This document shows positions 1 through 64,000 of a stretch of DNA of 64,000 bases, piece after piece. The stretch spans positions 310,001 to 374,000 of the forward strand of contig NW_003314317.1 in the NCBI RefSeq assembly GCF_000143415.4, in the 5' to 3' direction. The stretch is from Selaginella moellendorffii. Lineage: Eukaryota > Plantae > Lycopodiophyta. Below the pieces are notes generated by a model that did no database searches, was not told where the DNA came from, and was given only the letters and a program-made list of their open reading frames with translations. The position numbers were made by a program, and so were the translations under genes. Numbering within the stretch: the stretch's first letter is position 1; each line of letters starts with the position of its first letter.

Positions 1-74
1 CCATGGGCACGCACTTGCCACGGGCACGCTTGCCCACGGCGGCAACTGCTGGCAAAGAGATTTCAAAGAAGCGA

Positions 75-1130
75 ATGGAAGACGAGAAGACGTGGGTGTG
101 GAACTGCGTCATCAGAGACTACGGCATGCTTGGCCGAGTCGAGTGCGCTCGAGAGGCATTTCTGCAGTGTCCAGCTAGGAACTTCCTGACCTGGAAGCTC
201 CTTGCTGACGCATATGCCCACAAGGGGCATTACGGGAAAGTGCTAGAGATTGAAGACAAGATCCCGGCTGTGATGTATCAGCTTGCTCCGCCTCCTCCTT
301 CTCCAGCATCCATCTTTGATGCTGTTTCTCTGTACCAGAAAGGCAAGAGGTTGGCAGCATGGGAACTTCTTCAAGTGTTTTGCCATGAGGGAAATGGAAG
401 GAAGCTTCTTTTTTCGGCATTGGGCAAATACAAGACAGTTTCTATGCTTCTTGTGTTCACTTCCCTCTTGACTTATGGCGATGCCCAGCTTTTCAAGCTA
501 ATTCGGACCATGCTAAAAGAATCTTCACTGACTGAAGAAAGCCTCATCCATCTAGCATGCTGCCAGGGCAAGAAAGAAGTCAAGCGCCTCGAAGACTATT
601 ATCACGGCCTTCATCTGTCGAAGACTCGGGGCGTTCCAGTCACTCAAGGTGTTTCAGGCGTTCCAGCGGAAGCTACGCGAACTGCGCAGGAACCAGCCAC
701 TGAGGGCGTTCCAGTGGAAGCTCCGCGAGCTGCGAAGGAACCAGTCACTCAGGGCGTCGTAGTCACTCAGGGTGTTCCAATGGAACCAGCCACTCAGGGC
801 GTTCCAATGGAAGCGCGAGCTGCGCGTGAGCGTCTCGAGGCTTTGTACATCAAGGCCTTATTCTGTGTGTTTGGCGAGGATATGCGGCTAAAGCTGAAGG
901 CTCTGAAGACGCTCAGAGCAATGCGAATTGCTGGAGCTCACTGTGGGGACTTACTGCTGGGACAAGGAAAAAGCCGAGCAGATAACTACGCAAAGACACT
1001 GGCAATCCATGCCATATCAGAGGCGGAGCAGCTGATGGCTCTTGGTGACGTGCCTAAAGAGTGCCGGCCATTCGTGAACGCTCTCAGGAGTGTCCTTGCA
1101 AAGCTGAGAGACGACGGTGTCATATGCTAG
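75..1130 (+). CDS. Orphan protein with N-terminal degenerate PPR-like motifs and internal VTQGVP-type repeats
   Basis: Open 375-aa frame (in frame from position 3). WVWNCVIRDYGMLGRVECAREAF and LTWKLLADAYAHKGH resemble PLS PPR motifs; repeated cactcagggcgttcca units at ~630-810. Confidence 0.5.
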   Translation: MEDEKTWVWNCVIRDYGMLGRVECAREAFLQCPARNFLTWKLLADAYAHKGHYGKVLEIEDKIPAVMYQLAPPPPSPASIFDAVSLYQKGKRLAAWELLQVFCHEGNGRKLLFSALGKYKTVSMLLVFTSLLTYGDAQLFKLIRTMLKESSLTEESLIHLACCQGKKEVKRLEDYYHGLHLSKTRGVPVTQGVSGVPAEATRTAQEPATEGVPVEAPRAAKEPVTQGVVVTQGVPMEPATQGVPMEARAARERLEALYIKALFCVFGEDMRLKLKALKTLRAMRIAGAHCGDLLLGQGKSRADNYAKTLAIHAISEAEQLMALGDVPKECRPFVNALRSVLAKLRDDGVIC

Positions 1131-1940
1131 GACCCGGGGCTTGTGAATGTACAGTTTTTTACGATGCGACGACAACGTTATAGTAGGATTTTAACCTAGT
1201 AACCGACATCCCCGACTCTTCTATGATGCTATGATGGCTGAGCATGGTGTCAGTGCCTCTAGCCTACGTTGTAAGTTTTTGCGAAACAGGCGGCGCTGAC
1301 ACCAGCTCAGGTGCATTCGTGGTTATTATCGTCTGGACAAGTCTAGCTTTGGGCCGGTCTCACTGTGCCTCTCCAGTTCCCGGCACGGCACTCGTATGGC
1401 ATCAATAAGGTCGCGTTTCTGACCGGAACATGTCCTGAGAGATATCAATGTTTCGGTTACGAAAGCTGGGCTGGTGAAGTAGCCACTGCCGGAGGAGAGC
1501 TTCAGCGCGGTCACTCCGGAGGGACTTGCCAGTGTTGAAGGGGCCTTGCCTGGAAATGCGTTGGTCAGGGCTGGAGTGATCGGGCTCTCTGTTCAAGGCA
1601 GTCCTTGAGATTTGGAAACTTCGAACGTACGGTGTTCGTGGCATCTTCACCTCCTCGAGCTCGATATCTAGATGAGGGGCAGCCGCGCGTGGAAGTCCTC
1701 AGCGCTGGGAACTCCAAGGAGGCATGAGCGTGGCAGAAGTGGAACGGATCTAGCACGATTGGTGTGTGCAGGAAGCACTCTTTTTCCTTTTCTCTGTTTT
1801 GCTTACTATAATATATCTAACGCTTGAAACTAACCAAAACCTAACTAGACCTCAGACCTCTCCACGTGGACAAGTTTGCAACCAAAGTTCTAGACATGGA
1901 GGGAGCTAGAATGCCAAGTTCATCACAATTGCGCTGCCTA

Positions 1941-2430
1941 TCAACATAAGTCCATCAGCATATACCGCGGCGACACATCCTCAAATCGCCTGGGCTCGCA
2001 CCTCCTCACCACGATCTTCTGCACTGCTCCACGGTTCCCATGAAACCTCCATACTCCCGCAACCGTATTCCTTGGTCCACTCCACCAGCTGGTTATACAC
2101 GTCGGGCTCGTAGCAGCTGTTCGCCGAGAAATCCATTTCCCATGGCCTCTCCCGCAGCATGCACATGGTGCTCGAAGCTCCCCAGCCGGACACTCCCGTG
2201 CAAACATCAGAGCAGTAGCAGCAGCAGCAGGACTATTATCACTTCCCTTCCCCGATGTGATTCATCTCTTGCGCATCCAAACAAATCCTGCTCCATACGC
2301 TCCAACTTTCCACGGACGAGCTCGGCCAAACTTGGGCATTTACATCAGCCGCTTGACGTCCCGCTTGACGTCTTCCTGCGGCACACCCTGAAAGCTCCAA
2401 GTTCTCAGCTCCTCGTCGTCTCCGCTGCAA
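1941..2430 (-). pseudogene. Decayed paralog of the 4296-5243 orphan gene
   Basis: Shares EMDFSANSCYEPDVYNQLVEW and VKRDVKR blocks; a ~60-nt DNA block at ~2077-2140 is essentially identical to ~4596-4660; frameshifted. Confidence 0.8.
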
Positions 2431-2469
2431 GCGCTTCCTGGTGATAGCGAAGGATCATCGTCGGGTTTC

Positions 2470-4070
2470 AGGAAAACTCCAGCACAAGATGGCAAAGTTG
2501 GCGGCTTGATATAAGCATCCCGAGCACTTTGAACTCGTGCGATTGCATAGCATCGGTGCACTTGCCCATTTCCAACAATATCCATTTGTCCATCTTGATA
2601 CTAAATCCTTTCTTTGATTGCCAGCGAGCACACCGGTAGACCCAATGAAAGCAAGCCCAGAAAGTCCACCCGGCATCCCTTTCGATGCTGCTGCTTCTTA
2701 GAGCATTATTTTCCTGGTCCCAGTCAACTTCAGAGCCGACCACTCGAGAACCCGGCATATGCTGTAGGTGCAGTGATCGAGGAGCTTGCCTGGCTCGGAA
2801 GAAGAAGACGCAACATCGAAGTATAACTCGACCAGGAAGAGATTGGACCTGGAACTCCTGCCATTCCCAGTGCCTGGTATACTTATCCAGCTCGAGAAGA
2901 AGCTCGTGCTGGCCTGCTGGAAACCAACTCGAGAATACCGTGTCCAACGTGATATAGTCCACTGTTGTTCTCGTAGTCTTTCATGAACTGCGTCACCTCT
3001 CCATAGTGGCGCAAGAGGCCGATCTCTCGGGACAATTGGCCACCGCCTCCTCAGTCGAATTCTTGAGTCATCCATCCGTTGTAGCTTTCGCATATATCTT
3101 CACAAGATAACAAGCTGACAGTTAACCTGTGGTGGCTGCGACACTGTCTTTGTTGCGGAGAGTGCATGAACGTCGAAGCGTCATAGCCAAATATACATAA
3201 TAAGCAGTACACCTGGATCAGTGAGGTGGCGCTACTGCCACTTAGGATCATGTCATAGAGAGCATATATACTTTACATCTTGCCAATTCTCTCGCGTTCT
3301 CTTCCCGGTGCAAGGTCCAGATGAGAAGTGGAGAGAGTTCTGCCTCCTCGTCCCAGTTCGACGCGTGAGCCCTCGTCTTGAGTGAAAAGGATTTCGCATT
3401 CGTTCTTCTCTTTGAGCTACTCGCTCTTCAAAACCTTCCCGTGTTGCCTGTTTTGCAGTGAGGAGAAGCCAAGAAGGCTAGCGTTAGCTGGACCAAATAT
3501 TGCTTCCTTTTCTTCCTCTTGGATGTATCCGGGACAACGTCGAGCTTCCTCTTTGGTTGAAACGAAAGGTTGGTATGCGTCCATTCCAAACTCTGCAATG
3601 CCAGTGCCACGGTGCTTCTCTTCAATAACTCTCTTGTATGGAGAGCAAATTCTTACAGTGTCGTGGGCTGTGCTCAAACGCTTTGCGTGAGATATTGAGC
3701 TTTCCAAGTGAGCAGGTGGATTCCAAAGGACGACATCCTTCGATCCCCAAAGCCTTCCTCTGGCTATGTCAGAAAACATGATCAAAGGCAAGCTTTTTTT
3801 TTCACTCACATTGCAACTTTCCGCCAAAGAAACAAACAAATTCACCATAAGAACTCACGAGTGTTCGAAGTTACCTGTGATTTGGATCTTGGATGATCGC
3901 CTGGAAGAGACTCTGCGCATTTGCCAGATCCCACTTGACAGGGCATCTTTGTAGAGCTTCGGGCTCCAGCTCCATTGAGCCATGATCTGCAGCAGGTATT
4001 GGCACATTTCTCAAATGGAGATTGGTCATTGCTTCAGACGGCCTAGACGTAGTGATCATGCACCACATTA
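2470..4070 (-). pseudogene. CABIN1: Fragmented CABIN1 (calcineurin-binding protein 1, HIRA complex) pseudogene
   Basis: Frame-hopping segments in plant CABIN1 order: AQSLFQAIIQDP, KDVVLWN, CSP..KRVIE, NLSFQPKRK, LFLVELYFDVASSS..CTYSICRVLEWSAL, FWACFHW. Confidence 0.7.
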
Positions 4071-4295
4071 ATTCTTGACGTCACAATCCAAGCTCAATTC
4101 ATCTAGCAACGTCGCTACCACAAGCACCTAGAAGATTATTGCAAATGACAGTCCCTCCCAAGCATGGAGGAACACACTACTTGTGTACTTCTTTACCTCA
4201 AGGCGAGAAATTTTATAGCTTCTAGCTTGGTGCATGGCGTGTGTTCGATACTGCTCTTGACCAAAAATGCGCTCAACATCTTATAAATCTCTGTA

Positions 4296-5243
4296 TCATG
4301 AATCATCGATCATCTCTCTCCACCGAAACTGATCCGGTAGAGCAAGTCCATCAGCATATAACTGGCGGCGGCTACTCCTCATGTGTCTAAACATCCCTCT
4401 CTCTTCCTCAAAATCAATGGGCTCACACCTCCTCGCCACGATCTCCTGCGCTGCTCTCTCCTGCGCCTTGTAATCCCGCAGCAGCTGCTCAATGTGCGCC
4501 ACCTCAAACCTGAAGAGATTCACGCAGCAATCCGGTTCCCAACCCGTGTAATCTTTAATCTCAATCTCGCGATGGTACTCCTTTGCACCCTCGATCCACT
4601 CCACCAGCTGGTTATACACGTCGGGCTCGTAGCAGCTGTTCGCCGAGAAATCCATTTCCCCTGGCCTCTCCTGCAACAGCTTGCTGCACAGCAAGTCGTC
4701 CTCGAGCTCCTCGAGCTCCTGGAGCTCCTCAACCATCCGGGCTTCAAACCGCAGCATCACTTCCCTCGTCCTATCAATGTCGCTTGCACATCTGAACAAA
4801 TCCTGCTCCGCCCAGCATGCCATTCGCTCCTTAAACTCTCTAGCACCTGGAGTGGATTTGGAAAACACATTGGACGGTGTCAACCCTCGTTTCCACGGTG
4901 ATCTCTGGATGACCTTCACCAGCGAATTGCTAAACTTGGGCATTTGCATCTGCCGCTTGACGTCCCGCTTGACTTTAGCGCGTACTGCTTTCACGAGATC
5001 TCGGTGCGTTTTCTCACCCAAGCTATGCACGCCAGAGCGGAGGTTGGCGTAAAAGATACCAAAATAGGGGCCCTCCATACTATAGAGGGGAAAGGGATCA
5101 TAATAGTCATCGATCACCTCGACTCTGGCGGTGGACATGTCGACTTCTGCGGCGTTGCAGGCTTGATCCCACACGCGACACAATCGAAGGTCCAGCCTCC
5201 GCACCACAGTGCTCACAACGCTCAGATAAGCATTCCGTCCCAT
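4296..5243 (-). CDS. Intronless 315-aa orphan protein, acidic/coiled-coil C-terminal half, possible degenerate F-box-like N terminus
   Basis: Long ATG-initiated ORF conserved in copy B (24902-25759); four family members in the window. Confidence 0.6.
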   Translation of the reverse strand: MGRNAYLSVVSTVVRRLDLRLCRVWDQACNAAEVDMSTARVEVIDDYYDPFPLYSMEGPYFGIFYANLRSGVHSLGEKTHRDLVKAVRAKVKRDVKRQMQMPKFSNSLVKVIQRSPWKRGLTPSNVFSKSTPGAREFKERMACWAEQDLFRCASDIDRTREVMLRFEARMVEELQELEELEDDLLCSKLLQERPGEMDFSANSCYEPDVYNQLVEWIEGAKEYHREIEIKDYTGWEPDCCVNLFRFEVAHIEQLLRDYKAQERAAQEIVARRCEPIDFEEERGMFRHMRSSRRQLYADGLALPDQFRWREMIDDS

Positions 5244-6751
5244 CAGAACCTACCCTAGTCCTAATTGCCTAATTGAATTTTGAGCTTTTGCGTGAGAGAA
5301 AAATTCAAATCCTGTTGCTGCCTTGAGAAACGCAATTTGAACAAACACACCTTGGGCTCATTGCTGCTGCTCACAAGCCGAGCGAGCAATCCTAAACTTG
5401 CATACAGATGACAGCTATTTTCTATGCTTTCTTTTCACTGCCCTTTATCGGCCAAAATATCAACCCCATTTTTCCTGAAATCACTGAACGCGATCCATGC
5501 AGGAGAACATTTACTCTATCTATTTATTTATCTATATTCTGTGTTGATAGTCTCGCACTTTGAAGCATGAGACTGATGGATGCATAATGCAAGGGTTTGT
5601 GAGCTTTGCTAATGATGCTCGCTACTCCATGCTTCATACAATCTTCAAGCTCCAAGCTCTTCAGAAGTTGTAGACTTTACCTTGTTCTTGGTCTTCCTAG
5701 CTCTTCTTGGTTTCAGTGCTCTTGACCTCTCTTTGTTCTATAACTTCTCTTGGCAATAATCTTTTGGCAAATTATTGGCTTGAAAGTTGAGTTGCCTTTG
5801 TCCACTTGTTTCTTCTTACTCGGGTTTATGGCTTGATTGTAGTACTTGACCTTGTCAGTTGCAACCTGCTTCCGAAGTTGCACAAGATGCGAAGAGTACA
5901 TTCCATCGTAAGTAACACAAAGCTAGGCAAAGCCTTCACTGAAGAGATCGCATATATGGTACTCGATTTATACCAACTCGCAATCAAGAAGCGAGGTTGC
6001 AATTGTGATCGTAAAGCCATGGAATCTTCATAGATGAGCGGACGATAACCCTCCTTGACACTCTGCCTGGACACGAAGTAAAGTCCAGCAGCATCGCCTT
6101 GCGTGACACTTCCCCATCACAACTAATGAGGCAGAGCTGGAGAAGGTTCTGGGGCTCCTTCCGGAACATTGGTTGACTAAAAGTTGCAACTACACACCAT
6201 CGTGAAAGGAAATGCTGCCAGTTAATTTGTTCTAGTTTTTCCACCAGCCATACCACATTGAAGTTTCTATAGTCAAATATTTCATGTTTCTCTTTCTTGC
6301 AGGCTATCTGGAGTTATTCACTGTGTACAATAATCGCAACATAATGGATTTCCAACGCTACCTCACCAGCCATTTCAGAAATGTAGAAGTGAATCTAACT
6401 TGTCTACAAAGACTCACAGCTGAACGGTCTGCGCGATCTCTTTTAAAGGGTAAGGTACGTTTGGAGAATGCCCAGCTGAAATGGTTTCATACCCTCGCTC
6501 ACTTGTTTTACAGACCCAAGATTTAAATTAGAAGGATGCCAGAAACAGTACAAAACGCGGGTTGCTGGTTGAAAGAAGGCCGCTGATGATCCTCAGATTC
6601 GCGAGCTGCTTGAGATCCAAGCAAATCTCTTCACATATATTCCTTCGATAATATTCCTCGTCTCTCACGATCTTCTAAATCGGTTCCCTATTATATTGGC
6701 GGCGATGGAAGCTCTAGCATTGGCGTTCTCCTGGTTGCGACGCGCTCCAGC

Positions 6752-6818
6752 ACAGGCAAGCACGCAGGCAAGCACGCAGGCAAGCACGCAGGCAAGCACG
6801 CAGGCAAGCACACAGGCA
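6752..6818 (+). repeat. 12-bp in-frame tandem repeat (CAGGCAAGCACG; QAST) x~5
   Basis: Directly visible; fewer units in copies B (~27190) and C (~62100). Confidence 0.9.
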
Positions 6819-6972
6819 ACAGGATTGAAGGTCCTCCTTCTTGAGGTGTGTACAGCTCGCTCGTTTCTGTCATTTTTTCTTGTTCCTTGACATTTTTCGC
6901 GTGCGGGCAGACTCCTGCCGCAACAGCGGACAAGAAAGCGGAGGGTTTCCCAGCGCAGCTCGAGGCAGTGAT

Positions 6973-7104
6973 TGTCGAGATGTCAGTCTCGATCAGCTGA
7001 CGTGGCATGTCCACGTGGTCATGAGTCATGTCCCATGTAAAAAGAGTCGGAACACAATGAACGAGCTCATGAGTGTTATGTCCATCCCTTTTTACACCAC
7101 AACA
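6973..7104 (+). repeat. 5' LTR (132 bp)
   Basis: TGTCGAGA...CACAACA, matches 11492-11630. Confidence 0.95.
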
Positions 7105-7155
7105 TGGTATCGGATTTCGGGGACGATCCTGGTTGGTTGATTTGACGTTGCTGTC

Positions 7156-10100
7156 ATGGCCGCTTCAACCCCACCACCACCTCCGCCGCCCCCACCACCA
7201 CCGCCGCTGCCGCTGCCGCCGCCGCCACCGGTTGCTGCTCAAGTTCTCGTGGCTTCCACAGAGAAGGTGGAGAAATTCAGTGGCACGAATTTCTTCACAT
7301 GGGCGACACGAATCAGGCTGATCCTCTCTGCGAAACGAGCGTGGAACATCGTTGATGGGACTGAGCCTCGTCCCGCTGAGCAGACGCTACAATCAGATTG
7401 GGATTTTCGCAATCAGCAAGCCATCACCGTCATTGGCTTGGGATTGAGCGATGAATTCTTGCCGCTGATTGATCTCACCAAGACCGCTGCTGAAATCTGG
7501 ACGTCGCTTCGCACGATCTTCGTGGCCCAAGCCGCAAATTCTTCCATGCTGCTGAATCAACAATTCTTGGCGCTTCACATGGAAACGGGTGAAACCATTG
7601 CTGTGTACGTGGGACGGATTCGAGGGCTAATGGCTGAATTGACTGGTGCTGGGTCTCCTGTCACGGACGATCGCGCCAGGGCGTTGCTGCTTGCAACCGT
7701 CACGCCTGCGTTTAGCACGCTCGCATCTGTTCTATCTCACATGGCCATGAACTTTGATCAAGTCGTGGGTGCCCTACGCAAGATGAAGGGGAAGAAAGAA
7801 GCGATGCCCTCTGCCAAATCTTCCTTGCTTTATGCTGGCGCTGAGGGAGGATCATCCTCGTCCTCTCAAGCTCAGCCGAACGACACTGGTTTTCGTGGCA
7901 TTTGTCACTATTGCCACAAACCTGGACACTTGGCGAGGGATTGCAAGAAGAAGAAAGCTGATCGTGCTAAAGCTGCCAAGAACAAAGACAAAGGAAACAA
8001 AGACAAGGGCTCTGGGACTCCTCGTAAGCTCTTGATGGCTCGCTCTGCAAGCAGCAGCCACCAGCCCGTGCTCGGACCAGAGCTGTGGCTGGATTCTGGA
8101 GCGTCATTCCATATGACGCCCATGGCTTCCTTGTTTTTTGACTACCAAGAACCGTGTGAGAGTGACGCCGTGGGACTCGGTGACTCCTCTGCTCACGACG
8201 TACTAGGCAAAGGAACAATCAGGGTTCAGCTCTCTTCTGGAGAAATCCGGGAGATCTATCCTGTATCTTATGTTCCGGGACTTACACACACGCTGCTGTC
8301 GATTGGAACTGCTGCTCAAGTAGGCTTCGATACTCTGTTCACAGCACAGGGAGCGTTCGTGCTGGATGCCGAGACTGGAGACAAGGTCGCCTTTGGAGTT
8401 CCAGTTGATACGCTCTACCGCCTGGATGCTCACGTGATCCTTTCACCTGTGGCGCTGATGGCTCGGGTTCCACCGACACTTGCAACCTGGCACCAGCGCC
8501 TTGGTCACGTGAACGAGCAACAGCTAAAAAAGGTGGATGTTCCTGTGGCGCCTGGGAGCGTGCTGCTTCTGCGAAGCTTGTGTTGGTGGAAAACACCACG
8601 TTTTTCCTTTTCCACAGATTTCTCATTCTCGAGCAAGTTCTGTTCTTGAGTTGGTACGTTTGTTTGATTATGGTTGAATCTTTGGGAGGCAAACGTTACG
8701 TAGTCACCTTTCTGGATGATTACACGCGGTACCTGATCGTGTACCTGCTGGCTCATAAATCAGAAGTGTTCTCCTGTTTTAGCCAATACAAGGCTTTGGC
8801 AGAAAATCTACACGGCTGTTTAGTTCGTGTGCTCCGCTGCGATCGTGGAGGAGAATTCGTCTCTGGCGAATTCGAGAAGTTTTGTGCTGAAGCTGGGATT
8901 CAGCGCCAGTATGCTGTCCCTGATGCACATGCCCAGAATGGTGCTGCCGAGAGGGTGAATCGCACCATCATAGAAGCTGCACGCTGTATGCTGCTTCATG
9001 CGGGAATGCCGGCTGCTTTCTGGGGAGAGGCAGTGAACACGGCTGTTTATGTTCGAAACCGGTTGCCAACTCGTGCCCTGCCTGGGAAGACCACTCCTTA
9101 TGAGCTTTGGACTGGTCACGCACCTGGTTACGATCATCTCCGCATTTTTGGCTGTTTCGCCTATGCACACGTTCCACACAAGCAACACCGAAAGCTAGAG
9201 TCAAAGGCTGAGCCATCCATTTTCCTGGGATATTTGGAAGGCATGAAAGGATATCGCTTTTATTCTCTCAAGCGCAAGACTTTGCTGGAAAGACGGGATG
9301 TGCTCTTTGATGAGAGCAAGCTGTACAAGGATCGCGCTGAAGTTCCTGCTCCTACTTTCGTGGAACTCCAGCTGGTGGACACAGTTCACGTGACTCCAGC
9401 TCCTTCTCAAGTCCAGTTGTTGCCTTTTGCTCCTGCTGGTGATAACCTGGTGGTTCCTCCAGCACTGCCACCATGCCCTCCAGCTACACCTTTGCAAGAA
9501 TCTCCTCCAATGAGAACACCTAGCTTCTCTGAAGAGCTGATGAACACTTACTTCGAGGGCGACGAGGAATTTCAAGCTGCTCCTGAGTTCTTCCTCGGCT
9601 CATCTTCAGTGGGAGCTGGACGTGGATCATCACCTTCAGTGGGCGCTGAAGCAGGTCGCCAACTTCAGTGGGAGCTCTCCCAGACTCTCCACTTGTTCCA
9701 CCACCTGTGATCCACCCTCCAGCACGTCCTGAACCACGGCGCTCTGCTCGAGTTCCTGTACCATCGAGGCTGCAACTGGAAGCTGAGCAATCTCGTCCCT
9801 TCTTTAGTTTTGGAAAAATTAAAAAGAAAGGAACGCACCAGGCTAATTTCGTGGCTGCTAATCCAGAGCGAATCCCCATTCCAGCGAATGTTGACGAGGC
9901 ATTAGCTGGACCTCATGCTGCCCAGTGGCGAGAAGCCATGAATGTTGAAATGCATTCGCATGAGCGAAACAATACAATGACAAAGACAACTTTACCTGAA
10001 GGTGCTCACCTTGTGAGCTCAAAATGGATTTACACAGTCAAGTACAAACCTGATGGAACTGTAGCAAAGTTCAAGGCCAGGTTTGTCGCACGGGGATTCA

Positions 10101-11457
10101 GCCAGATTCCAGGTTTGGAATACATGGAGTTGTGAAGTTGACCTCTGTGCGAGTGATCCTTGCACTGGCTGCCAAGTACGACCTGGAACTGCACTAGTTG
10201 GACGTTCGCACTGCTTTTCTGCACGGCAAGTTGAACGAGGAGGTCTACGTCAAGCAACCACCTGGATTCATCAAACCTGGTGAGGAACATCTTGTTTGCA
10301 AGCTGAATCGCGCCCTGTATGGGCTTAAACAATCCCCGAGGGTTTGGTTTGAACGCATTGATGCGTTCTTCAAGAGCCTGGGGTGTGCTCCTCTTGCAGT
10401 GGAAGGAAACGTGTACCTGTACAAGTGTGGTGACGATTTTCTCCTGGTTGCTGTGTACGTTGACGACTGCATTCTCGGTGCAAAAACCCGCCACCTGCTG
10501 GACGAGATGAAAAAGAAGCTGAGTGACGAATTTGAGATGTCTGACCTGGGCGAGCTTCGCCATTTCCTTGGCATCCAAATTATACGCAATCGAGGAGCAC
10601 ACACCTTGAGTTTGACACAAGCTCACTATGCAAGGGAGATCTTGGAACGCTTCAATATGCTGGACTGCTCTTCCGTGGCCACACCTCTTGAGGTCAATCA
10701 CAAACTCAGCCGTGACATGGTCCCTGTCACAGAGGAAGAACGCGAGTACATGGCCACGGTGCCATATCGTCAAGCTGTGGGAAGTCTTGTTTATTTGATG
10801 CTGGGCACGCGACCAGATCTCGCCTATGCTGTTGGGATGGTCTCCCAGTTCCTCGAGAACCCCGGACCTGCACATTGGCAAGCTGTGAAGCGGATTTTCC
10901 GCTACGTTCGAGGTACCTTGCATTTGCAGCTTCACTATGGCGCTGCTGTGTCACAGGAACTTCATGGGTACTCGGATGCGGACTGGGCGGGCGACCAGGA
11001 CTCAAGGCGCTCTACCTCCGGGTATGCGTTCTTGCTCCATGGGGCTGCTGTGTCCTGGAGCAGTAAGCGCCAGCCGCTGGTGGCTCTGTCCTCGACAGAG
11101 GCAGAGTACATTGCCCTAACTGCTGCCAGCAAAGAAGCGATTTGGTTGACCCAGTTCTGCCGTGACCTGCCCCAGATTCCTGCTTGCACCGGCCCTATGG
11201 TGCTGTTCTCGGACAACCAAAGTGCTCTTGCACTGGCCGCCAATCCGCGCTTCCATTCTCGGACGAAACACATCGAGATTCGTTTCCACTACGTGCAGGA
11301 ACAAGTCCAAAATGGAAAGTTGTTGCTGGAATATTGCCCCACCGAGGCAATGGTGGCTGATATACTCACGAAGGCTTTGGCTCGAGACTCCTTTGAACGC
11401 CATCGCGCTGCACTGGGAGTCTGCTCTCCATCTGTTTCGGCTGAGTGGGAGGGGTAG
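7156..11457 (+). pseudogene. copia gag-pol polyprotein broken into four frames (7156-8649, 8580-9710, 9668-10135, 10198-11457)
   Basis: Zn knuckle CHYCHKPGHLARDC; protease WLDSGASFHM; WHQRLGH; integrase FLDDYTR / DRGGEF / QNGAAERVNRT; RT YVDD; RNase H YSDADWAGD, SSTEAEY, HSRTKHI, ADILTK. Confidence 0.95.
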
Positions 11458-11491
11458 TCCATCCTCTCAGCTGATCGAGCCAGAGTGGGAG

Positions 11492-11630
11492 TGTCGAGAT
11501 GTCAGTCTCGATCAGCTGACGTGGCATGTCCACGTGGTCATGAGTCATGTCCCTTGAGTCATGTAAAAAGAGTCAGAACACAATGAACGAGCTCATAAGT
11601 GTTATGTCCATCCCTTTTTACACCAAAACA
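11492..11630 (+). repeat. 3' LTR (139 bp)
   Basis: Differs from the 5' LTR by 3 substitutions and one 7-bp indel. Confidence 0.95.
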
Positions 11631-14029
11631 GTGATCACCAGCGGTGACCCAGCATCAAGTGTTCCCGAGTATGATGCACCTGTACTCGAAGAGGATGACG
11701 AGCATGACTTGCAAGGAACTCCAGATGTAGCTAATCTTCTCTTGCAGCCGGTTGCTCCAATCGAGCTGGAGGATTCGTCCTCGCCAGCACCACCCTTGCA
11801 GCTCGAGGCAGTTCTCGCTAGCAGTCACGCGGCAGCGTCAAGTGTTCCCGAGTATGATCTACCACCATTACCTGTACAAACCCATGATTTGCAAGAGGTA
11901 ACTCAGAGAGCTTAGATGGTTTGCCTGGAACCGCACCAACCTTCTCTTGCAGCTAGAGGCGGTCATGGTTGGCACTGTGGATTCAGTTCGGTATACTTCT
12001 CTTTGTGGCAAGACACTTGCAATCGACGACGACAACGACGACAACGACGACAACCTGAGCTGGGAGGATATCCAGAGCTTCTCTCGGACCTGGACATTCC
12101 CGTCGGTGCAGCCACCGTCCAGAGCCGAATTGCATCTGGAGGTGGAGGAACTTAAGAAGCTAGTTGGAGAGTGGACTTGGAAGCTACCGACCACTCTTCA
12201 GTCGATAAAAGAAGAAATGTGGAGTAGGCTTTTGAACGCGGGCTTGGAGGACGTCCCAGGAATTATGGGAAGAACTCAAAAACTTCCTGGGGTGGCATCG
12301 ATTCCCAGTTATCAGTTCCCGACGGATGCTTCTGGAGGCAGCGCCAGGTCCTCCTATCTTCGTCTCCAACGAGAATGGATCTTCTCTGTTCCGCTGGGTG
12401 GATCGCTGCATAGCTCCACTGTGCGCACAACAAGATGGAGAAGAACAAGCTTCAGTCTTTTGGCAGAGGTTGAGAGGCGATGGCACCAGCAGCGTGAGAA
12501 AGCACAGGAGGCCTCCAGACAAGAATAGTGAAGGACAAGAACCTTCTGGCAGCAATGGCCGAGGAGTCATCCTACAAGGTATGTCTCTGTTGACAGGAAT
12601 TAGATATGTATTCGTACTAAGATCTACACTGAACAGGTGCTAAAGCGTCATGCAGCAGCAGGATCTCGAAAGTTGTTGAGGCAAGCTGATGTTTCATCGA
12701 CACCAGCTTCAGTCTTTTGGCGGAGCTTGCAAGGTGATGGTGTGGGAATGCACAGGAGGCTTCCATACAAGAATAGTGAAGAACTTGCAGCAGCAATGGC
12801 CGACAAGTCATCCTACAAGGTATGCCTCTGCTGACAGGAAGCAGATATATTCGTACTATATGCTGGATGGACATTGAACAGGTGCTAAAGTCCCATGCAG
12901 CCACAGGATTTCCATCTCAGAAGTTACTGGCTGGCGGCACTGGTGACACTAAGGAGGCTAGCAGCAATGCTTCACCACCACCAGCATCGCCACCACCTTT
13001 TATGTGGTGGTGGTTCCCTCGAAGCTTGGGCGAGGATGGTGGGAAGGCCAAGAGGATCAACACCGAAACGTTTCAAGAAGCTGAAGAGACTTCATTATCG
13101 ATCTCTCAGAGTTTAGTGTATGACGTCGGGGTGAGCAGCGGCAGTGCCAGTGATTTCATTGAGTTATTTGAAGGAGAAGGCATTAGCAGCAGTGATGCCT
13201 TCCTGAACTCGCTGTTGGAAGGCGAAGGTGGCAGCAGCAGCAGCAATGCGTATCTTCAGCTGGCTTCCTCCAATGGTCTCAACTTGCAAGCGACGGCTGT
13301 GGCGGCAACTCCGCTGCTTCTTCCAATCCTTGCCGGGCTGCTGGTTGCGCTGCTCCTCCTCTTCTTTCTCTACTTCCTCTTGGGGTGGGGGAGGAGGAAG
13401 AGAGGGCTCCTGCCTCACTGAGTTCCAGCTTTCGATGCAAATGCATCAGGATGTGCAGTGGACGGGATCAAGTTGTCGCAGGCATGGCTAGGTACTTGGA
13501 TCAAAACTTGAAGCCGGTGGCTTAACACTCCGTGACCCCCATCGGGAGTGATAAAACTTTGGTGGCAGGTTTTCATCGGCTGGAGAGAAGGTGGCTCTAG
13601 CGTCATCAAGGCAAGAAGTGAGCGGAGATATCTTACAAAACAGAGGTTGCTGGTGGTTCTGGAGCTTTGTCTGGTCATACACAACTTTCTATACCAATTG
13701 ATGGTGTAAGTGCAAGCTAGGAAGAAAGATCATATACTGAGTGTTTGTAGAATTTAAACATTGCTGATTCAGAAAAACAGTTTTTTGTTTTCTTCGAGGC
13801 TTGGTGGGAAGCAAAAAAAGTTGCATGACTAGAAGTAACACTTGGATGGCAAGATGAGTTACTACCCTATGTGAGAGGTAAATGGAAGAAAGCACAGTTA
13901 CATTGCTTGTGAAAGGATTCGTGCAAAGCCTTCTCTTGTGCGTCTCTTCCTGTCTCCAGTCTTTGCTCACTTGGTTATGGCCTGAAAGATGAACGAAAAA
14001 AAGAATAGCTCTTAACCAGTGAGCGAGAT

Positions 14030-17000
14030 TTCATAGATGGTAGTGCAAGTGTTAACATTATTAAATGCTCAGTATACAAAATGATGGGACTTGGACCAAT
14101 TTAATTAGTATCCTTTAAAGTCAAAATGACTAATGACAAAAGTGTGTAACCATTTGGAACCATCCACAACATCCTAATCAAGATCAACAATCAAAAGTTC
14201 AAAGTGACTTTCATCATATTCAAGATGGATAAAGAATATCGTTCTTATGAAGTATTTCTTGGATGAACTTAGCTCAAGATAGTTAATGTTGTCATATACT
14301 GGCAGAAGAGCATAATTGCCTTTGGAAAGCATCAAAAACCCCCTTGAATCTCCATAAGTACAACAAAGAAAATTCCAAAGAAATTCTGACCAAATATTAT
14401 TCAACACTACAATTGGAATGAATGCCTTAACAACTATGAAGAAGTATAAATTATAAAGGCAGACCTAGAATTAAAGTCCCTTGTCGAAGTTGATCTCAAT
14501 TGAGTTATTCCAAAGCCTAATTCAATTTGCTCAACGAAACTTGAAACTCAAGAAACTCAACTTAAGGAAAACTCCTAACTTAAGAAAATTCAACACTTAA
14601 GATTACATCAACAGAGATCAAGAAATAGTATGACCAACTAGGAATTAAACCTGAGCATCTCTAACTAATTTAGCAATAAATCAACCTCAAGGAAGAACTA
14701 CAAAAAGGCTCTTAACTCAAACTAATTCTCAATCTTGAAGAACCAACTAAAGAAATCAGCTCAAGAACCAAAGATGAACCATGGAAGTTTCATATCACTA
14801 GAGATCTAGATCACATCTTTAGAGATAGAGCAATTGACATTTTAAAGAAGTATAAAGATATTTTTGCTTGGTCTTACATAAATTTGAGAAGAATCTCTCC
14901 CGAGATCTGTATACATCAAATTGAACTTCTTCTTCAGACTGTACTACGGAAACAATCAACATACCAAATGAACCTCAACATGCAATTGAAAGTCAAAGAA
15001 ACACTTGATAAACTCAAGCAAGTCGGTTTCATTTACCCAATCCAAAATCTAGAATAGTTATTACCACTAGTCATTGTTTTTAAGAAGAACAATAAACTCA
15101 TGATCCATCTTAACTACAAAAAGCTCAATAACACCATATGGAAAAACACATTCTCAATTCCCTTTTCTAATGAGATTTTTGACACAATTGTGAGATACAA
15201 AATATACTCATTCCTTGACAGTTTCTAAGGATACAATTAAGTTTATATTGCACCTAAAGATTTGTACAAGATAGCTTTCATTAGTCTATAAGGCACTTAT
15301 ATGTATATCTATATATGCCATTTGATTTTTTTAACACACCATTTACTTTCCAAAGAATTATCATTGACACTTTTAGAGAATACCTTACCAGATTCATGTG
15401 AGTTTGCATAGATAACTTCAGTGCTTTCAACAGCAAAGAACACCATCTTTACTATCTTGAGAAAGGCTTTATCAGATATCATTGCCTTGAATCTTGAGAA
15501 ATGCAATTTCTTCCCTGAAGTCTGGAGTTCTACTTCGATGTGTCATTTGCAAAGAAAGCATCCTCATTAACAAAGACAAGACTTTCATTATCACCAATAT
15601 GCAACATCCAACAAATATCGCCAAACTTTGAACTTTCCTTGGCAAAATAAGATACCATCGACAATTCATCAAAATTATACAAAGATCACTAAACCACTCA
15701 CCCAGCTCTTCAAGAAGAATCAAGTCTATAAATGGACTCAAAAATGTTAAAAACCTTTCAACACAATTAAGAATTCATTAACAAAAACTTTAATATTTGT
15801 TTAACAAAATTGGAGCAAAGATTTCAACATTCAAGTCGACACCTCCAACTATGCAATTAGAGTGATTCTTTCACGATAATAAAAAAATTACAAAATTAAC
15901 CAATCTACTACACAAGTCAAAGACTCAATTCAACTTAGATGAACTACACCACCACAGAAAAAGAAGTTCTTGGAATGGTTTACACACTCTAGAAATTTTG
16001 ACATTACCTTCTCGGCAACAAAGTAAAAATCATGATCGACTATAAAACACTTCTATACCTTTTTAACAAAACCATCCTCAACACCAAAATTGCCTAATAG
16101 TTCTTACTCCTTCAAGAATATAACTTCAAGATCATTTATAAGCCCAACAAATAACACAAACAAGCTGACCACTTTAGCCATATTATGATAGGTGAACAAC
16201 CAAAGTATAACGAGGATAACTTCCCCAACTCCAACATCTTGTAAATCCATACTTCATCAACCTAGATACAAGACATCTACCACTACCTAACAACAATGAA
16301 AATACCAAACTAATACATTACTTCTGACCAACACAAGCAATTCATTTTAAAGATAAGACCATATTCAGTCATGAGAGGAAGACTATACAAGAAAAGATGA
16401 GACAATGTATTATGAAGATGTGTACAACCTAAAGAAACTCAAGATTTACTTGAAGAAGCTCATTGTAGATAAGCAAGAAGACACTTTGCAAAAGAAATCA
16501 CAACTCAAAAAATTTTCCAAGCTAAACTTTAGCGGCCAACACTCTAAAATGATTCAGCAAAATTTTGTTATGAATATAACATTTATTCAAGAACCAAGCA
16601 TGTGCCAAAAATGTAGAATCAAGGACTTCATCCAACAACTTCTCTCAAACCACTTTAGCAATTTTGTAGAACCACTTACAACAAGTTCAAAATGAAACAA
16701 ATATATCCTCATAACTACTAATTACATAACAAAGTGGGTTGAAGCTCAATTAATAAATGCTGCAATAGGGAAAAACACAGTAAAGGTCATCTATAAAAAC
16801 ATCATCACAAGGAACAGTTTACCTCAAGAATTTGTTATAAATCGAGAAACACACTTCATTAACAAGACCACCAATATTTTAACTCAAGAATTCACAATCA
16901 AGCATAAGGCTTTAACACTATACTATCCTCAAGGAAATGGTCAAACCTACAAACAAGACCCTACAAAATATATTCAAAAGGGATCATGAAGATAAATAAA

Positions 17001-17400
17001 AAAGACTGGGACAATCGTATCCACAATGCCCTTATCAAACTATTTATAAGCTTTTAACAAATTTGACATCATTTAAGCTTGCTTACAGCTTGACACCACT
17101 TAAGTACATCATTCTTTCATTGCGAATGGCAATACTCTATGTGATCAACCAAGAAGAATCAGTGACCAATGATAGAAAAGCTTAACAAAAAACAACTATA
17201 AGCAATTTGGACACTTAAAACCATTCAAGCTAAAAGAAAAGCTAACCATGACAAAAAAAGACAACTCAAGAAAAGTGAAGAATTCAAGGTTAGAGATCAA
17301 GTTTTATAATTTCAAGGAAATATAGAGAAAATCAACTCAAAGATACAATCAAGATGGGAAGGACAACATTTAAACCCTATGGATTTTTTCTAAAATTGTT
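14030..17400 (+). mobile_element. Highly decayed Ty3/gypsy (non-chromovirus type) pol remnant; LTRs not identified, boundaries approximate
   Basis: Stop-riddled motifs in gypsy order: FAWSY..ISPEICIHQI (~14865), YSFLDSF*GYN*VYIAPKD (~15205), VDTSNYAI (~15835), NYTTTEKEVLGMV (~15942), YITKWVEA (~16725), YYPQGNGQ (~16921). Confidence 0.85.
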
Positions 17401-18859
17401 TTCTTTAATTACTTATAACTTCCCACTGGTGAAGAGTGATTGACATTAATTCCATGCATGAAGGAAATCCACTAAAGTGTATCAAGGTACTTGAGAACTA
17501 CAATAGTGGATTTTTTTTTACAAATGAGCAATGTGATTGACGAAGCTAAGCTGCAATTCAAGTTTTTGATCTCCACACTAGAGATGTGTAAGTCCACAAC
17601 TTTTGCCAGTAAAGCAATTATGATTCTCTATGATGACTTGTAATACAAGACACATTGCAAACTACCTCTATGACAAGCTTATCAAGGAACTTCATATCAC
17701 AATGACAATGATCCAAGATAGCCTCAAATGCAAAACCTCATCCCTACATTGCAGCACTCATTCTAAAGCTCAACACCACCATTTTACTACAAATCAAAGA
17801 GACAACAACAAATAATAGCAATAAAAGATTGAGGAAAGCCACAAACATAGAGACATTATAAACACGAAGAAAAGGGGAATGTGCTTAAAAAATATGAGAC
17901 AATTTCCCATTAACAGTAAATTATCATTAGGATCCGTCCCCACAAAATAAAGAAAATCATCCTTAAAGCAATATTGAAAATGTAAATACTTATATAACAA
18001 GTCATCAATAAATAATGCAAAATTCTCAAACTTATTATAAAGCCTTTAGCCTCACTAGGACTCAATAAATTTGTCACATTAGGCTTGGCTTTGGGGTGAC
18101 CTTTGAAGTGTTGAGGTAAGTCATATATAACATGTTTATAGTGTGAGTATACACTTTCATATAACCTAGTAGAAAGCATCACATGATTGGGGAGAAATCT
18201 AGATAACTACACTCCCTTCCAACTTCTTTATGCATTAATGCTGTGCATCCAATTTAGCTCAGGCAACTAGCATTGAAGGCCTAAATTCCACTTTGCAGCT
18301 CCAACCAGCTCTTGGAGCTCAAGGAGACTAGAGAGCATGCAGCCCTGCACAATTGACTATACCAGCAATAACTCATTTGTCAGCAAAGGAAGACACATGG
18401 GTCAACTTTTCAGACAGGGATCTCATCTGGCTTTAAAATATCTGAACCCATCAACCAAAGCTAGAACCAGCTTGGAGCGGCCCATTTCAGGTGAAAAGCA
18501 TCACTGGTGCAAAGTTTATTTTACGTTCAAGTGATAGATGAATCCCTTCAACAGGGTTCATCTTCAATGCTATTACATATAACAGCAGCAACATACACAT
18601 AGAGGTTATCTAGTTCTTCATTTTTGCTTCACCACGCAGCCCCATCATGAAAAGTCTCAAAAAAAGCTCATGCATCTATGAGTTTTATTCATATCAAAAC
18701 ACTTCTAACAAGTCCCCTCTTCTTCCTAATGGGTGGAGTAGCGTATTGCTCTAACGTGCCTTTTTTCACAACATTCAGAGTGCGGATATATGGGGATATT
18801 CCCTCGAGATGCATATGTGGATGAGCTCCGGATACTTCTCTTCTATGTCCAGCTTGGCC

Positions 18860-20400
18860 ACCGTCAGCAATCTCCAACTTCAAACTCGTACAGCTGCTGC
18901 TCAGCCACATCTTACAGTGAGGCAAAACTATCGCCATGTGTTGTGCTTGAAGCAAGCAAAGGCACTTCCGAGCATGCAGTAACGCAATGAAACCGAACCC
19001 AGAAAATCCAGCCGGCATGCTGTTTGGTAGAGCGTTACTTTCCTGGTCCCAATCGCCGACCACTCGATAACCGGGCATATGTTGTAGTTGCATGATCGAG
19101 GAGCTTGCCTCGCTCGGCAGAAGAAGACGCAGCATCCAGGTATAATTCGGCCAGGAAAAACCCCAGTGCCTGGTACACATTTCCAGCTCGAGAAGAAGCT
19201 CGCTTTGCTCCTTTCAGTCTATACCACTGCTGGAAACGCGCTCGAGAATACCGTATCCAACGTGATATAGTCCACTGTCTTGCATAAACTGCGTCACCTC
19301 ACTAGCTGAGACCGAGCTCTCAGAAGCCGGATATGCCAAGCAGCCGTCTACGCAGGGCGCGATACCTGAAGCCTCGGGATCGACTTCGACCTCTAAACGC
19401 GAGCTGTCGATGATGAAAGGTTGTGTCAAGCTCTTGGGACAATCGGCCACCGCCTCCTCGCCTTTGATCAGGATCCGTAGCCGAGTGCTTCGACGTTCGT
19501 GTGCATGGCTGTCTTCGACTTCTGAGAAGAAGATCATCTGTCAGCTTGGCAGAAGTCTCGCTGCTGCTCCATCGGGACCTTGCACCGAGAAGAGAACGCG
19601 AGAATTGGCAAGATAGCAGCCGCTCTTCTCTTTGAGCTCCTCACTCTTCAAAACCTTCCATTCCTGCCTGTTTTGCAGTGACTCCAGAGTAGCCTTGATA
19701 AGGAAAAGCCAAGACGGCTCCTCAAGTACTGCTTCCTCTTTTCCTCTTGGTTGTATCCGGGACAACGTCGAGCTTCCTCTTCCGCTGAAACGAAAGGTTG
19801 GGATGTGCCGGTTCCAAACTGTCCATCCCCGAAATGCCGGTGCCATGGTGCTTGCCTTCAATAACTCTCTTGGTATGAAGCGCGCGAGTGTGCGAAGGAT
19901 GGAAACGTTTCACGACTGAGATGCAGCCTGTCTCGTCTCCAATGGCGATCAAAACTTCGACAAGTTTCTCCATGCGCCTTGCAACTCCCTGATAGGAAGA
20001 ACACCATATATTCTTACAGTGTTGCAGAAAAAAGCCATCGCAAGTAAGAACTCAAAGAAGAAATTTCGAAAGCAAAGCTTTCACCAAGTGTTTGAAGTCA
20101 CCTGTGATTTGATTGACAAAGGATCGCCTGGAAGGTAAATTTCTAGGGTTTCTCGATGGCGGAGTTTTTGGCGCTTCGATGCCACGCGTGCAAAATGTTC
20201 CAGGTACTTGAGAATCTTTTCTTGAGTTTTTGATCGAGCTAGCCACGCGTTTGCAGGTGAAGCCACGGAAGAAATCCAGCAACAAATGGTGTTGTAGCGT
20301 TTGCAATGAGGTCCCCGCTTTGTAGAGCTTCGGGAGATGAGACTCCTGCGCAGAGAGAAAGCCGATTCTCTGCGTGACACCTGTATGCGATCTATCAACG
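18860..20400 (-). pseudogene. CABIN1: CABIN1 fragment, older paralog of 2470-4070
   Basis: MEKLVEVLIAIGDETGCISV..HPSHTRALHTKRVIE..GMDSLEPAHPNLSFQRKRK matches the recalled plant CABIN1 N-terminal signature; also AQESHLPKLYKAG, FLAELYLDAASSS, FWVRFH. Confidence 0.8.
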
Positions 20401-20684
20401 AGAGTAGAAGCCGATTGGAGCCTTCGCCCCCACAAAAGAAGTGCAGGTTAGAAGCGTCGTCGCTCTACGGGAGCTCCCAAAAACCCTAATTCATTGAAGA
20501 GAGACCAAGGGGAAAGAAATGTATCGCATCGCAGGCGTTTCCCGCATGATCCGGAAGCGGCAGCGCCGAGAGTCTCCGCCAAAGCTCTTTTCTTCCCGAG
20601 CGCACTTGCCCATGGGCACGCACTTGCCACGGGCACGCACTTGCCCACGGCGGCAACTGCTGGCAAAGAGATTTCAAAGAAGCG

Positions 20685-21709
20685 AATGGAAGACGAGAAG
20701 ACGTGGGTGTGGAACTGCGTCATCAGAGACTACGGCATGCTTGGCCGAGTCGAGTGCACTCGAGAGGCATTTCTGCAGTGTCCAGCTAGGAACTTCCTGA
20801 GCTGGAAGCTCCTTGCGGACGCATATGCCCACAAGGGGCATTACTGGAAAGTACTAGAGATTGAAGACAAGATCCCGGCTGTGATGTATCAGCTTGCTCC
20901 GCCTCCTCCTTCTTCAGCATCCATCTTTGATGCTGTTTCTCTGTACCAGAAAGGCAAGAGGTGGGCAGCATGGGAACTTCTTCAATGAGGAAAATGGAAG
21001 GAAGCTTCTTTTTTTGGCATTGGGCAAATACAAGACAGTTTCTATGCTTCTTGTGTTCACTTCCCTCTTGACTTATGGCAATGTCCAGCTTTTCAAGCTA
21101 ATTCGGACCATGATAGAAGGATCTTCACTGACTGAAGAAAGCCTCATCCATCTAGCATGCTGCCAGGGCACTTGAGGTGTTTCAGGCGTTCCAGTGGAAG
21201 CTACGCGAGCTGCGAAGGAACTAGCCACTGAGGGCGTTCCAGTGGAAGCTCCGCGAGCTGCGAAGGAACCAGTCACTTAGGGCGTCGCAGTCACTCAGGG
21301 TGTTCCAATGGAACCAGCCACTCAGGGCGGTCCAATGGAAGCGCGAGCTGCGCGTGAGCGTCTCGAGGCTTTGTACATCAAGGCCTCATTCTGTGTGTTT
21401 GGCGAGGATATGCGGCTAAAGCTGAAGGCTCTGAAGACGCTCAGAGCAATGCGAATTGCTGGGGCTCACTGTGGGGACTTACTGCTGGAACAAGGAAATA
21501 GCCCAGCAGATAACTACGCAAAGACACTGGCAATCCATGCCATATTAGAGGCGGAGCAGCTGATGGCTCTTGGTAACGTGCCTAAAGAGTGCCGGCCATT
21601 CGTGAACGCTCTCAAGAGTGTCCTTGCAAAGCTGAGAGACGACGGTGTCACGCTACGACCCGGGGCTTGTGAATGTACAGTTTTTTACCAAGAGACGACA
21701 ACGTTATAG
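20685..21709 (+). pseudogene. Disrupted copy of the PPR-like orphan at 75-1130
   Basis: A short deletion creates a stop at 20986-20988; further deletion and stops near 21170-21280. Confidence 0.75.
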
Positions 21710-22499
21710 TAGGATTTTAACTCTTCTATGATGCTATGATGGCTGAGCATGGTGTCAGTGCCTCTAGCCTACGTTGTAAGTTTTGCGAAACAGGCAGCGC
21801 TGACACCAGCTCAGGTGCATGCGTGGTTATTATCGTCTGGACAAGTCTAGCTTTGGGCCGGTCTCACTGTGCCTCTCCAGTTCCCGGCACGGCACTCGTA
21901 TGGCATCAATGAGCTCGCGTTTCTGACCGGAACATGTCCTGAGAGATATCAATGTTTTGGTTACGAAAGCTGGGCTGCCACTGCCGGAGGAGAGCTTCAG
22001 CGCGGTCACTCCGGAGGGACTTGCCAGCGTTGAAGGGGCCTTACCTGGAAATGCGTTGCTCAGGGCTGGAGTGATCGGGCTCTCTGTTCAAGGCAGTCCT
22101 TGAGATTTGGAAACATCTTTTGGCGTCCTCCAGGAGTTGTGTCGTCGAGCTTCGAACATACGGTGTTCGTGGCATCTTCACCTCCTCGAGCTCGATATCT
22201 AGATGAGGGGCAGCCGTGCGTGGAAGTCCTCAGCGCTGGGAACTCCAAGGAGGCATGAGCGTGGCGGAAGTGGAACGGATCTAGCACGATTGGTGTGTGC
22301 AGGGAGCACTCTTTTTCCTTTTCTCTGTTTTGTTCCGGTGCTCCTTACTATAATATATCTAACGCTTGAAACTAACCAAAACCAAACTAGACCTCAGACC
22401 TCACCATAACCGCTAGACCTCTCCACGTGGACAAGTTTGCAACCAAAGTTCTAGACATGGAGGGAGCTAGAATGCCAAGTTCGTCACAATTGCGCTGCC

Positions 22500-23015
22500 T
22501 ATCAACATCCTCAAATCGCCTGGGCTCGCACCTCCTCACCACGATCTTCTGCGCTGCTCCACGGTTCCCATGAAACATCCACACTCCCGCGACCGTATTC
22601 CTTGGTCCGCTCCACCAGCTGGTTATACACGTCGGGCTCGTAGCAGCTGTTCGCCGAGAAATCCATTTCCCATGGCCTCTCCCGCAGCATGCACACGGTG
22701 CTCGAAGCTCCCCAGCCGGACACTCCCGTGCAAACATCAGAGCAGTAGCAGCAGCAGCAGCAGGACTATTACAGTGGCTTCAAACCGCAGCATCACTTCC
22801 CTTCCCCGATGTGATTCATCTCCTGCGCATCCAAACAAATCCTGCTCCATACGCTCCAACTTTCCACGGACGAGCTCGGCCAAACTTGGGCATTTACATC
22901 AGCCGCTTGACGTCCCGCTTGACGTCTTCTTGCTTGAGAGCAGCGGCACACCCTGAAAGCTCCTGACTTTCCTCGGGGCTCCAAGTTCTCAGCTCCTCGT
23001 CGTCTCCGCTGCAAG
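22500..23015 (-). pseudogene. Decayed paralog of the 315-aa orphan family (copy B equivalent of 1941-2430)
   Basis: EMDFSANSCYEPDVYNQLVE block, frameshifted. Confidence 0.75.
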
Positions 23016-23039
23016 CGCTTCCTGGTGATAGCAAAGGAT

Positions 23040-24600
23040 CATCGTCGGGTTTCAGGAAAACTCCAGCGCAAGATGGCAAAGTTGGCAGGGCTCGATATAA
23101 GCATCCCGAGCGCTTTGAACTCGTGCGATTGCACAGCATCGGTGCACTTGCCCATTTCCAACAATATCCTTTTGTCCATCTTGATACTAAATCCTTTCTT
23201 TGATTGCCAACGAGCACACCAGTAGACCCAATGAAAGCAAGCCCAGAAAGTCCACCCGGCATCCCTTTCGATGCTGCTGCTTCTTAGAGCATTATTTTCC
23301 TGGTCCCAGTCAACTTCAGAGCCGACCACTCGAGAACCCGGCATATGTTGTAGGTGCAGTGATCGAGGAGCTTGCCTGGCTCGGAAGAAGAAGACGCAAC
23401 ATCGAAGTATAACTCGACCAGGCAGAGATTGGACCTGGAACTCCTGCCATTCCCAGTGCCTGGTATACTTATCCAGCTCGAGAAGAAGCTCGTGCTGGCC
23501 TGCTGGAAACCGACTCGAGAATACCGTGTCCAAGGTGATATAGTCCACTGTTGTTCTCGTAGTCTTTCATGAACTGCGTCACCTCTCCATAGTGGCGCAA
23601 GAGGCCGATCTCTCGGGACAATTTGCCACCGCCTCCTCAGTCTAATTCTTGAGTCATCCATCCGTTGTAGCTTTCGCATATCTCTTCACAAGATAACAAG
23701 CTGACAGTTAACCTGTGGTGGCTGCGACACTGTCTCTCTTGCGGAGAGCATGAACGTCGAAGCGCCATAGCCAAATATACATAATAAGCAGTACACCTGG
23801 ATCAGTGAGGTGGCGCTACTGCCACTTAAGATCATGTCATAGAGAGCATATATACTTTACGAGTTCTGCCTCCTCGTCCCAGTTCGACGCGTGAGCCCTC
23901 GTCTTGAGTGAAAAGGATTTCGCATTCGTTCTTCTCTTTGAGCTACTCGCTCTTCAAAACCTTCCCGTGTTGCCTGTTTTGCAGCGAGGAGAAGCCAAGA
24001 AGGCTAGCGTTAGCTGGACCGAATATTGCTTCCTTTCTTCCTCTTGGATGTATCCGGGACAACGTCGAGCTTCCTCTTTCGTTGAAACGAAAGGTTGGTA
24101 TGCGTCCATTCCAAACTCTGCAATGCCAGTGCCACGGTGCTTCTCTTCAATAACTCTCTTGTATGGAGAGCAAATTCTTACAGTGTCGTGGGCTGTGCTC
24201 AAACGCTTTGCGTGAGATATTGAGCTTTCCAAGTGAGCAGGTGGATTCCAAAGGACGACATCCTTCGATCCCCAAAGCCTTCCTCTGGCTATGTCAGAAA
24301 ACATGATCAAAGGCAAGCTTTTTTTTTCACTCACATTGCAACTTTCCGTCTTATGGTGAATTTGTTTGTTTCTTTGAAGTCACGAGTGTTCGAAGTTACC
24401 TGTGATTTGGATCTTGGATGATCACCTGGAAAAGACTCTGCGCATTTGCCAGATCCCACTTGACAGGGCATCTTTGTAGAGCTTCGGGCTCCAGCTCCAT
24501 TGAGCCATGATCTGCAGCAGGTATTGGCGCATTTCTCAAATGGTTGCTTCCGACGGCCCAGACGTAGTGATCATGTACCACAATAATTCTTGACGTCACA
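23040..24600 (-). pseudogene. CABIN1: CABIN1 fragment, copy B
   Basis: Near-identical to 2470-4070. Confidence 0.7.
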
Positions 24601-24901
24601 ATCCAAGCTCAATTCATCTAGCAACGTCGCTACCACAAGCACCTAGAAGATTATTGCAAATGACAGTCCCTCCCAAGCATGGAGGAACACACTACTTGTG
24701 TACTTCTTTACCTCAAGGCGAGAAATTTTATAGCTTCTAGCTTGGTGCATGGCGTGTGTTCGAAACTGCTCTTGACCAAAAATGCGCTCAACATCTTATA
24801 AATCTCTGTATCATGAATCATCGATCATCTCTCTCCACCGAAACTGATCCGGTAGAGCAAGTCCATCAGCATATAACTGGCGGCGGCTACTCCTCATGTG
24901 T

Positions 24902-25759
24902 CTAAACATCCCTCTCTTCCTCAAAATCAATGGGCTCACACCTCCTCGCCACGATCTCCTGCGCTGCTCCCTCCTGCGCCTTGTAATCCCGCAGCAGCTG
25001 CTCAATGTGCGCCACCTCAAACCTGAAGAGATTCACGCAGCAATCCGGTTCCCAAACCGTGTAATCTTTAATCTCAATCTCGCGATGGTACTCCTTTGCA
25101 CCCTCGATCCACTCCACCAGCTGGTTATACACGTCGGGCTCGTAGCAGCTGTTCGCCGAGAAATCCATTTCCCCTGGCCTCTCTTGCAACAGCTTGCTGC
25201 ACAGCAAGTCGTCCTCGAGCTCCTCGAGCTCCTGGAGCTCCTCAACCATCCGGGCTTCAAACCGCAGCATCACTTCCCTCGTCCTATCAATGTCGCTCGC
25301 ACATCTGAACAAATCCTGCTCCGCCCAGCATGCCATTCGCTCCTTAAATTCTCTAGCACCTGGAGTGGATTTGGAAAACACATTGGACGGTGTCAACCCT
25401 TGTTTCCACGGTGATCTCCGGATGAGCTTCGCCAGCGAATTGCTAAACTTGGGCATTTGCATCTGCCGCTTGACGTCCCGCTTGACTTTAGCGCGTACTG
25501 CTTTCACGAGATCTCGGTGCGTTTTCTCATCCAAGCTATCCACGCGAGAGCGGAGGTCGGCGTAAGTGATACCAGAATAGGGGCCCTCTATAATACTAAG
25601 GAGGGGAAAGGGATCATAATAGTCATCGATCACCTCGACTCTGGCGATGAACATGTCGACATCTGCGGCCTTGCAGGCTTGATCCCACACGCGACACAAT
25701 CGAAGGTCTAGCCTCCGCACAACAGTGTTCACAACGCTCAGATAAGCATTCCGTCCCAT
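24902..25759 (-). CDS. Copy B of the 315-aa orphan, truncated to 285 aa by a small deletion near the 3' end
   Basis: ORF alignment with 4296-5243. Confidence 0.6.
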   Translation of the reverse strand: MGRNAYLSVVNTVVRRLDLRLCRVWDQACKAADVDMFIARVEVIDDYYDPFPLLSIIEGPYSGITYADLRSRVDSLDEKTHRDLVKAVRAKVKRDVKRQMQMPKFSNSLAKLIRRSPWKQGLTPSNVFSKSTPGAREFKERMACWAEQDLFRCASDIDRTREVMLRFEARMVEELQELEELEDDLLCSKLLQERPGEMDFSANSCYEPDVYNQLVEWIEGAKEYHREIEIKDYTVWEPDCCVNLFRFEVAHIEQLLRDYKAQEGAAQEIVARRCEPIDFEEERDV

Positions 25760-27142
25760 CAGAACCTACCCTAGCCCTAATTGTCTAATTGAATTTTGAG
25801 CTTTTGCGTGAGAGAAAAATTCAAATCCTGTTGCTGCCTTGAGAAACGCAATTTGAACAAACACACCTTGGGCTCATTGCTGCTGCCGAGCGAGCAATCC
25901 TAAACTTGCATACATATGACAGCTATTTTCTATGCTTTCTTTTCCCTCTCTTCACTGCCCTTTATCGGCCAAAACATCAAACCCATTTTTCCTGAAATCA
26001 CTGAACGCGATCCATGTAGGAGTACATTTACTCTATCTATTTATTTATCTGTTGATAGTCTCTCACTTGAAGCATGAGACTGATGGATGCATAATGCAAG
26101 GGTTTGTGAGCTTTGCTAATGATGCTCGCTACTCCATGCTTCATACAATCTTCAAGCTCTTCAGAAGTTGTAGACTTTACCTTGTTCTTGGTCTTCCTAG
26201 CTCTTCTTGGTTTCAGTGCTCTTGGCCTCTCTTTGTTCTATAACTTCTCTTGGCAATAATCTTGGCTTGATCTTGGCAAATTATTGGCTTGAAAGTTGAG
26301 TTTCTGTTGTCCACTTGTTTCTTCTTGCTCGGGTTTATGGCTTGATTGTAGTAGTGACCTTGGCTGATGAACCCTTGACCTTGTCAGTTGCAGATGCGAA
26401 GAGTACATTCCATCGTAAGTAAGACAAAGCTAGACGAAGCCTTCACTGAAGAGATCACATATATGGTACTCGATTTATACCAACTCGCAATCAAGAAGAG
26501 AGGTTGCTATCGTGATCATAAAGCCATGGAATATTCATAGATGAGCGGACGATACCCCCTTGCGTGACACTTCCCCATCACAACTAATAAGGCAGAGCTG
26601 GATAAGGTTCTGGGGCTCCTTCCGGAACATTGTTTGACTAAAAGTTGCAACTACACATCCTCCATCGTGCAAAGGAATTTGAGAGGGATGCTGCCAGTTA
26701 ATTTGTTCTAGTTGTTCCACCAGCCACACCACATTGAAGTTTCTATAGTCAAATATTTCATGTTTCTCTTTATTGCAGGCTCTCTGGAGTTATTCACTGT
26801 GTACCATAATCGCAACATAATGGATTTCCAACGCTACCTCACCAGCCACTTCAGAAATGTAGAAGTGAATCTAACTTGTCTACAACTGCGCGATGTCTTT
26901 TAAAGGGTAAGGTACGTTTGGAGGATGCCCAGCTGAAATGGTTTCATACCCTCGCTCACTTGTTTTACAGACCCAAAAAACAGTACAAAACGCGGGTTGC
27001 TGGTTGAAAGAAGGCAGCTGATGATCCTCAGATTCGCGAGCTGCTTGAAGCAAATCTCTTTACATATATTCCTTCGATAATATTCCACGATCTTCTAAAT
27101 CGATACTTTACATAGTAACCCTGCCCTATTATATTGGCGGCG

Positions 27143-28965
27143 ATGGAAGCTCTAGCATTGGCGTTCTCCTGGTTGCGACGCGCTCCAGCACAGGCAAGCA
27201 CGCAGGCAACAGGATTGAAGGTCCTCCTCCTTGAGGTGTGTACAGCTCGCTCGTTTCTGTCATTTTTTCTTGTTCCTTGACATTTTCCGCTTGCGGACAG
27301 ACTCCTGCTGCAACAGCAGACAAGAAAGCGGAGGATTTCCCAGTGCAGCTCGAGGCAGTGATCATCAGCAGTGACCCAGCATCAAGTGTTCCCGAGTATG
27401 ATGCACCTGTACTCGAAGAGGATGACGAGCATGACTTGCAAGGAACTCCAGATGTAGCTAATCTTCTCTTGCAGCCGGTTACTCCAATCGAGCTGGAGGA
27501 TTCGTCCTCGCCAGCACCACCCTCGCAGCTCGAGGCAGTTCTCGCCAGCAGTCACGCGGCAGCGTCAAGTGTTCCCGAGTATGATCCACCACCATTACCT
27601 GTACACAACCATGAAGGTAACTCGAGAGCTTAGATGGTTTGCCTGGAACTGCACCAACCTTCCCTTGCAGCTAGAGGTGGTCATGGTTGGCACTGTGGAT
27701 TCAGTTCGGTATACTTCTCTTGGTGGCAAGACGCTTGCAGATGACGACAACAACGATGACGACAACCTGAGCTGGGAGGATATCCAGAGCTTCTTTCGGA
27801 CCTGGACATTCCCGTCGGTGCAGCTACCGTCCAGAGCCGAATCGCATCTGGAGGTGGAGGAACTTAAGAAGCTAGTTGGAAAGTGGACTTGGAAGCTACT
27901 GACCACTCTTCAGTCGATAAAAGAAGAAATGTGGAATAGGCTTTTGAACGCGGGCTTGGAGGAGGACGAGGTGACGTCCCAGGAAGAACAAGCTTCAGTC
28001 TTTTGGCAGAGGTTGAGAGGCGATGGCACCAGCAGCGTGAGAAAGCACAGGAGGTCTCCAGACAAGAATAGCGAACGACAAGAACTTGTGGCAGCAATGG
28101 CCGAGGAGTCATCCCACAAGGTATGTCTCTGTTGACAGGAATCAGATATGTATTTGTACTAAGATCTACACTGAACAGGTGCTAAAGTCTCATGCAGCAG
28201 CAGGATCTCGAAAGTTGTTGAGGCAAGCTGATGTTTCATCGACACAGCTTCAGTCTTTTGGTGGAGCTTGCGAGGTGATGGTGTGGGAATGCACAGGAAG
28301 CTTCCATACAAGAATAGTGAAGAACTTGCAGCAGCAATGGCCGACAAGTCATCCTACAAGGTATGCCTCTGCTGACAGGAAGCAGATATATTCGTACTAT
28401 ATGCTGGATGGACATTGAACAGGTGCTAAAGTCCCATGCAGCCACAGGATTTCCATCTCAGAAGTTACTGGCTGGCGGCACTGGTGACACTAAGGAGGCT
28501 AGCAGCAATGTTTCACCACCACCAGCATCGCCACCACCTTTTATCGAAGCTTGGGCGAGGATGGTGGGAAGGCCAAGAGGATCAACACTGAAACGTTTCA
28601 AGAAGCTGAAGAGACTTCAATATCAAACTCTCAGAGTTTAGTGAATGACGTCGGGGTCAGCAGCGGCAGCGGCAGTGGCAGTGGCAGTGGCAGTGATTTC
28701 ATTGAGTTATTTGAAGGAGAAGGCATTAGCAGCAGTGATGCCTTCGTGAACTCGCTGTTGGAAGGCGAAGGTGGCAGCAGCAGCAGCAATGCGTATCTTC
28801 AGCTGGCTTCCTCCAATGATCTCAACTTGCAAGCGACGGCTGTGACGGCAACCCGCTGCTTCTTACAATCCTTGCCGGGCTGCTGGTTGCGCTGCTCTTC
28901 CTCTTCTTTCTCTACTTCCTCTCGGTGATCAGGAGGGGAGGAAGAGAGGGCTCCTGCCTCACTGA
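27143..28965 (+). pseudogene. Orphan membrane protein gene, copy B, with internal deletions and frameshifts
   Basis: Colinear with 60210-62175. Confidence 0.7.
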
Positions 28966-29958
28966 GTTCCAGCTTTCGATGCAAATGCATCAGGATGTGC
29001 AGTGGACGGGATCAAGTTGTCGCAGGCATGGCTAGGTACTCAGATCAAAACTTGAAGGCGGTGGCTTAACACTCCGTGACGATCCCCATCGAGAGTGATA
29101 GAACTTCGGTGGCAGGTTTTCTCGGCTGGAGAGAAGGTGGCTCTAGCGTCATCAAGGCAAGAAGTGAGCGGAGATATCTTACAAAACAGAGGTTGCTGGT
29201 GGTTCCGGAGCTTTGTCTGGTCATACACAACTTTCTATACCGATTGATGGTGTAAGTGCAAGCTAGGAAGAAAGATCATATACTGAGTGTTTGTAGAATT
29301 TAAACATTGCTGATTCAGAAAAACAGTTTTTTGTTTTCTTCGAGGCTTGGTGGGAAGCAAAAAAAGTTGCAAGACTAGAAGTAACACTTGGACGGCAAGA
29401 TGAGTTACTATCCTGTGTGAGATGTAAATGGAAGAAAGCACAGTTACATTGCTTGTGAAAGGATTCGTGCAAAGCCTTCTCTCGTGCGTCTCTTCCCGTT
29501 TCCAGTCTTTGCTCACTTGGTTATGGCCTGAAAGACGAATGAAAGGAAGAACAGCTCTTAACCAGTGAGCGAGTTTTGTCAGCTTTACTTGACGCTAGAT
29601 GGAGCTGCGGCCTCCTGACAAGAGAGAACGCGCAAACAATAAGCCCCCACACAAAGATTTTGCCATCGTTTATCATCCGCATTATATCTATGTGATCAAC
29701 ATGAAGTTCTAGAAGAACTAAGCAATGGATCCAGAGAGCCACTTCGAAGTTCAACTCAGGCAGTCAAAAGCTCCAATTTTAAATGTTAATCAGGAATGGA
29801 ACCCTACCATCAACGGCCACCATTTAAAAATAAAAAACGCTGCCAAAGGAGCTTCTCCATTTACGATCTAGACGAGAACAACGTTTTTTCTCCAAGCAGC
29901 ACTCTCTTCCAGATGAAACGCGTACGGCACGTGGCCCCCCGGTGTCGTACGGAGGCGG

Positions 29959-32044
29959 TCAGTGGTAGACGTGCTCGGCTAGCCGAGGCGTTGGGACGAG
30001 CTTGAGCGGCTTGTCCAAAATCACACTGTTATACGCCGGGCTCACGTCGATCTCTCCTCCGTCCGGGGTCGCCCACTCGAATCCGTGCACCAGAGTGGAC
30101 ACTCCATACATGATCATGCATGTCCCCAGAGCAGCGCCGGGGCAGCCTCTCCTCCCAGCTCCAAACGGCACCATCCGGTACTCTGGATCAAACAGCGACG
30201 AGGACGCCGCCGCCTCGACCTCTCGATCGCTTCTCGTGGTAGATTCCTCGTCGCCCAAGAACCTCTCTGGCCGGAACTCGAGCGGGTTGTCCCACACCGC
30301 GGGGTTTCTTCCCAGAGAGTACGTGTTGATGAGCGCACGGGTGTTCTTGGGGATGAAGTAGCCGGCCAGCTCCGTGTCCTGGACCGTGACGTGCGGTATG
30401 AGGAAGGCGCCGACGGGGTGTAGGCGGAGGACCTCCTTGACCACCGCACGGAGGTACGTGAGGTGCTTGAGGTCCGACTCGCGTACCGCGCGGTGCCGGC
30501 CCCCGACCACGCGCTCGATCTCGTCCCGGACCTTGGAGAGTACCGCTGGGTGGCGGACCAGCTCGGCCATTGTCCACTCGCTCGTGATGGAGGTGGTGTC
30601 GGTGCCTGCCGCTGCCATGTCCTGCAAAGCAAGGTCACGGGACTATCAGGCACAACTGGAGGGACTGGGAAAAGTGAAGAGACAAAGGCAAAAAGATGTG
30701 AGAAGAAGGAAGACGCAAAGAACAAGCAAAAAGATGTGAGAACAAATACCAAAGGGAAGGAACTGGAAATCCAACACGACAAAGGCAAAAAAATGTCCAA
30801 AAGGAAGACAATCAAGCAAAGAAAGAAAGAATAATGACTTACCACAAGAATCGCCTTGATCACCGTGTGGCTCAATCCTTTCTGCGTCAGCAGCACGTCG
30901 ACGAACTTGTTGGTGGTGGAATCACCGTCTTTCTCCGCGCTCGTTCTTTTGCTGCGGTGTTCTTCGATCACGGCATCGTACAGTCTATCCGTTCTGTTCA
31001 TTATGTCCTTGATCTTTTTCTCGTAGCCTTGCACGTCCAGCCACCTCAGGAAAGGCAAGTAGTCGGCCAGGTTGAACGCGTTGACGAGCGCGAAGGCATC
31101 GTAGATAAGAGATCGGTGTTCGCTTCCATCTCGAGGCCCGGTGACTCCAGGCCCGAAAAATCGTTTGCCCAGAAGCATCCGAGCGAGATTGTTGCTCGCG
31201 AGTGAACCAAACAGGTGGCGTAGCTCGACTATGTTGTTTTCGGTGATCGAATCCGTCCTGATACTCAAAACTTTAGATATGAACTCCACAAGAAAACTTA
31301 CAAAGTTTTACAAACCTGTTGATCGCCTTGGTTGTATCCGCGTGACTGGTGTCGCTGCTGACAATTTTTTTATAAAAAACAATTATGTTTTTCATCAGAG
31401 AAAAGAAAAGCTACGAACCTTTTTCTTATGCTCGTCGTCCACACCGCTCGAGCCATGAGAGCAATCTCTTCCTCTCGTCCCTGCTTGAACAATTCGAGCC
31501 TTCTGGGAGCCAGGAGCTCCAGGGTGCAAATCCGGCGCATGGCTCGCCAATGTGCTCCATAAGGAGCGAACGCGATGTCGTTGCCACCGTAGGTGAAGTG
31601 TTGCGACGCGATGCTGGCTGGCCGGGACGCAAAAACCGCATCCTGGTTCTTGAGAATGGCCTTGACGATAGCTGGATCATCCGTCACGACCGCTGGAACT
31701 CGTCCCAACTTGAGAAACACGAGCGGACCGTAGCGTTTGTTCATGGCCAGCATTCTCTCGTGAGGAATCGGACTCGTCTGCAACAGGTTCCCGACGATGG
31801 GCCACGGCATTGGCCCCGGAGGCAGCGTCAGCCCAGCCAAATTCGAATTCTTATTCGAGCACGAATCATCCTTGCTGCTGCTGCTGCTCACGAATCTTAA
31901 TCTGTTGTGCTTGAGCGCCGAGAAGTATGCCAGAAGCAGAAGGCCAAGCAGCACCAGGTAATGCAAATGTCCGAAGGCTGGAAGATATAGCACCACGTCT
32001 GTACGAAGGACAGGATCTTGGAAGAAGCCCATAGCCAAGTCCAT
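29959..32044 (-). CDS. Cytochrome P450, CYP71 clan, CYP703-like; exons ~32044-31419, 31357-31316, 31257-30843, 30621-29959
   Basis: LPPGPMPWPIVGNL, AAGTDTT I-helix, EVLR, PERF, heme motif FGAGRRGCPG; GT-AG introns keep the frame; NNLARMLLGKRFFG resembles CYP703. Confidence 0.92.
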
Positions 32045-32967
32045 TCTCCTGACTTCCTTTCTCGTCCAAGTCCCCTGACGTACGTCCTCTCCGATTGAAA
32101 CCTTTTCTTTTGGCTTGCAGTCCTTGAGAACGACCTCCCTCACTTCACTGTTGCTGGTAGCAAAACTGGCATCTGTCTGAAACCTCGAAGTTTTCCAGAA
32201 TTCCCACCGATTCTGAAGAGCGACCACTCCACCAATTTATAAAATCCGCTGGATTTTTCCTGCTTTTCACTGCTGACTTTAGCGACGTAAAAGCAGCAAC
32301 GACCAGGCCGAAGGCGAGTGAACGAGTAGCTCTAAAGAGATTGACCAGGCGAGCAGCAACAACCCGAGTAACGCCGACTAAATGAGAGTTCTCAACCAGC
32401 TCACATCGTCAGTAGATAAGATGCGATGCAGGGTAGCTCGAACAAGTCGCAGCACCGCCATTTCAAGTCCGAGCGCCTCTTTTCCTCTTTTTCTCAGTCT
32501 TCCCAAGTCGCTGAATTGTTACTCCTTCCTACTTTCGAGAGTTGCAATGTCTTCCTCTGACAAACATACCAACTTGGCCTGTCATTGCACGCCTGCCCTG
32601 GCTACCGTCGGATGCTCATTTGAGCCCATGAATGACAATAACCAAATGGAATCACGCAGCCGATAGCCTTGTACCCCCTCTTAACTTTGCATGCCCTGGA
32701 GCCTCTCACGTAAAGCGGGTGCTGCGAGCCTCTTTTTAACTTATATAGCACCGCCGCTCAAAGATGACTGGTGTACTGGCTGATTCAACGTTGTTCTCGG
32801 CACCACAGGCAAAATTCTCGCTTGATCTCAAGACGCGTTTCCGGAAACTCTAATCCATCCTGCTGCTACGTCTGTGCTGAAAGAATGCCGCGACGCACAA
32901 ATCCTGTGTTGCTTGTATAGAAAACGAGCCACTTGTTTTTGCTGCCGACCACCTCGGACCCTCTCTT

Positions 32968-34978
32968 TCACTTGAGTAGAATTGATGCCACTTGATTCTC
33001 TAACCCGGTACCATCCTGGACAGTTGGTTCTTTCTCCTCCACACAAACACCGCGAGGGTCCTCCTCGACTGTCAGTGTAAGGACAGACCTCTCGCTCCAT
33101 CTCTGCTCTACCTTACGTCTAGAATTTTTGCCGATGGTGATTGCAAAAACCGCATCCCAACCCCCAGCTCCAGGGACTCCAGCAAAGAGTACTCCCGGAA
33201 GTTCCATTGTCTCGTCTAGCAACTCACTTTGTGGGCCTGGTTCAAGCTGTTTGAAAACAAAAATTGAAGCTCTGTCTGAAAGAAAAGGATTGACATACCG
33301 GTACTTTAGCCTCTTCTCCCATCTGTCTTAAAAGAGACCTTACAATGCTGAAATCTTGACGGATTTTCAGAAGAGCTGACACAACGTCCTTGTCCGAATC
33401 TTTGAGCCCATTCCACTGCATAAAAAGAAAAGGCAGTAAGTAGAAAGTTGTAGAAATAAGGTGGTTCACCTTGGCTTCTGCGCAACTGCTGCAAGCTTCA
33501 AGTACAAGTGTATAAGCTTCCGAATCCGTTTCGTGTAATTCTTTTAAACGCAAAAGGTCCGCCTCCACGTTTTCGTTTGCTTTAGCTAGGGTCCTCCAAC
33601 AGGCCTCCGCATTCGGGTGCTTCTCGCGCCAAGCGTTGACAGCCCCTACCATTGACGGTGTGTGTGATCCACCACGTCCAGACTCGCCCAGTACCTGAAA
33701 AATTGAAGAGCACTAGAATTTATCTCATTGTGCTCGAAGGACAAACCAGAAAAAGCATTGGAGGTAGAGCAAAGTTAGATCTTTGCGAATTCCAGTTCTT
33801 CATGTCCAGTACTGACTTCATTGCCTTCTCCAGCGACTTTGGTTTTCCATTGTCCTGGAAAGCGAAACAAGAGTTGAACTCAAACTCTATAACTCTTAAA
33901 ATCAAAAAGCTTACGTCAACGGGATCCATTGCTGGACTTAGCACTCCCGGTGAGAAGCGCACGTATTTCTGGCTTCCATAGACCGCTGCGCTGACATCAA
34001 AACCACTGCCAATTTTCCCTTGTGCATGGCCGTGTGCTGCTTGAGAAGCCGCGTGTACTACGTCGAGATACTCAACAGACCCGGAACCGAGCTGAATAAC
34101 ACCCAAGTACTCCAAAATCCCCGCAACAATGGCTGTAGTCATGGCCGCTGAAGAGCCAAGGCCAGTCTTAGCCACCTCAGGCGACGTTCCATCAGATGTT
34201 TCAATGTTGCGTGTGATGGCATGGAACTGTGGTAGCGATGCCAGGGATGCTGCCGTCAAAGGAAGCTTTCTTGCCTCTAGCTGCATTCGAGAAAGAGAGC
34301 AGAAAATAAAAAACTAAACTAAAGTTTCATCAGAAAAAGAAATACCTCATTTCTGAACGAGTAGAAATCGTTGCTGCCTTTGATTTCTATGTCTAGCCCT
34401 GGCATACAACTTACAATAGAGATTTTTTCTGAAAATCATGAAAATTCATACCTTGGAGAAGACGTTCGTAAACAGCATCACGATTATTCGCTGCAGCCAG
34501 TGCCGTAGCAACTCCATACTCGATCGCATTTTCCACAAAGTCCTTCCTGGAACAGCAAAAATCCGAGTACTACTCGAGAACAAATAAAATAAAATAGAAA
34601 CGTGTACTTCGTAGAAGGCATGTCTAGCTTGCAAGTCCGAAGTAAGAGCTTGTATGATCTCTCGGAATCCATCTGTGGAGAAGAAACCCTCACATCGATG
34701 AACGACTGCGAGCTCACAACGATCAGATCACCGTCCCAACAGCAAGATTTCGAGAAATCTTACCCAGAATTTGCTGGCGCCATCGCTGATCGAGTGCAGC
34801 GGCTTCACAGTGGCATAGAATCTAGCCGATGTGGAGAGAACAAGCCCCGGATTCGGCCGCTCCAGCACCAAATATCCGCCGGCGATCAAAACCTTGCCTG
34901 GAGCCGAGACTCTGGAATGGAAATGTCAGTGAGATCGAGACGAAGTCACTCGCTAGAAGAAGGCGCTTACATTGTCAT
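32968..34978 (-). CDS. PMK: Phosphomevalonate kinase (GHMP family), multi-exon with an 8-nt first coding exon
   Basis: Spliced start MTIVSAPGKVLIAGGYLVLERPN; VAKTGLGSSAAMTT; AQGKIGSGFDVSAAVYGS; GVPGAGGWDAVF. Confidence 0.95.
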
Positions 34979-35077
34979 GACGCGAGAAAAGAAAGAAAAC
35001 CTCTGTTCTAGGGTTCTAGAGATTCGTTGTCTACTTATCATAATAACAAAGTAATTAATCAGCCACTTGTTATTAAG

Positions 35078-35149
35078 GCTTTCATAGCATAGTGGTAGTG
35101 CGTTCGCTTCGTAAGCGAGAGGTCGTGAGTTCGATCCTCACTGGAAGCA
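35078..35149 (+). tRNA. tRNA-Thr, anticodon CGT
   Basis: Cloverleaf: acceptor GCTTTCA/TGGAAGC, D arm GCAT-AGTGGTA-GTGC, anticodon loop TTCGTAA, T arm GTGAG-TTCGATC-CTCAC. Confidence 0.95.
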
Positions 35150-35196
35150 AAACTCTTCTAAATATTTCTAGGGCTCATCTTTAGTGGACTTTCTCA

Positions 35197-37921
35197 ATGT
35201 TTCTTCAGTGGAAGAGACTGTGGAAGGCGCTAGTGCGGAAGCTCAGGCGAAAGCTAGGGATGGATCGCGCTCGAGTGGCGGCAGCTTCTCTTGCGGCGGC
35301 AATGGATCTGAAGCAGCCGGCATTGCCGATCTCTTTCCCGCTCACTTCTTTGGATCAGCTCACGGATGATTCCGTGTTCCAGAGCTTCCATTTCCCATTC
35401 CAGCAATGCTCGGTGCCGCTGGCGCTGCAGGGAGGGAAGAAGGAGAGGAAATCCAAGCTCTTGGTGTGCCACGACATGAAAGGAGGCTACCAGGATGATA
35501 GATTCGTGCAAGGCGATGGCAATTACAATGCTTACTCGCTCTGGCACTGGCAATGCATTGATGTTTTCGTGTATTTCTCGCACTCCTTGGTCACTATTCC
35601 TCCTCCCTGTTGGATCAACGCTGGTCACAAGCATGGAGTCCAGGTAAGAAACTTCACCATTCTTTGGCATCCATTTTTCTGACGAGATTATATCGCAGGT
35701 CTTGGGAACTTTCATCACGGAGTGGGATCAAGGGGCTCAAACTTGCAAGTTGCTTCTGGAATCCAAGGATTCGGCAAGAATGTATGCGTCTCGGCTAGCA
35801 AAAGTTGCTCGGGAGTTTGGATTTGATGGATGGCTGGTGAGCAAACAATCTTTTCTTCCCCTTTGTCTTATAGAAACGTTTTTGGTTGTTTCAGCTAAAC
35901 ATTGAAAACACTGTTCCGGTGGAGCAAATCGACACTCTCGTGGTGTTTGTATCGGAGCTCACCAAAGTCATGCACGACCTTGTTCCGGGCTCGCTGGTGA
36001 TATGGTTGGATTGATAGTTTTCTTGCTTTCTTTGGTACTCACTTTCCATGAACAAGGTATGATGCAGTTACTGTGGATGGAGAACTAAAATGGCAAGACA
36101 TGCTAACAGAGAAGAACAAGCGCTTCTTCGATGCTTGCGATGGGATTTTCATTAACTACACATGGAAGGTGTGTATATCATACTTATAAGCAAATCGTGA
36201 AATATCTCATTCTTATTTCTTGTTCCAGAGGGACTACGCAGCGAAATCGGCGAAAGTGGCTGGCGATCGAGCCTCCGACGTTTACATGGGAGTGGACGTT
36301 TTCGGGAGAAACACTTTCGGAGGAGGAGGATTTCAGGTAAGCAACGATGTTTGCATTGCGTTTCCAGAGACCAACTCTGGTAACTTTTGCTTGTCTAGAG
36401 CAACGTTGCTTTGAAAGTAGCGCTGGAGGCCGGTGTTTCGGCAGCATTGTTTGGTCCCGGGTGGGTCTACGAGAAAAATATTGGGCCAACTTTCGAAGAC
36501 GCACAAATCAGGTACCTACGAGTTTAACTCGGTCTTTTTCTCTCTTTTTGTTTCTCACTCGGAACCTCCTTGTGGAAGGTTTTGGGCTTCTATACACAAT
36601 GCCTGGCCCGTATCACACAGATATCCTGTTACGCTGCCTTTCTTCTCGGATTTCAGCCAGGTAGTAGTAAAAATCTTTGCGAGCAAAGTTTTCATGACGT
36701 TTGTTTTGCCAGGGTTTCGGGAAAGCCCTCTATGTAGATGGTGTCCAGGTATCAGATTCTCCCTGGAGTAATATTTCATGCCAAGCTCTTCAAGTATGGT
36801 TTCCTCTTCTATTGTTTTTTGTGACGATAACAATCTTGGTTTTGGTAGCCGCTTTTGCTTGGAGCGCTAGATCCAGAGTTTGAAGTTACTGTAAGGTAAA
36901 AGTTTCGCTGAGAAAACGAAGTTATCCCAAAGATTGTTCACATTCTTATTTTCAGATCAGTGGATCGAGTTTACAGCGGTGGATCGAGCCTCCGTTTCCT
37001 CGGAAAGCTCAAAGCTTCCGACGTTCGCATCACTAAGCTGTATGATCCACACCTGGTTCTCGCAAATCCTACTCTCTCCATTGACTTCTCGGTAGCGTTC
37101 TCAAGCCTCGCAAGCTCACGTTGGATCTTAACAGTGTTGCGCTGCAGGTCATGTCCAAGGAAAACGCAATCTTTTACCTCGTTCTTAAGTTGCAAGGCCC
37201 TGGAGGAATTCGCGTAGTGTTTTTCTCGAACGAGCACAGCGGCACCTCAGAGAAGAAGATGAATCAAAGCTCCTCCAGTTTCAGTGTCTTTGAGCCACAC
37301 CGGACAGTGACGAAGAGCTCCGGTACCTCGGATGACGCCTGGAATGTGAGGGAGTACCAGATCGAGGTGGAACAAAACTCCGTGGTAACCGATATCTACG
37401 GCATGAGCACCACCAGGAACGCTCCTCTGGACTTCGAAGAGATCACAGGCACTCTGGCGGCCGAAAGCTCCTCCGATACACAGACCTCTTTTCGGCTTAC
37501 CTCGTCTTCACTGACGCGGAAGTTCTTGCCGGACGCTACTCAACCATACGAGCTTCACTTGGGCCACCTGAGGATCACAGCAGAACCGCCAGCGCCGCCG
37601 ACAGTTTCGAGCTTCCGAGCCGACGATCTCAAGTGGTCCACAAGCCCCGATGGCAATAAGCTCGTCAGCCTCACGCTCAAGTGGGAGTTTGGAGGTGGTT
37701 TCCAGGCCGATCGCTGCAACACATACGTCGAGATGGTGGGAAAAGAGACGACGAGCAAAGCCAAGTACCTTGGAGCTGCTTTCGTCGACGCCTTCTACGT
37801 GGATTCGCTTCTAGTTCCTCACGAGACTTCCAGCTTGGTTTTCCGCCTCCAGCCTCGCAACGCTGCTGGTTTTCACCAGGGCTGGAATGAATCTCCCACG
37901 CTCACTGTCGAAGTCCGTTGA
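35197..37921 (+). CDS. ENGase: Cytosolic endo-beta-N-acetylglucosaminidase (GH85), multi-exon; start codon uncertain
   Basis: LLVCHDMKGGYQDD, YFSHSLVTIPP, HKHGVQVLGTFITEW, GFDGWLLNIEN, DVYMGVDVFGR. Confidence 0.95.
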
Positions 37922-37940
37922 AAAAAAAAAATAAAGTACT

Positions 37941-40766
37941 CTAGGCGAGTAGCGCCTGCTGGAGGATATCGTCTTCGACCGCCAGCCTCTCCAACACCAT
38001 TTTGGCTCGTCTCCTCGACACCTCCTTGATCTGCCAGTCGCCGAGCATGCCAACCAGCTCTCTCACGTTGCAACAATCCGGTCCCGCTACAACGACCCTT
38101 CCAAGCCTGCTCCTCGCAGCAATCTCCTGGAGCTTGTCCGCGGCCCAGACACTGTCCTCTTCCCGGCCCGCCATCGCCAGCATCCTCATCAAAAGCTCCA
38201 CGCAGTCGAGCGAAGATCCGTCGCCACCGTCGTTACTCTGTTCCTTCTTCGTCTTCTCGAGAATCTCCAGAGCTTTCGCAAAGTGAGCCACGGCCTTGTC
38301 TGGATCGCTGGCCTCCACGCCTCTTCCCGACTGGTAGCACCTCCCGAGCTCTACGTGAGCGCTCGCGCATCCTTCTCGAGCAGCCTGCTTGTAGAGCCCA
38401 AGCGCTCGCTTCTCGTCTCTGGCTATCCCGAGGCCGCTCTCCAGGCACATTGCGAGCTTCCACCTCGCTGATCCTCCTCCCGCGCAAGACGAGGCCTTGT
38501 AGTACCAGAAGACCGCCTGCTCAAACTCGTGGCCGGGACCGATCCAGTTCGCCATCAAGTCCCCTGCGATCTCTGCGGCCGCGCCGAATCCATCTTCGTG
38601 TTCTAGTTGCTCCACGGAGCTCGCTAGCCAGAGCACGAAGCTGTCCATTGGAAACGGCCAGAACCCGGGTCCTTTCTCCTTCTCGAGCATCGATATGAAG
38701 AGTCCTTCGCCAGCTTCTCGTTGTCGCTGCTGTTTCTCGTTGTGCATGAGAATGACGTCGACGAGGAACTTCACTCCAAGGTGGCTGGCGAGCTGGCTAA
38801 AGTCGGACATCGTAAGAGGAAGGATATCTTGGTGCTGCCATGACTGCCTTCTCGCAATGATCGCCTTAAGGCTCCTCAGCGCCAGGCAAACCTGCGTGAA
38901 GGACAGCCTCTGCTCTGGTTCGTGGCTCCAGCATCTACGAGCAAGCACCGCCAGGAACGCCGGAGAATGCCCAAGGATGTCGGGCCTGCCTCTCTCGACG
39001 CTCACCAGTTGAAAGAGCTGCGACTCGGTCGTGAGTTGATTGTAATCGGAGAATGGCCTGCGGCTCGAAAGTATCTGGAAGCAGAGCATACCGAAGCTGT
39101 AGACGTCGGACTTCTTCGTGAACGTAGCCTCGCCGGAGGAACTGGCTTCCTGCTGCTCAAAGACTTCCGGAGCTTGCCAGAACGGTGGCACATCATGCCG
39201 CTGCTGCTGACTCTCGAAGGTTTCCTGGTCGTCGTCGTCAGAAGCTACGCTCTGCAACCACGAGGATCCTGCCAGCCTCGTCTTTGGCAATCCATAGTCG
39301 GTGATTTTCACTTGGATGAACTCGTCCAGCTCGTGTTTGCTGCTCGAAGATCTTCTCCGCCGCCTCGAGTCGGTCGTGCTGGGAACGAGTAACACGTTGA
39401 AAGCGTTGAGACACCGGTGGAGAACCCCTCTCCTGTGTAGAAAAGCCATTCCTTCCGCTACTTGGAGCATGATCTCGACGGCTACTGGGAGTGGAACAGG
39501 ACCTTGGCCGAGATTTAAAACGCTGTCCAGATCTTTCCGCAGCAGCTCTGTCCATAACCGGCATTCTCCAAATTCCTCGTCGTCGTTTGTTATGCTCGCA
39601 AAGAGAAGCTGAGCCAGGCGAGGATGGCGGAGACTCGCGAGCACCGACACTTCGTTCCAGAAGGACTCTCGGCTGAGAAAAGCCGTTACTTTCAGCGCGG
39701 CAGGAAATCCAAGAAACTCGGACTTGTAAACGATGCCAAAGAATCCTGTACCGAGTAGCAATTTCTCCGTTCTTCTGCTGGTGATATTATCCAATGCCCA
39801 GGATTCTCTCTGGTGAATCCTCTCGATGTAGGACTCAAACCCGTCGTCCTCGGCATCCAGCTTGGCTACGAGATAGCTGGTAATCTCCGCCACCCGATTC
39901 TCCTTCCTGCTCTTCGAACTAAAAACAGACAGGCCCCTAAAAAAGAAGCCGTCGTGCTTTTGCTTCATCTTCCGGAGCTTGTCTAGCAGATATCTTCGGT
40001 CCAGCCGCATTGCCAGGATCAATCCACGGTCCGCTTCCGCATTGAGTGTTTCCTCTGCTATCTCGAAAGTTCTTTCTATCATCCAGTATGGGACGTGGTG
40101 CTGATAGCTGCCGGTACCCAGCCTCTTCTTCTGGTGCTTGAAGGAATCGTCTCTCCCTGCTCTGAACTGCGCGAGGACAACTTCCATCACTGACACACAC
40201 CATTGCTGGTGCTGGTACTGCTGCGCAACGAAGATCCCATCGTCCGCTGCATAAATGATTGCTTTCATCAGCCACGAGTCCTCAGCGTCTTCCTGTCCGG
40301 ACGACACCCAGCAGGACACTAGAACCTCAGCGTCATGAGTGACTTTGGCTATTTCCACGGCCGCTGTTCTGCATTGCTCGCATGAAGTCGAGTCCAAGCT
40401 CGCCATCTCGTCAACCAAGTTCCTCAGATTGTCATGGAAGCTCTTCAAGAAAGGACAAAAGAGGAAAAGTCAGCCAGGAGGCAAAACAAACAGTACCTGC
40501 AGGTCGAGGAATCTGCACTGTGCGTGATTGAACCTCAAACTCGCGGTGCTCGCGCCAACGATCGAAGAGCTCCCAGCGGTGCTGCTGTTACACAGCCTGA
40601 TGAGCCTTTCCAGTACCTGAATTGCTTGCTCCACGATTCTGATAGAGCTGCTCTCGCTGGACGTGGCAGAATCATACAAGGAGGAGCCCGAATACGAAGA
40701 AGGCATGGCCTTGATCATCAGCTTCCGCCTTGCTATTTGCATCAGAACTTTGGCTGGCAGATCCAT
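37941..40766 (-). CDS. MLKL-like protein: N-terminal 4-helix-bundle (HeLo/DUF1221-like), pseudokinase, C-terminal Sel1-like repeats; exons 40766-40497 and 40442-37941
   Basis: RFNHAQCRFL..EIAKVTHDAEVLV..WLMKAI; GTGFFG, AALK, HRCLNAFNVL (no catalytic Asp), DYG, APE, SDVYSFG; Sel1-like ARWKLAMCLESGLGIARDEKRALGLYKQAAREG and AHVELGRCYQSGRGV. Confidence 0.85.
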
Positions 40767-41183
40767 TCTCTCTCCGCAACTGAAAAGCTGGAGTGCAGAA
40801 AAAGCCACAGCTCACGCCTGAGCAGTCCGCAACAGCAACATTCCTCTTGGCTTTTCAGTGGTCCTGGCAGTGAGGCACCCGATTTTCCAAGCCCGTGTTG
40901 GAACGCTTTATACCTCCAGATTTGAATATTTGTGTTTGGTGAGCCGAGCGTCCTCGTCGCAGCCAGGTACGCTCATGCTTGCTTCAGATCCGGACTTGGC
41001 AGTAGCCTTGCGTGGAGTTCACATCGAGATGAATAGTGGAGTCCACCACCTCGACATTAACGCCGAGGCCTTCTGGGTGACAGGGACCTTATCTTGAGCC
41101 GAAAGAACAACCTGTTCCCGTCCGCAAGAAGTTTCTAAACCCAACCGCGGGCTCACTTGGTAACGGACATCTCCCTCTCCGGA

Positions 41184-42986
41184 TCATGGTCGATGGAGCT
41201 TTGTAGAATTAGCGACGTACACACTCGAGAGTGCAACGTAAGCAGCAGCCGAGTTTCGCGAGTTGAGTTGCACCGCTTGTTTCGCGGCACGCTCCGCTCT
41301 CGAGACGTCGCCGTGCATCTTGCAAGCCCCCAGCAGAGACATCCATTTGAAGTCGTCCACCACCGACGCAGGCATTTTCTTGATGAAATCCTCGGCCTCG
41401 AGCAGCCACCCCGCCCGTCCCAGCAGGTCCGCAAGGCAGCCGTAGTGCTCCTTCTCGGGAACTATCCAGTGGTCGCTCATGAGGCCGAAGTAGTAGCAGC
41501 CTTGCTCGACACGGCCAGTGTGGGTGCAACCGTCGAGCATTCCCATGAAAGTTCTACCGTCAGCTGCAATGCCTTCCAGCAGCATCATCTGAAAGAGCTC
41601 GAGAGTGCTGGCAGGGTCGCTGTGTACTGCGAAGGCTGCTATCAAAGTGTTCCAAGTCACGATCATTGCCGACGAATCCCAAGCCACGGAAGAAGAGATT
41701 GCGAGGAAGATCTCCCAGGCCTGTTTCAGCTTCCCAGACTTCCCATACATGCTCAGCAACGCATTCGCCACCAAGGTGTCTGAGATAGCTCCCAAAACCA
41801 CCACCCGCTTGTGAAGAGCTCGACCAACTTCCAGGAACGATGAGTCGGCAGCACAAGCGTTGAGAAGAGCCACAAGAGTGACTTTCCTCACGGGATTTCC
41901 TTCATGCTCCATCTTCCTGAAGAGCATCACGCTGGAAGCCGAGTCACCATTGTCTGCACAGGCACCGATCATCGCTGTCCAGCAAGCGGAGTCCCTGTTC
42001 TGGATTCCAGCAAAGACTTCTCGAGCGCCATCCAAGTTCCCACATTTTCCATACATGCTGACGATGGTAGTGGCGACTGCGGTGTCGTGGCTCAATCCCT
42101 TTTCGGTCGACTGGGAGTGGATCGACCTGCCGTGAATGAGAAACTGGGGAGATTGACAGGCCTGGAAGACACCCAGGAAAGTAACTTTGCTCGGCCTGTG
42201 CTGTCCATCGAGGAGCATTCTCCAGTAAACTCCAAGTGCCTCTTTGTGATGCCCATTTTGGGCATATGCTGCGATCATAGTGTTCCAAGTGACAGTGTTC
42301 TTCTCGGGCATGACCAGGAAGACGTTCGAGGCGCTTCTCAAGGAACCAACCCTTCCATACATCGCCACAAGCGCGGTGCCCACTACGACGTCGATTTCCT
42401 CCAGCTCGATCCCTGTTCTTGATCTTGAGTCGTCGTAGAGGGAGTGGATCCATATCCCAAGGCGGAGATCGTTGCAGTTGGACAGAGCAGCCAGGAATGT
42501 CACGGCATTCGGCGCTACTCCCTGGAGCTGCATCGATCGAAAGAGAAGGATCGCTCCTTCGCTACTGCCGGGCGATATTTCCCTGGATTCCGAGTGCGCG
42601 GAGATGAGAGCGGTCCAGGCAACCACGCCGGGCGCCGCGATTGCATCGAACACAACGCGCGCGCTGCGAATATCACCGCATTTGCCATACATGTTAAGGA
42701 TCGCCGTCGCGAGCTGTGAATCGCGGCAATACCCGGATTCCTGCGCACACCTGTGGATTACCCGGCCCTGCTCCAAATCCCGGGCTGCCGCGGCCGCATT
42801 CCCGAGCGCCACGAACATCCGGCGGTCGGGAGCTATCCCTTCGAGCTGCATCTGGCGGAAGAGCGCCATCGCCTCCCTCGATCGGCCACGATCCACAAGC
42901 ATTCCAAGAATCCGCGTCCATGTCGTCGACGGAGGAGGAGAAGCGAGCGACGTAGAACAAGAAAAATCCCCGCTAGGGTTTTGCAT
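41184..42986 (-). CDS. Intronless PLS-class PPR protein ending in an E domain, no DYW
   Basis: Repeated TAILNMYGKCG / VTWNTMIAAYAQNG motifs; EHYGCLADLLGRAG, WMSLLGACKMHGD, AAYVALSSVY. Confidence 0.93.
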   Translation of the reverse strand: MQNPSGDFSCSTSLASPPPSTTWTRILGMLVDRGRSREAMALFRQMQLEGIAPDRRMFVALGNAAAAARDLEQGRVIHRCAQESGYCRDSQLATAILNMYGKCGDIRSARVVFDAIAAPGVVAWTALISAHSESREISPGSSEGAILLFRSMQLQGVAPNAVTFLAALSNCNDLRLGIWIHSLYDDSRSRTGIELEEIDVVVGTALVAMYGRVGSLRSASNVFLVMPEKNTVTWNTMIAAYAQNGHHKEALGVYWRMLLDGQHRPSKVTFLGVFQACQSPQFLIHGRSIHSQSTEKGLSHDTAVATTIVSMYGKCGNLDGAREVFAGIQNRDSACWTAMIGACADNGDSASSVMLFRKMEHEGNPVRKVTLVALLNACAADSSFLEVGRALHKRVVVLGAISDTLVANALLSMYGKSGKLKQAWEIFLAISSSVAWDSSAMIVTWNTLIAAFAVHSDPASTLELFQMMLLEGIAADGRTFMGMLDGCTHTGRVEQGCYYFGLMSDHWIVPEKEHYGCLADLLGRAGWLLEAEDFIKKMPASVVDDFKWMSLLGACKMHGDVSRAERAAKQAVQLNSRNSAAAYVALSSVYVANSTKLHRP

Positions 42987-43461
42987 GGGAGAGAGACGAG
43001 CGAATCTTAGAGAATATCCGCTGAAGAAACTGGCGGTCACGTGTCGCTCTCAAGGCCGTTGGATTGGATGAGGAATATTCCACCACAATTCCACGCGGAT
43101 GGTCTTAATGCCGGCGACCCTGTGCCATACAGAGTGAAGAGAGAGAGAGAAGGGAGAGGAGAGGGCATTAGGGCTTTTGGGCACAGATTTCTAGAGAAGG
43201 CGAGGGCGGCAGCGCTGGAAGGGAGCTAGAGATCGGCCGCTTGCCGACGCTCTTGTGAGCAACAGAATGCCTGGCGATTCGGTTTGTGAAAATCTCTCCT
43301 CTCCTCTCTCAGATTTTAGGTCCATTTCGCTGGCGGCCGCTTGAAATGTGATTTGGTTTGTGCGTGTGCTTGCGTCGCTGCTGTGTGCTTGTTCTTCTTC
43401 CGGAATTTCTGTGGTTTCTAATTCCTTTCCTCTTCGATTTTTTTGCCAGCAGCCCGTTTGT

Positions 43462-44677
43462 ATGGCGCTGGAAATGCCCGACGAGATGAGCAGCTGCAGC
43501 TGCTCCAATTCCGACCACGAGAATTCGCGGCCGAGCAGGGGTGTGCGATTGTTTGGAGTGGACCTTTTGAGCAGCGAGGGCATGAGGAAGAGCGTCAGCT
43601 TGAGCAACCTCTCTCACTATGCGACCGCCTCCTCCAACAACATTGGCATGCAAGAGCATCTGGATACCACCGATGGCTACGTCTCAGATGGCCTCGTCCA
43701 GACGAATTCCAATGCTCGCGCAAGAAGAAAAGGTGCGTGGTTGGAAGAAAAAATCGATCTTTCTTTGTTCTAGGCTGACTTCCTGGCCAATTTGTTTGTT
43801 TGTTTTTTTTTTTTTTTTTTCTTCTACAGGAGTTCCATGGACAGAAGACGAGCACAGGTTGTTTTTACTAGGCTTACAGAAGCTAGGAAAGGGTGACTGG
43901 AGGGGCATTTCGAAGACCTTCGTCACGACTAGGACCCCGACGCAGGTTGCTTCGCATGCACAGAAGTATTTCATTAGACAGAGCAACTTAAGCAAGAGAA
44001 AGAGGCGCTCGAGCTTGTTTGATATCTCCCCTGGACAAGTAAGTTCTTTCAAACACTTACTGCTCTTTGGTTTCTTACTCTCACTTCCTTCTCTTCAGGA
44101 TTTGAGCTTGCCAGACTCGGCGCTCGCTAAAAACGTGAGCTTGCAAACGTCCTTTCTGGAGCTGGGACTGGGACACGACCGCGTCGCGATCCCAGTGGCG
44201 CCGCCGCTGGAGAAGATAATGGAAGAGAAGGTGTTCTTCCCATCACAGGAGGGCGGTAACCCGAGCAACGGCGTTAACTTCGCGGAGGACAAGGATGATC
44301 CAGTGGCAACGAATGAAGAGCCAGTGCCAGGCACTGGCACTGGCGCTGTTGCTGCCCCTCGAGGTATCACCATCGATGCGCCAGCTCCAGCGCTTTGGCT
44401 AGATTTAAGGTCGCAGGCAAGTGCTATGCCCTCGGAGCAGCAGCAAAACGAGGCCCTCGGCCCGCTCAAGTCCAACGTTGTGAAGCCAGTGGCATCAATC
44501 TCGACGGGGCCAGTGAGAATTATGGAGGACAGAGAACTCGCAGCGACGGGAGGGCCATCGATGCTGTCGCTCAAGCTGGAGCAGCCCGTAAGGCACTCGG
44601 CGTTTCACGTGAGCTCGGCATTCGCGAGCGCTGGAGCAGCGGCGGCAGGACTGGAAGCTCCAATCCAGTGTACGTGA
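43462..44677 (+). CDS. 1R-MYB (SHAQKYF class, MYBS3/KUA1-like) transcriptional repressor, 3 exons
   Basis: [64 protein letters not shown]. Confidence 0.93.
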
Positions 44678-44685
44678 TGGATGTG

Positions 44686-44689
<4 letters not shown>

Positions 44690-44718
<29 letters not shown>
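44690..44718 (+). repeat. (CT)n microsatellite followed by a T-rich tract to ~44840
   Basis: Directly visible. Confidence 0.9.
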
Positions 44719-44721
<3 letters not shown>

Positions 44722-44971
44722 TTCTCTCTTTCTCTTAGAAGTAATCAAGGGAGAGATCATGAACTGACGAAGGAAAGCTAGTACTACACTTCTTTTTACT
44801 TTCTTTTTTTCTTTTTTCTTTTTTTTCTTCTTTTTCCTTCCGTAAGCAACAATAAGAGCCAACTTGAAAACTGTATTTATTCTAATTCAAATTTAAATAA
44901 ATTTCTCTCAGGGAAATAGCATAAGATTCTAAACAATGGTCATAACCGCAATAATGCTAATAACTTAATGT

Positions 44972-46260
44972 TTAGCAAATGTCTTGGAACAAATCCACGT
45001 TCTCGTTTGATTGCTGCTTTCTCGACGTCCGGTAATGTTGGAACCCTAACTGGCTAAAGTTCTCTGAGGGTATTAGAACATCTTCCAGATCTTTCTTCCC
45101 AAACTCCTTCCTCCACGCTCTAAGAGCCTTGGCCAAATACTCAAGCGAAGGAGGGTCGTGTGTAATCTTCCCCAGCGTCTGTGGTGGTAACACAAAGTCA
45201 AAATCTGCATTGTTTTTGCGCAGAGGCCTCCACAGATACTGATCAGCGTCCCCACCCTGTCAAGTAAACAAAGAAATCGGCTTATAAATGTACACATTTA
45301 AGTTCTTCTAAAGCTAACCACTTGAACGTAAAGCAGCCTCATGAAGTTCTCCCTCGTAGTAACGAAGTGGCCTCGCTGTTGGAGCAAATACGAGTCCGGA
45401 ATCCAACACCGCCTGGGCAATCACGTATTGCTCAAATATGAAACCCCATAGCGCCGAGTACGAGTCTGGAAAATCGCGGCTAGCCTGAAGAAACTTTCTG
45501 ACCTTGTTGATGGTGAACATACAAGACCGCCACATTCTCCAAGCAGAATGTGAAGTGGAACTTTGAGAACCAAGTACATCTCGGAAACTTGAATGCTTTG
45601 GCAATATGGCATCTACATCTATATGCTTCAACTTCGTATTCCCAAGAGCAATGGCCACGTCCTGGCCAATGTTTTCTTCTGTCAGCTGCTTCACTTTCCC
45701 AGTCCCAGACCGAGGAATGCCTCCAAACCAATCGTAGACCATGTTTTGCAGCGCCGACCCTTCTGAATATCTCCGATTTGTGTTTTTCCGGAAGCCGCTG
45801 CTTCCAGGATTAGCACAAGCCGTCCCATGGAGCCATGTAGCGAACATGAGTCTGGCGGTGTTTCATAGCTTCTTTCGTGTTATTCATGCGGCAAGGAGAG
45901 CCCGCTGTCCGATGACTCGCCCGTAGTTGTACTTCTCGTTGATAAGATGGAAGCTTACATCGTCAGCAATGACGGCATTGAATGGATACTGCTTTATGTC
46001 GATGATGCGGACGCATGCCCCACGGAACTCCCAAATCAGCCACCCCGACTCGAGTATTAAAACCGAGTTGGGCTAATCGTTACCCATCCTTACGATGAAG
46101 TACCAGAGGGAAGCAGACTTTCCCACCCCCCGAGTTGCCATTCAAGAGACGTAGGACGCCTGAGAGGAGTACGGTTACGACCTCCTGAAATAATCAAAGC
46201 ACTTCCTCAACCTCCGCGATAGCCGCGTCCACGAAACCCGATCGAACAGTGAACTTACAA
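44972..46260 (-). pseudogene. Crinkler/RHS-like P-loop NTPase plus restriction-endonuclease-fold relic
   Basis: Walker A GNSGVGKS-ASLWYFIVR recovered by removing one G from the run at ~46126-46131; WFGGIPR; WGFIFEQYV; YLWRPLRKNNADFDFVLPPQTLGKITH; in-frame stops upstream. Confidence 0.6.
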
Positions 46261-47016
46261 TACTAACCAAAGACACCTTACACACTTGTAAGACCCTCTT
46301 TCTTATTGCAAAAAGCGCACCGAGAGCGAGAGAAAATGAAGCTCTGGGAAATACAGGTGTGGACGTGTATACAGTAGAAGGTGAACAATAATGGAGCCTG
46401 TGACTTTTACACCAAAAGTTTTGTACGATTACATCCTCTCATTTTGGGATCAAGAGTATTACAACTTCAAATTGTTGATTAGAGGGACCATGAGTGGTGG
46501 TCTGATTCAATGCAATTCGGCGCTGTCAAAACATGTATTATTACTCTCTAATGTTGCTGGTAACAGAAGCTGCCTTGTAATCCAGACAAGAACGTTATGA
46601 ACATCCAAGTAGAAGCATCCACCTGGAGGGAAGAAGAGGCAAAATGCCCGTGCTGGACCACTCGAGAAACTCGGCCCATCCCTTTCTTCCTGGAAACACA
46701 TTTGTTTGCTGTGCTCGTTTCCAAGCTCGGGCACAGGCATTGTTCCAGTCCAATTGTACGCCACCCCACGCACTCTCGTGACCTAGAAAACATGGCAGTC
46801 GCAGAGCCCTCCTCTTGTGGATGGATGGATCCCCTTATCCTTTATTTTGTTCTTTCCATCTTTCTTCTCTCATTTTTCTATTTTTTTGTCTCAAACCAAA
46901 GGGTAAGATTCTCCAAGGCCGCGCGCAGGAGGAATGTACAGCGACTTAATCTTGTAGTAAATCCAGCGCAGGATTCACAAGGAATGAATCAAGTGGCGAC
47001 AATTGCAAACATACCT

Positions 47017-47049
47017 CACACACACACACACACAGAGACTGAGAGAGAG
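47017..47049 (+). repeat. Compound (CA)n/(GA)n microsatellite
   Basis: Directly visible. Confidence 0.85.
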
Positions 47050-49136
47050 CTTTTTGGGCGGAATAAACAAAACCAGCTTCTTTGAGGCTTACAACTCTCG
47101 AGGCATCAGCCCACGACGTTGTTGGTTTTTTATAAATTTTACTCCCCCAGAGAAGAAGCAAAGATTAAAACCCGAGCTCGTTTGTTTGCGATTTGGAATG
47201 CGAACGTACAATAAGACAAGTGCAAGCTTCTTAAGACAAGGACGTGGACAAAAACAACGAATCCTAAAGTTGGTATTTTAGAATAGGAGATTTCCCGCAG
47301 CCAAGAAACGTATACTATTCTAAATCTTGCGCTTTTGTCCGTGTACTCTTGCAAGGGGCATCTTTTCCCAAAGCTCACGGGGTGCCATGCAAGTACGCAT
47401 GGAATCTACAGGGAATAATCACAGCAAAACAACGAGCACAACAAGACACCTTGATTCCGCAGAACATGCTACTAACCTCGCCGTCTTTGGCCTTTTATGC
47501 TGCAATTATCAAGACCTTTCACTCTTAACTTCTTCTACCACCTTTGTTTTCTATAGATTTTTCCTTCTGGACAAACAAAACACTATAGACTTTTCTCATG
47601 TGACTTTGTCGTGGCTGGAGCCATGGATGATCGGATTGGATCTTTTGGATCCTTGGATCATTTGCATCGGAGAAGATGTGAAACACATATTATAGGATTT
47701 TACAAAGTTTTGAGCCGCGCAAAAGCTCTCTCTTTCGAGGACGAATCTTGTCAGTTCCTCCTGGGGAGTCCACAGTTTTTTTGCTTCTCTCTTTCATCTT
47801 CAAGTGAGAGCAGCAGGCAAGGTTCTCGAGCCGAAAGGACTGAAAATCTTGCTCGATCATTTTTTAATTCATCTTCTTCTTCTCCTTCTTTTGTCTTTGC
47901 TCAATCCCTCGCGCCGGTTCGGGTACGAGGAAATTCACACCCTCTCTCGTGCATCGATAGTTCAATGCATGAACCCTCTTTCCACTTTCTTTCCATGCAC
48001 GCAAGTTTAACGCCACCCCCTGCGCGCGCGAGAGAGTGACCGGGCGTAAATTGTTTGATAAGATTCTCGCGAATAAAACTGGAGATGATAGAGAGATCGA
48101 ACCTTTAAATGTGAGATTCCACGCCGGAGATAATTCACACGCCTGTAAGAACGCCGCGCGGCCTTTGATCAGTCGGCTTGAAAACAACTCGTTTCAGCTT
48201 CTAAGACAAAACCTTCTTTCGTCTGCCAGGAGGAAGGAGATCTGGCAACTCACTCCTGCGCGCCTGCGCTCCAGGATGATCACGACTCGTCGCCGCATTT
48301 ATGAAAGTCATATGAAAGTGTTGCTCGCAAATCATCCTCCGCTTTTCCCTGCAATCAATGGAATTAGTAAGCTCATCACGAGCAACACAGCCGAGTCCCG
48401 AAAAGCAGCATCATCACGGATGCTTCGCCACGCACATAATTCAACGACAACATTCCCCCATACCTCGAAAACTTTGGCTGCGTGGGAGATGCCGGCACAT
48501 ATTCCACCGCGCGGTGGCAGGAAATAAAAATGCCGGGGGGACCACGCCTGTCCTTCACAAGTCCGCGGACGGTCCGTGACGGGCGCCGCCGGACGCGTTT
48601 CCCACGCACTGGCCACATGAGCCGCCGCAGCTCGCCGCACGCGTCTGGAAGAACAAACTAAGTTAGTGGAAGTTTTTTTTAAAGTCTAGCGTGTGTGTTG
48701 GGAGCACCTGTATAGAAGAGTTCTTCTTCTCCTTCTCCTTCTTAGGTACTCCTGTTCCTTCTTCTCCTTCTTCTTCATTCGTTTTCGTGCGTGAGTGTGG
48801 CCGCGGAGAAAAGCTTTGGATGATTGCTTCGCGTCTCGCAAATCTTGGCTCGCAGCATCTCCCTTCTTTGTACTGAAGCGTGCTGCGGGGATTCTTTCTG
48901 CAAGAGTTAGCTACCGCGCTCGAAGGCAAGACGAACCTGGCAGAGCTCTCGCATGTGTGGCAGAATCAGGCGTTTCTACGGACACCATTCTTCCGCTCGC
49001 AATGTGAATCTTTGCGCACTTCGCCATTCACTGCTGCCACTGCTGCAGGGAGTTAGCTAGTTAGAAACTTATATCAGTCTGAAAGGGGGAGAAGAAAAGA
49101 AAGTTCACTCACCTGTGGCGTTCTTTGTCCGAATTG

Positions 49137-50511
49137 ATGCGCCTCGAGTTCCTTGGTACTGTCCAAGAAGATCAGCAAGTTCAAGTCCTGGACTCCTCCA
49201 ATCTAAAGCTGGAGAAGCAGCAGCATCATCATCAGCAGCAGCAGCCGCAGAATTTCCGTCTTCCATCGTTCTGCCTTCGAGCAAGGATGGAACTCTCCTT
49301 CGACACAAGCGAAGGCGGACTGCTAGCAGTGGACTCGCACCGCTCGGTGCCAGCTCCCTTCCTCACCAAAACTTTCCATCTCGTTGACGATTCCAGCACG
49401 GACGACGTCGTCTCCTGGAGCGAAGACGGTACCACGTTCATCGTCTGGCGACCCCCGGAATTCGCCAAGGATATCTTGCCGAATTACTTCAAGCACAATA
49501 ACTTCTCCAGTTTCGTCCGGCAGCTCAACACCTACGTGAGTCTCGCATACGTTTTCTTTCCACACCTCCTCATAGTTCTTTGGAGTTCAGTCCCTTAGTT
49601 CTTCACTTGCAGTACTCAGCTTCAGCTGTCAATGATGTTGCCCACTGAACTTCGTTCTTGTCGACTCGCAGGGATTTCGAAAGATCGTCTCGGACAGATG
49701 GGAGTTCGCAAACGAGTACTTCCGCAAGGGACAACAGGACCTCCTCTGCGAAATTCATCGAAGGAAGACCGGGCAGCCGAACACGATGCAACCAATCCGA
49801 CAAACCAGCACTGCAGAAGATATCCTCTGGTCTCACGTCACCACCACCTCTCCAGTCCCATCCCCACGGGCTCCACACTTCACAGCAGCAGTGTCCATCT
49901 GCGACGAGAACGAGCGACTGCGCCGGGACAACTGCATTCTCATGTCGGAGCTCTCCCGCCTCCGAAGGCTCAACGACGAAGTCCTCCTGTTCGTGCAGAA
50001 CCAAGCTCGGATGCCCCTCCAGCAGGATCTCAGCTGCATCAAGTGGCTCAAGTACAACACCCTCCCACCACTGCTGCCACCGCCACCGGCTTCTCCAAGA
50101 TTCGAGGAAATTGTCGAGGATCGCAGGCCTGCCACCAGAGTCGCTCACAGCAGCCGCCTGTCTTCCATCGTTTCAATGGCTGCCACCAGGTCGACTTCCG
50201 CTTCTACGCCTTACGTGAAAGACACTCCACCGAAGGTCCCAACACTGTGCTTGCTGGAGAGCAAGGCCAAGGAGCTCTCGTCCTCTACGACCGATGCTTC
50301 TTCCAAAGTCACTTCATCGAGCTCGTCCGATGATTCGCCCAAGCTGTTTGGAGTTCCTCTCAACGGGAAGAAGAGGCCACACTCCCCGAGCAGCGACTCG
50401 TCGTCTCAGGCACGGCTAAAGAGCCCGCGGCCGGATATTTCACTCCAGCTCGGCACGGATCCCTGTTGGTTAAAAGTTTGCAAATCTGTCAGTGAGAAAA
50501 TATTCATCTGA
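49137..50511 (+). CDS. HSFB: Heat shock transcription factor, class B; intron ~49536-49671; start at 49137 or 49287
   Basis: [24 protein letters not shown]|[12 protein letters not shown]; short [14 protein letters not shown]; repressor motif KLFGV plus NLS KKR. Confidence 0.95.
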
Positions 50512-50673
50512 CTTCCCAGGTGATAATTACCCAATACCCGTTGATGCAAAAAAGTACGCGTCGATTTAGCTGATTGTAACGAAAGTCGTTAGAAGGAAAG
50601 AACAAAAAAGAGCAAAGAAAAATCTGCCACAGGCAGCAAATCAATCGCCCAGTCTTGTATGTGATCTACGTGA

Positions 50674-51462
50674 TCATACTTGTTTGCTTGCAGGAGTTTT
50701 GGATCTTCTTCTTCTAGACGGTGGTCTTTCACCTACGTTGGGATCACTTCCATCATCTGGATCATGCTTTGCAAACAACTCTGGGCTTGCTTCCATGCAC
50801 GCTTGCATGGCTAGATAAGGCTCAATGCAGTCTGACCCCTGGACATAGAAATTGACAATGAAAAAAGGCACGAAGACGATGCGATGCATTCTCTCTCGTT
50901 TTCTTTTCCATTTCTTTTTCCCTCGCTTGCTTCTGCCATGCACAGCTTTGGATATGAGCATGGAGCTACGTACCTTCTCTTTGGCCGTGCTCTTGAAGTA
51001 GCACACGAAAGCCTCGCTAAATTGCTTTCCACAGGGGCCCTCACGGAGATCAGCGACGCAGGGACATTCCAGAGCTTTGCGCGCCATGTCGTCGAGAGAC
51101 TGGATCAATCAACGCGAAGAATGTGAGAATCTCTAGTCACGGCATTTTCGAAAGGCAAGAAAAAAGCATCACGAACCTCTGGCTCCTTCTCGCTCTCCGG
51201 TTGGACAGTAGCTTCTGCGAGAGAAAAAGCTTTAGTCTATAGTTCTTATAGAAAACTAAAGGAAAAGGCTGTATCTTCTAATGAAAAAAGAGTGACAAGC
51301 ACGCAAGAACACGAAAGATCACCAGAAACCACTCACCGATCACAAGAAAGCACTCTCGATCCACGAAATATCACACGACAGACAGGAATCACGATCGCGA
51401 GAGAAAATACCTTGCGCAACACCTTGATCCGCCTCTTCGTTTCCCTGCTGCTCCATCCCCAT
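50674..51462 (-). CDS. MIA40: Mitochondrial intermembrane-space oxidoreductase MIA40, multi-exon
   Basis: KALECPCVADLREGPCGKQFSEAFVC..GSDCIEPYLAMQAC (CPC plus twin CX9C). Confidence 0.92.
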
Positions 51463-51491
51463 CGCTAGGCTCGAGCTCTTAGGGCAATGCT

Positions 51492-52112
51492 ATGGCGGAC
51501 GATTCAGCAATGGCGATCTATCACGAGCGCCAGCGCCTCCAGCTCTGCCTTCTCCACGCGCTCAACAATCTTCTCCAGGTAAGCAATGCCAAGCAAGAAC
51601 CCTATAATATTTCTTCTCCTCCCCTCTCTCGCCGCTACTAGGGCCACGATCGATTCACTCGACAGATCCTCGACGCCATAGCCGATTCTCTGGAGGAGCA
51701 GCACGCCACACCCTGGAGCACGCGAAATCTCTTCTTACCGTCCAAGCAGCACAGAAATCCCTTGACAGGGAACTACGATGCCAATGTCCTCATGGCCGCT
51801 TTGTCGAGCCGGGGACTGGAGGCGCGCTGGCACGATCGACGCAGCGCCATCGCCGACGACGATCTATCCCGCCCCAATCTCGCGGGCCTCATCGCCAACA
51901 CGAGCAGCCAGAGGTTCTTGGGGCTGTGGAGGAGCCGCCACTGGATCGCTCTGCGCCGCGTCCACGGATCTTGGTACAACCTCGACAGCGATTTGCCGAT
52001 GCCAGTGGCAATGCGCGGCGCCGACGAGGTCAGAGATTTCCTAAACTCCCTACGCGATCAAGGAGCCGAGCTCTTCTTCGTTTTTAGAAAGGAAGAACAA
52101 GGGGATGAATAG
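51492..52112 (+). CDS. Josephin-like deubiquitinase, 2 exons
   Basis: IYHERQRLQLCLLHALNNLLQ, GNYDANVL, RHWIALR, YNLDSDL. Confidence 0.93.
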
Positions 52113-52162
52113 AAGATTCTAGGCTGTGCCCAGATCCAAACCGACGCGGCCGATTCGATCGA

Positions 52163-52486
52163 TCATACTTCTTCGCTCCAGCCTTCTTCCGTGAGAATCG
52201 CATTGAAGACTCGGTCGATCCTGGTGCCCAGAGGGGGCAAATTCTCGCCATCGCGCTCTGCCTCTTGGATCACTCTCTTTCTCAGAATGGCGAGGCCTTC
52301 CTTGATCACCTGGTTTTCTTCTCGGGCCAGCGCGGCACACTGACCGTTCCGGTGATTCGCCAATTCGTGCTCCATTGATGAAAGATATCCTGCAAAGAGA
52401 ACGAGAGGGACGCCCAAACCAAAATATTTGATTGCTGGCCGAAATAACTCTGCCACCATCTCTAACCCTAAAACTTTTAAAGCCAT
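52163..52486 (-). CDS. 107-aa single-TM plus coiled-coil orphan protein, paralog of 54688-55011
   Basis: Protein-level similarity to 54688-55011 (HR.G.C, EEN...K.GL..LR.RV..E..RDG..LPPL.TR). Confidence 0.75.
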   Translation of the reverse strand: MALKVLGLEMVAELFRPAIKYFGLGVPLVLFAGYLSSMEHELANHRNGQCAALAREENQVIKEGLAILRKRVIQEAERDGENLPPLGTRIDRVFNAILTEEGWSEEV

Positions 52487-52566
52487 GGCAACGCTCTTTC
52501 AGGAATATCGAAATTTGTTTTTGAAATTTAAAGATTTAAAAGTTTAACAACATATAAGAAAACTGA

Positions 52567-52884
52567 TTAAGAGCTTGTTGGAGGAGGAGCAAGAGGAGCA
52601 TGGCAATCCCAGTAAAAACATTGAGTCTTTCCATCATGACCGCTAAAGCATCTTCGCCATGCTTCAACAGGATCTAAAAAACAAAAGACCGAAAAGTTAT
52701 TTGTGGGGAAAATTGCTCTGAAGAGAAAATTATAAGAAACAATCTTACTTCCATCAGGATCTGTCAAAGTAACATGTTCAGGAGCACCAGGAGCTGGAGT
52801 CGGAGGAGAATTCTTCCCAAGAACACATCCGGCCAAAACAAAAGCGAAGAAGCAAATAAAGAAGATAGATTTTGCTGAAGCCAT
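52567..52884 (-). CDS. Small secreted Pro-rich/Cys-containing peptide (~80 aa, one intron)
   Basis: Signal-peptide-like MASAKSIFFICFFAFVLAGCVLG; frame-preserving GTAAG...TTTTTAG intron; TATA-like TATAAATA upstream. Confidence 0.65.
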   Translation of the reverse strand: MASAKSIFFICFFAFVLAGCVLGKNSPPTPAPGAPEHVTLTDPDGSKIVSYNFLFRAIFPTNNFSVFCFLDPVEAWRRCFSGHDGKTQCFYWDCHAPLAPPPTSS

Positions 52885-53049
52885 GTTGAACCAGCTGACT
52901 TTTTGTGAATAAATTTCAAGCTTCAAACCCCACATATTTATAGTAATACTTTGGTGGCAAAAATAAAACACTCTAGGATAACGTTTATTTTTGAAATATG
53001 TATGCGACCATGCTTAACGAAAACAATGGTACAAACATTCTAGTTGTCT

Positions 53050-54508
53050 TTACAACTCGGTTTTGGGGATGGAAGGTCTCTTTGCAGTGGGGCGTGTGAT
53101 CTCCTTGGCGGTGTCTCTGTAGTACATGTTATACAACTCCCTCGAGTAGCGTACGAAGTTGTAGAGGAAATCTACACACGGCAAACTCTACTGTCACGCC
53201 AAAGTTTTTCAGAGAGACCATACCTGGATTTTGCTTCTGGAGGTAGTCGATCTGGATGGGCGAGAAAAGGCTCTGGAGCTGCTCGAAAGGCTCAAACCGC
53301 GGCCTCTGCAAGGATTTCTCGGGCTCTCGGTCCTGCTGCTCGACGTGATCCCGGAGCTCTCGATCATCGCTGGGAGCCTCGACTCGATCGGGCAATGCAG
53401 TCTTCGCTTGGCAGGAGCCCGTTGTTTTGCTGCATTTCTTTATCCATTCGGACGTATTCGTCAAATCTGCGTCCACGAAGATTGTCTTAGACGATCACAA
53501 AAGTCTGTTCTACTGCCTCATACCTGCGAAAGGCGTCCTAGTTCTCTTCTGTTTCTCTCGCGCTTGCAAGCCACCTGATGGAATAACTTACGTAAGTTCG
53601 ATATGAAAACCATCAAGCGAGCTATACCTTTGATGTCACACTTGATCTTGAGAGACGCAGCACCGAGAGGAGTGTCGTTGTTACAGAAAACTCTGATCGG
53701 GCTGGACACTGTGCTCCCGAGAAGTAGGCGCTGGTCGTCATAGGCAGCGAGCAAGAATCGAAAAGTAGAAGCTTCTCCTTTCACCGGGCAGACATGCGTG
53801 CTGGCTTCGTCGATCGCCACGTACAAGTTCCTTGGAGATTTTTGCGTGCCAAAGCGCTGGAGTCCGCGAAGAACCGGACCTTTGCAAGGATTTTTGGAGT
53901 TCTTGCACTTGGAGCGCGTCACTGGGATCCATTTGTAGCTCTGCTGCTGCGTAGATTTTTCCTGGTAATCCTCGATCGGCGACGAGTAGACGAGCAGAAT
54001 GAAGAGATCTATCCTGTTCCCTTGGGTGAAACGGACCTGGAATTTCAAGCAGCTCTCTCGAAGCCGATCGTCGACGTCAGCCGGTCCGACTGGGATCTGG
54101 ACAGTCTCGGAGATTTTCAGCTTCGCGCTCGAGGAAAGCGCGTCTCGTATGATCAGCTTCACGCGATTGTAAGAGCACTTGTGCTTGCCCAGCTTGTAGG
54201 CCCTGGATGAATCAAAGAAGCGAGGGAGAGAGAAATCGGTGAGAATTCGTCGAAATGTGGCAAGATTCGCGCAAGAACCGCGAGGCAATAGCTCAAGAAA
54301 GACGAAATCTCAGCGCCAGGCGCCAAAGACCATACCTTGCTTCCGGCTGCTCCTTGATCGCACGGGGCAAACCGGTCGCCACGCAGCAGCACACTTCCGC
54401 CTCATCGTCCAGAATCCGCGACTCGCATTGGACGAGGGGATCGATTATCGGCGAATTACCGCCATCGCCAGCGCCAAGCTCCCCATCGCCATCGCCAAGC
54501 TCCTCCAT
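53050..54508 (-). CDS. Five-exon protein, candidate Ig-fold (p53/STAT/NDT80/SPT23-type) DNA-binding factor
   Basis: Exons ~54508-54336, 54202-53628, 53575-53524, 53466-53224, 53171-53050 splice in frame with GT-AG; beta-rich core ending SSPIRVFCNND; basic patch KQKRTR. Function is inferred. Confidence 0.7.
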
Positions 54509-54687
54509 ACTAGTAGCCTACATTCTACCCCCATTCAAACCACAGAAGAAACCCTCCGCCCAATGAAACGCTGCCAGCTGCGCAAACCCCCAAAGATCGA
54601 GCATTCTTTGATTTACTGTACGACCAAGGGCCACAGTTAACTTCCGTACACTCTAGGGCTAGGGTTTGTCGATGATAGATCGTCGCG

Positions 54688-55011
54688 ATGGCCGAGAGCG
54701 TAGAGCCGCGGAGGACGATCGGCGCCAGGGTTTTCCTCAAACTCAACCGCAATGGCCACATCCTGGGCGCGATTTCGGCGGCGCTGGCAGGAATCATGCT
54801 GGTGGTGAAGATGAAGAAGGCGGAGGAGCTCCTCAATGAGCACAGGACGGGGCTTTGCGGCCTGTCCGATGGAATGGCGGAGGAGAACCGGCGACTGAAG
54901 CAGGGATTGATGAGCCTCCGGCAGCGTGTGCTGGATGAGGTGAGCCGGGATGGCAAGAAGCTGCCGCCATTGCCCACCAGGCTCAAGCAGATTTTTGATT
55001 CGGTGCAATGA
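54688..55011 (+). CDS. 107-aa single-TM plus coiled-coil orphan protein, paralog of 52163-52486
   Basis: GC3-rich ORF, hydrophobic ILGAISAALAGIMLVV, paralog similarity. Confidence 0.8.
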   Translation: MAESVEPRRTIGARVFLKLNRNGHILGAISAALAGIMLVVKMKKAEELLNEHRTGLCGLSDGMAEENRRLKQGLMSLRQRVLDEVSRDGKKLPPLPTRLKQIFDSVQ

Positions 55012-55413
55012 GCATCGAGAGCTCTGTTCCAGGTGAGGAAAACTCTTCCTTTTTTCCAATGCGGCATTCTTCTCTTCTCTCTCTGTTCTTCATCGACAGA
55101 CTTGAGCTCTCGATCGATTAAGTGGCGTTGTGAAGAAGAAATTTTGGAGCAGTGGGCCTGCTTCTCGCAACTGGTGAAATAATTAGATTCTCTTCTCTTT
55201 CGTTTTCATTCTGTATCTCCTTGAGCAGGATCATCCAAAACATTTTGCTTCGATAGATCCGCAGTGATGCTCAAAACTGGTGGAACGAATAAATTCCTTT
55301 TCTTCGTCTTCGCGTGAGCACGATCGATCGATCTGTGATAGCAAAGTTTGGAGCAGTGAGTGATTCGCAACTGGTAAACGCAGTATATTTTTAGTTTTAC
55401 CGCAGGATAATGA

Positions 55414-56160
55414 TCAAGCTGGTCGTTTTCCTCCTCTTCTACTTCGTCGAGATTGAACTACTGTCCAATCGTCCTCTGGGGCCTCGGTTTCGTTCGATTT
55501 ATCGATGTCCATTGTCTCGGGAATGCTTGCTGGTTCTTTCTCAAGGTTGCTCGTCGATGAGAGCTCTGCGACCTCTCCACTCTCGTCATCGTTGCTTTCC
55601 TGCGAGAAAAACGCTGCCACTGTCAAGTTTCTCTGGCGATCGAAAAGCCCAACCTCTGTATCCTTGCAAATCGATTTTTTCTGAGCTCCGGAGCTAGGAT
55701 TCGCCGACAAAGCCATGCTCTTTACGCGCTCGAAGTTCCCGACACCGCATTCTTCGTTCAAGAACATCACTATTTCCGCTACCTGTGTTCGCACAAATCC
55801 ATCTAGAGTCGAGCGTTTCCAAAATCTCACATTTACCTCTTCGTGACTTCCATCTTCCAGATCCGTGTTAAACGATTCACTCATTGCGTCCTCGAGCAAT
55901 GCTTCCAGATCGTCGATATAGAGCGTTCCTGGGAATTTGCCCGAATTTGAGAATTTAAGACGAATTTGAGAGGATTTCCTCGTACCTTTGGTCTGCGTGA
56001 GGAAGGAAACTACATCCTCGACCAGCTGCTGCGATTTCTGGACAGAATTGCGGCCGCCCCACTCATTCTCCACGGCCAGCTGCAGCGCTGTCCACCGCGA
56101 GAAACACAGCCGGATCCCTTCGGCCAGCATTCCAAGGCGCTCGTCGTTCCATCGCGCCAT
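55414..56160 (-). CDS. TSR2: Pre-rRNA-processing protein TSR2, several short introns
   Basis: FSRWTALQLAVENEWGG; FNTDLEDGS.EEVA; C-terminal DDWTVVQSRR. Confidence 0.92.
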   Translation of the reverse strand: MARWNDERLGMLAEGIRLCFSRWTALQLAVENEWGGRNSVQKSQQLVEDVVSFLTQTKGTRKSSQIRLKFSNSGKFPGTLYIDDLEALLEDAMSESFNTDLEDGSHEEVNVRFWKRSTLDGFVRTQVAEIVMFLNEECGVGNFERVKSMALSANPSSGAQKKSICKDTEVGLFDRQRNLTVAAFFSQESNDDESGEVAELSSTSNLEKEPASIPETMDIDKSNETEAPEDDWTVVQSRRSRRGGKRPA

Positions 56161-56164
56161 TCTT

Positions 56165-56236
56165 GCAAGAACCCTAAACCCAGAATTAGAACCCTAGTTG
56201 CTCCGTGTTCTAGGGCAAGGAGGAGCTAGGGTTTTC
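56165..56236. promoter_or_regulatory. Bidirectional TSR2/NUP50 promoter with telo-box-like motifs
   Basis: AACCCTAA, AACCCTAG and CTAGGGTTTT within the 144 bp between divergent ATGs. Confidence 0.6.
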
Positions 56237-56304
56237 GGAGCGGCAAGAGGTATGTCGGTGGATTCTTGGCGAGCGAGTCTTTAGCTTCCTCTCCACTCTT
56301 GCAG

Positions 56305-57591
56305 ATGGCCGATGCGTCCAACAAGAAACGCGGCGCGCTTCGGCAGATTACCAAGGACGATCGGGCAGACGACGACGAGGAGGATGCCTCTCCATCGGAG
56401 CAAGGGACATTCGCGAGGGCCAGCGACGAGGTACTCGCGACGAGGAAGATTGTCAAGGTCCGGCGGAGTTCTTCCACGGCAGCAGCGCCATCGGGGCCGA
56501 ATTTGTTCGCAAACATCCAGCTCGTAGCTCCCAGCACCGCTCCTCCGGTGGTTTCTTCCACTCCAGCTCCAGCTCCGGTGATGGATTCGCCAGTGAAAGA
56601 TCCGGGCGAGAATGCGAAGGATGGAGGAAAGAATGCGAATGGAAACGGCAACGCCAAGGAAGAGGAAGAGAAGCAAGCAAAGGAAGAGGTGGCTCCAAAC
56701 GAGAATGGGGAGGAGGAGGGTGGCAATCCAGGGAAAGCTCCAGTGGCAGCGGCGCTACCAAAATCCTTCGATCAAGTCTCCTCCAGCGCCAACGCATTTG
56801 GATCTTTCGGCACGGCCTTCTCCACCTCGAGCTTCTCCTTCTCGACGACTGGATCATCGTTTAGCTTCGGGAGCTCGCCGGCAATGGGCTTTGGTTTCTT
56901 TGGCTCCTCCACCACCACCACAACCACCGCGACGCCAGCCGAGGGAGGGAAGTTCCCACTCTTTGGACAGGCGCCGCCGAGCAGCGGCGACACGGCGGCG
57001 CCGCCATCGAGCAGCGGCGGCGGTGGCGGTGGCGGCGGCGGACACCCGACGGTGTCGCTTCAGGAGGTTCCGGTCGAGACGGGGGAGGAGAACGAAAAGG
57101 CGGCGTTCTCCGGCGATGGGATCCTGTACGAGTTCGTGGACAAGAGCTGGAAGGAGCGGGGCAAAGGCGAGCTCAAGCTCAACTTATCCGAGGATTTGAA
57201 GAAGGCCCGGCTGGTGATGCGATCCAGGGGGAACTTGAAGCTGCTGCTCAACGCCAGCCTCTTCCCGGACATGAGGATGAGCAAGATGGACGGGCGGAGC
57301 GTCACGTTTGCGTGTGTCAACAGCGCCGCCGCCGCCGCCAGCGCCGCCAAGGATGGCAAGGCTGTGCTTACCACGTACGCCGTGAAGCTGCGAGACGCGG
57401 CCGGGATTCCAGAGTTCCTGGGGCTGGTTGAGGCGCACAAGGGGATCAGGCCGGCGGCGGAGGTGGCGGAGGCGGCGGAGGAAGCGGAGGAGGTGGCGGC
57501 GGTGGAACAAAAGGCTGATGATCAAAGTGGCAGCGAAGATGCTCAACGAAACGGTGGCGAGGAACAAGCGCCAAAAGAAGAACAGGTGTGA
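56305..57591 (+). CDS. NUP50: Nucleoporin NUP50 with FG region and RanBD
   Basis: KKRGALRQIT, FARASDEVLATRKIVKVRR, FSFG, VETGEENE, WKERGKGELKLN, RLVMRSRGNLKLLLNA. Confidence 0.93.
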   Translation: MADASNKKRGALRQITKDDRADDDEEDASPSEQGTFARASDEVLATRKIVKVRRSSSTAAAPSGPNLFANIQLVAPSTAPPVVSSTPAPAPVMDSPVKDPGENAKDGGKNANGNGNAKEEEEKQAKEEVAPNENGEEEGGNPGKAPVAAALPKSFDQVSSSANAFGSFGTAFSTSSFSFSTTGSSFSFGSSPAMGFGFFGSSTTTTTTATPAEGGKFPLFGQAPPSSGDTAAPPSSSGGGGGGGGGHPTVSLQEVPVETGEENEKAAFSGDGILYEFVDKSWKERGKGELKLNLSEDLKKARLVMRSRGNLKLLLNASLFPDMRMSKMDGRSVTFACVNSAAAAASAAKDGKAVLTTYAVKLRDAAGIPEFLGLVEAHKGIRPAAEVAEAAEEAEEVAAVEQKADDQSGSEDAQRNGGEEQAPKEEQV

Positions 57592-57972
57592 GCGAGCGAT
57601 CTTTCTACATTTTGTTGTGTGCTTGCGATCGATCGATCAACTTCAAAACATTGATATTTGATTGAAATAGACTAATCGGAAGAACAAAGTGATAGCCACC
57701 ATGTCGACCATGTCCGCCACCACGTTACTATCGTTACCATCGGTGATACCGGCGTTGGTAGTGGGGCTGGCCCTGGAACTGGAACGTGACCCTGCGCATC
57801 GTCAAGGTGGACGTGATTATACCACATGTGAATTGGCGTCATAGCTGTCTATCTAGGGTTTGTGAGATTCGATTTCATACGGTAGAATATACTAGAAGAA
57901 GAATATGCTTTTAAAGATTCGATTTACTCTAGAAGGAGAATATTCTAGCTCTTGCTCTTGCGCTAGGGCTAG

Positions 57973-58854
<882 letters not shown>

Positions 58855-59087
58855 AGTGCGTGTGTATTTAGCAGCAAGAACTCTTAAGAACAAGAACAAG
58901 TAAAACAGGAACTTTCAAGAACAAGAACAATAGTGTATTAATCCTTTATCATCATCTTCTGGAAGAAAATCTACAAATTACTCGAAGAACATATATCGCA
59001 GCTAGAAGCTATAACTGTTCGAGATTTTGTATATAAGCTTTATTTTCAGTTTTCTTATGTTCTTAGAGAATAAACTTTTATCCATTT

Positions 59088-59145
59088 CTGGTCGTCCGAT
59101 TCCAACGGTCAAATTTAAATCCTGGCCGTCCGATTTCAACGGTCA
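59088..59145 (+). promoter_or_regulatory. Two 24-bp direct repeats, each containing an MSA-like element (YCYAACGGYYA)
   Basis: CTGGTCGTCCGATTCCAACGGTCA (59088-59111) and CTGGCCGTCCGATTTCAACGGTCA (59122-59145). Confidence 0.55.
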
Positions 59146-59485
59146 CATTTTCTTCAAACTGAATCAAAATCAGGTTTTGGATCCATTGGTTTCTTATTAT
59201 CTCCATACGCGCTCCCTTTATCATCCCATTCATCCCAATGGAACTTGCTCCTTCATGGTGAGAGCTGTGGAGAACAACGTTTGAAATTGAGCGAATGGTT
59301 TGCTGGATCGTTTCCTTCTTGGATGTTTTTCCCATGACATCTCCGTGGAGCTTTTGCTTGACGAACACTGTGCGATTGGATCGGCTGTGTCGAAGTCCCT
59401 AGAGTTCAGGTGCGAGCTGGCTCTCTGGATCCATTGCGTAGTTTTTCTAGAACTTAATGTTGATCACACAGATTTGTTTTGATAC

Positions 59486-59580
59486 AGTGAGGATGGAACG
59501 CTCTTGGCTGCCACTACAAGCGGTGGCAAAACCTTTGTGTGGGGACTTGATGGAGGCCATTGTTTGCGCATTCACTCTTC
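59486..59580 (+). pseudogene. WD40-repeat gene fragment
   Basis: SEDGTLLAATTSGGKTFVWGLDGGHCLRI; a related NDGKIFVWGL occurs on the minus strand at ~29640-29670. Confidence 0.45.
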
Positions 59581-60209
59581 AGGCGATGTTCATGGCCGCA
59601 GGTCCATCTAGCGTCAAGAAAAGCTGACAAAACAGTTTCTTTCACTCTCGTGGCTTCCAGGCCATAAGACTGGAACGCACGAGAGCTTCGCACACATCCT
59701 TTCTCAGCCTCTGGCATAAAGCTACTGGAGTTGTAACTATTGCTTCCTTTGCTTCTCACACAAGGTAATAACTCATCTCGTGAACAAGCCGGTGATAGTG
59801 TTACTTCTAGTCTTGGCAACTTTTTTTGTTTCCCACCAAGCCTTGAAGAAAACAAAAAACTGTTTTTCTGAATCAGCAAAGTTTAAATGCTACAAACACT
59901 CAGTATTTGATCTTCCTTCCTAGCTTGCACTTACACCATCAATCGGTGTAGAAAGCTGTGTATGACCAGACAAAACTCCGGAACCACCAGCAACCTCTGT
60001 TTTGTAAGATATCTCCGCTCACTTCTTGCCTTGATGACGTTAGAGCCACCTTCTCTCCAACCGATGAAAATCTGCCACCGAAGTTCTATCACTCCCGACG
60101 GGGATCATCACGGAGTGTTAAGCCGGCCTTCAAGTTTTGATCCACATGCCTGCGACAACTTGATCCCGTCCACTGCACATCCTGATGCATTTGCATCGAA
60201 AGCTGGAAC

Positions 60210-62175
60210 TCAGTGAGGCAGGAGCCCTCTCTTGGTCCTCCCCCACCTCCTCCTGATCACCGAGAGGACGTAGAGGACGAAGAGGAAGAGCAGCGCAAAC
60301 AGCAGCCCGGCAAGGATTGGAAGAAGCAGCGGGGTTGCCGCCACAGCCGTCGCTTGCAAGTTGAGATCATTGGAGGAAGCCAGCTGAAGATACGCATTGC
60401 TGCTGCTGCCGCCACCTTCGCCTTCCAACAGCGAGTTCAGGAAGGCATCACTGCTGCTAATGCCTTCTCCTTCAAATAACTCGATGAAATCACTGGCACT
60501 GGCACTGCTGCTGCTCACCCCGACGTCATACACTAAACTCTGAGAGCTCGATATTGGAGTCTCTTCAGCTTCTTGAAACGTTTCGGTGTTGATCCTCTTG
60601 GCCTTCCCACCATCCTCGCCCAAGCTTCGAGGGAACCACCGCCACATAAAAGATGGTGGCGATGCTGGTGGTGGTGAAGCATTGCTGCTAGCCTCCTTAG
60701 TGTCACCAGTGCCGCCAGCCAGTAACTTCTGAGATGGAAATCCTGTCGCTGCATGGGACTTTAGCACCTGTTCAGTGTCCACCTTGTAGGATGACTCCTC
60801 GGCCATTGCTGCTGCAAGTTCTTCACTATTCTTGTATGGAAGCCTCCTGTGCAATCCCACACCATCACCTCGCAAGCTCCGCCAAAAGACTGAAGCTGGT
60901 GACGATGAAACATCAGCTTGCCTCAACAACTTTCGAGATCCTGCTGCTGCATGAGGCTTTAGCACCTGTTCAGTGTAGATCTTAGTACAAATACATATCT
61001 GATTCCTGTCAACAGAGACATACCTTGTGGGATGACTCCTCGGCCATTGCTGCCACAAGTTCTTGTCCTTCACTATTCTTGTCTGGAGGCCTCCTGTGCT
61101 TTCTCACGCTGCTGGTGCCATCGCCTCTCAACCTCTGCCAAAAGACTGAAGCTTGTTCTTCTCCATCTTGTTGTGCGCGCAGTGGAGCTATGAAGCGGAA
61201 CACAGAAGGTCCATTCTCGTTGGAGACGAAGATAGGAGGACCTGGCGCTGCTTCCAGAAGCATCCGTCGGGAACTGATAACTGGGAATCGATGCCACCCG
61301 AGGAAGTTTTTGAGTTCTTCCCATAATTCCTGGGACGTCACCTCGTCCTCCTCCAAGCCCGCGTTCAAAAGCCTACTCCACATTTCTTCTTTTATCGACT
61401 GAAGAGTGGTCGGTAGCTTCCAAGTCCACTCTCCAACTAGTTTCTTAAGTTCCTCCACCTCCAGATGCATTTCGGCTCTGGACGGTAGCTGCACGGACGG
61501 GAATGTCCAGGTCCGAAAGTAGCTCTGGATATCCTCCCAGCTCAGGTTGTCGTCGTCGTCGTCGATTGCAAGCGTCTTGCCACCGAGAGAAGTATACCAA
61601 ACTGAATCCACGACCGCCTCTAGCTGCAAGAGAAGGTTGGTGCGTTTCTAAGCAAACCATCTAAGCTCTCGACTTACCTCTTGCGAATCATGGTTGAAAT
61701 CCTCGAGTACAGGTAATGGTGGTGGATCATACTCGGGAACAGTTGACGCTGCCGCGTGACTACTGGCGATAACTGCCTCGAGCTGTGAGGGTGGTGCTGG
61801 CGAGGACGAATCCTCCAGCTCGATTGGAGTAACGGGCTGCAAGAGAAGATTAGCTTCATCTGGAGTTACCTCTTGCAAGTCATGCTCGTCATCCTCTTCG
61901 AGTACAGGTGCATCATACTCGGGAACTGGGTCACTGCTGGCGATCACTGCCTCGAGCTGCGCTGGGAAATCCTCCGCTTTCTTGTTCGCTGTTGCGGCAG
62001 GAGTCTGCCCACACGCGAAAAATGTCAAGGAACAAGAAAAAAATGACAGAAACGAGCGAGCTGTACACACCTCAAGGAGGAGGACCTTCAATCCTGTTGC
62101 CTGTATGCTTGCCTGCCTGCTTGCCTGTGCTGGAGCGCGTCGCAACCAGGAGAACGCCAACGCTAGAGCTTCCAT
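60210..62175 (-). CDS. Orphan C-terminally membrane-anchored acidic protein with internal repeats; apparently intact copy
   Basis: ORFs 61648-62184, 61009-61629 and 60210-61073 join at phase-0 GT-AG introns; TM segment plus basic tail at the C terminus. Confidence 0.7.
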
Positions 62176-62749
62176 CGCCGCCAATATAATAGGGCAGGGT
62201 TACTATGTAAAAAATCTATTTAGAAGATCGTGAGAGACGAGGAATATTATCGAAGGAATATATGTAAAGAGATTTGCTTGGATCTCAAGCAAGTCGCGAA
62301 TCTGAGGATCATCAGCGGCCTTTTTTCAACCAGCATCCCGCGTTTTGTACTGCTTCTGGAAGCGAACCACCCATCCTTCTGATTTATATCTAAGTTATGA
62401 AACCATTTCAACTCGCATCCTCTCAAACGTACCTCACCCTTTAAAAGACATTGCGCAGCGCAGATCGTTCAGCTGTGAGTCTTTGTATCCCCACTTACCC
62501 TGTATGACAAGTTAGATTAGATCAAGAATATCACTTTTGAAGTGGCTAGTGAGCATTGGAAACCCGTGTTGCGATTATTGTACACAGTAACTCCAGATAG
62601 CCTGCAATAAAGAGAAACACGAAATACTTGACTATAGAAACTTCACTGTGGTGTGGCTGGTGGAAAACCTAGAACAAGTTGCATCCTCTCAAATTCCTCT
62701 GCACGAGTGTACTTGGGAAATGGAGGGAGCTACGAAGATTCCTTGCCTT

Positions 62750-62860
62750 TCCATGCACGAGACCTTGGTAGACGTCGCCATTTGCATAGTAAAACGTATT
62801 GCTCTTGCCTTGGACCCAATTTCCGTCGTAGAAGATCGTCCATCGACCTTGAAAATGTAG
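62750..62860 (-). pseudogene. MORN-repeat fragment
   Basis: FYDGNWVQGK..YYANGDVYQG. Confidence 0.5.
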
Positions 62861-64000
62861 AATCACGACGAGAAGAGAAGAAGGTCGTTACTTCGTTCAT
62901 TTCCAGTTGTCCTCCTCCAGAACGTCCTTTATACGAACCACCTTGAAAGCACATCTCCACCGATGGAGGAGTTCGCCCGTTTTCCTGATGAAACTAATAA
63001 CAAATATATGTAAGAACAAACCAAATGGAAACTTACGCAGCTCGTTGCGACAGAGATTGCTCTGGCCTGTTGCGATTTCTGTCTTGGGTCAACTCGGAGG
63101 CCACCCCGTCGATTCCCATCCTTAGAACGCCGGGCAGTCACGGGGGTGCATTTCATCCTTTTGTCTCTCTTGCTCGCAACAATTGGTATTGGGACGTATA
63201 CACCAGAAACCAGATGGGAATCATGTTGAGGGCTACCTGCGATTCGATCTGAGCAGAACCGAATGATAGCAAATGAATGAAGTAGAGAAACGTATCCTAC
63301 CGTTTCTGTATCGAGAATTCAGTAGTTCCATCACCTATAAAAGACAATGGCAATTGTCAGAAACGGGAAGCAATGTCGTAACTTACAGTTATCAGTCTCT
63401 TGTTAGTAATGTCTCGTCAACCTCACATAACTTGCAAAAAAGCCGAGTCATCTTACCGAGAAGAAGTCATCAGCAGCTTTAAGAGTGGAAGAGCAAACAA
63501 GACCGAAACAGTAAAACTGACAGCTTATTAAGAAAGACTTACTTTCGCCAGCGTATGCTGAAGCCTCCTACCAAGCTTTCAAAACTTCATCACCGATATA
63601 TAAAAGACACTTCGCTTCTAATATTGTGGCTTTGACACTTGTAAATATTTGAGACTTAGAAAATTTTGCACCTCGGCCAGTGCGCACAGCCCTGAGTTTG
63701 GCACATACTGCGTCCAAGCCTTGACACAAAGAACAGAAAACACCCTTCAAATGGAAAATTACTCACACAAACATACCAACAAAATCTCAGTTCATGGATT
63801 TTCAATAAGTGGTCCTGCCATTTCGATTCCTGAGCAAAGAAATGTTCTGTAAAAGAGAAATACTTTGTTCCCAAAGGGAAAAAAAAAAAAGGAGAGATCT
63901 GGTTCTAAACTGTCACAACTCGCAAACTCCACAATGTCACCCGCGATGCTAGCTTGGGATTTTTCTCCTTCTCTTGTCTAGAACCAACCACTCTTCTCTC

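What the first reader, a model, noticed from the sequence alone, without database searches (positions are those of the whole stretch)
37941..40766. MLKL-like 4HB-pseudokinase fused to C-terminal Sel1-like repeats
Seen: splicing a 54-nt intron joins RFNHAQCRFL to EIAKVTHDAEVLV..WLMKAI. The kinase keeps the Gly-loop and VAIK-type Lys but has HRC in place of HRD, so it lacks the catalytic Asp. Two to three Sel1-like repeats follow. Known: plant MLKLs are HeLo/DUF1221-pseudokinase immune and cell-death proteins described mainly from seed plants, and kinase-Sel1 fusions are characteristic of Glomeromycotina fungi. Inference: a one-polypeptide sensor (Sel1) - switch (pseudokinase) - executor (4HB) immune receptor in a non-seed plant. 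I do not know this architecture from angiosperm MLKLs.
Basis: partly seen in the sequence, partly recalled or inferred. Interest (0 to 1): 0.8.

Follow-up and report, generated by a model that had tools for sequence, protein, structure and literature searches.

The report
Spikemoss MLKL-like pseudokinase with Sel1 tail
An expressed, evolutionarily constrained gene of the spikemoss Selaginella moellendorffii joins a helical N-terminal region, a dead kinase most like the plant cell-death/immunity protein MLKL, and Sel1 protein-binding repeats in one chain; the layout is real, but the death-domain identity of the N-terminus and any immune role are unproven.

Summary
On the minus strand a two-exon gene (ATG 40766, 54-nt GT..AG intron 40443-40496, stop 37941-37943) encodes 923 aa. 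RNA-like contigs from three independent studies skip exactly that intron. One contig carries exon 1 and all of exon 2, Sel1 part included. The other haplotype is NCBI's uncharacterized LOC112344899, which has the same exon join.

The kinase keeps the Gly-loop, the VAIK lysine, the alphaC Glu and a DYG motif. Its catalytic loop reads HRCLNAFN, so both the catalytic Asp and the Lys two residues on are lost. Its best solved relatives by a wide margin are AtMLKL3 and AtMLKL2. It shares the Lys-to-Asn change and an acidic insert after APE with seed-plant DUF1221 MLKLs. The tree places it as their sister only weakly (76/60).

Two full Sel1 repeats plus a half lie at residues 729-816.

The N-terminal 320 aa is a sequence orphan with no Pfam hit. 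Three weak lines point to an MLKL-type four-helix bundle, and structure prediction stayed at low confidence.

The allele dN/dS of 0.14 argues that the gene is functional. Any immune or cell-death role is inference.

This scan has noted other MLKL-like and kinase-Sel1 genes elsewhere in this genome, including one note of the same layout. Verdict: a new variant of a known kind, of moderate interest.

The parts
40497..40766 (-). Coding exon 1 (residues 1-90, ATG at 40766-40764, ends ...RFLDLQ)
   Evidence: Sequence read; identical in translation to P0001 residues 1-90; covered by spliced contigs
40443..40496 (-). 54-nt intron, GT..AG, phase 0, with an in-frame TGA
   Evidence: Skipped exactly in contigs of X2, X7 and X10 (table 5). 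The other haplotype has a 64-nt intron here.
37941..40442 (-). Coding exon 2 (residues 91-923 plus stop at 37941-37943), one unbroken ORF
   Evidence: Differs from the other haplotype at 33 nt and 11 residues.
39750..40631 (-). N-terminal all-helical region, residues 46-321 (spans the intron); candidate MLKL-type four-helix bundle plus brace
   Evidence: Against: no Pfam hit and no relatives among 1.84 billion representatives. For: bridged-profile hhalign global score 26.1 against at most 10 for about 190 controls; HMMER p of about 0.003, or 0.0007 for the first half; language-model neighbours MLKL_N, MCAfunc, RPW8 and PUB10_N. AF2 pLDDT is 38-62, all helices.
40506..40535 (-). Motif RFNHAQCRFL (residues 78-87), aligned by MAFFT and hhalign with the DUF1221 motif I-Q-I-N-Q-R-Q-C-x-L-L
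40257..40280 (-). Motif DSWLMKAI (residues 145-152), aligned with DUF1221 K-D-W-W-A-K-A-I. The Cys-to-Lys spacing is 66 residues here and 64 in DUF1221.
38838..39749 (-). TKL-type pseudokinase domain, residues 322-625
   Evidence: PF07714 at 1e-30. PDB 6KA4 and 6LBA are the top sequence hits. AF2 pLDDT is 70-89 and VIA-align Z is 29 to RAF kinases.
39396..39419 (-). Degenerate catalytic loop HRCLNAFN: Asp replaced by Cys and Lys replaced by Asn, with the final Asn kept
   Evidence: Seed-plant MLKLs read H-G-[SDEN]-L-N-P-[FS]-N. Bryophyte relatives read HRDLK.
39291..39302 (-). TDYG, the DFG-equivalent with the metal-binding Asp kept
38265..38528 (-). Sel1 repeats, residues 729-816 (two full repeats plus a half)
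   Evidence: Pfam Sel1 at 52-57 bits; alignments to PDB 6OK3, 6DEH and 4BWR
37944..38264 (-). C-terminal tail, residues 817-923, no recognised domain
   Evidence: One search finds only sub-threshold TPR hits here. C-terminal dN/dS is 0.04.
37714..37768 (-). 55-nt minus-strand intron in the 3' UTR, 173 nt downstream of the stop, antisense to the last coding exon of the convergent ENGase gene
   Evidence: table 5: skipped in X2, X7 and X10 with CT..AC on the plus strand, and in X2 on the same contig as exon 2. The plus-strand ORF there is an unbroken Ig_ENGASE1_C domain.

Best explanation
This is a real, expressed and selectively maintained gene of Selaginella moellendorffii. It encodes a divergent relative of plant MLKL proteins that carries Sel1 repeats in place of the serine-rich tail.

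Shown:
- The gene has two exons and encodes 923 aa.
- The central domain is a TKL kinase fold. It keeps every ATP-binding element (Gly-loop, VAIK Lys, alphaC Glu, catalytic-loop Asn, DYG Asp). It has lost the catalytic base (HRD to HRC) and the neighbouring Lys (to Asn), so it should bind nucleotide but not transfer phosphate.
- The closest solved and named relatives of the kinase are plant MLKL (DUF1221) pseudokinases.
- The C-terminus holds 2.5 Sel1 repeats.

Inferred:
- The all-helical N-terminal 320 aa is an extremely diverged MLKL-type four-helix bundle plus brace.
- By analogy with AtMLKLs and animal MLKL, the pseudokinase holds the N-terminal helices in an inactive state until a conformational or phosphorylation cue releases them. 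Candidate phosphorylation sites are the Arg/Ser-rich and acidic inserts in and before the activation segment.
- The Sel1 solenoid then acts as a protein-binding, oligomerising or autoinhibitory module that couples the switch to a partner.

Whether the output is membrane damage and cell death, or a death-independent immune or signalling role as reported for AtMLKLs, is unknown.
For: Gene and expression:
- Spliced contigs from three studies, one of them spanning both exons.
- The same join in NCBI's model for the other haplotype.
- Allele comparison of exon 2: 22 synonymous against 11 non-synonymous changes, dN/dS 0.14 (kinase 0.07, Sel1 tail 0.04, N-terminus 0.21).

Kinase kinship:
- PDB sequence search puts AtMLKL3 (6KA4, 107.8 bits) and AtMLKL2 (6LBA, 101 bits) first, with the next kinase at or below 60 bits.
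- The word search gives DUF1221 kinases at 35-36% identity.
- Catalytic loop H-x-x-L-N-x-x-N and an EQQE/EEQEQ insert after APE are shared.
- The ML tree puts it sister to the DUF1221 clade.

N-terminus:
- The N-termini of bryophyte relatives give sub-threshold Pfam hits to DUF1221 (P0018, 19.8 bits) and MLKL_N (P0006, 18.5 bits).
- A profile bridging these with DUF1221 aligns collinearly with residues 46-321. The score is 26.1. Against it: 100 shuffles with a maximum of 9.9, 40 block shuffles with a maximum of 9.5, the reversed sequence at 6.6, and 53 natural control windows. Of those 53, 52 score 8.0 or less; the exception, at 20.0, lies directly upstream of a related kinase domain.
- HMMER against 5000 shuffles gives p=0.003, and p=0.0007 for the bundle half.
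- MAFFT independently aligns the QC and W..KAI motifs.
- Language-model neighbours of residues 66-200 are all plant four-helix-bundle families.
- The MSA-guided AF2 model has AtMLKL3 as its only full-length Foldseek match (560 columns, TM 0.56 by target).

Sel1.
Against: N-terminus:
- Pfam finds neither DUF1221 nor MLKL_N in it.
- The angiosperm-only profile gives no signal.
- The hhalign signal is unstable when the profile is split into halves or subsets, and HMMER and hhalign disagree on which half carries it.
- AF2 confidence is too low to call a fold: pLDDT 34 from the single sequence and 38-48 with the MSA.
- The Foldseek match to AtMLKL3 is biased by the DUF1221 rows in the MSA.
- Language-model scores of 0.75-0.84 are at lead level only.

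Kinase and tail:
- The sister grouping has only 76/60 support, and it joins two long branches.
- Unlike DUF1221 MLKLs, the kinase keeps the Gly-loop, the VAIK Lys and the DFG Asp.
- The tail is not serine-rich.

Distribution and function:
- No orthologue outside this species was found in 1.84 billion representatives.
- No functional data exist.
Confidence: 0.6

Rival explanations
1. It is a scaffold pseudokinase without an MLKL-type executor. The N-terminal 320 aa is an unrelated, lineage-specific helical or coiled region. The protein acts as a non-lethal signalling scaffold whose Sel1 repeats and dead kinase recruit partners. Only the kinase domain is inherited from the MLKL-related TKL lineage.
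For: The N-terminus has no Pfam hit and no sequence relatives. The DUF1221-only profile gives no signal. AF2 cannot fold it confidently. The ESM Atlas's own model matches only generic helical proteins at TM 0.55 or less. Related kinases occur with many different partner domains, such as PP2C, TPR, jacalin and tandem kinases, so domain shuffling is common.
Against: The collinear bridged-profile match lies well above about 190 controls. The QC and W..KAI motifs have conserved spacing. Every language-model neighbour is a plant four-helix-bundle family. The N-terminal region has the same position and roughly the same length as the bundle plus brace in relatives.
Confidence: 0.3
2. It is an atypical but active kinase. 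A Cys-containing catalytic loop, or another residue, substitutes for the Asp, and the protein phosphorylates substrates recruited by the Sel1 repeats, like the active kinase-Sel1 proteins noted elsewhere in this genome.
For: The Gly-loop, VAIK Lys, alphaC Glu, catalytic-loop Asn and DYG Asp are all intact, so nucleotide and metal binding look possible.
Against: Both the catalytic base Asp and the Lys of HRDLKxxN are replaced, giving HRCLNAFN, in both alleles. The Lys-to-Asn change is the one seen in the dead seed-plant MLKL kinases.
Confidence: 0.05
3. It was acquired by horizontal transfer, or by convergent capture, from a Glomeromycotina-type kinase-Sel1 gene.
For: Kinase and Sel1-like families are both highly expanded in Rhizophagus (PMC8647823). 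An unverified scan note (s1-421633) reports fungal relatives for another Selaginella MLKL-like family.
Against: All close kinase relatives found are plant proteins. The best Sel1 match, P0026, is an active kinase with 11 Sel1 repeats and shares only generic repeat similarity at 30-39%. The gene has a typical short Selaginella intron, and both haplotypes show syntenic plant neighbours.
Confidence: 0.03
4. It is an annotation artefact or a decaying gene: two genes wrongly fused, or a pseudogene.
For: The protein is species-restricted and its N-terminus is an orphan.
Against: Exon 2 is one 2.5-kb ORF running from the N-terminal region through the kinase to the Sel1 part. The spliced contig spans both exons. 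Both haplotypes are intact, with dN/dS 0.14.
Confidence: 0.02

Closest known systems
Seed-plant MLKLs (AtMLKL1-3; DUF1221/PF06760 plus pseudokinase; PDB 6KA4, 6LBA; Mahdi et al., bioRxiv 10.1101/681015)
   Same: The order of a helical N-terminal region of a few hundred residues followed by a TKL pseudokinase is the same. The kinase is the closest solved relative. Both share the catalytic loop H-x-x-L-N-x-x-N without the Asp and Lys, and an acidic insert after APE. The tree places them as sisters, weakly.
   Different: The N-terminus is not recognised as DUF1221 and is about 75 residues longer. The Gly-loop, VAIK Lys and DFG Asp are kept here but lost in DUF1221 MLKLs. The C-terminal serine-rich region is replaced by a roughly 300-aa helical tail with Sel1 repeats. 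The organism is a lycophyte, whereas the family was described across seed plants.
Animal MLKL (MLKL_N/PF22215 four-helix bundle, brace, pseudokinase)
   Same: The overall logic is the same: a helical N-terminus plus a nucleotide-binding dead kinase. MLKL_N clusters are among the language-model neighbours.
   Different: There is no detectable sequence match to MLKL_N. No RIPK3-type partner is evident next to the gene. Animal MLKL has no C-terminal repeat domain.
Bryophyte MLKL-related kinases found here (Sphagnum kinase-PP2C P0006; moss P0018 and Ceratodon P0002 with tandem kinases; P0017)
   Same: Their kinase domains are related (E 1e-25 to 1e-60). Each has an unannotated N-terminal region of about 220-280 aa with sub-threshold DUF1221 or MLKL_N similarity. 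Together these regions form the profile that matches this protein's N-terminus.
   Different: Their kinases keep HRDLK and DFG and so look active. Their partner domains differ (PP2C, extra kinases), and none has Sel1.
Cereal MLKL-type resistance proteins (Pm13; R3AK helper MLKL, bioRxiv 10.64898/2026.08.07.743466)
   Same: These are kinase fusion proteins with an N-terminal four-helix bundle used in immunity. That paper shows bundle-kinase fusions arose several times with different bundle types (DUF1221, MCAfunc, Cbl-N-like).
   Different: They are monocot-specific clades. Some are active kinases and some are paired with NLRs. No Sel1 tail is described. No NLR lies next to this gene.
Kinase-Sel1 proteins (Glomeromycotina expansions; metagenomic P0026) and Sel1 adaptors (SEL1L, DELE1, bacterial LpnE/HcpC type)
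   Same: The Sel1 repeats are genuine, and a kinase fold and Sel1 repeats sit in one chain. DELE1, whose Sel1-like repeats oligomerise and activate a kinase, is among the PDB matches (8D9X).
   Different: Only 2.5 repeats are present here, against 7-11 or more in those proteins. The kinase here is dead and plant-derived. The similarity is confined to the generic repeat consensus.

Membership tests
Plant MLKL (DUF1221-pseudokinase) | N-terminal HeLo/four-helix-bundle domain recognised as DUF1221 (PF06760) | tested here: not met
   There is no Pfam hit at E up to 10, whether the exons are searched separately or P0001:1-330 is searched. hhalign against an angiosperm DUF1221 alignment gives probability 0.9%.
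Plant MLKL (DUF1221-pseudokinase) | N-terminal region homologous to the bundle plus brace at superfamily level | tested here: inconclusive
   The bridged profile scores 26.1 against controls of 10 or less. HMMER gives p=0.003, or 0.0007 for the first half. Language-model neighbours are MLKL_N, MCAfunc, RPW8 and PUB10_N at 0.75-0.84. However, the signal is unstable on sub-profiles and AF2 pLDDT stays under 50.
Plant MLKL (DUF1221-pseudokinase) | Kinase-like domain lacking residues needed for phosphoryl transfer | tested here: met
   The catalytic loop reads HRCLNAFN in place of HRDLKxxN in both alleles. The degeneration is milder than in DUF1221 MLKLs, because the Gly-loop, Lys and DFG Asp are kept.
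Plant MLKL (DUF1221-pseudokinase) | Kinase domain belongs to the MLKL clade | tested here: inconclusive
   6KA4 and 6LBA are the top PDB hits by about 45 bits, and DUF1221 kinases are the nearest named relatives. The tree places it sister to the DUF1221 clade, but at 76/60 support, on long branches, with only 20 rows and no wider kinome sampling.
Plant MLKL (DUF1221-pseudokinase) | Serine-rich C-terminal extension without known domain | tested here: not met
   The tail holds Sel1 repeats at residues 729-816.
Plant MLKL (DUF1221-pseudokinase) | Immune or cell-death activity of the N-terminal bundle; autoinhibited oligomer | not testable with these tools
   This needs expression assays and structural work.
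Animal-type MLKL (MLKL_N PF22215) | MLKL_N domain detectable | tested here: not met
   P0001:1-330 gives no hit. The Sphagnum relative P0006 reaches only 18.5 bits, below the cut-off of 27.
Protein kinase superfamily, TKL type (PF07714) | Kinase fold above the curated threshold | tested here: met
   PF07714 scores 107 bits against a cut-off of 23.1. AF2 pLDDT is 70-89, and VIA-align gives Z 29 at rmsd 2.2 over 253 residues to CRAF.
Sel1 repeat (PF08238) | Repeats above the Pfam gathering score | tested here: met
   Sel1 scores 52.1-57.5 bits against a cut-off of 30.7, in two stretches. PDB Sel1 proteins match at E 4e-25.
Glomeromycotina kinase-Sel1 family | Kinase or Sel1 part specifically related to the fungal family | tested here: inconclusive
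   No fungal protein appears among the hits for the kinase or the tail. However, the word-index search is limited in reach, and no fungal sequences were compared explicitly.

The most novel reading that the evidence does not exclude
This is a single-chain, lycophyte-specific death switch. The Sel1 solenoid binds a partner or a pathogen-derived ligand. The nucleotide-binding but catalytically dead kinase transmits that event. A very diverged MLKL-type four-helix bundle then executes membrane damage or immune signalling. On this reading the kinase, which has lost the catalytic loop but keeps the Gly-loop, Lys and DFG Asp, would be a living intermediate between the active bryophyte kinases and the fully degenerate seed-plant MLKL pseudokinases. 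That would date the origin of the plant MLKL lineage to before the seed plants.
Probability: 0.2. Interest if true: 0.75.

Novelty: new variant of a known kind. Interest (0 to 1): 0.5.

Why it matters
Plant MLKLs were described as a seed-plant family with a fixed layout of DUF1221, pseudokinase and a serine-rich tail. A lycophyte relative with a partly degenerate kinase and a Sel1 protein-binding tail would push the lineage back beyond seed plants. It would also show one step in how the kinase died. And it would offer a compact, testable case of how a recognition or oligomerisation module can be wired onto an MLKL-type switch.

Together with the other MLKL-like and kinase-Sel1 genes that this scan has noted in the same genome (unverified notes), it suggests that Selaginella explores many architectures of this cell-death or immunity module.

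The limits are clear. The protein is an orphan of one species, its N-terminal fold is unproven, and no function is known.

Tried and rejected
- Pfam on each exon and on P0001:1-330 for DUF1221 or MLKL_N found nothing.
- phmmer of the N-terminal 320 aa against the PDB found nothing.
- The same query against 1.84 billion representatives found only itself plus two repeat proteins (P0024, P0025). Their scores come from summing many copies of one short chance match, so I rejected them as spurious.
- A short match of residues 193-212 (RLGTGSYQHH...) to the Gly-loop start of DUF1221 kinases has probability 0.9%, and I treat it as chance.
- AlphaFold2 on the N-terminus alone gave pLDDT 34, which is unusable.
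- AlphaFold2 with a 15-row alignment still gave a low-confidence N-terminus. VIA-align on that model sees only the kinase.
- The structure search of the ESM Atlas's own model gave only generic helical matches at TM 0.55 or less.
- The kinase tree with the 20 sequences available leaves the backbone unresolved.
- The best Sel1 match (P0026) shares only the generic repeat consensus.
- Paper searches for MLKL with Selaginella, bryophytes or lycophytes found no plant-biology paper on non-seed-plant MLKLs.
- The bacterial-type promoter/terminator scan is irrelevant to a plant gene.

The exons were handled separately by reference. Full-length analyses used the database protein P0001, the other haplotype, which differs at 11 residues.
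Full report
**Observation**

The region holds a minus-strand gene. Reading the minus strand shows an ATG at 40766. The open frame ends ...RFLDLQ at 40497 and is followed by GT. An AG at 40444/40443 is followed by SFHDNL.... The intron is therefore 54 nt (40443-40496), phase 0, and it carries an in-frame TGA. Exon 2 (40442-37941) is a single 2.5-kb ORF. The product is 90 + 833 = 923 aa.

The word-index protein search returned one match for the N-terminal part: NCBI 'uncharacterized protein LOC112344899 [Selaginella moellendorffii]', 923 aa (P0001). It is 96% identical over that part and has the same exon join. P0001 lies on GL377571.1 with the same neighbours: MYB, PPR, this gene, a convergent ENGase, a GHMP kinase and a P450. 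The window is therefore the other haplotype of the same locus.

The exons were searched separately by reference, and P0001 served for full-length work.

**Expression**

The runs offered are labelled RNA only as a guess. Their contigs settle the point.
- Contigs of X2, X7 and X10, from three studies, skip 40443-40496 exactly, with canonical GT..AG on the minus strand.
- A 5103-nt contig of X7 carries 37769-40442 joined to 40497-41100 and beyond. Exon 1, the kinase and the Sel1 part are therefore on one assembled transcript, and exon 2 has no further intron.
- X1 holds the unspliced form with a 10-nt insertion in the intron. That insertion matches the 64-nt intron of the P0001 allele, so X1 is DNA or unspliced RNA of the other haplotype.

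Contigs cannot give transcript ends or levels. The X7 contig also runs on into the upstream PPR gene, so contig continuity alone is not proof of a single mRNA. The single ORF of exon 2 makes that point moot for the kinase-Sel1 link.

**Constraint**

The two haplotypes differ at 33 positions in exon 2, 22 synonymous and 11 non-synonymous. dN/dS is 0.14 overall: 0.21 for the N-terminal part, 0.07 for the kinase and 0.04 for the C-terminal part. Both alleles are intact. The counts are small, but they argue for a functional gene, Sel1 tail included.

**Kinase**

Pfam gives PK_Tyr_Ser-Thr at 1e-30. The alignment shows the following residues.
- Kept: LGTGFFG (Gly-loop), AALK (VAIK lysine), an alphaC Glu, DYG (DFG Asp present) and APE.
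- Lost: the catalytic loop reads HRCLNAFN, so both the catalytic Asp and the Lys of HRDLKxxN are replaced.

This is a nucleotide-binding-competent pseudokinase by sequence.

Evidence for kinship with plant MLKLs:
- In a sequence search of all PDB chains, the two best hits are AtMLKL3 (6KA4, 107.8 bits, E 4e-30) and AtMLKL2 (6LBA, E 4e-28). The next kinases (HCK, BRAF, RIPK1) are at about 1e-15.
- The word search finds angiosperm DUF1221 kinases at 35-36% identity as the nearest named family. Alongside them are bryophyte proteins with other partners: Ceratodon with five kinase domains, Sphagnum kinase-PP2C, and TPR and jacalin fusions.
- Seed-plant MLKLs read H-G-x-L-N-P-x-N in the catalytic loop, and they share an acidic EEQEQ-type insert after APE with this protein. 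The bryophyte relatives keep HRDLK and DFG. The Lys-to-Asn change looks like a shared derived character.
- The ML tree (LG+C20, 20 rows) places the Selaginella kinase as sister to the DUF1221 clade. Support is only 76/60 and both branches are long, so the grouping is neither shown nor rejected.

**N-terminus**

This is the weak point of the MLKL reading.

Negative results:
- No Pfam family matches it.
- phmmer against the PDB finds nothing.
- An exhaustive phmmer over 1.84 billion representatives finds only the protein itself and two repeat proteins whose scores are artefacts of summed repeats.
- An angiosperm-only DUF1221 profile gives nothing.
- AlphaFold2 on the single sequence is unusable (pLDDT 34).

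Three weak lines nevertheless point the same way.

First, a bridged profile.
- The N-termini of two bryophyte relatives give sub-threshold Pfam hits: P0018 to DUF1221 (19.8 bits) and P0006 to MLKL_N (18.5 bits).
- A profile combining five DUF1221 domains with four such N-termini aligns collinearly with residues 46-321 in hhalign global mode, scoring 26.1.
- Controls score far lower. Residue shuffles gave 3.2 +/- 2.3 (maximum 9.9), block shuffles a maximum of 9.5, and the reversed sequence 6.6. Of 53 natural control windows, 52 scored 8.0 or less. The one exception, at 20.0, was the segment just upstream of a related kinase domain in P0021.
- Leave-one-out scores for accepted members are 18-39.
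- HMMER with the same profile gives p=0.003 against 5000 shuffles, and p=0.0007 for the bundle half.
- MAFFT independently aligns RFNHAQCRFL with the DUF1221 motif IQINQRQCxLL, and DSWLMKAI with KDWWAKAI, at nearly identical spacing (66 against 64 residues).
- Against this, the signal vanishes or shifts when the profile is split, and hhalign and HMMER disagree on which half carries it.

Second, the language-model neighbours of residues 66-200 are all plant four-helix-bundle families: PUB10_N/DUF7792, MCAfunc, MLKL_N and RPW8. Their scores of 0.75-0.84 are, by the tool's own calibration, leads only.

Third, AlphaFold2 with a 15-row alignment gives an all-helical N-terminus (helices 38-60, 72-104, 112-137, 144-156, 160-185, 209-259, 267-301). 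Its only full-length Foldseek match is AtMLKL3, over 560 columns with TM 0.56 by target. All other matches cover the kinase alone. But the pLDDT there is 38-62, and the alignment contained DUF1221 rows, so this is not an independent test.

I put the chance that the N-terminus is an MLKL-type bundle plus brace at about 0.6-0.7.

**C-terminus**

Pfam Sel1 scores 52-57 bits against a cut-off of 30.7. Bacterial Sel1 proteins, SEL1L and DELE1 align to residues 729-816, giving two full repeats and a half. Residues 626-728 and 817-923 have no recognised domain.

The best non-self match, P0026, is an active kinase with 11 Sel1 repeats from a metagenome and shares only the repeat consensus. No close paralogue of this tail was found. 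Nothing supports a specific link to the Glomeromycotina expansions, and the kinase's relatives are plant proteins.

**Context**

No kinase or NLR partner lies next to the gene.

The convergent ENGase ORF stops 19 nt from this gene's stop codon. The transcripts carry a 55-nt minus-strand intron (37714-37768) that lies 173 nt downstream of the stop, inside the antisense of the ENGase's last coding exon.

Notes of this scan, which are unverified, report many MLKL-like genes in this genome. They include active kinase-Sel1 genes immediately upstream of small MLKL-like genes, and one other note of a HeLo-pseudokinase-Sel1 fusion. I could not read those loci. The exhaustive search shows that none of them shares this N-terminus at detectable identity.

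**Mechanism**

Shown: an expressed, constrained, single-chain protein with a helical N-terminus, a catalytically dead but probably nucleotide-binding TKL domain of the MLKL-related lineage, and a short Sel1 solenoid.

Inferred, by analogy with AtMLKLs (autoinhibited tetramer with the bundle buried by brace and pseudokinase) and with animal MLKL:
- The pseudokinase acts as a conformational switch.
- The Arg/Ser-rich insert before DYG (residues 448-460) and the acidic activation-segment insert (residues 491-507) are candidate regulatory sites.
- The Sel1 part binds a partner, oligomerises or autoinhibits.

The output (death, or death-independent immunity or signalling) is unknown.

**Novelty**

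The gene model is public but uncharacterised. I found no paper on MLKL-type proteins of lycophytes or bryophytes. The founding description covers seed plants. A 2026 preprint shows that bundle-kinase fusions arose repeatedly in monocots.

I rate this a new variant of a known kind, of moderate interest. The claim is limited by the unproven N-terminal fold and by the restriction to a single species.

Noticed in passing
window 37714-37768 (minus strand) and 37121-37921 (plus strand): A 55-nt GT..AG intron on the minus strand lies in this gene's 3' UTR, 173 nt past the stop codon. It sits inside the antisense of the last coding exon of the convergent ENGase gene (Ig_ENGASE1_C domain). The two stop codons are only 19 nt apart. 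The arrangement implies overlapping antisense transcripts and possibly control of the MLKL-like mRNA by nonsense-mediated decay.
   Followed up: partly
window 40767-43040: The X7 transcript contig that carries both exons of this gene continues about 1.8 kb beyond 41100, into the upstream same-strand PPR gene (41184-43040). This could be read-through, overlapping UTRs or an assembly merge.
   Followed up: no
window 14001-18000: A 4-kb stretch has GC 0.32, against about 0.5 elsewhere, and a strong AT skew. It has no ORF of 120 aa or more and no tandem repeats. Its nature is undetermined.
   Followed up: partly
P0006 (Sphagnum magellanicum CY35_04G014800), P0005, P0007: These peat-moss proteins join an N-terminal region with a sub-threshold MLKL_N hit (E 1.5e-3), an active-looking kinase (HRDLK, DFG) and a C-terminal PP2C phosphatase domain. 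This is a bundle-kinase-phosphatase layout.
   Followed up: partly
P0002 (Ceratodon purpureus KC19_8G157600) and P0018: This moss protein has an N-terminal region weakly like DUF1221 (through its close relative P0018, 19.8 bits), followed by five tandem kinase domains.
   Followed up: partly
L002 (Logan contig of SRR33208250) 224-3610: The gene for P0017, the closest non-seed kinase relative, is followed on the same strand by two short ARM/PUB-repeat ORFs. This may be one bundle-kinase-ARM gene that was split by the gene caller.
   Followed up: no
P0001 residues 193-212 (window about 40077-40136, minus strand): The short stretch KRLGTGSYQHHIPYW resembles the RRLGNGSQxKEIxW start of the kinase domain of DUF1221 MLKLs, yet it lies about 125 residues upstream of the real Gly-loop. 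The match is not significant (hhalign probability 0.9%) and is probably chance, though a relic of a duplicated module is not excluded.
   Followed up: partly
window 40443-40496 compared with L001 6271-6334: The two haplotypes differ by a 10-nt indel inside the intron (54 against 64 nt). Both forms keep GT..AG and an in-frame stop.
   Followed up: yes

Follow-up and report, generated by a model that had tools for sequence, protein, structure and literature searches.

The gene SELMODRAFT_439296 lies at 54508..53050 on the minus strand of the window, the whole 64,000-nucleotide stretch of Selaginella moellendorffii DNA that was analysed. Reading of the sequence gave five exons and four introns, each GT..AG. 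The ATG start codon (54508-54506) is closely preceded by an in-frame stop (54520-54518), and the TAA stop is at 53052-53050. A protein search identified the gene as S. moellendorffii SELMODRAFT_439296, whose database protein (P0001, 384 aa, annotated "hypothetical protein") is 99% identical over exon 2 and has the same exon structure. The parts of the gene are the following:

54336..54508, minus strand: exon 1, an acidic Gly/Asp-rich N-terminus, then the domain lead-in (CxxxxT...EQPE-R)
54203..54335, minus strand: intron 1, 133 nt, GT..AG, skipped in all 4 RNA runs
53628..54202, minus strand: exon 2, the entire conserved ~190-aa domain, a predicted beta-sandwich; in-frame part 53629-54201
53575..53627, minus strand: intron 2, 53 nt, GT..AG, skipped in the RNA contigs
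53524..53574, minus strand: exon 3, 51 nt, encoding GG(L/W) and then the basic patch REKQKRTRT
53467..53523, minus strand: intron 3, 57 nt, GT..AG, skipped in the RNA contigs
53224..53466, minus strand: exon 4, a charged linker of variable sequence followed by the first half of a vascular-plant C-terminal motif (F-E/D-P...LQ..FSP.QI..LQ..NP)
53172..53223, minus strand: intron 4, 52 nt, GT..AG, skipped in the RNA contigs
53050..53171, minus strand: exon 5, which completes the C-terminal motif with its second half (F...FVRY.R.LY) and adds a short tail before the TAA at 53052-53050

Logan contigs from four runs in four studies skip exactly these four introns, which appear as CT..AC on the plus strand, and a single 1181-nt contig covers all five exons. 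Because contigs from four studies skip exactly its introns, the gene model is confirmed as transcribed and spliced as proposed, and the cleanly splicing five-exon gene of the first-pass annotation is borne out. An Arg codon is split between the final 2 nt of exon 1 and exon 2, at a joint that the contigs place at 54202|54336. If intron 2 were retained, the frame would read through to a stop at 53520-53518, giving a 256-aa ORF at 53518-54288. The RNA contigs extend from 54527 to 53041 and stop just beyond the stop codon. Their end at 54527 suggests that the transcript begins about 19 nt upstream of the ATG. One RNA contig runs directly into Illumina adapter at 54527.

P0001 represents an allelic form: six substitutions separate it from the window, together with a 9-nt indel at 53331. 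This in-frame indel in exon 4, which removes E-Q-Q, is present in three of the four RNA runs. In both alleles the reading frame is unbroken over the five exons. The transcribed variants in exon 2 comprise five synonymous and one nonsynonymous, compared with nine and four for all exons together. These small numbers point to constraint on the exon 2 domain and looser constraint elsewhere. The conserved GGW after the domain is GGL in the window and GGW in the database allele, and a 10-nt allelic indel in the 3' UTR (53031-53040) is visible in the RNA contigs.

Neighbouring genes lie close on both sides. Head to head with SELMODRAFT_439296, in the interval 54509-55011, a plus-strand gene from 54688 carries a 107-aa ORF. 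It begins ~180 bp from the SELMODRAFT_439296 start codon, so that the two share a short divergent promoter. The ORF codes for a single hydrophobic segment and a tail of coiled-coil-like character, and has no significant Pfam match (SLATT_fungal, E 0.047). Directly downstream, a small minus-strand gene at 52567-52884 has a clear signal-peptide-like start (MASAKSIFFICFFAFVLAGC...) and a Pro-rich stretch, and no Pfam match. Its position leaves no space for more 3' exons of SELMODRAFT_439296. Further away, a 4-kb block at 14001-18000 has a G+C of 0.32, whereas the window is otherwise at about 0.50, and its AT skew is strongly positive; possible origins are a transposon, an organelle-derived insert and a repeat.

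The core motifs that the first-pass annotation had quoted, RAYKLGKHKCSYNR, KCKNSKNPC, STHVCP and FRFLLAAYD...SSPIRVFCNND, are all found in the exon 2 translation. We number residues by exon 2 (191 aa) and scored conservation over 123 non-identical family domains. Conserved in at least 95% of these are W91, R96, C99, C106, R116, K121, D131, E132, H136, R148, N174, N175, D176, P178 and G180. Many of these residues fall in the following segments:

53884..53907, minus strand: Cys99...Cys106 loop (KCKNSKNPCK), with the C99 codon at 53907-53905 (conserved in 99%) and the C106 codon at 53886-53884 (98% of 123 domains)
53794..53811, minus strand: D131-E132-A-S-T-H136 predicted helix (IDEASTH), with D131, E132 and H136 each conserved in 98% of 123 domains and the H136 codon at 53796-53794
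53662..53706, minus strand: S166-x-P-I-R170-V-x-x-N174-N175-D176-x-P178-x-G180 predicted strand and loop, with N174, N175 and D176 at 98% and P178 and G180 at 97%

The window protein keeps every family-invariant residue as well as the RAYKLGK lead-in, and P0001 matches the family profile with 323 bits (E 9e-92). Outside exon 2, the exon 1 lead-in (CxxxxT...EQPE-R) aligns with bryophyte homologs and exon 3 aligns with a conserved GGW...EK...R-P-L-Q linker in relatives. Exon 3 also supplies the basic, NLS-like patch that had been noted after the core, REKQKRTRT. The domain itself is basic (Selaginella pI 9.6, net charge +14; family median pI 8.8; 14 conserved K/R columns), and many of its invariant Arg, Lys and Asn residues lie in or beside loops. 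Most relatives share a conserved basic loop (R/K-x-G/P-K/R-R plus about 12 further residues), which is missing from the Selaginella copy. Between its two cysteines, this copy has three inserted residues, giving C-x6-C where most relatives have C-x3-C; the His lies 30 residues downstream.

These positions suggest where the domain might hold a metal. The Cys99/Cys106 loop, which comes after the invariant W91 and R96 and a one-turn helix (96-98 in the predicted model), is a candidate metal-binding or DNA-contact loop. The predicted model puts the D131-H136 segment in a helix (132-137), and D131, E132 and H136 are candidate third and fourth ligands. C99, C106 and H136 each occur in at least 98% of the 123 domains; zinc binding by the exon 2 domain is therefore plausible, and the residue pattern makes a Cys2-His plus Asp/Glu site conceivable. 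The best-conserved part of the family is the S166...G180 stretch, around which the model has a strand (160-165), a short strand (~169-170), a loop (171-181) that precedes the last strand, and that strand (182-190).

A word-index search returned ten relatives in liverworts and mosses, 42-55% identical over the whole of exon 2. A profile search of 1.84 billion representatives returned 252 matches at E<=1e-3, 47 of them at E<=1e-30. The family therefore counts at least 252 cluster representatives, most of the weak matches carrying no name. Named members from vascular plants are the lycophyte Diphasiastrum, the fern Adiantum and the conifer Cryptomeria. Bryophytes contribute the mosses Physcomitrium and Sphagnum and the liverworts Calypogeia and Riccia, and streptophyte algae contribute Chara, Closterium and Mesotaenium. 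Chlorophyte members come from Chlorella, Micractinium, Myrmecia, Apatococcus, Botryococcus, Trebouxia, Picochlorum, Ostreococcus and Chloropicon. All named members are annotated as hypothetical or merely as "E2F/DP domain-containing". The first-pass annotation had supposed a rare family, which does not hold for one that reaches from prasinophytes to a conifer. Its suggestion that the family might be missing from angiosperms fared better: no angiosperm member was found in two named searches (one of them word-dependent) or among the named profile-search matches. Since no angiosperm matched despite the very many angiosperm proteomes in the databases, absence from flowering plants is supported. 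SELMODRAFT_439296 is the Selaginella member of an uncurated green-lineage gene family, whose hallmark is an N-terminal basic beta-sandwich of ~200 aa.

Curated resources did not recognise this family. Pfam gave no significant match for exon 2, the other exons, P0001 or 41 aligned family members. The COE1_DBD, P53, RHD, CP2, STAT_bind, NDT80_PhoG and TIG models matched none of the 41 members, even at E<=10. Neither TIG nor HLH had a Pfam match in P0001 or 24 relatives, and neither TIG nor Ank, the SPT23/MGA2-type domains, had one in the window protein or P0001. By sequence, no solved structure in the PDB was found with exon 2 or with the 41-member family profile, and no EBF chain was among the results. 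Adenyl_transf, DUF7815, DUF5038 and sorting nexin came up in the Pfam and PDB searches with the exons, P0001 or the profile, as chance-level matches only. A Med14 RM5 match in Calypogeia P0003 scored 22.7 bits against a cut-off of 22; among the 41 members it came back in just 2, with E no better than 0.016, and we regard it as spurious. In the ESM Atlas, a feature search yielded nothing stronger than weak Ig/fn3-like leads (score <=0.86), and a shape search returned the family's own chlorophyte cluster. Our literature search found no paper on the gene or the domain and no mention of SELMODRAFT_439296.

The relatives carry further domains. An E2F_TDP winged helix (PF02319) follows the N-terminal domain in eight of the ten long relatives scanned and in Calypogeia P0003, with E-values down to 1e-35. 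A family-specific model detected a second, more diverged copy in six to seven of the long relatives, making a tandem pair. The sandwich is followed by such a pair in streptophyte algae, bryophytes, a clubmoss, a fern and a conifer. Because the domain is followed by tandem E2F/DP winged helices in its relatives, this is a transcription-factor family, and the transcription-factor setting proposed at the outset is backed by the fusion. Chlorophyte members have the N-terminal domain, but neither a winged helix nor another Pfam domain was detected in them. The most economical reading makes the N-terminal domain older than the E2F fusion; the alternative is that the winged helices were lost or diverged in chlorophytes.

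The Selaginella protein contains no winged helix: P0001 has no PF02319 match, and the family-specific HMM found none at E<=1. Hidden winged-helix exons were not found near the gene within the window, where tblastn with six long relatives matched only exon 2 and exons 4-5. The latter match the extreme C-terminus of Cryptomeria P0013 (tblastn E 6e-6) and Adiantum P0012 (2e-6), and in the alignment also that of Diphasiastrum. The shared vascular-plant motif is roughly F-D-P-x2-L-Q-x2-F-S-P-x-Q-I-x2-L-Q-x2-N-P-x-F-x3-F-V-R-Y-x-R-x-L-Y. The tail had been described as low-complexity, but it is more than that: exons 4-5 share a conserved motif with Diphasiastrum, Adiantum and Cryptomeria. Considering that the winged helices are missing and that exons 4-5 match the C-terminus of the relatives, the Selaginella gene is the long form minus its middle, a naturally truncated family member.

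A maximum-likelihood tree placed the Selaginella copy in the land-plant clade (support 93/94), with its placement within the clade unresolved. Its branch (0.82) is the longest of any embryophyte in the tree; that of Diphasiastrum is 0.30. Riccia fluitans has a long form with winged helices and short forms without them (P0008 versus P0014), and the short forms group with the Riccia long form (89/79). Because of this grouping, the winged helices appear to have been lost independently in Riccia and Selaginella. An ancient subfamily without winged helices, common to Selaginella and Riccia, is not favoured, given where the Riccia short forms sit and the unresolved position of Selaginella.

We next consider the fold of the exon 2 domain. 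An AlphaFold2 model built from the 41-sequence alignment (pLDDT 87.7, pTM 0.85) has 11 strands of at least three residues, short bridges, two short helices and one helical turn. It shows the beta-sandwich of the EBF1 DNA-binding domain type, with four- plus five-stranded sheets, Rel-N-like. Foldseek ranked EBF1 first both for this model and for an independent model from 10 sequences, so that the proposed check by structure prediction and Foldseek returned a beta-sandwich. In a structural comparison giving the best 50 of 48,161 representative chains (lowest Z shown 3.6), EBF1 stood ~3 Z units above all non-DNA-binding matches and covered 132-141 of the 191 residues. The alignment pairs model residues 7-173 with EBF1 63-236 at 11-12% identity. 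The next matches are transcription-factor sandwiches as well, CP2c (Z 4.7-4.8), p53/CEP-1 (4.5-4.6) and Grhl (Grhl2; 4.4-4.5), all in the range of common arrangements. Further sandwiches, VosA (4.0-4.3), RelA (4.2), TonEBP (4.0) and p52 (3.7), are consistent with one another and in the same range. The exon 2 domain is thus predicted to have a fold of the p53/Rel-type transcription-factor sandwich class, closest to the EBF1/COE DNA-binding domain. The first-pass annotation had named a p53/STAT/NDT80/SPT23-like fold; the p53/Rel-type sandwich stands in a confident model, but its closest relative is EBF1/COE and not STAT, NDT80, CudA or SPT23.

Taken together, we think it rather probable that the SELMODRAFT_439296 protein is a nuclear regulator that touches DNA or chromatin. 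The loops of its EBF-like, p53/Rel-class sandwich, possibly stabilised by a metal, would make the contact. Candidates for it are the Cys99/Cys106 loop, which together with His136 and Asp131/Glu132 may hold the metal, and the N-N-D-x-P-x-G loop. The C-terminal motif would bring in partners. With its winged helices gone, the Selaginella protein would either regulate autonomously or compete at the family's targets. The missing basic loop and the long branch could reflect a relaxed or changed function in this copy.

A different role for the sandwich is unlikely in our estimate, yet it deserves the most weight among the competing explanations. The long relatives already hold two winged helices for DNA binding, and two E2F_TDP domains suffice for this in DEL/E2F7-type factors, so the sandwich could serve another purpose. 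It would then be a protein-protein, ligand-binding or dimerisation module, and the Selaginella protein a DNA-blind cofactor or decoy that titrates partners. The sandwich has no sequence match to any DNA-binding family, and the Selaginella copy has lost the conserved basic loop, as this explanation would have it. However, EBF1 exceeds every non-DNA-binding match by ~3 Z units over most of the domain, and the next coherent group of matches again consists of transcription-factor sandwiches. The domain is also basic, with invariant Arg, Lys and Asn at its loops, and in chlorophytes, where no winged helix is detectable, it is the sole conserved module. A DNA-contacting sandwich therefore remains our preferred reading. 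We are more doubtful of a bolder version of it, in which the domain and the DNA-binding domain of animal COE/EBF would be true homologues of very old descent. [quoted passage not shown] The Selaginella copy would show that the sandwich can bind DNA by itself.

It is also conceivable that the Selaginella gene is what remains of a long form in decay, still transcribed but functionless after internal deletion of its winged helices. The loss of the winged-helix block and of the basic loop would fit, as would the long terminal branch and the allelic differences outside exon 2, which are mostly nonsynonymous and include the in-frame indel. Yet the five-exon frame is intact in both alleles and correctly spliced in four independent studies, all family-invariant residues are retained, exon 2 variants are mainly synonymous (5 : 1), and the C-terminal motif is still recognisably conserved with fern and conifer. 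We consider decay very improbable. Least probable of all, and hardly credible to us, is a STAT/NDT80/CudA/SPT23-type domain closed by an S-x-P-I-x-V strand, as first proposed. Its S-x-P-I-R-V...N-N-D motif is real and is the best-conserved stretch of the family, and STAT and NDT80 share a broad fold class with p53 and Rel. However, STAT and NDT80 chains are not among the best 50 of the 48,161 representative chains, the lowest Z shown being 3.6, and STAT_bind, NDT80_PhoG and TIG match none of the 41 members at E<=10. Neither SH2, coiled-coil nor IPT was found in P0001 or the relatives scanned. As for CudA, we know of no solved structure. The plant CudA-like proteins of Arabidopsis and rice reportedly have an SH2 domain (Yamada et al. 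2008), whereas the family described here has none, and no Arabidopsis or rice member of it was found.

What is apparently new is an uncurated and widely conserved green-lineage domain of known fold class, fused with E2F winged helices in a combination so far undescribed. Plant transcription-factor catalogues rest on curated domain models, and since this domain has none, they either miss the family or list it only as "E2F/DP-containing" or "hypothetical". Should the sandwich bind DNA, a p53/Rel/EBF-class factor missing from flowering plants would exist in non-flowering plants and green algae, and fold-based work on the origin of COE-type domains could reach plants. The long relatives would in that case unite DNA-binding modules of two unrelated kinds in a single chain, a point relevant to the diversification of E2F/DEL-type cell-cycle regulators. 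The Selaginella copy and the independent Riccia pair without winged helices provide natural separation-of-function alleles.

The nearest known structure is the EBF1/COE DNA-binding domain (PDB 3MLN, 3MLO, 3MLP, 3LYR), but the green-lineage domain has no sequence similarity to it and no COE1_DBD match. In COE proteins the DNA-binding domain is followed by IPT/TIG and HLH, whereas the green-lineage family has neither and its relatives carry E2F winged helices instead. To our knowledge, COE proteins are known only from animals, while this family was found only in the green lineage. The COE zinc knuckle has the motif H-x3-C-x2-C-x5-C and lies at residues 157-170 of EBF1 (PMC4312928). This motif is absent from the green-lineage family, which has C-x3-6-C and a distant His. 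Judged from offsets between the aligned ranges, which is coarser than a residue-level alignment, the Cys99/Cys106 loop and its one-turn helix would fall roughly at the EBF1 zinc knuckle. The scores against the p53, CP2/Grainyhead, Rel/NFAT and velvet sandwiches are low, in a range that permits no claim beyond a common arrangement; these sandwiches are unrelated to the green-lineage domain in sequence and come with other accompanying domains.

On the E2F side, DEL genes are reported in Marchantia and other non-seed plants, with losses in several plant lineages, in a recent Marchantia cell-cycle study (PMC13237563). Its E2F, DP and DEL genes were identified there by means of the E2F Pfam model, and the sections consulted mention no N-terminal sandwich (PMC13237563). 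Chlamydomonas E2FR1 has one highly diverged E2F-like domain, no other recognised domain and no known function (PMC1599770). This makes E2FR1 a possible relative of the long form. Equating the family with E2FR1 is unsupported: no Chlamydomonas protein is among the named members, and no winged helix was detected in chlorophyte members. We know of no canonical DEL protein described with an N-terminal beta-sandwich, and the Selaginella protein, unlike DEL/E2F7-8, lacks any E2F_TDP domain. The long relatives, in contrast, resemble the atypical E2F factors (plant DEL/E2Fd-f and animal E2F7/8) in carrying two tandem E2F_TDP domains in one chain, the arrangement that defines DEL/E2F7-8.
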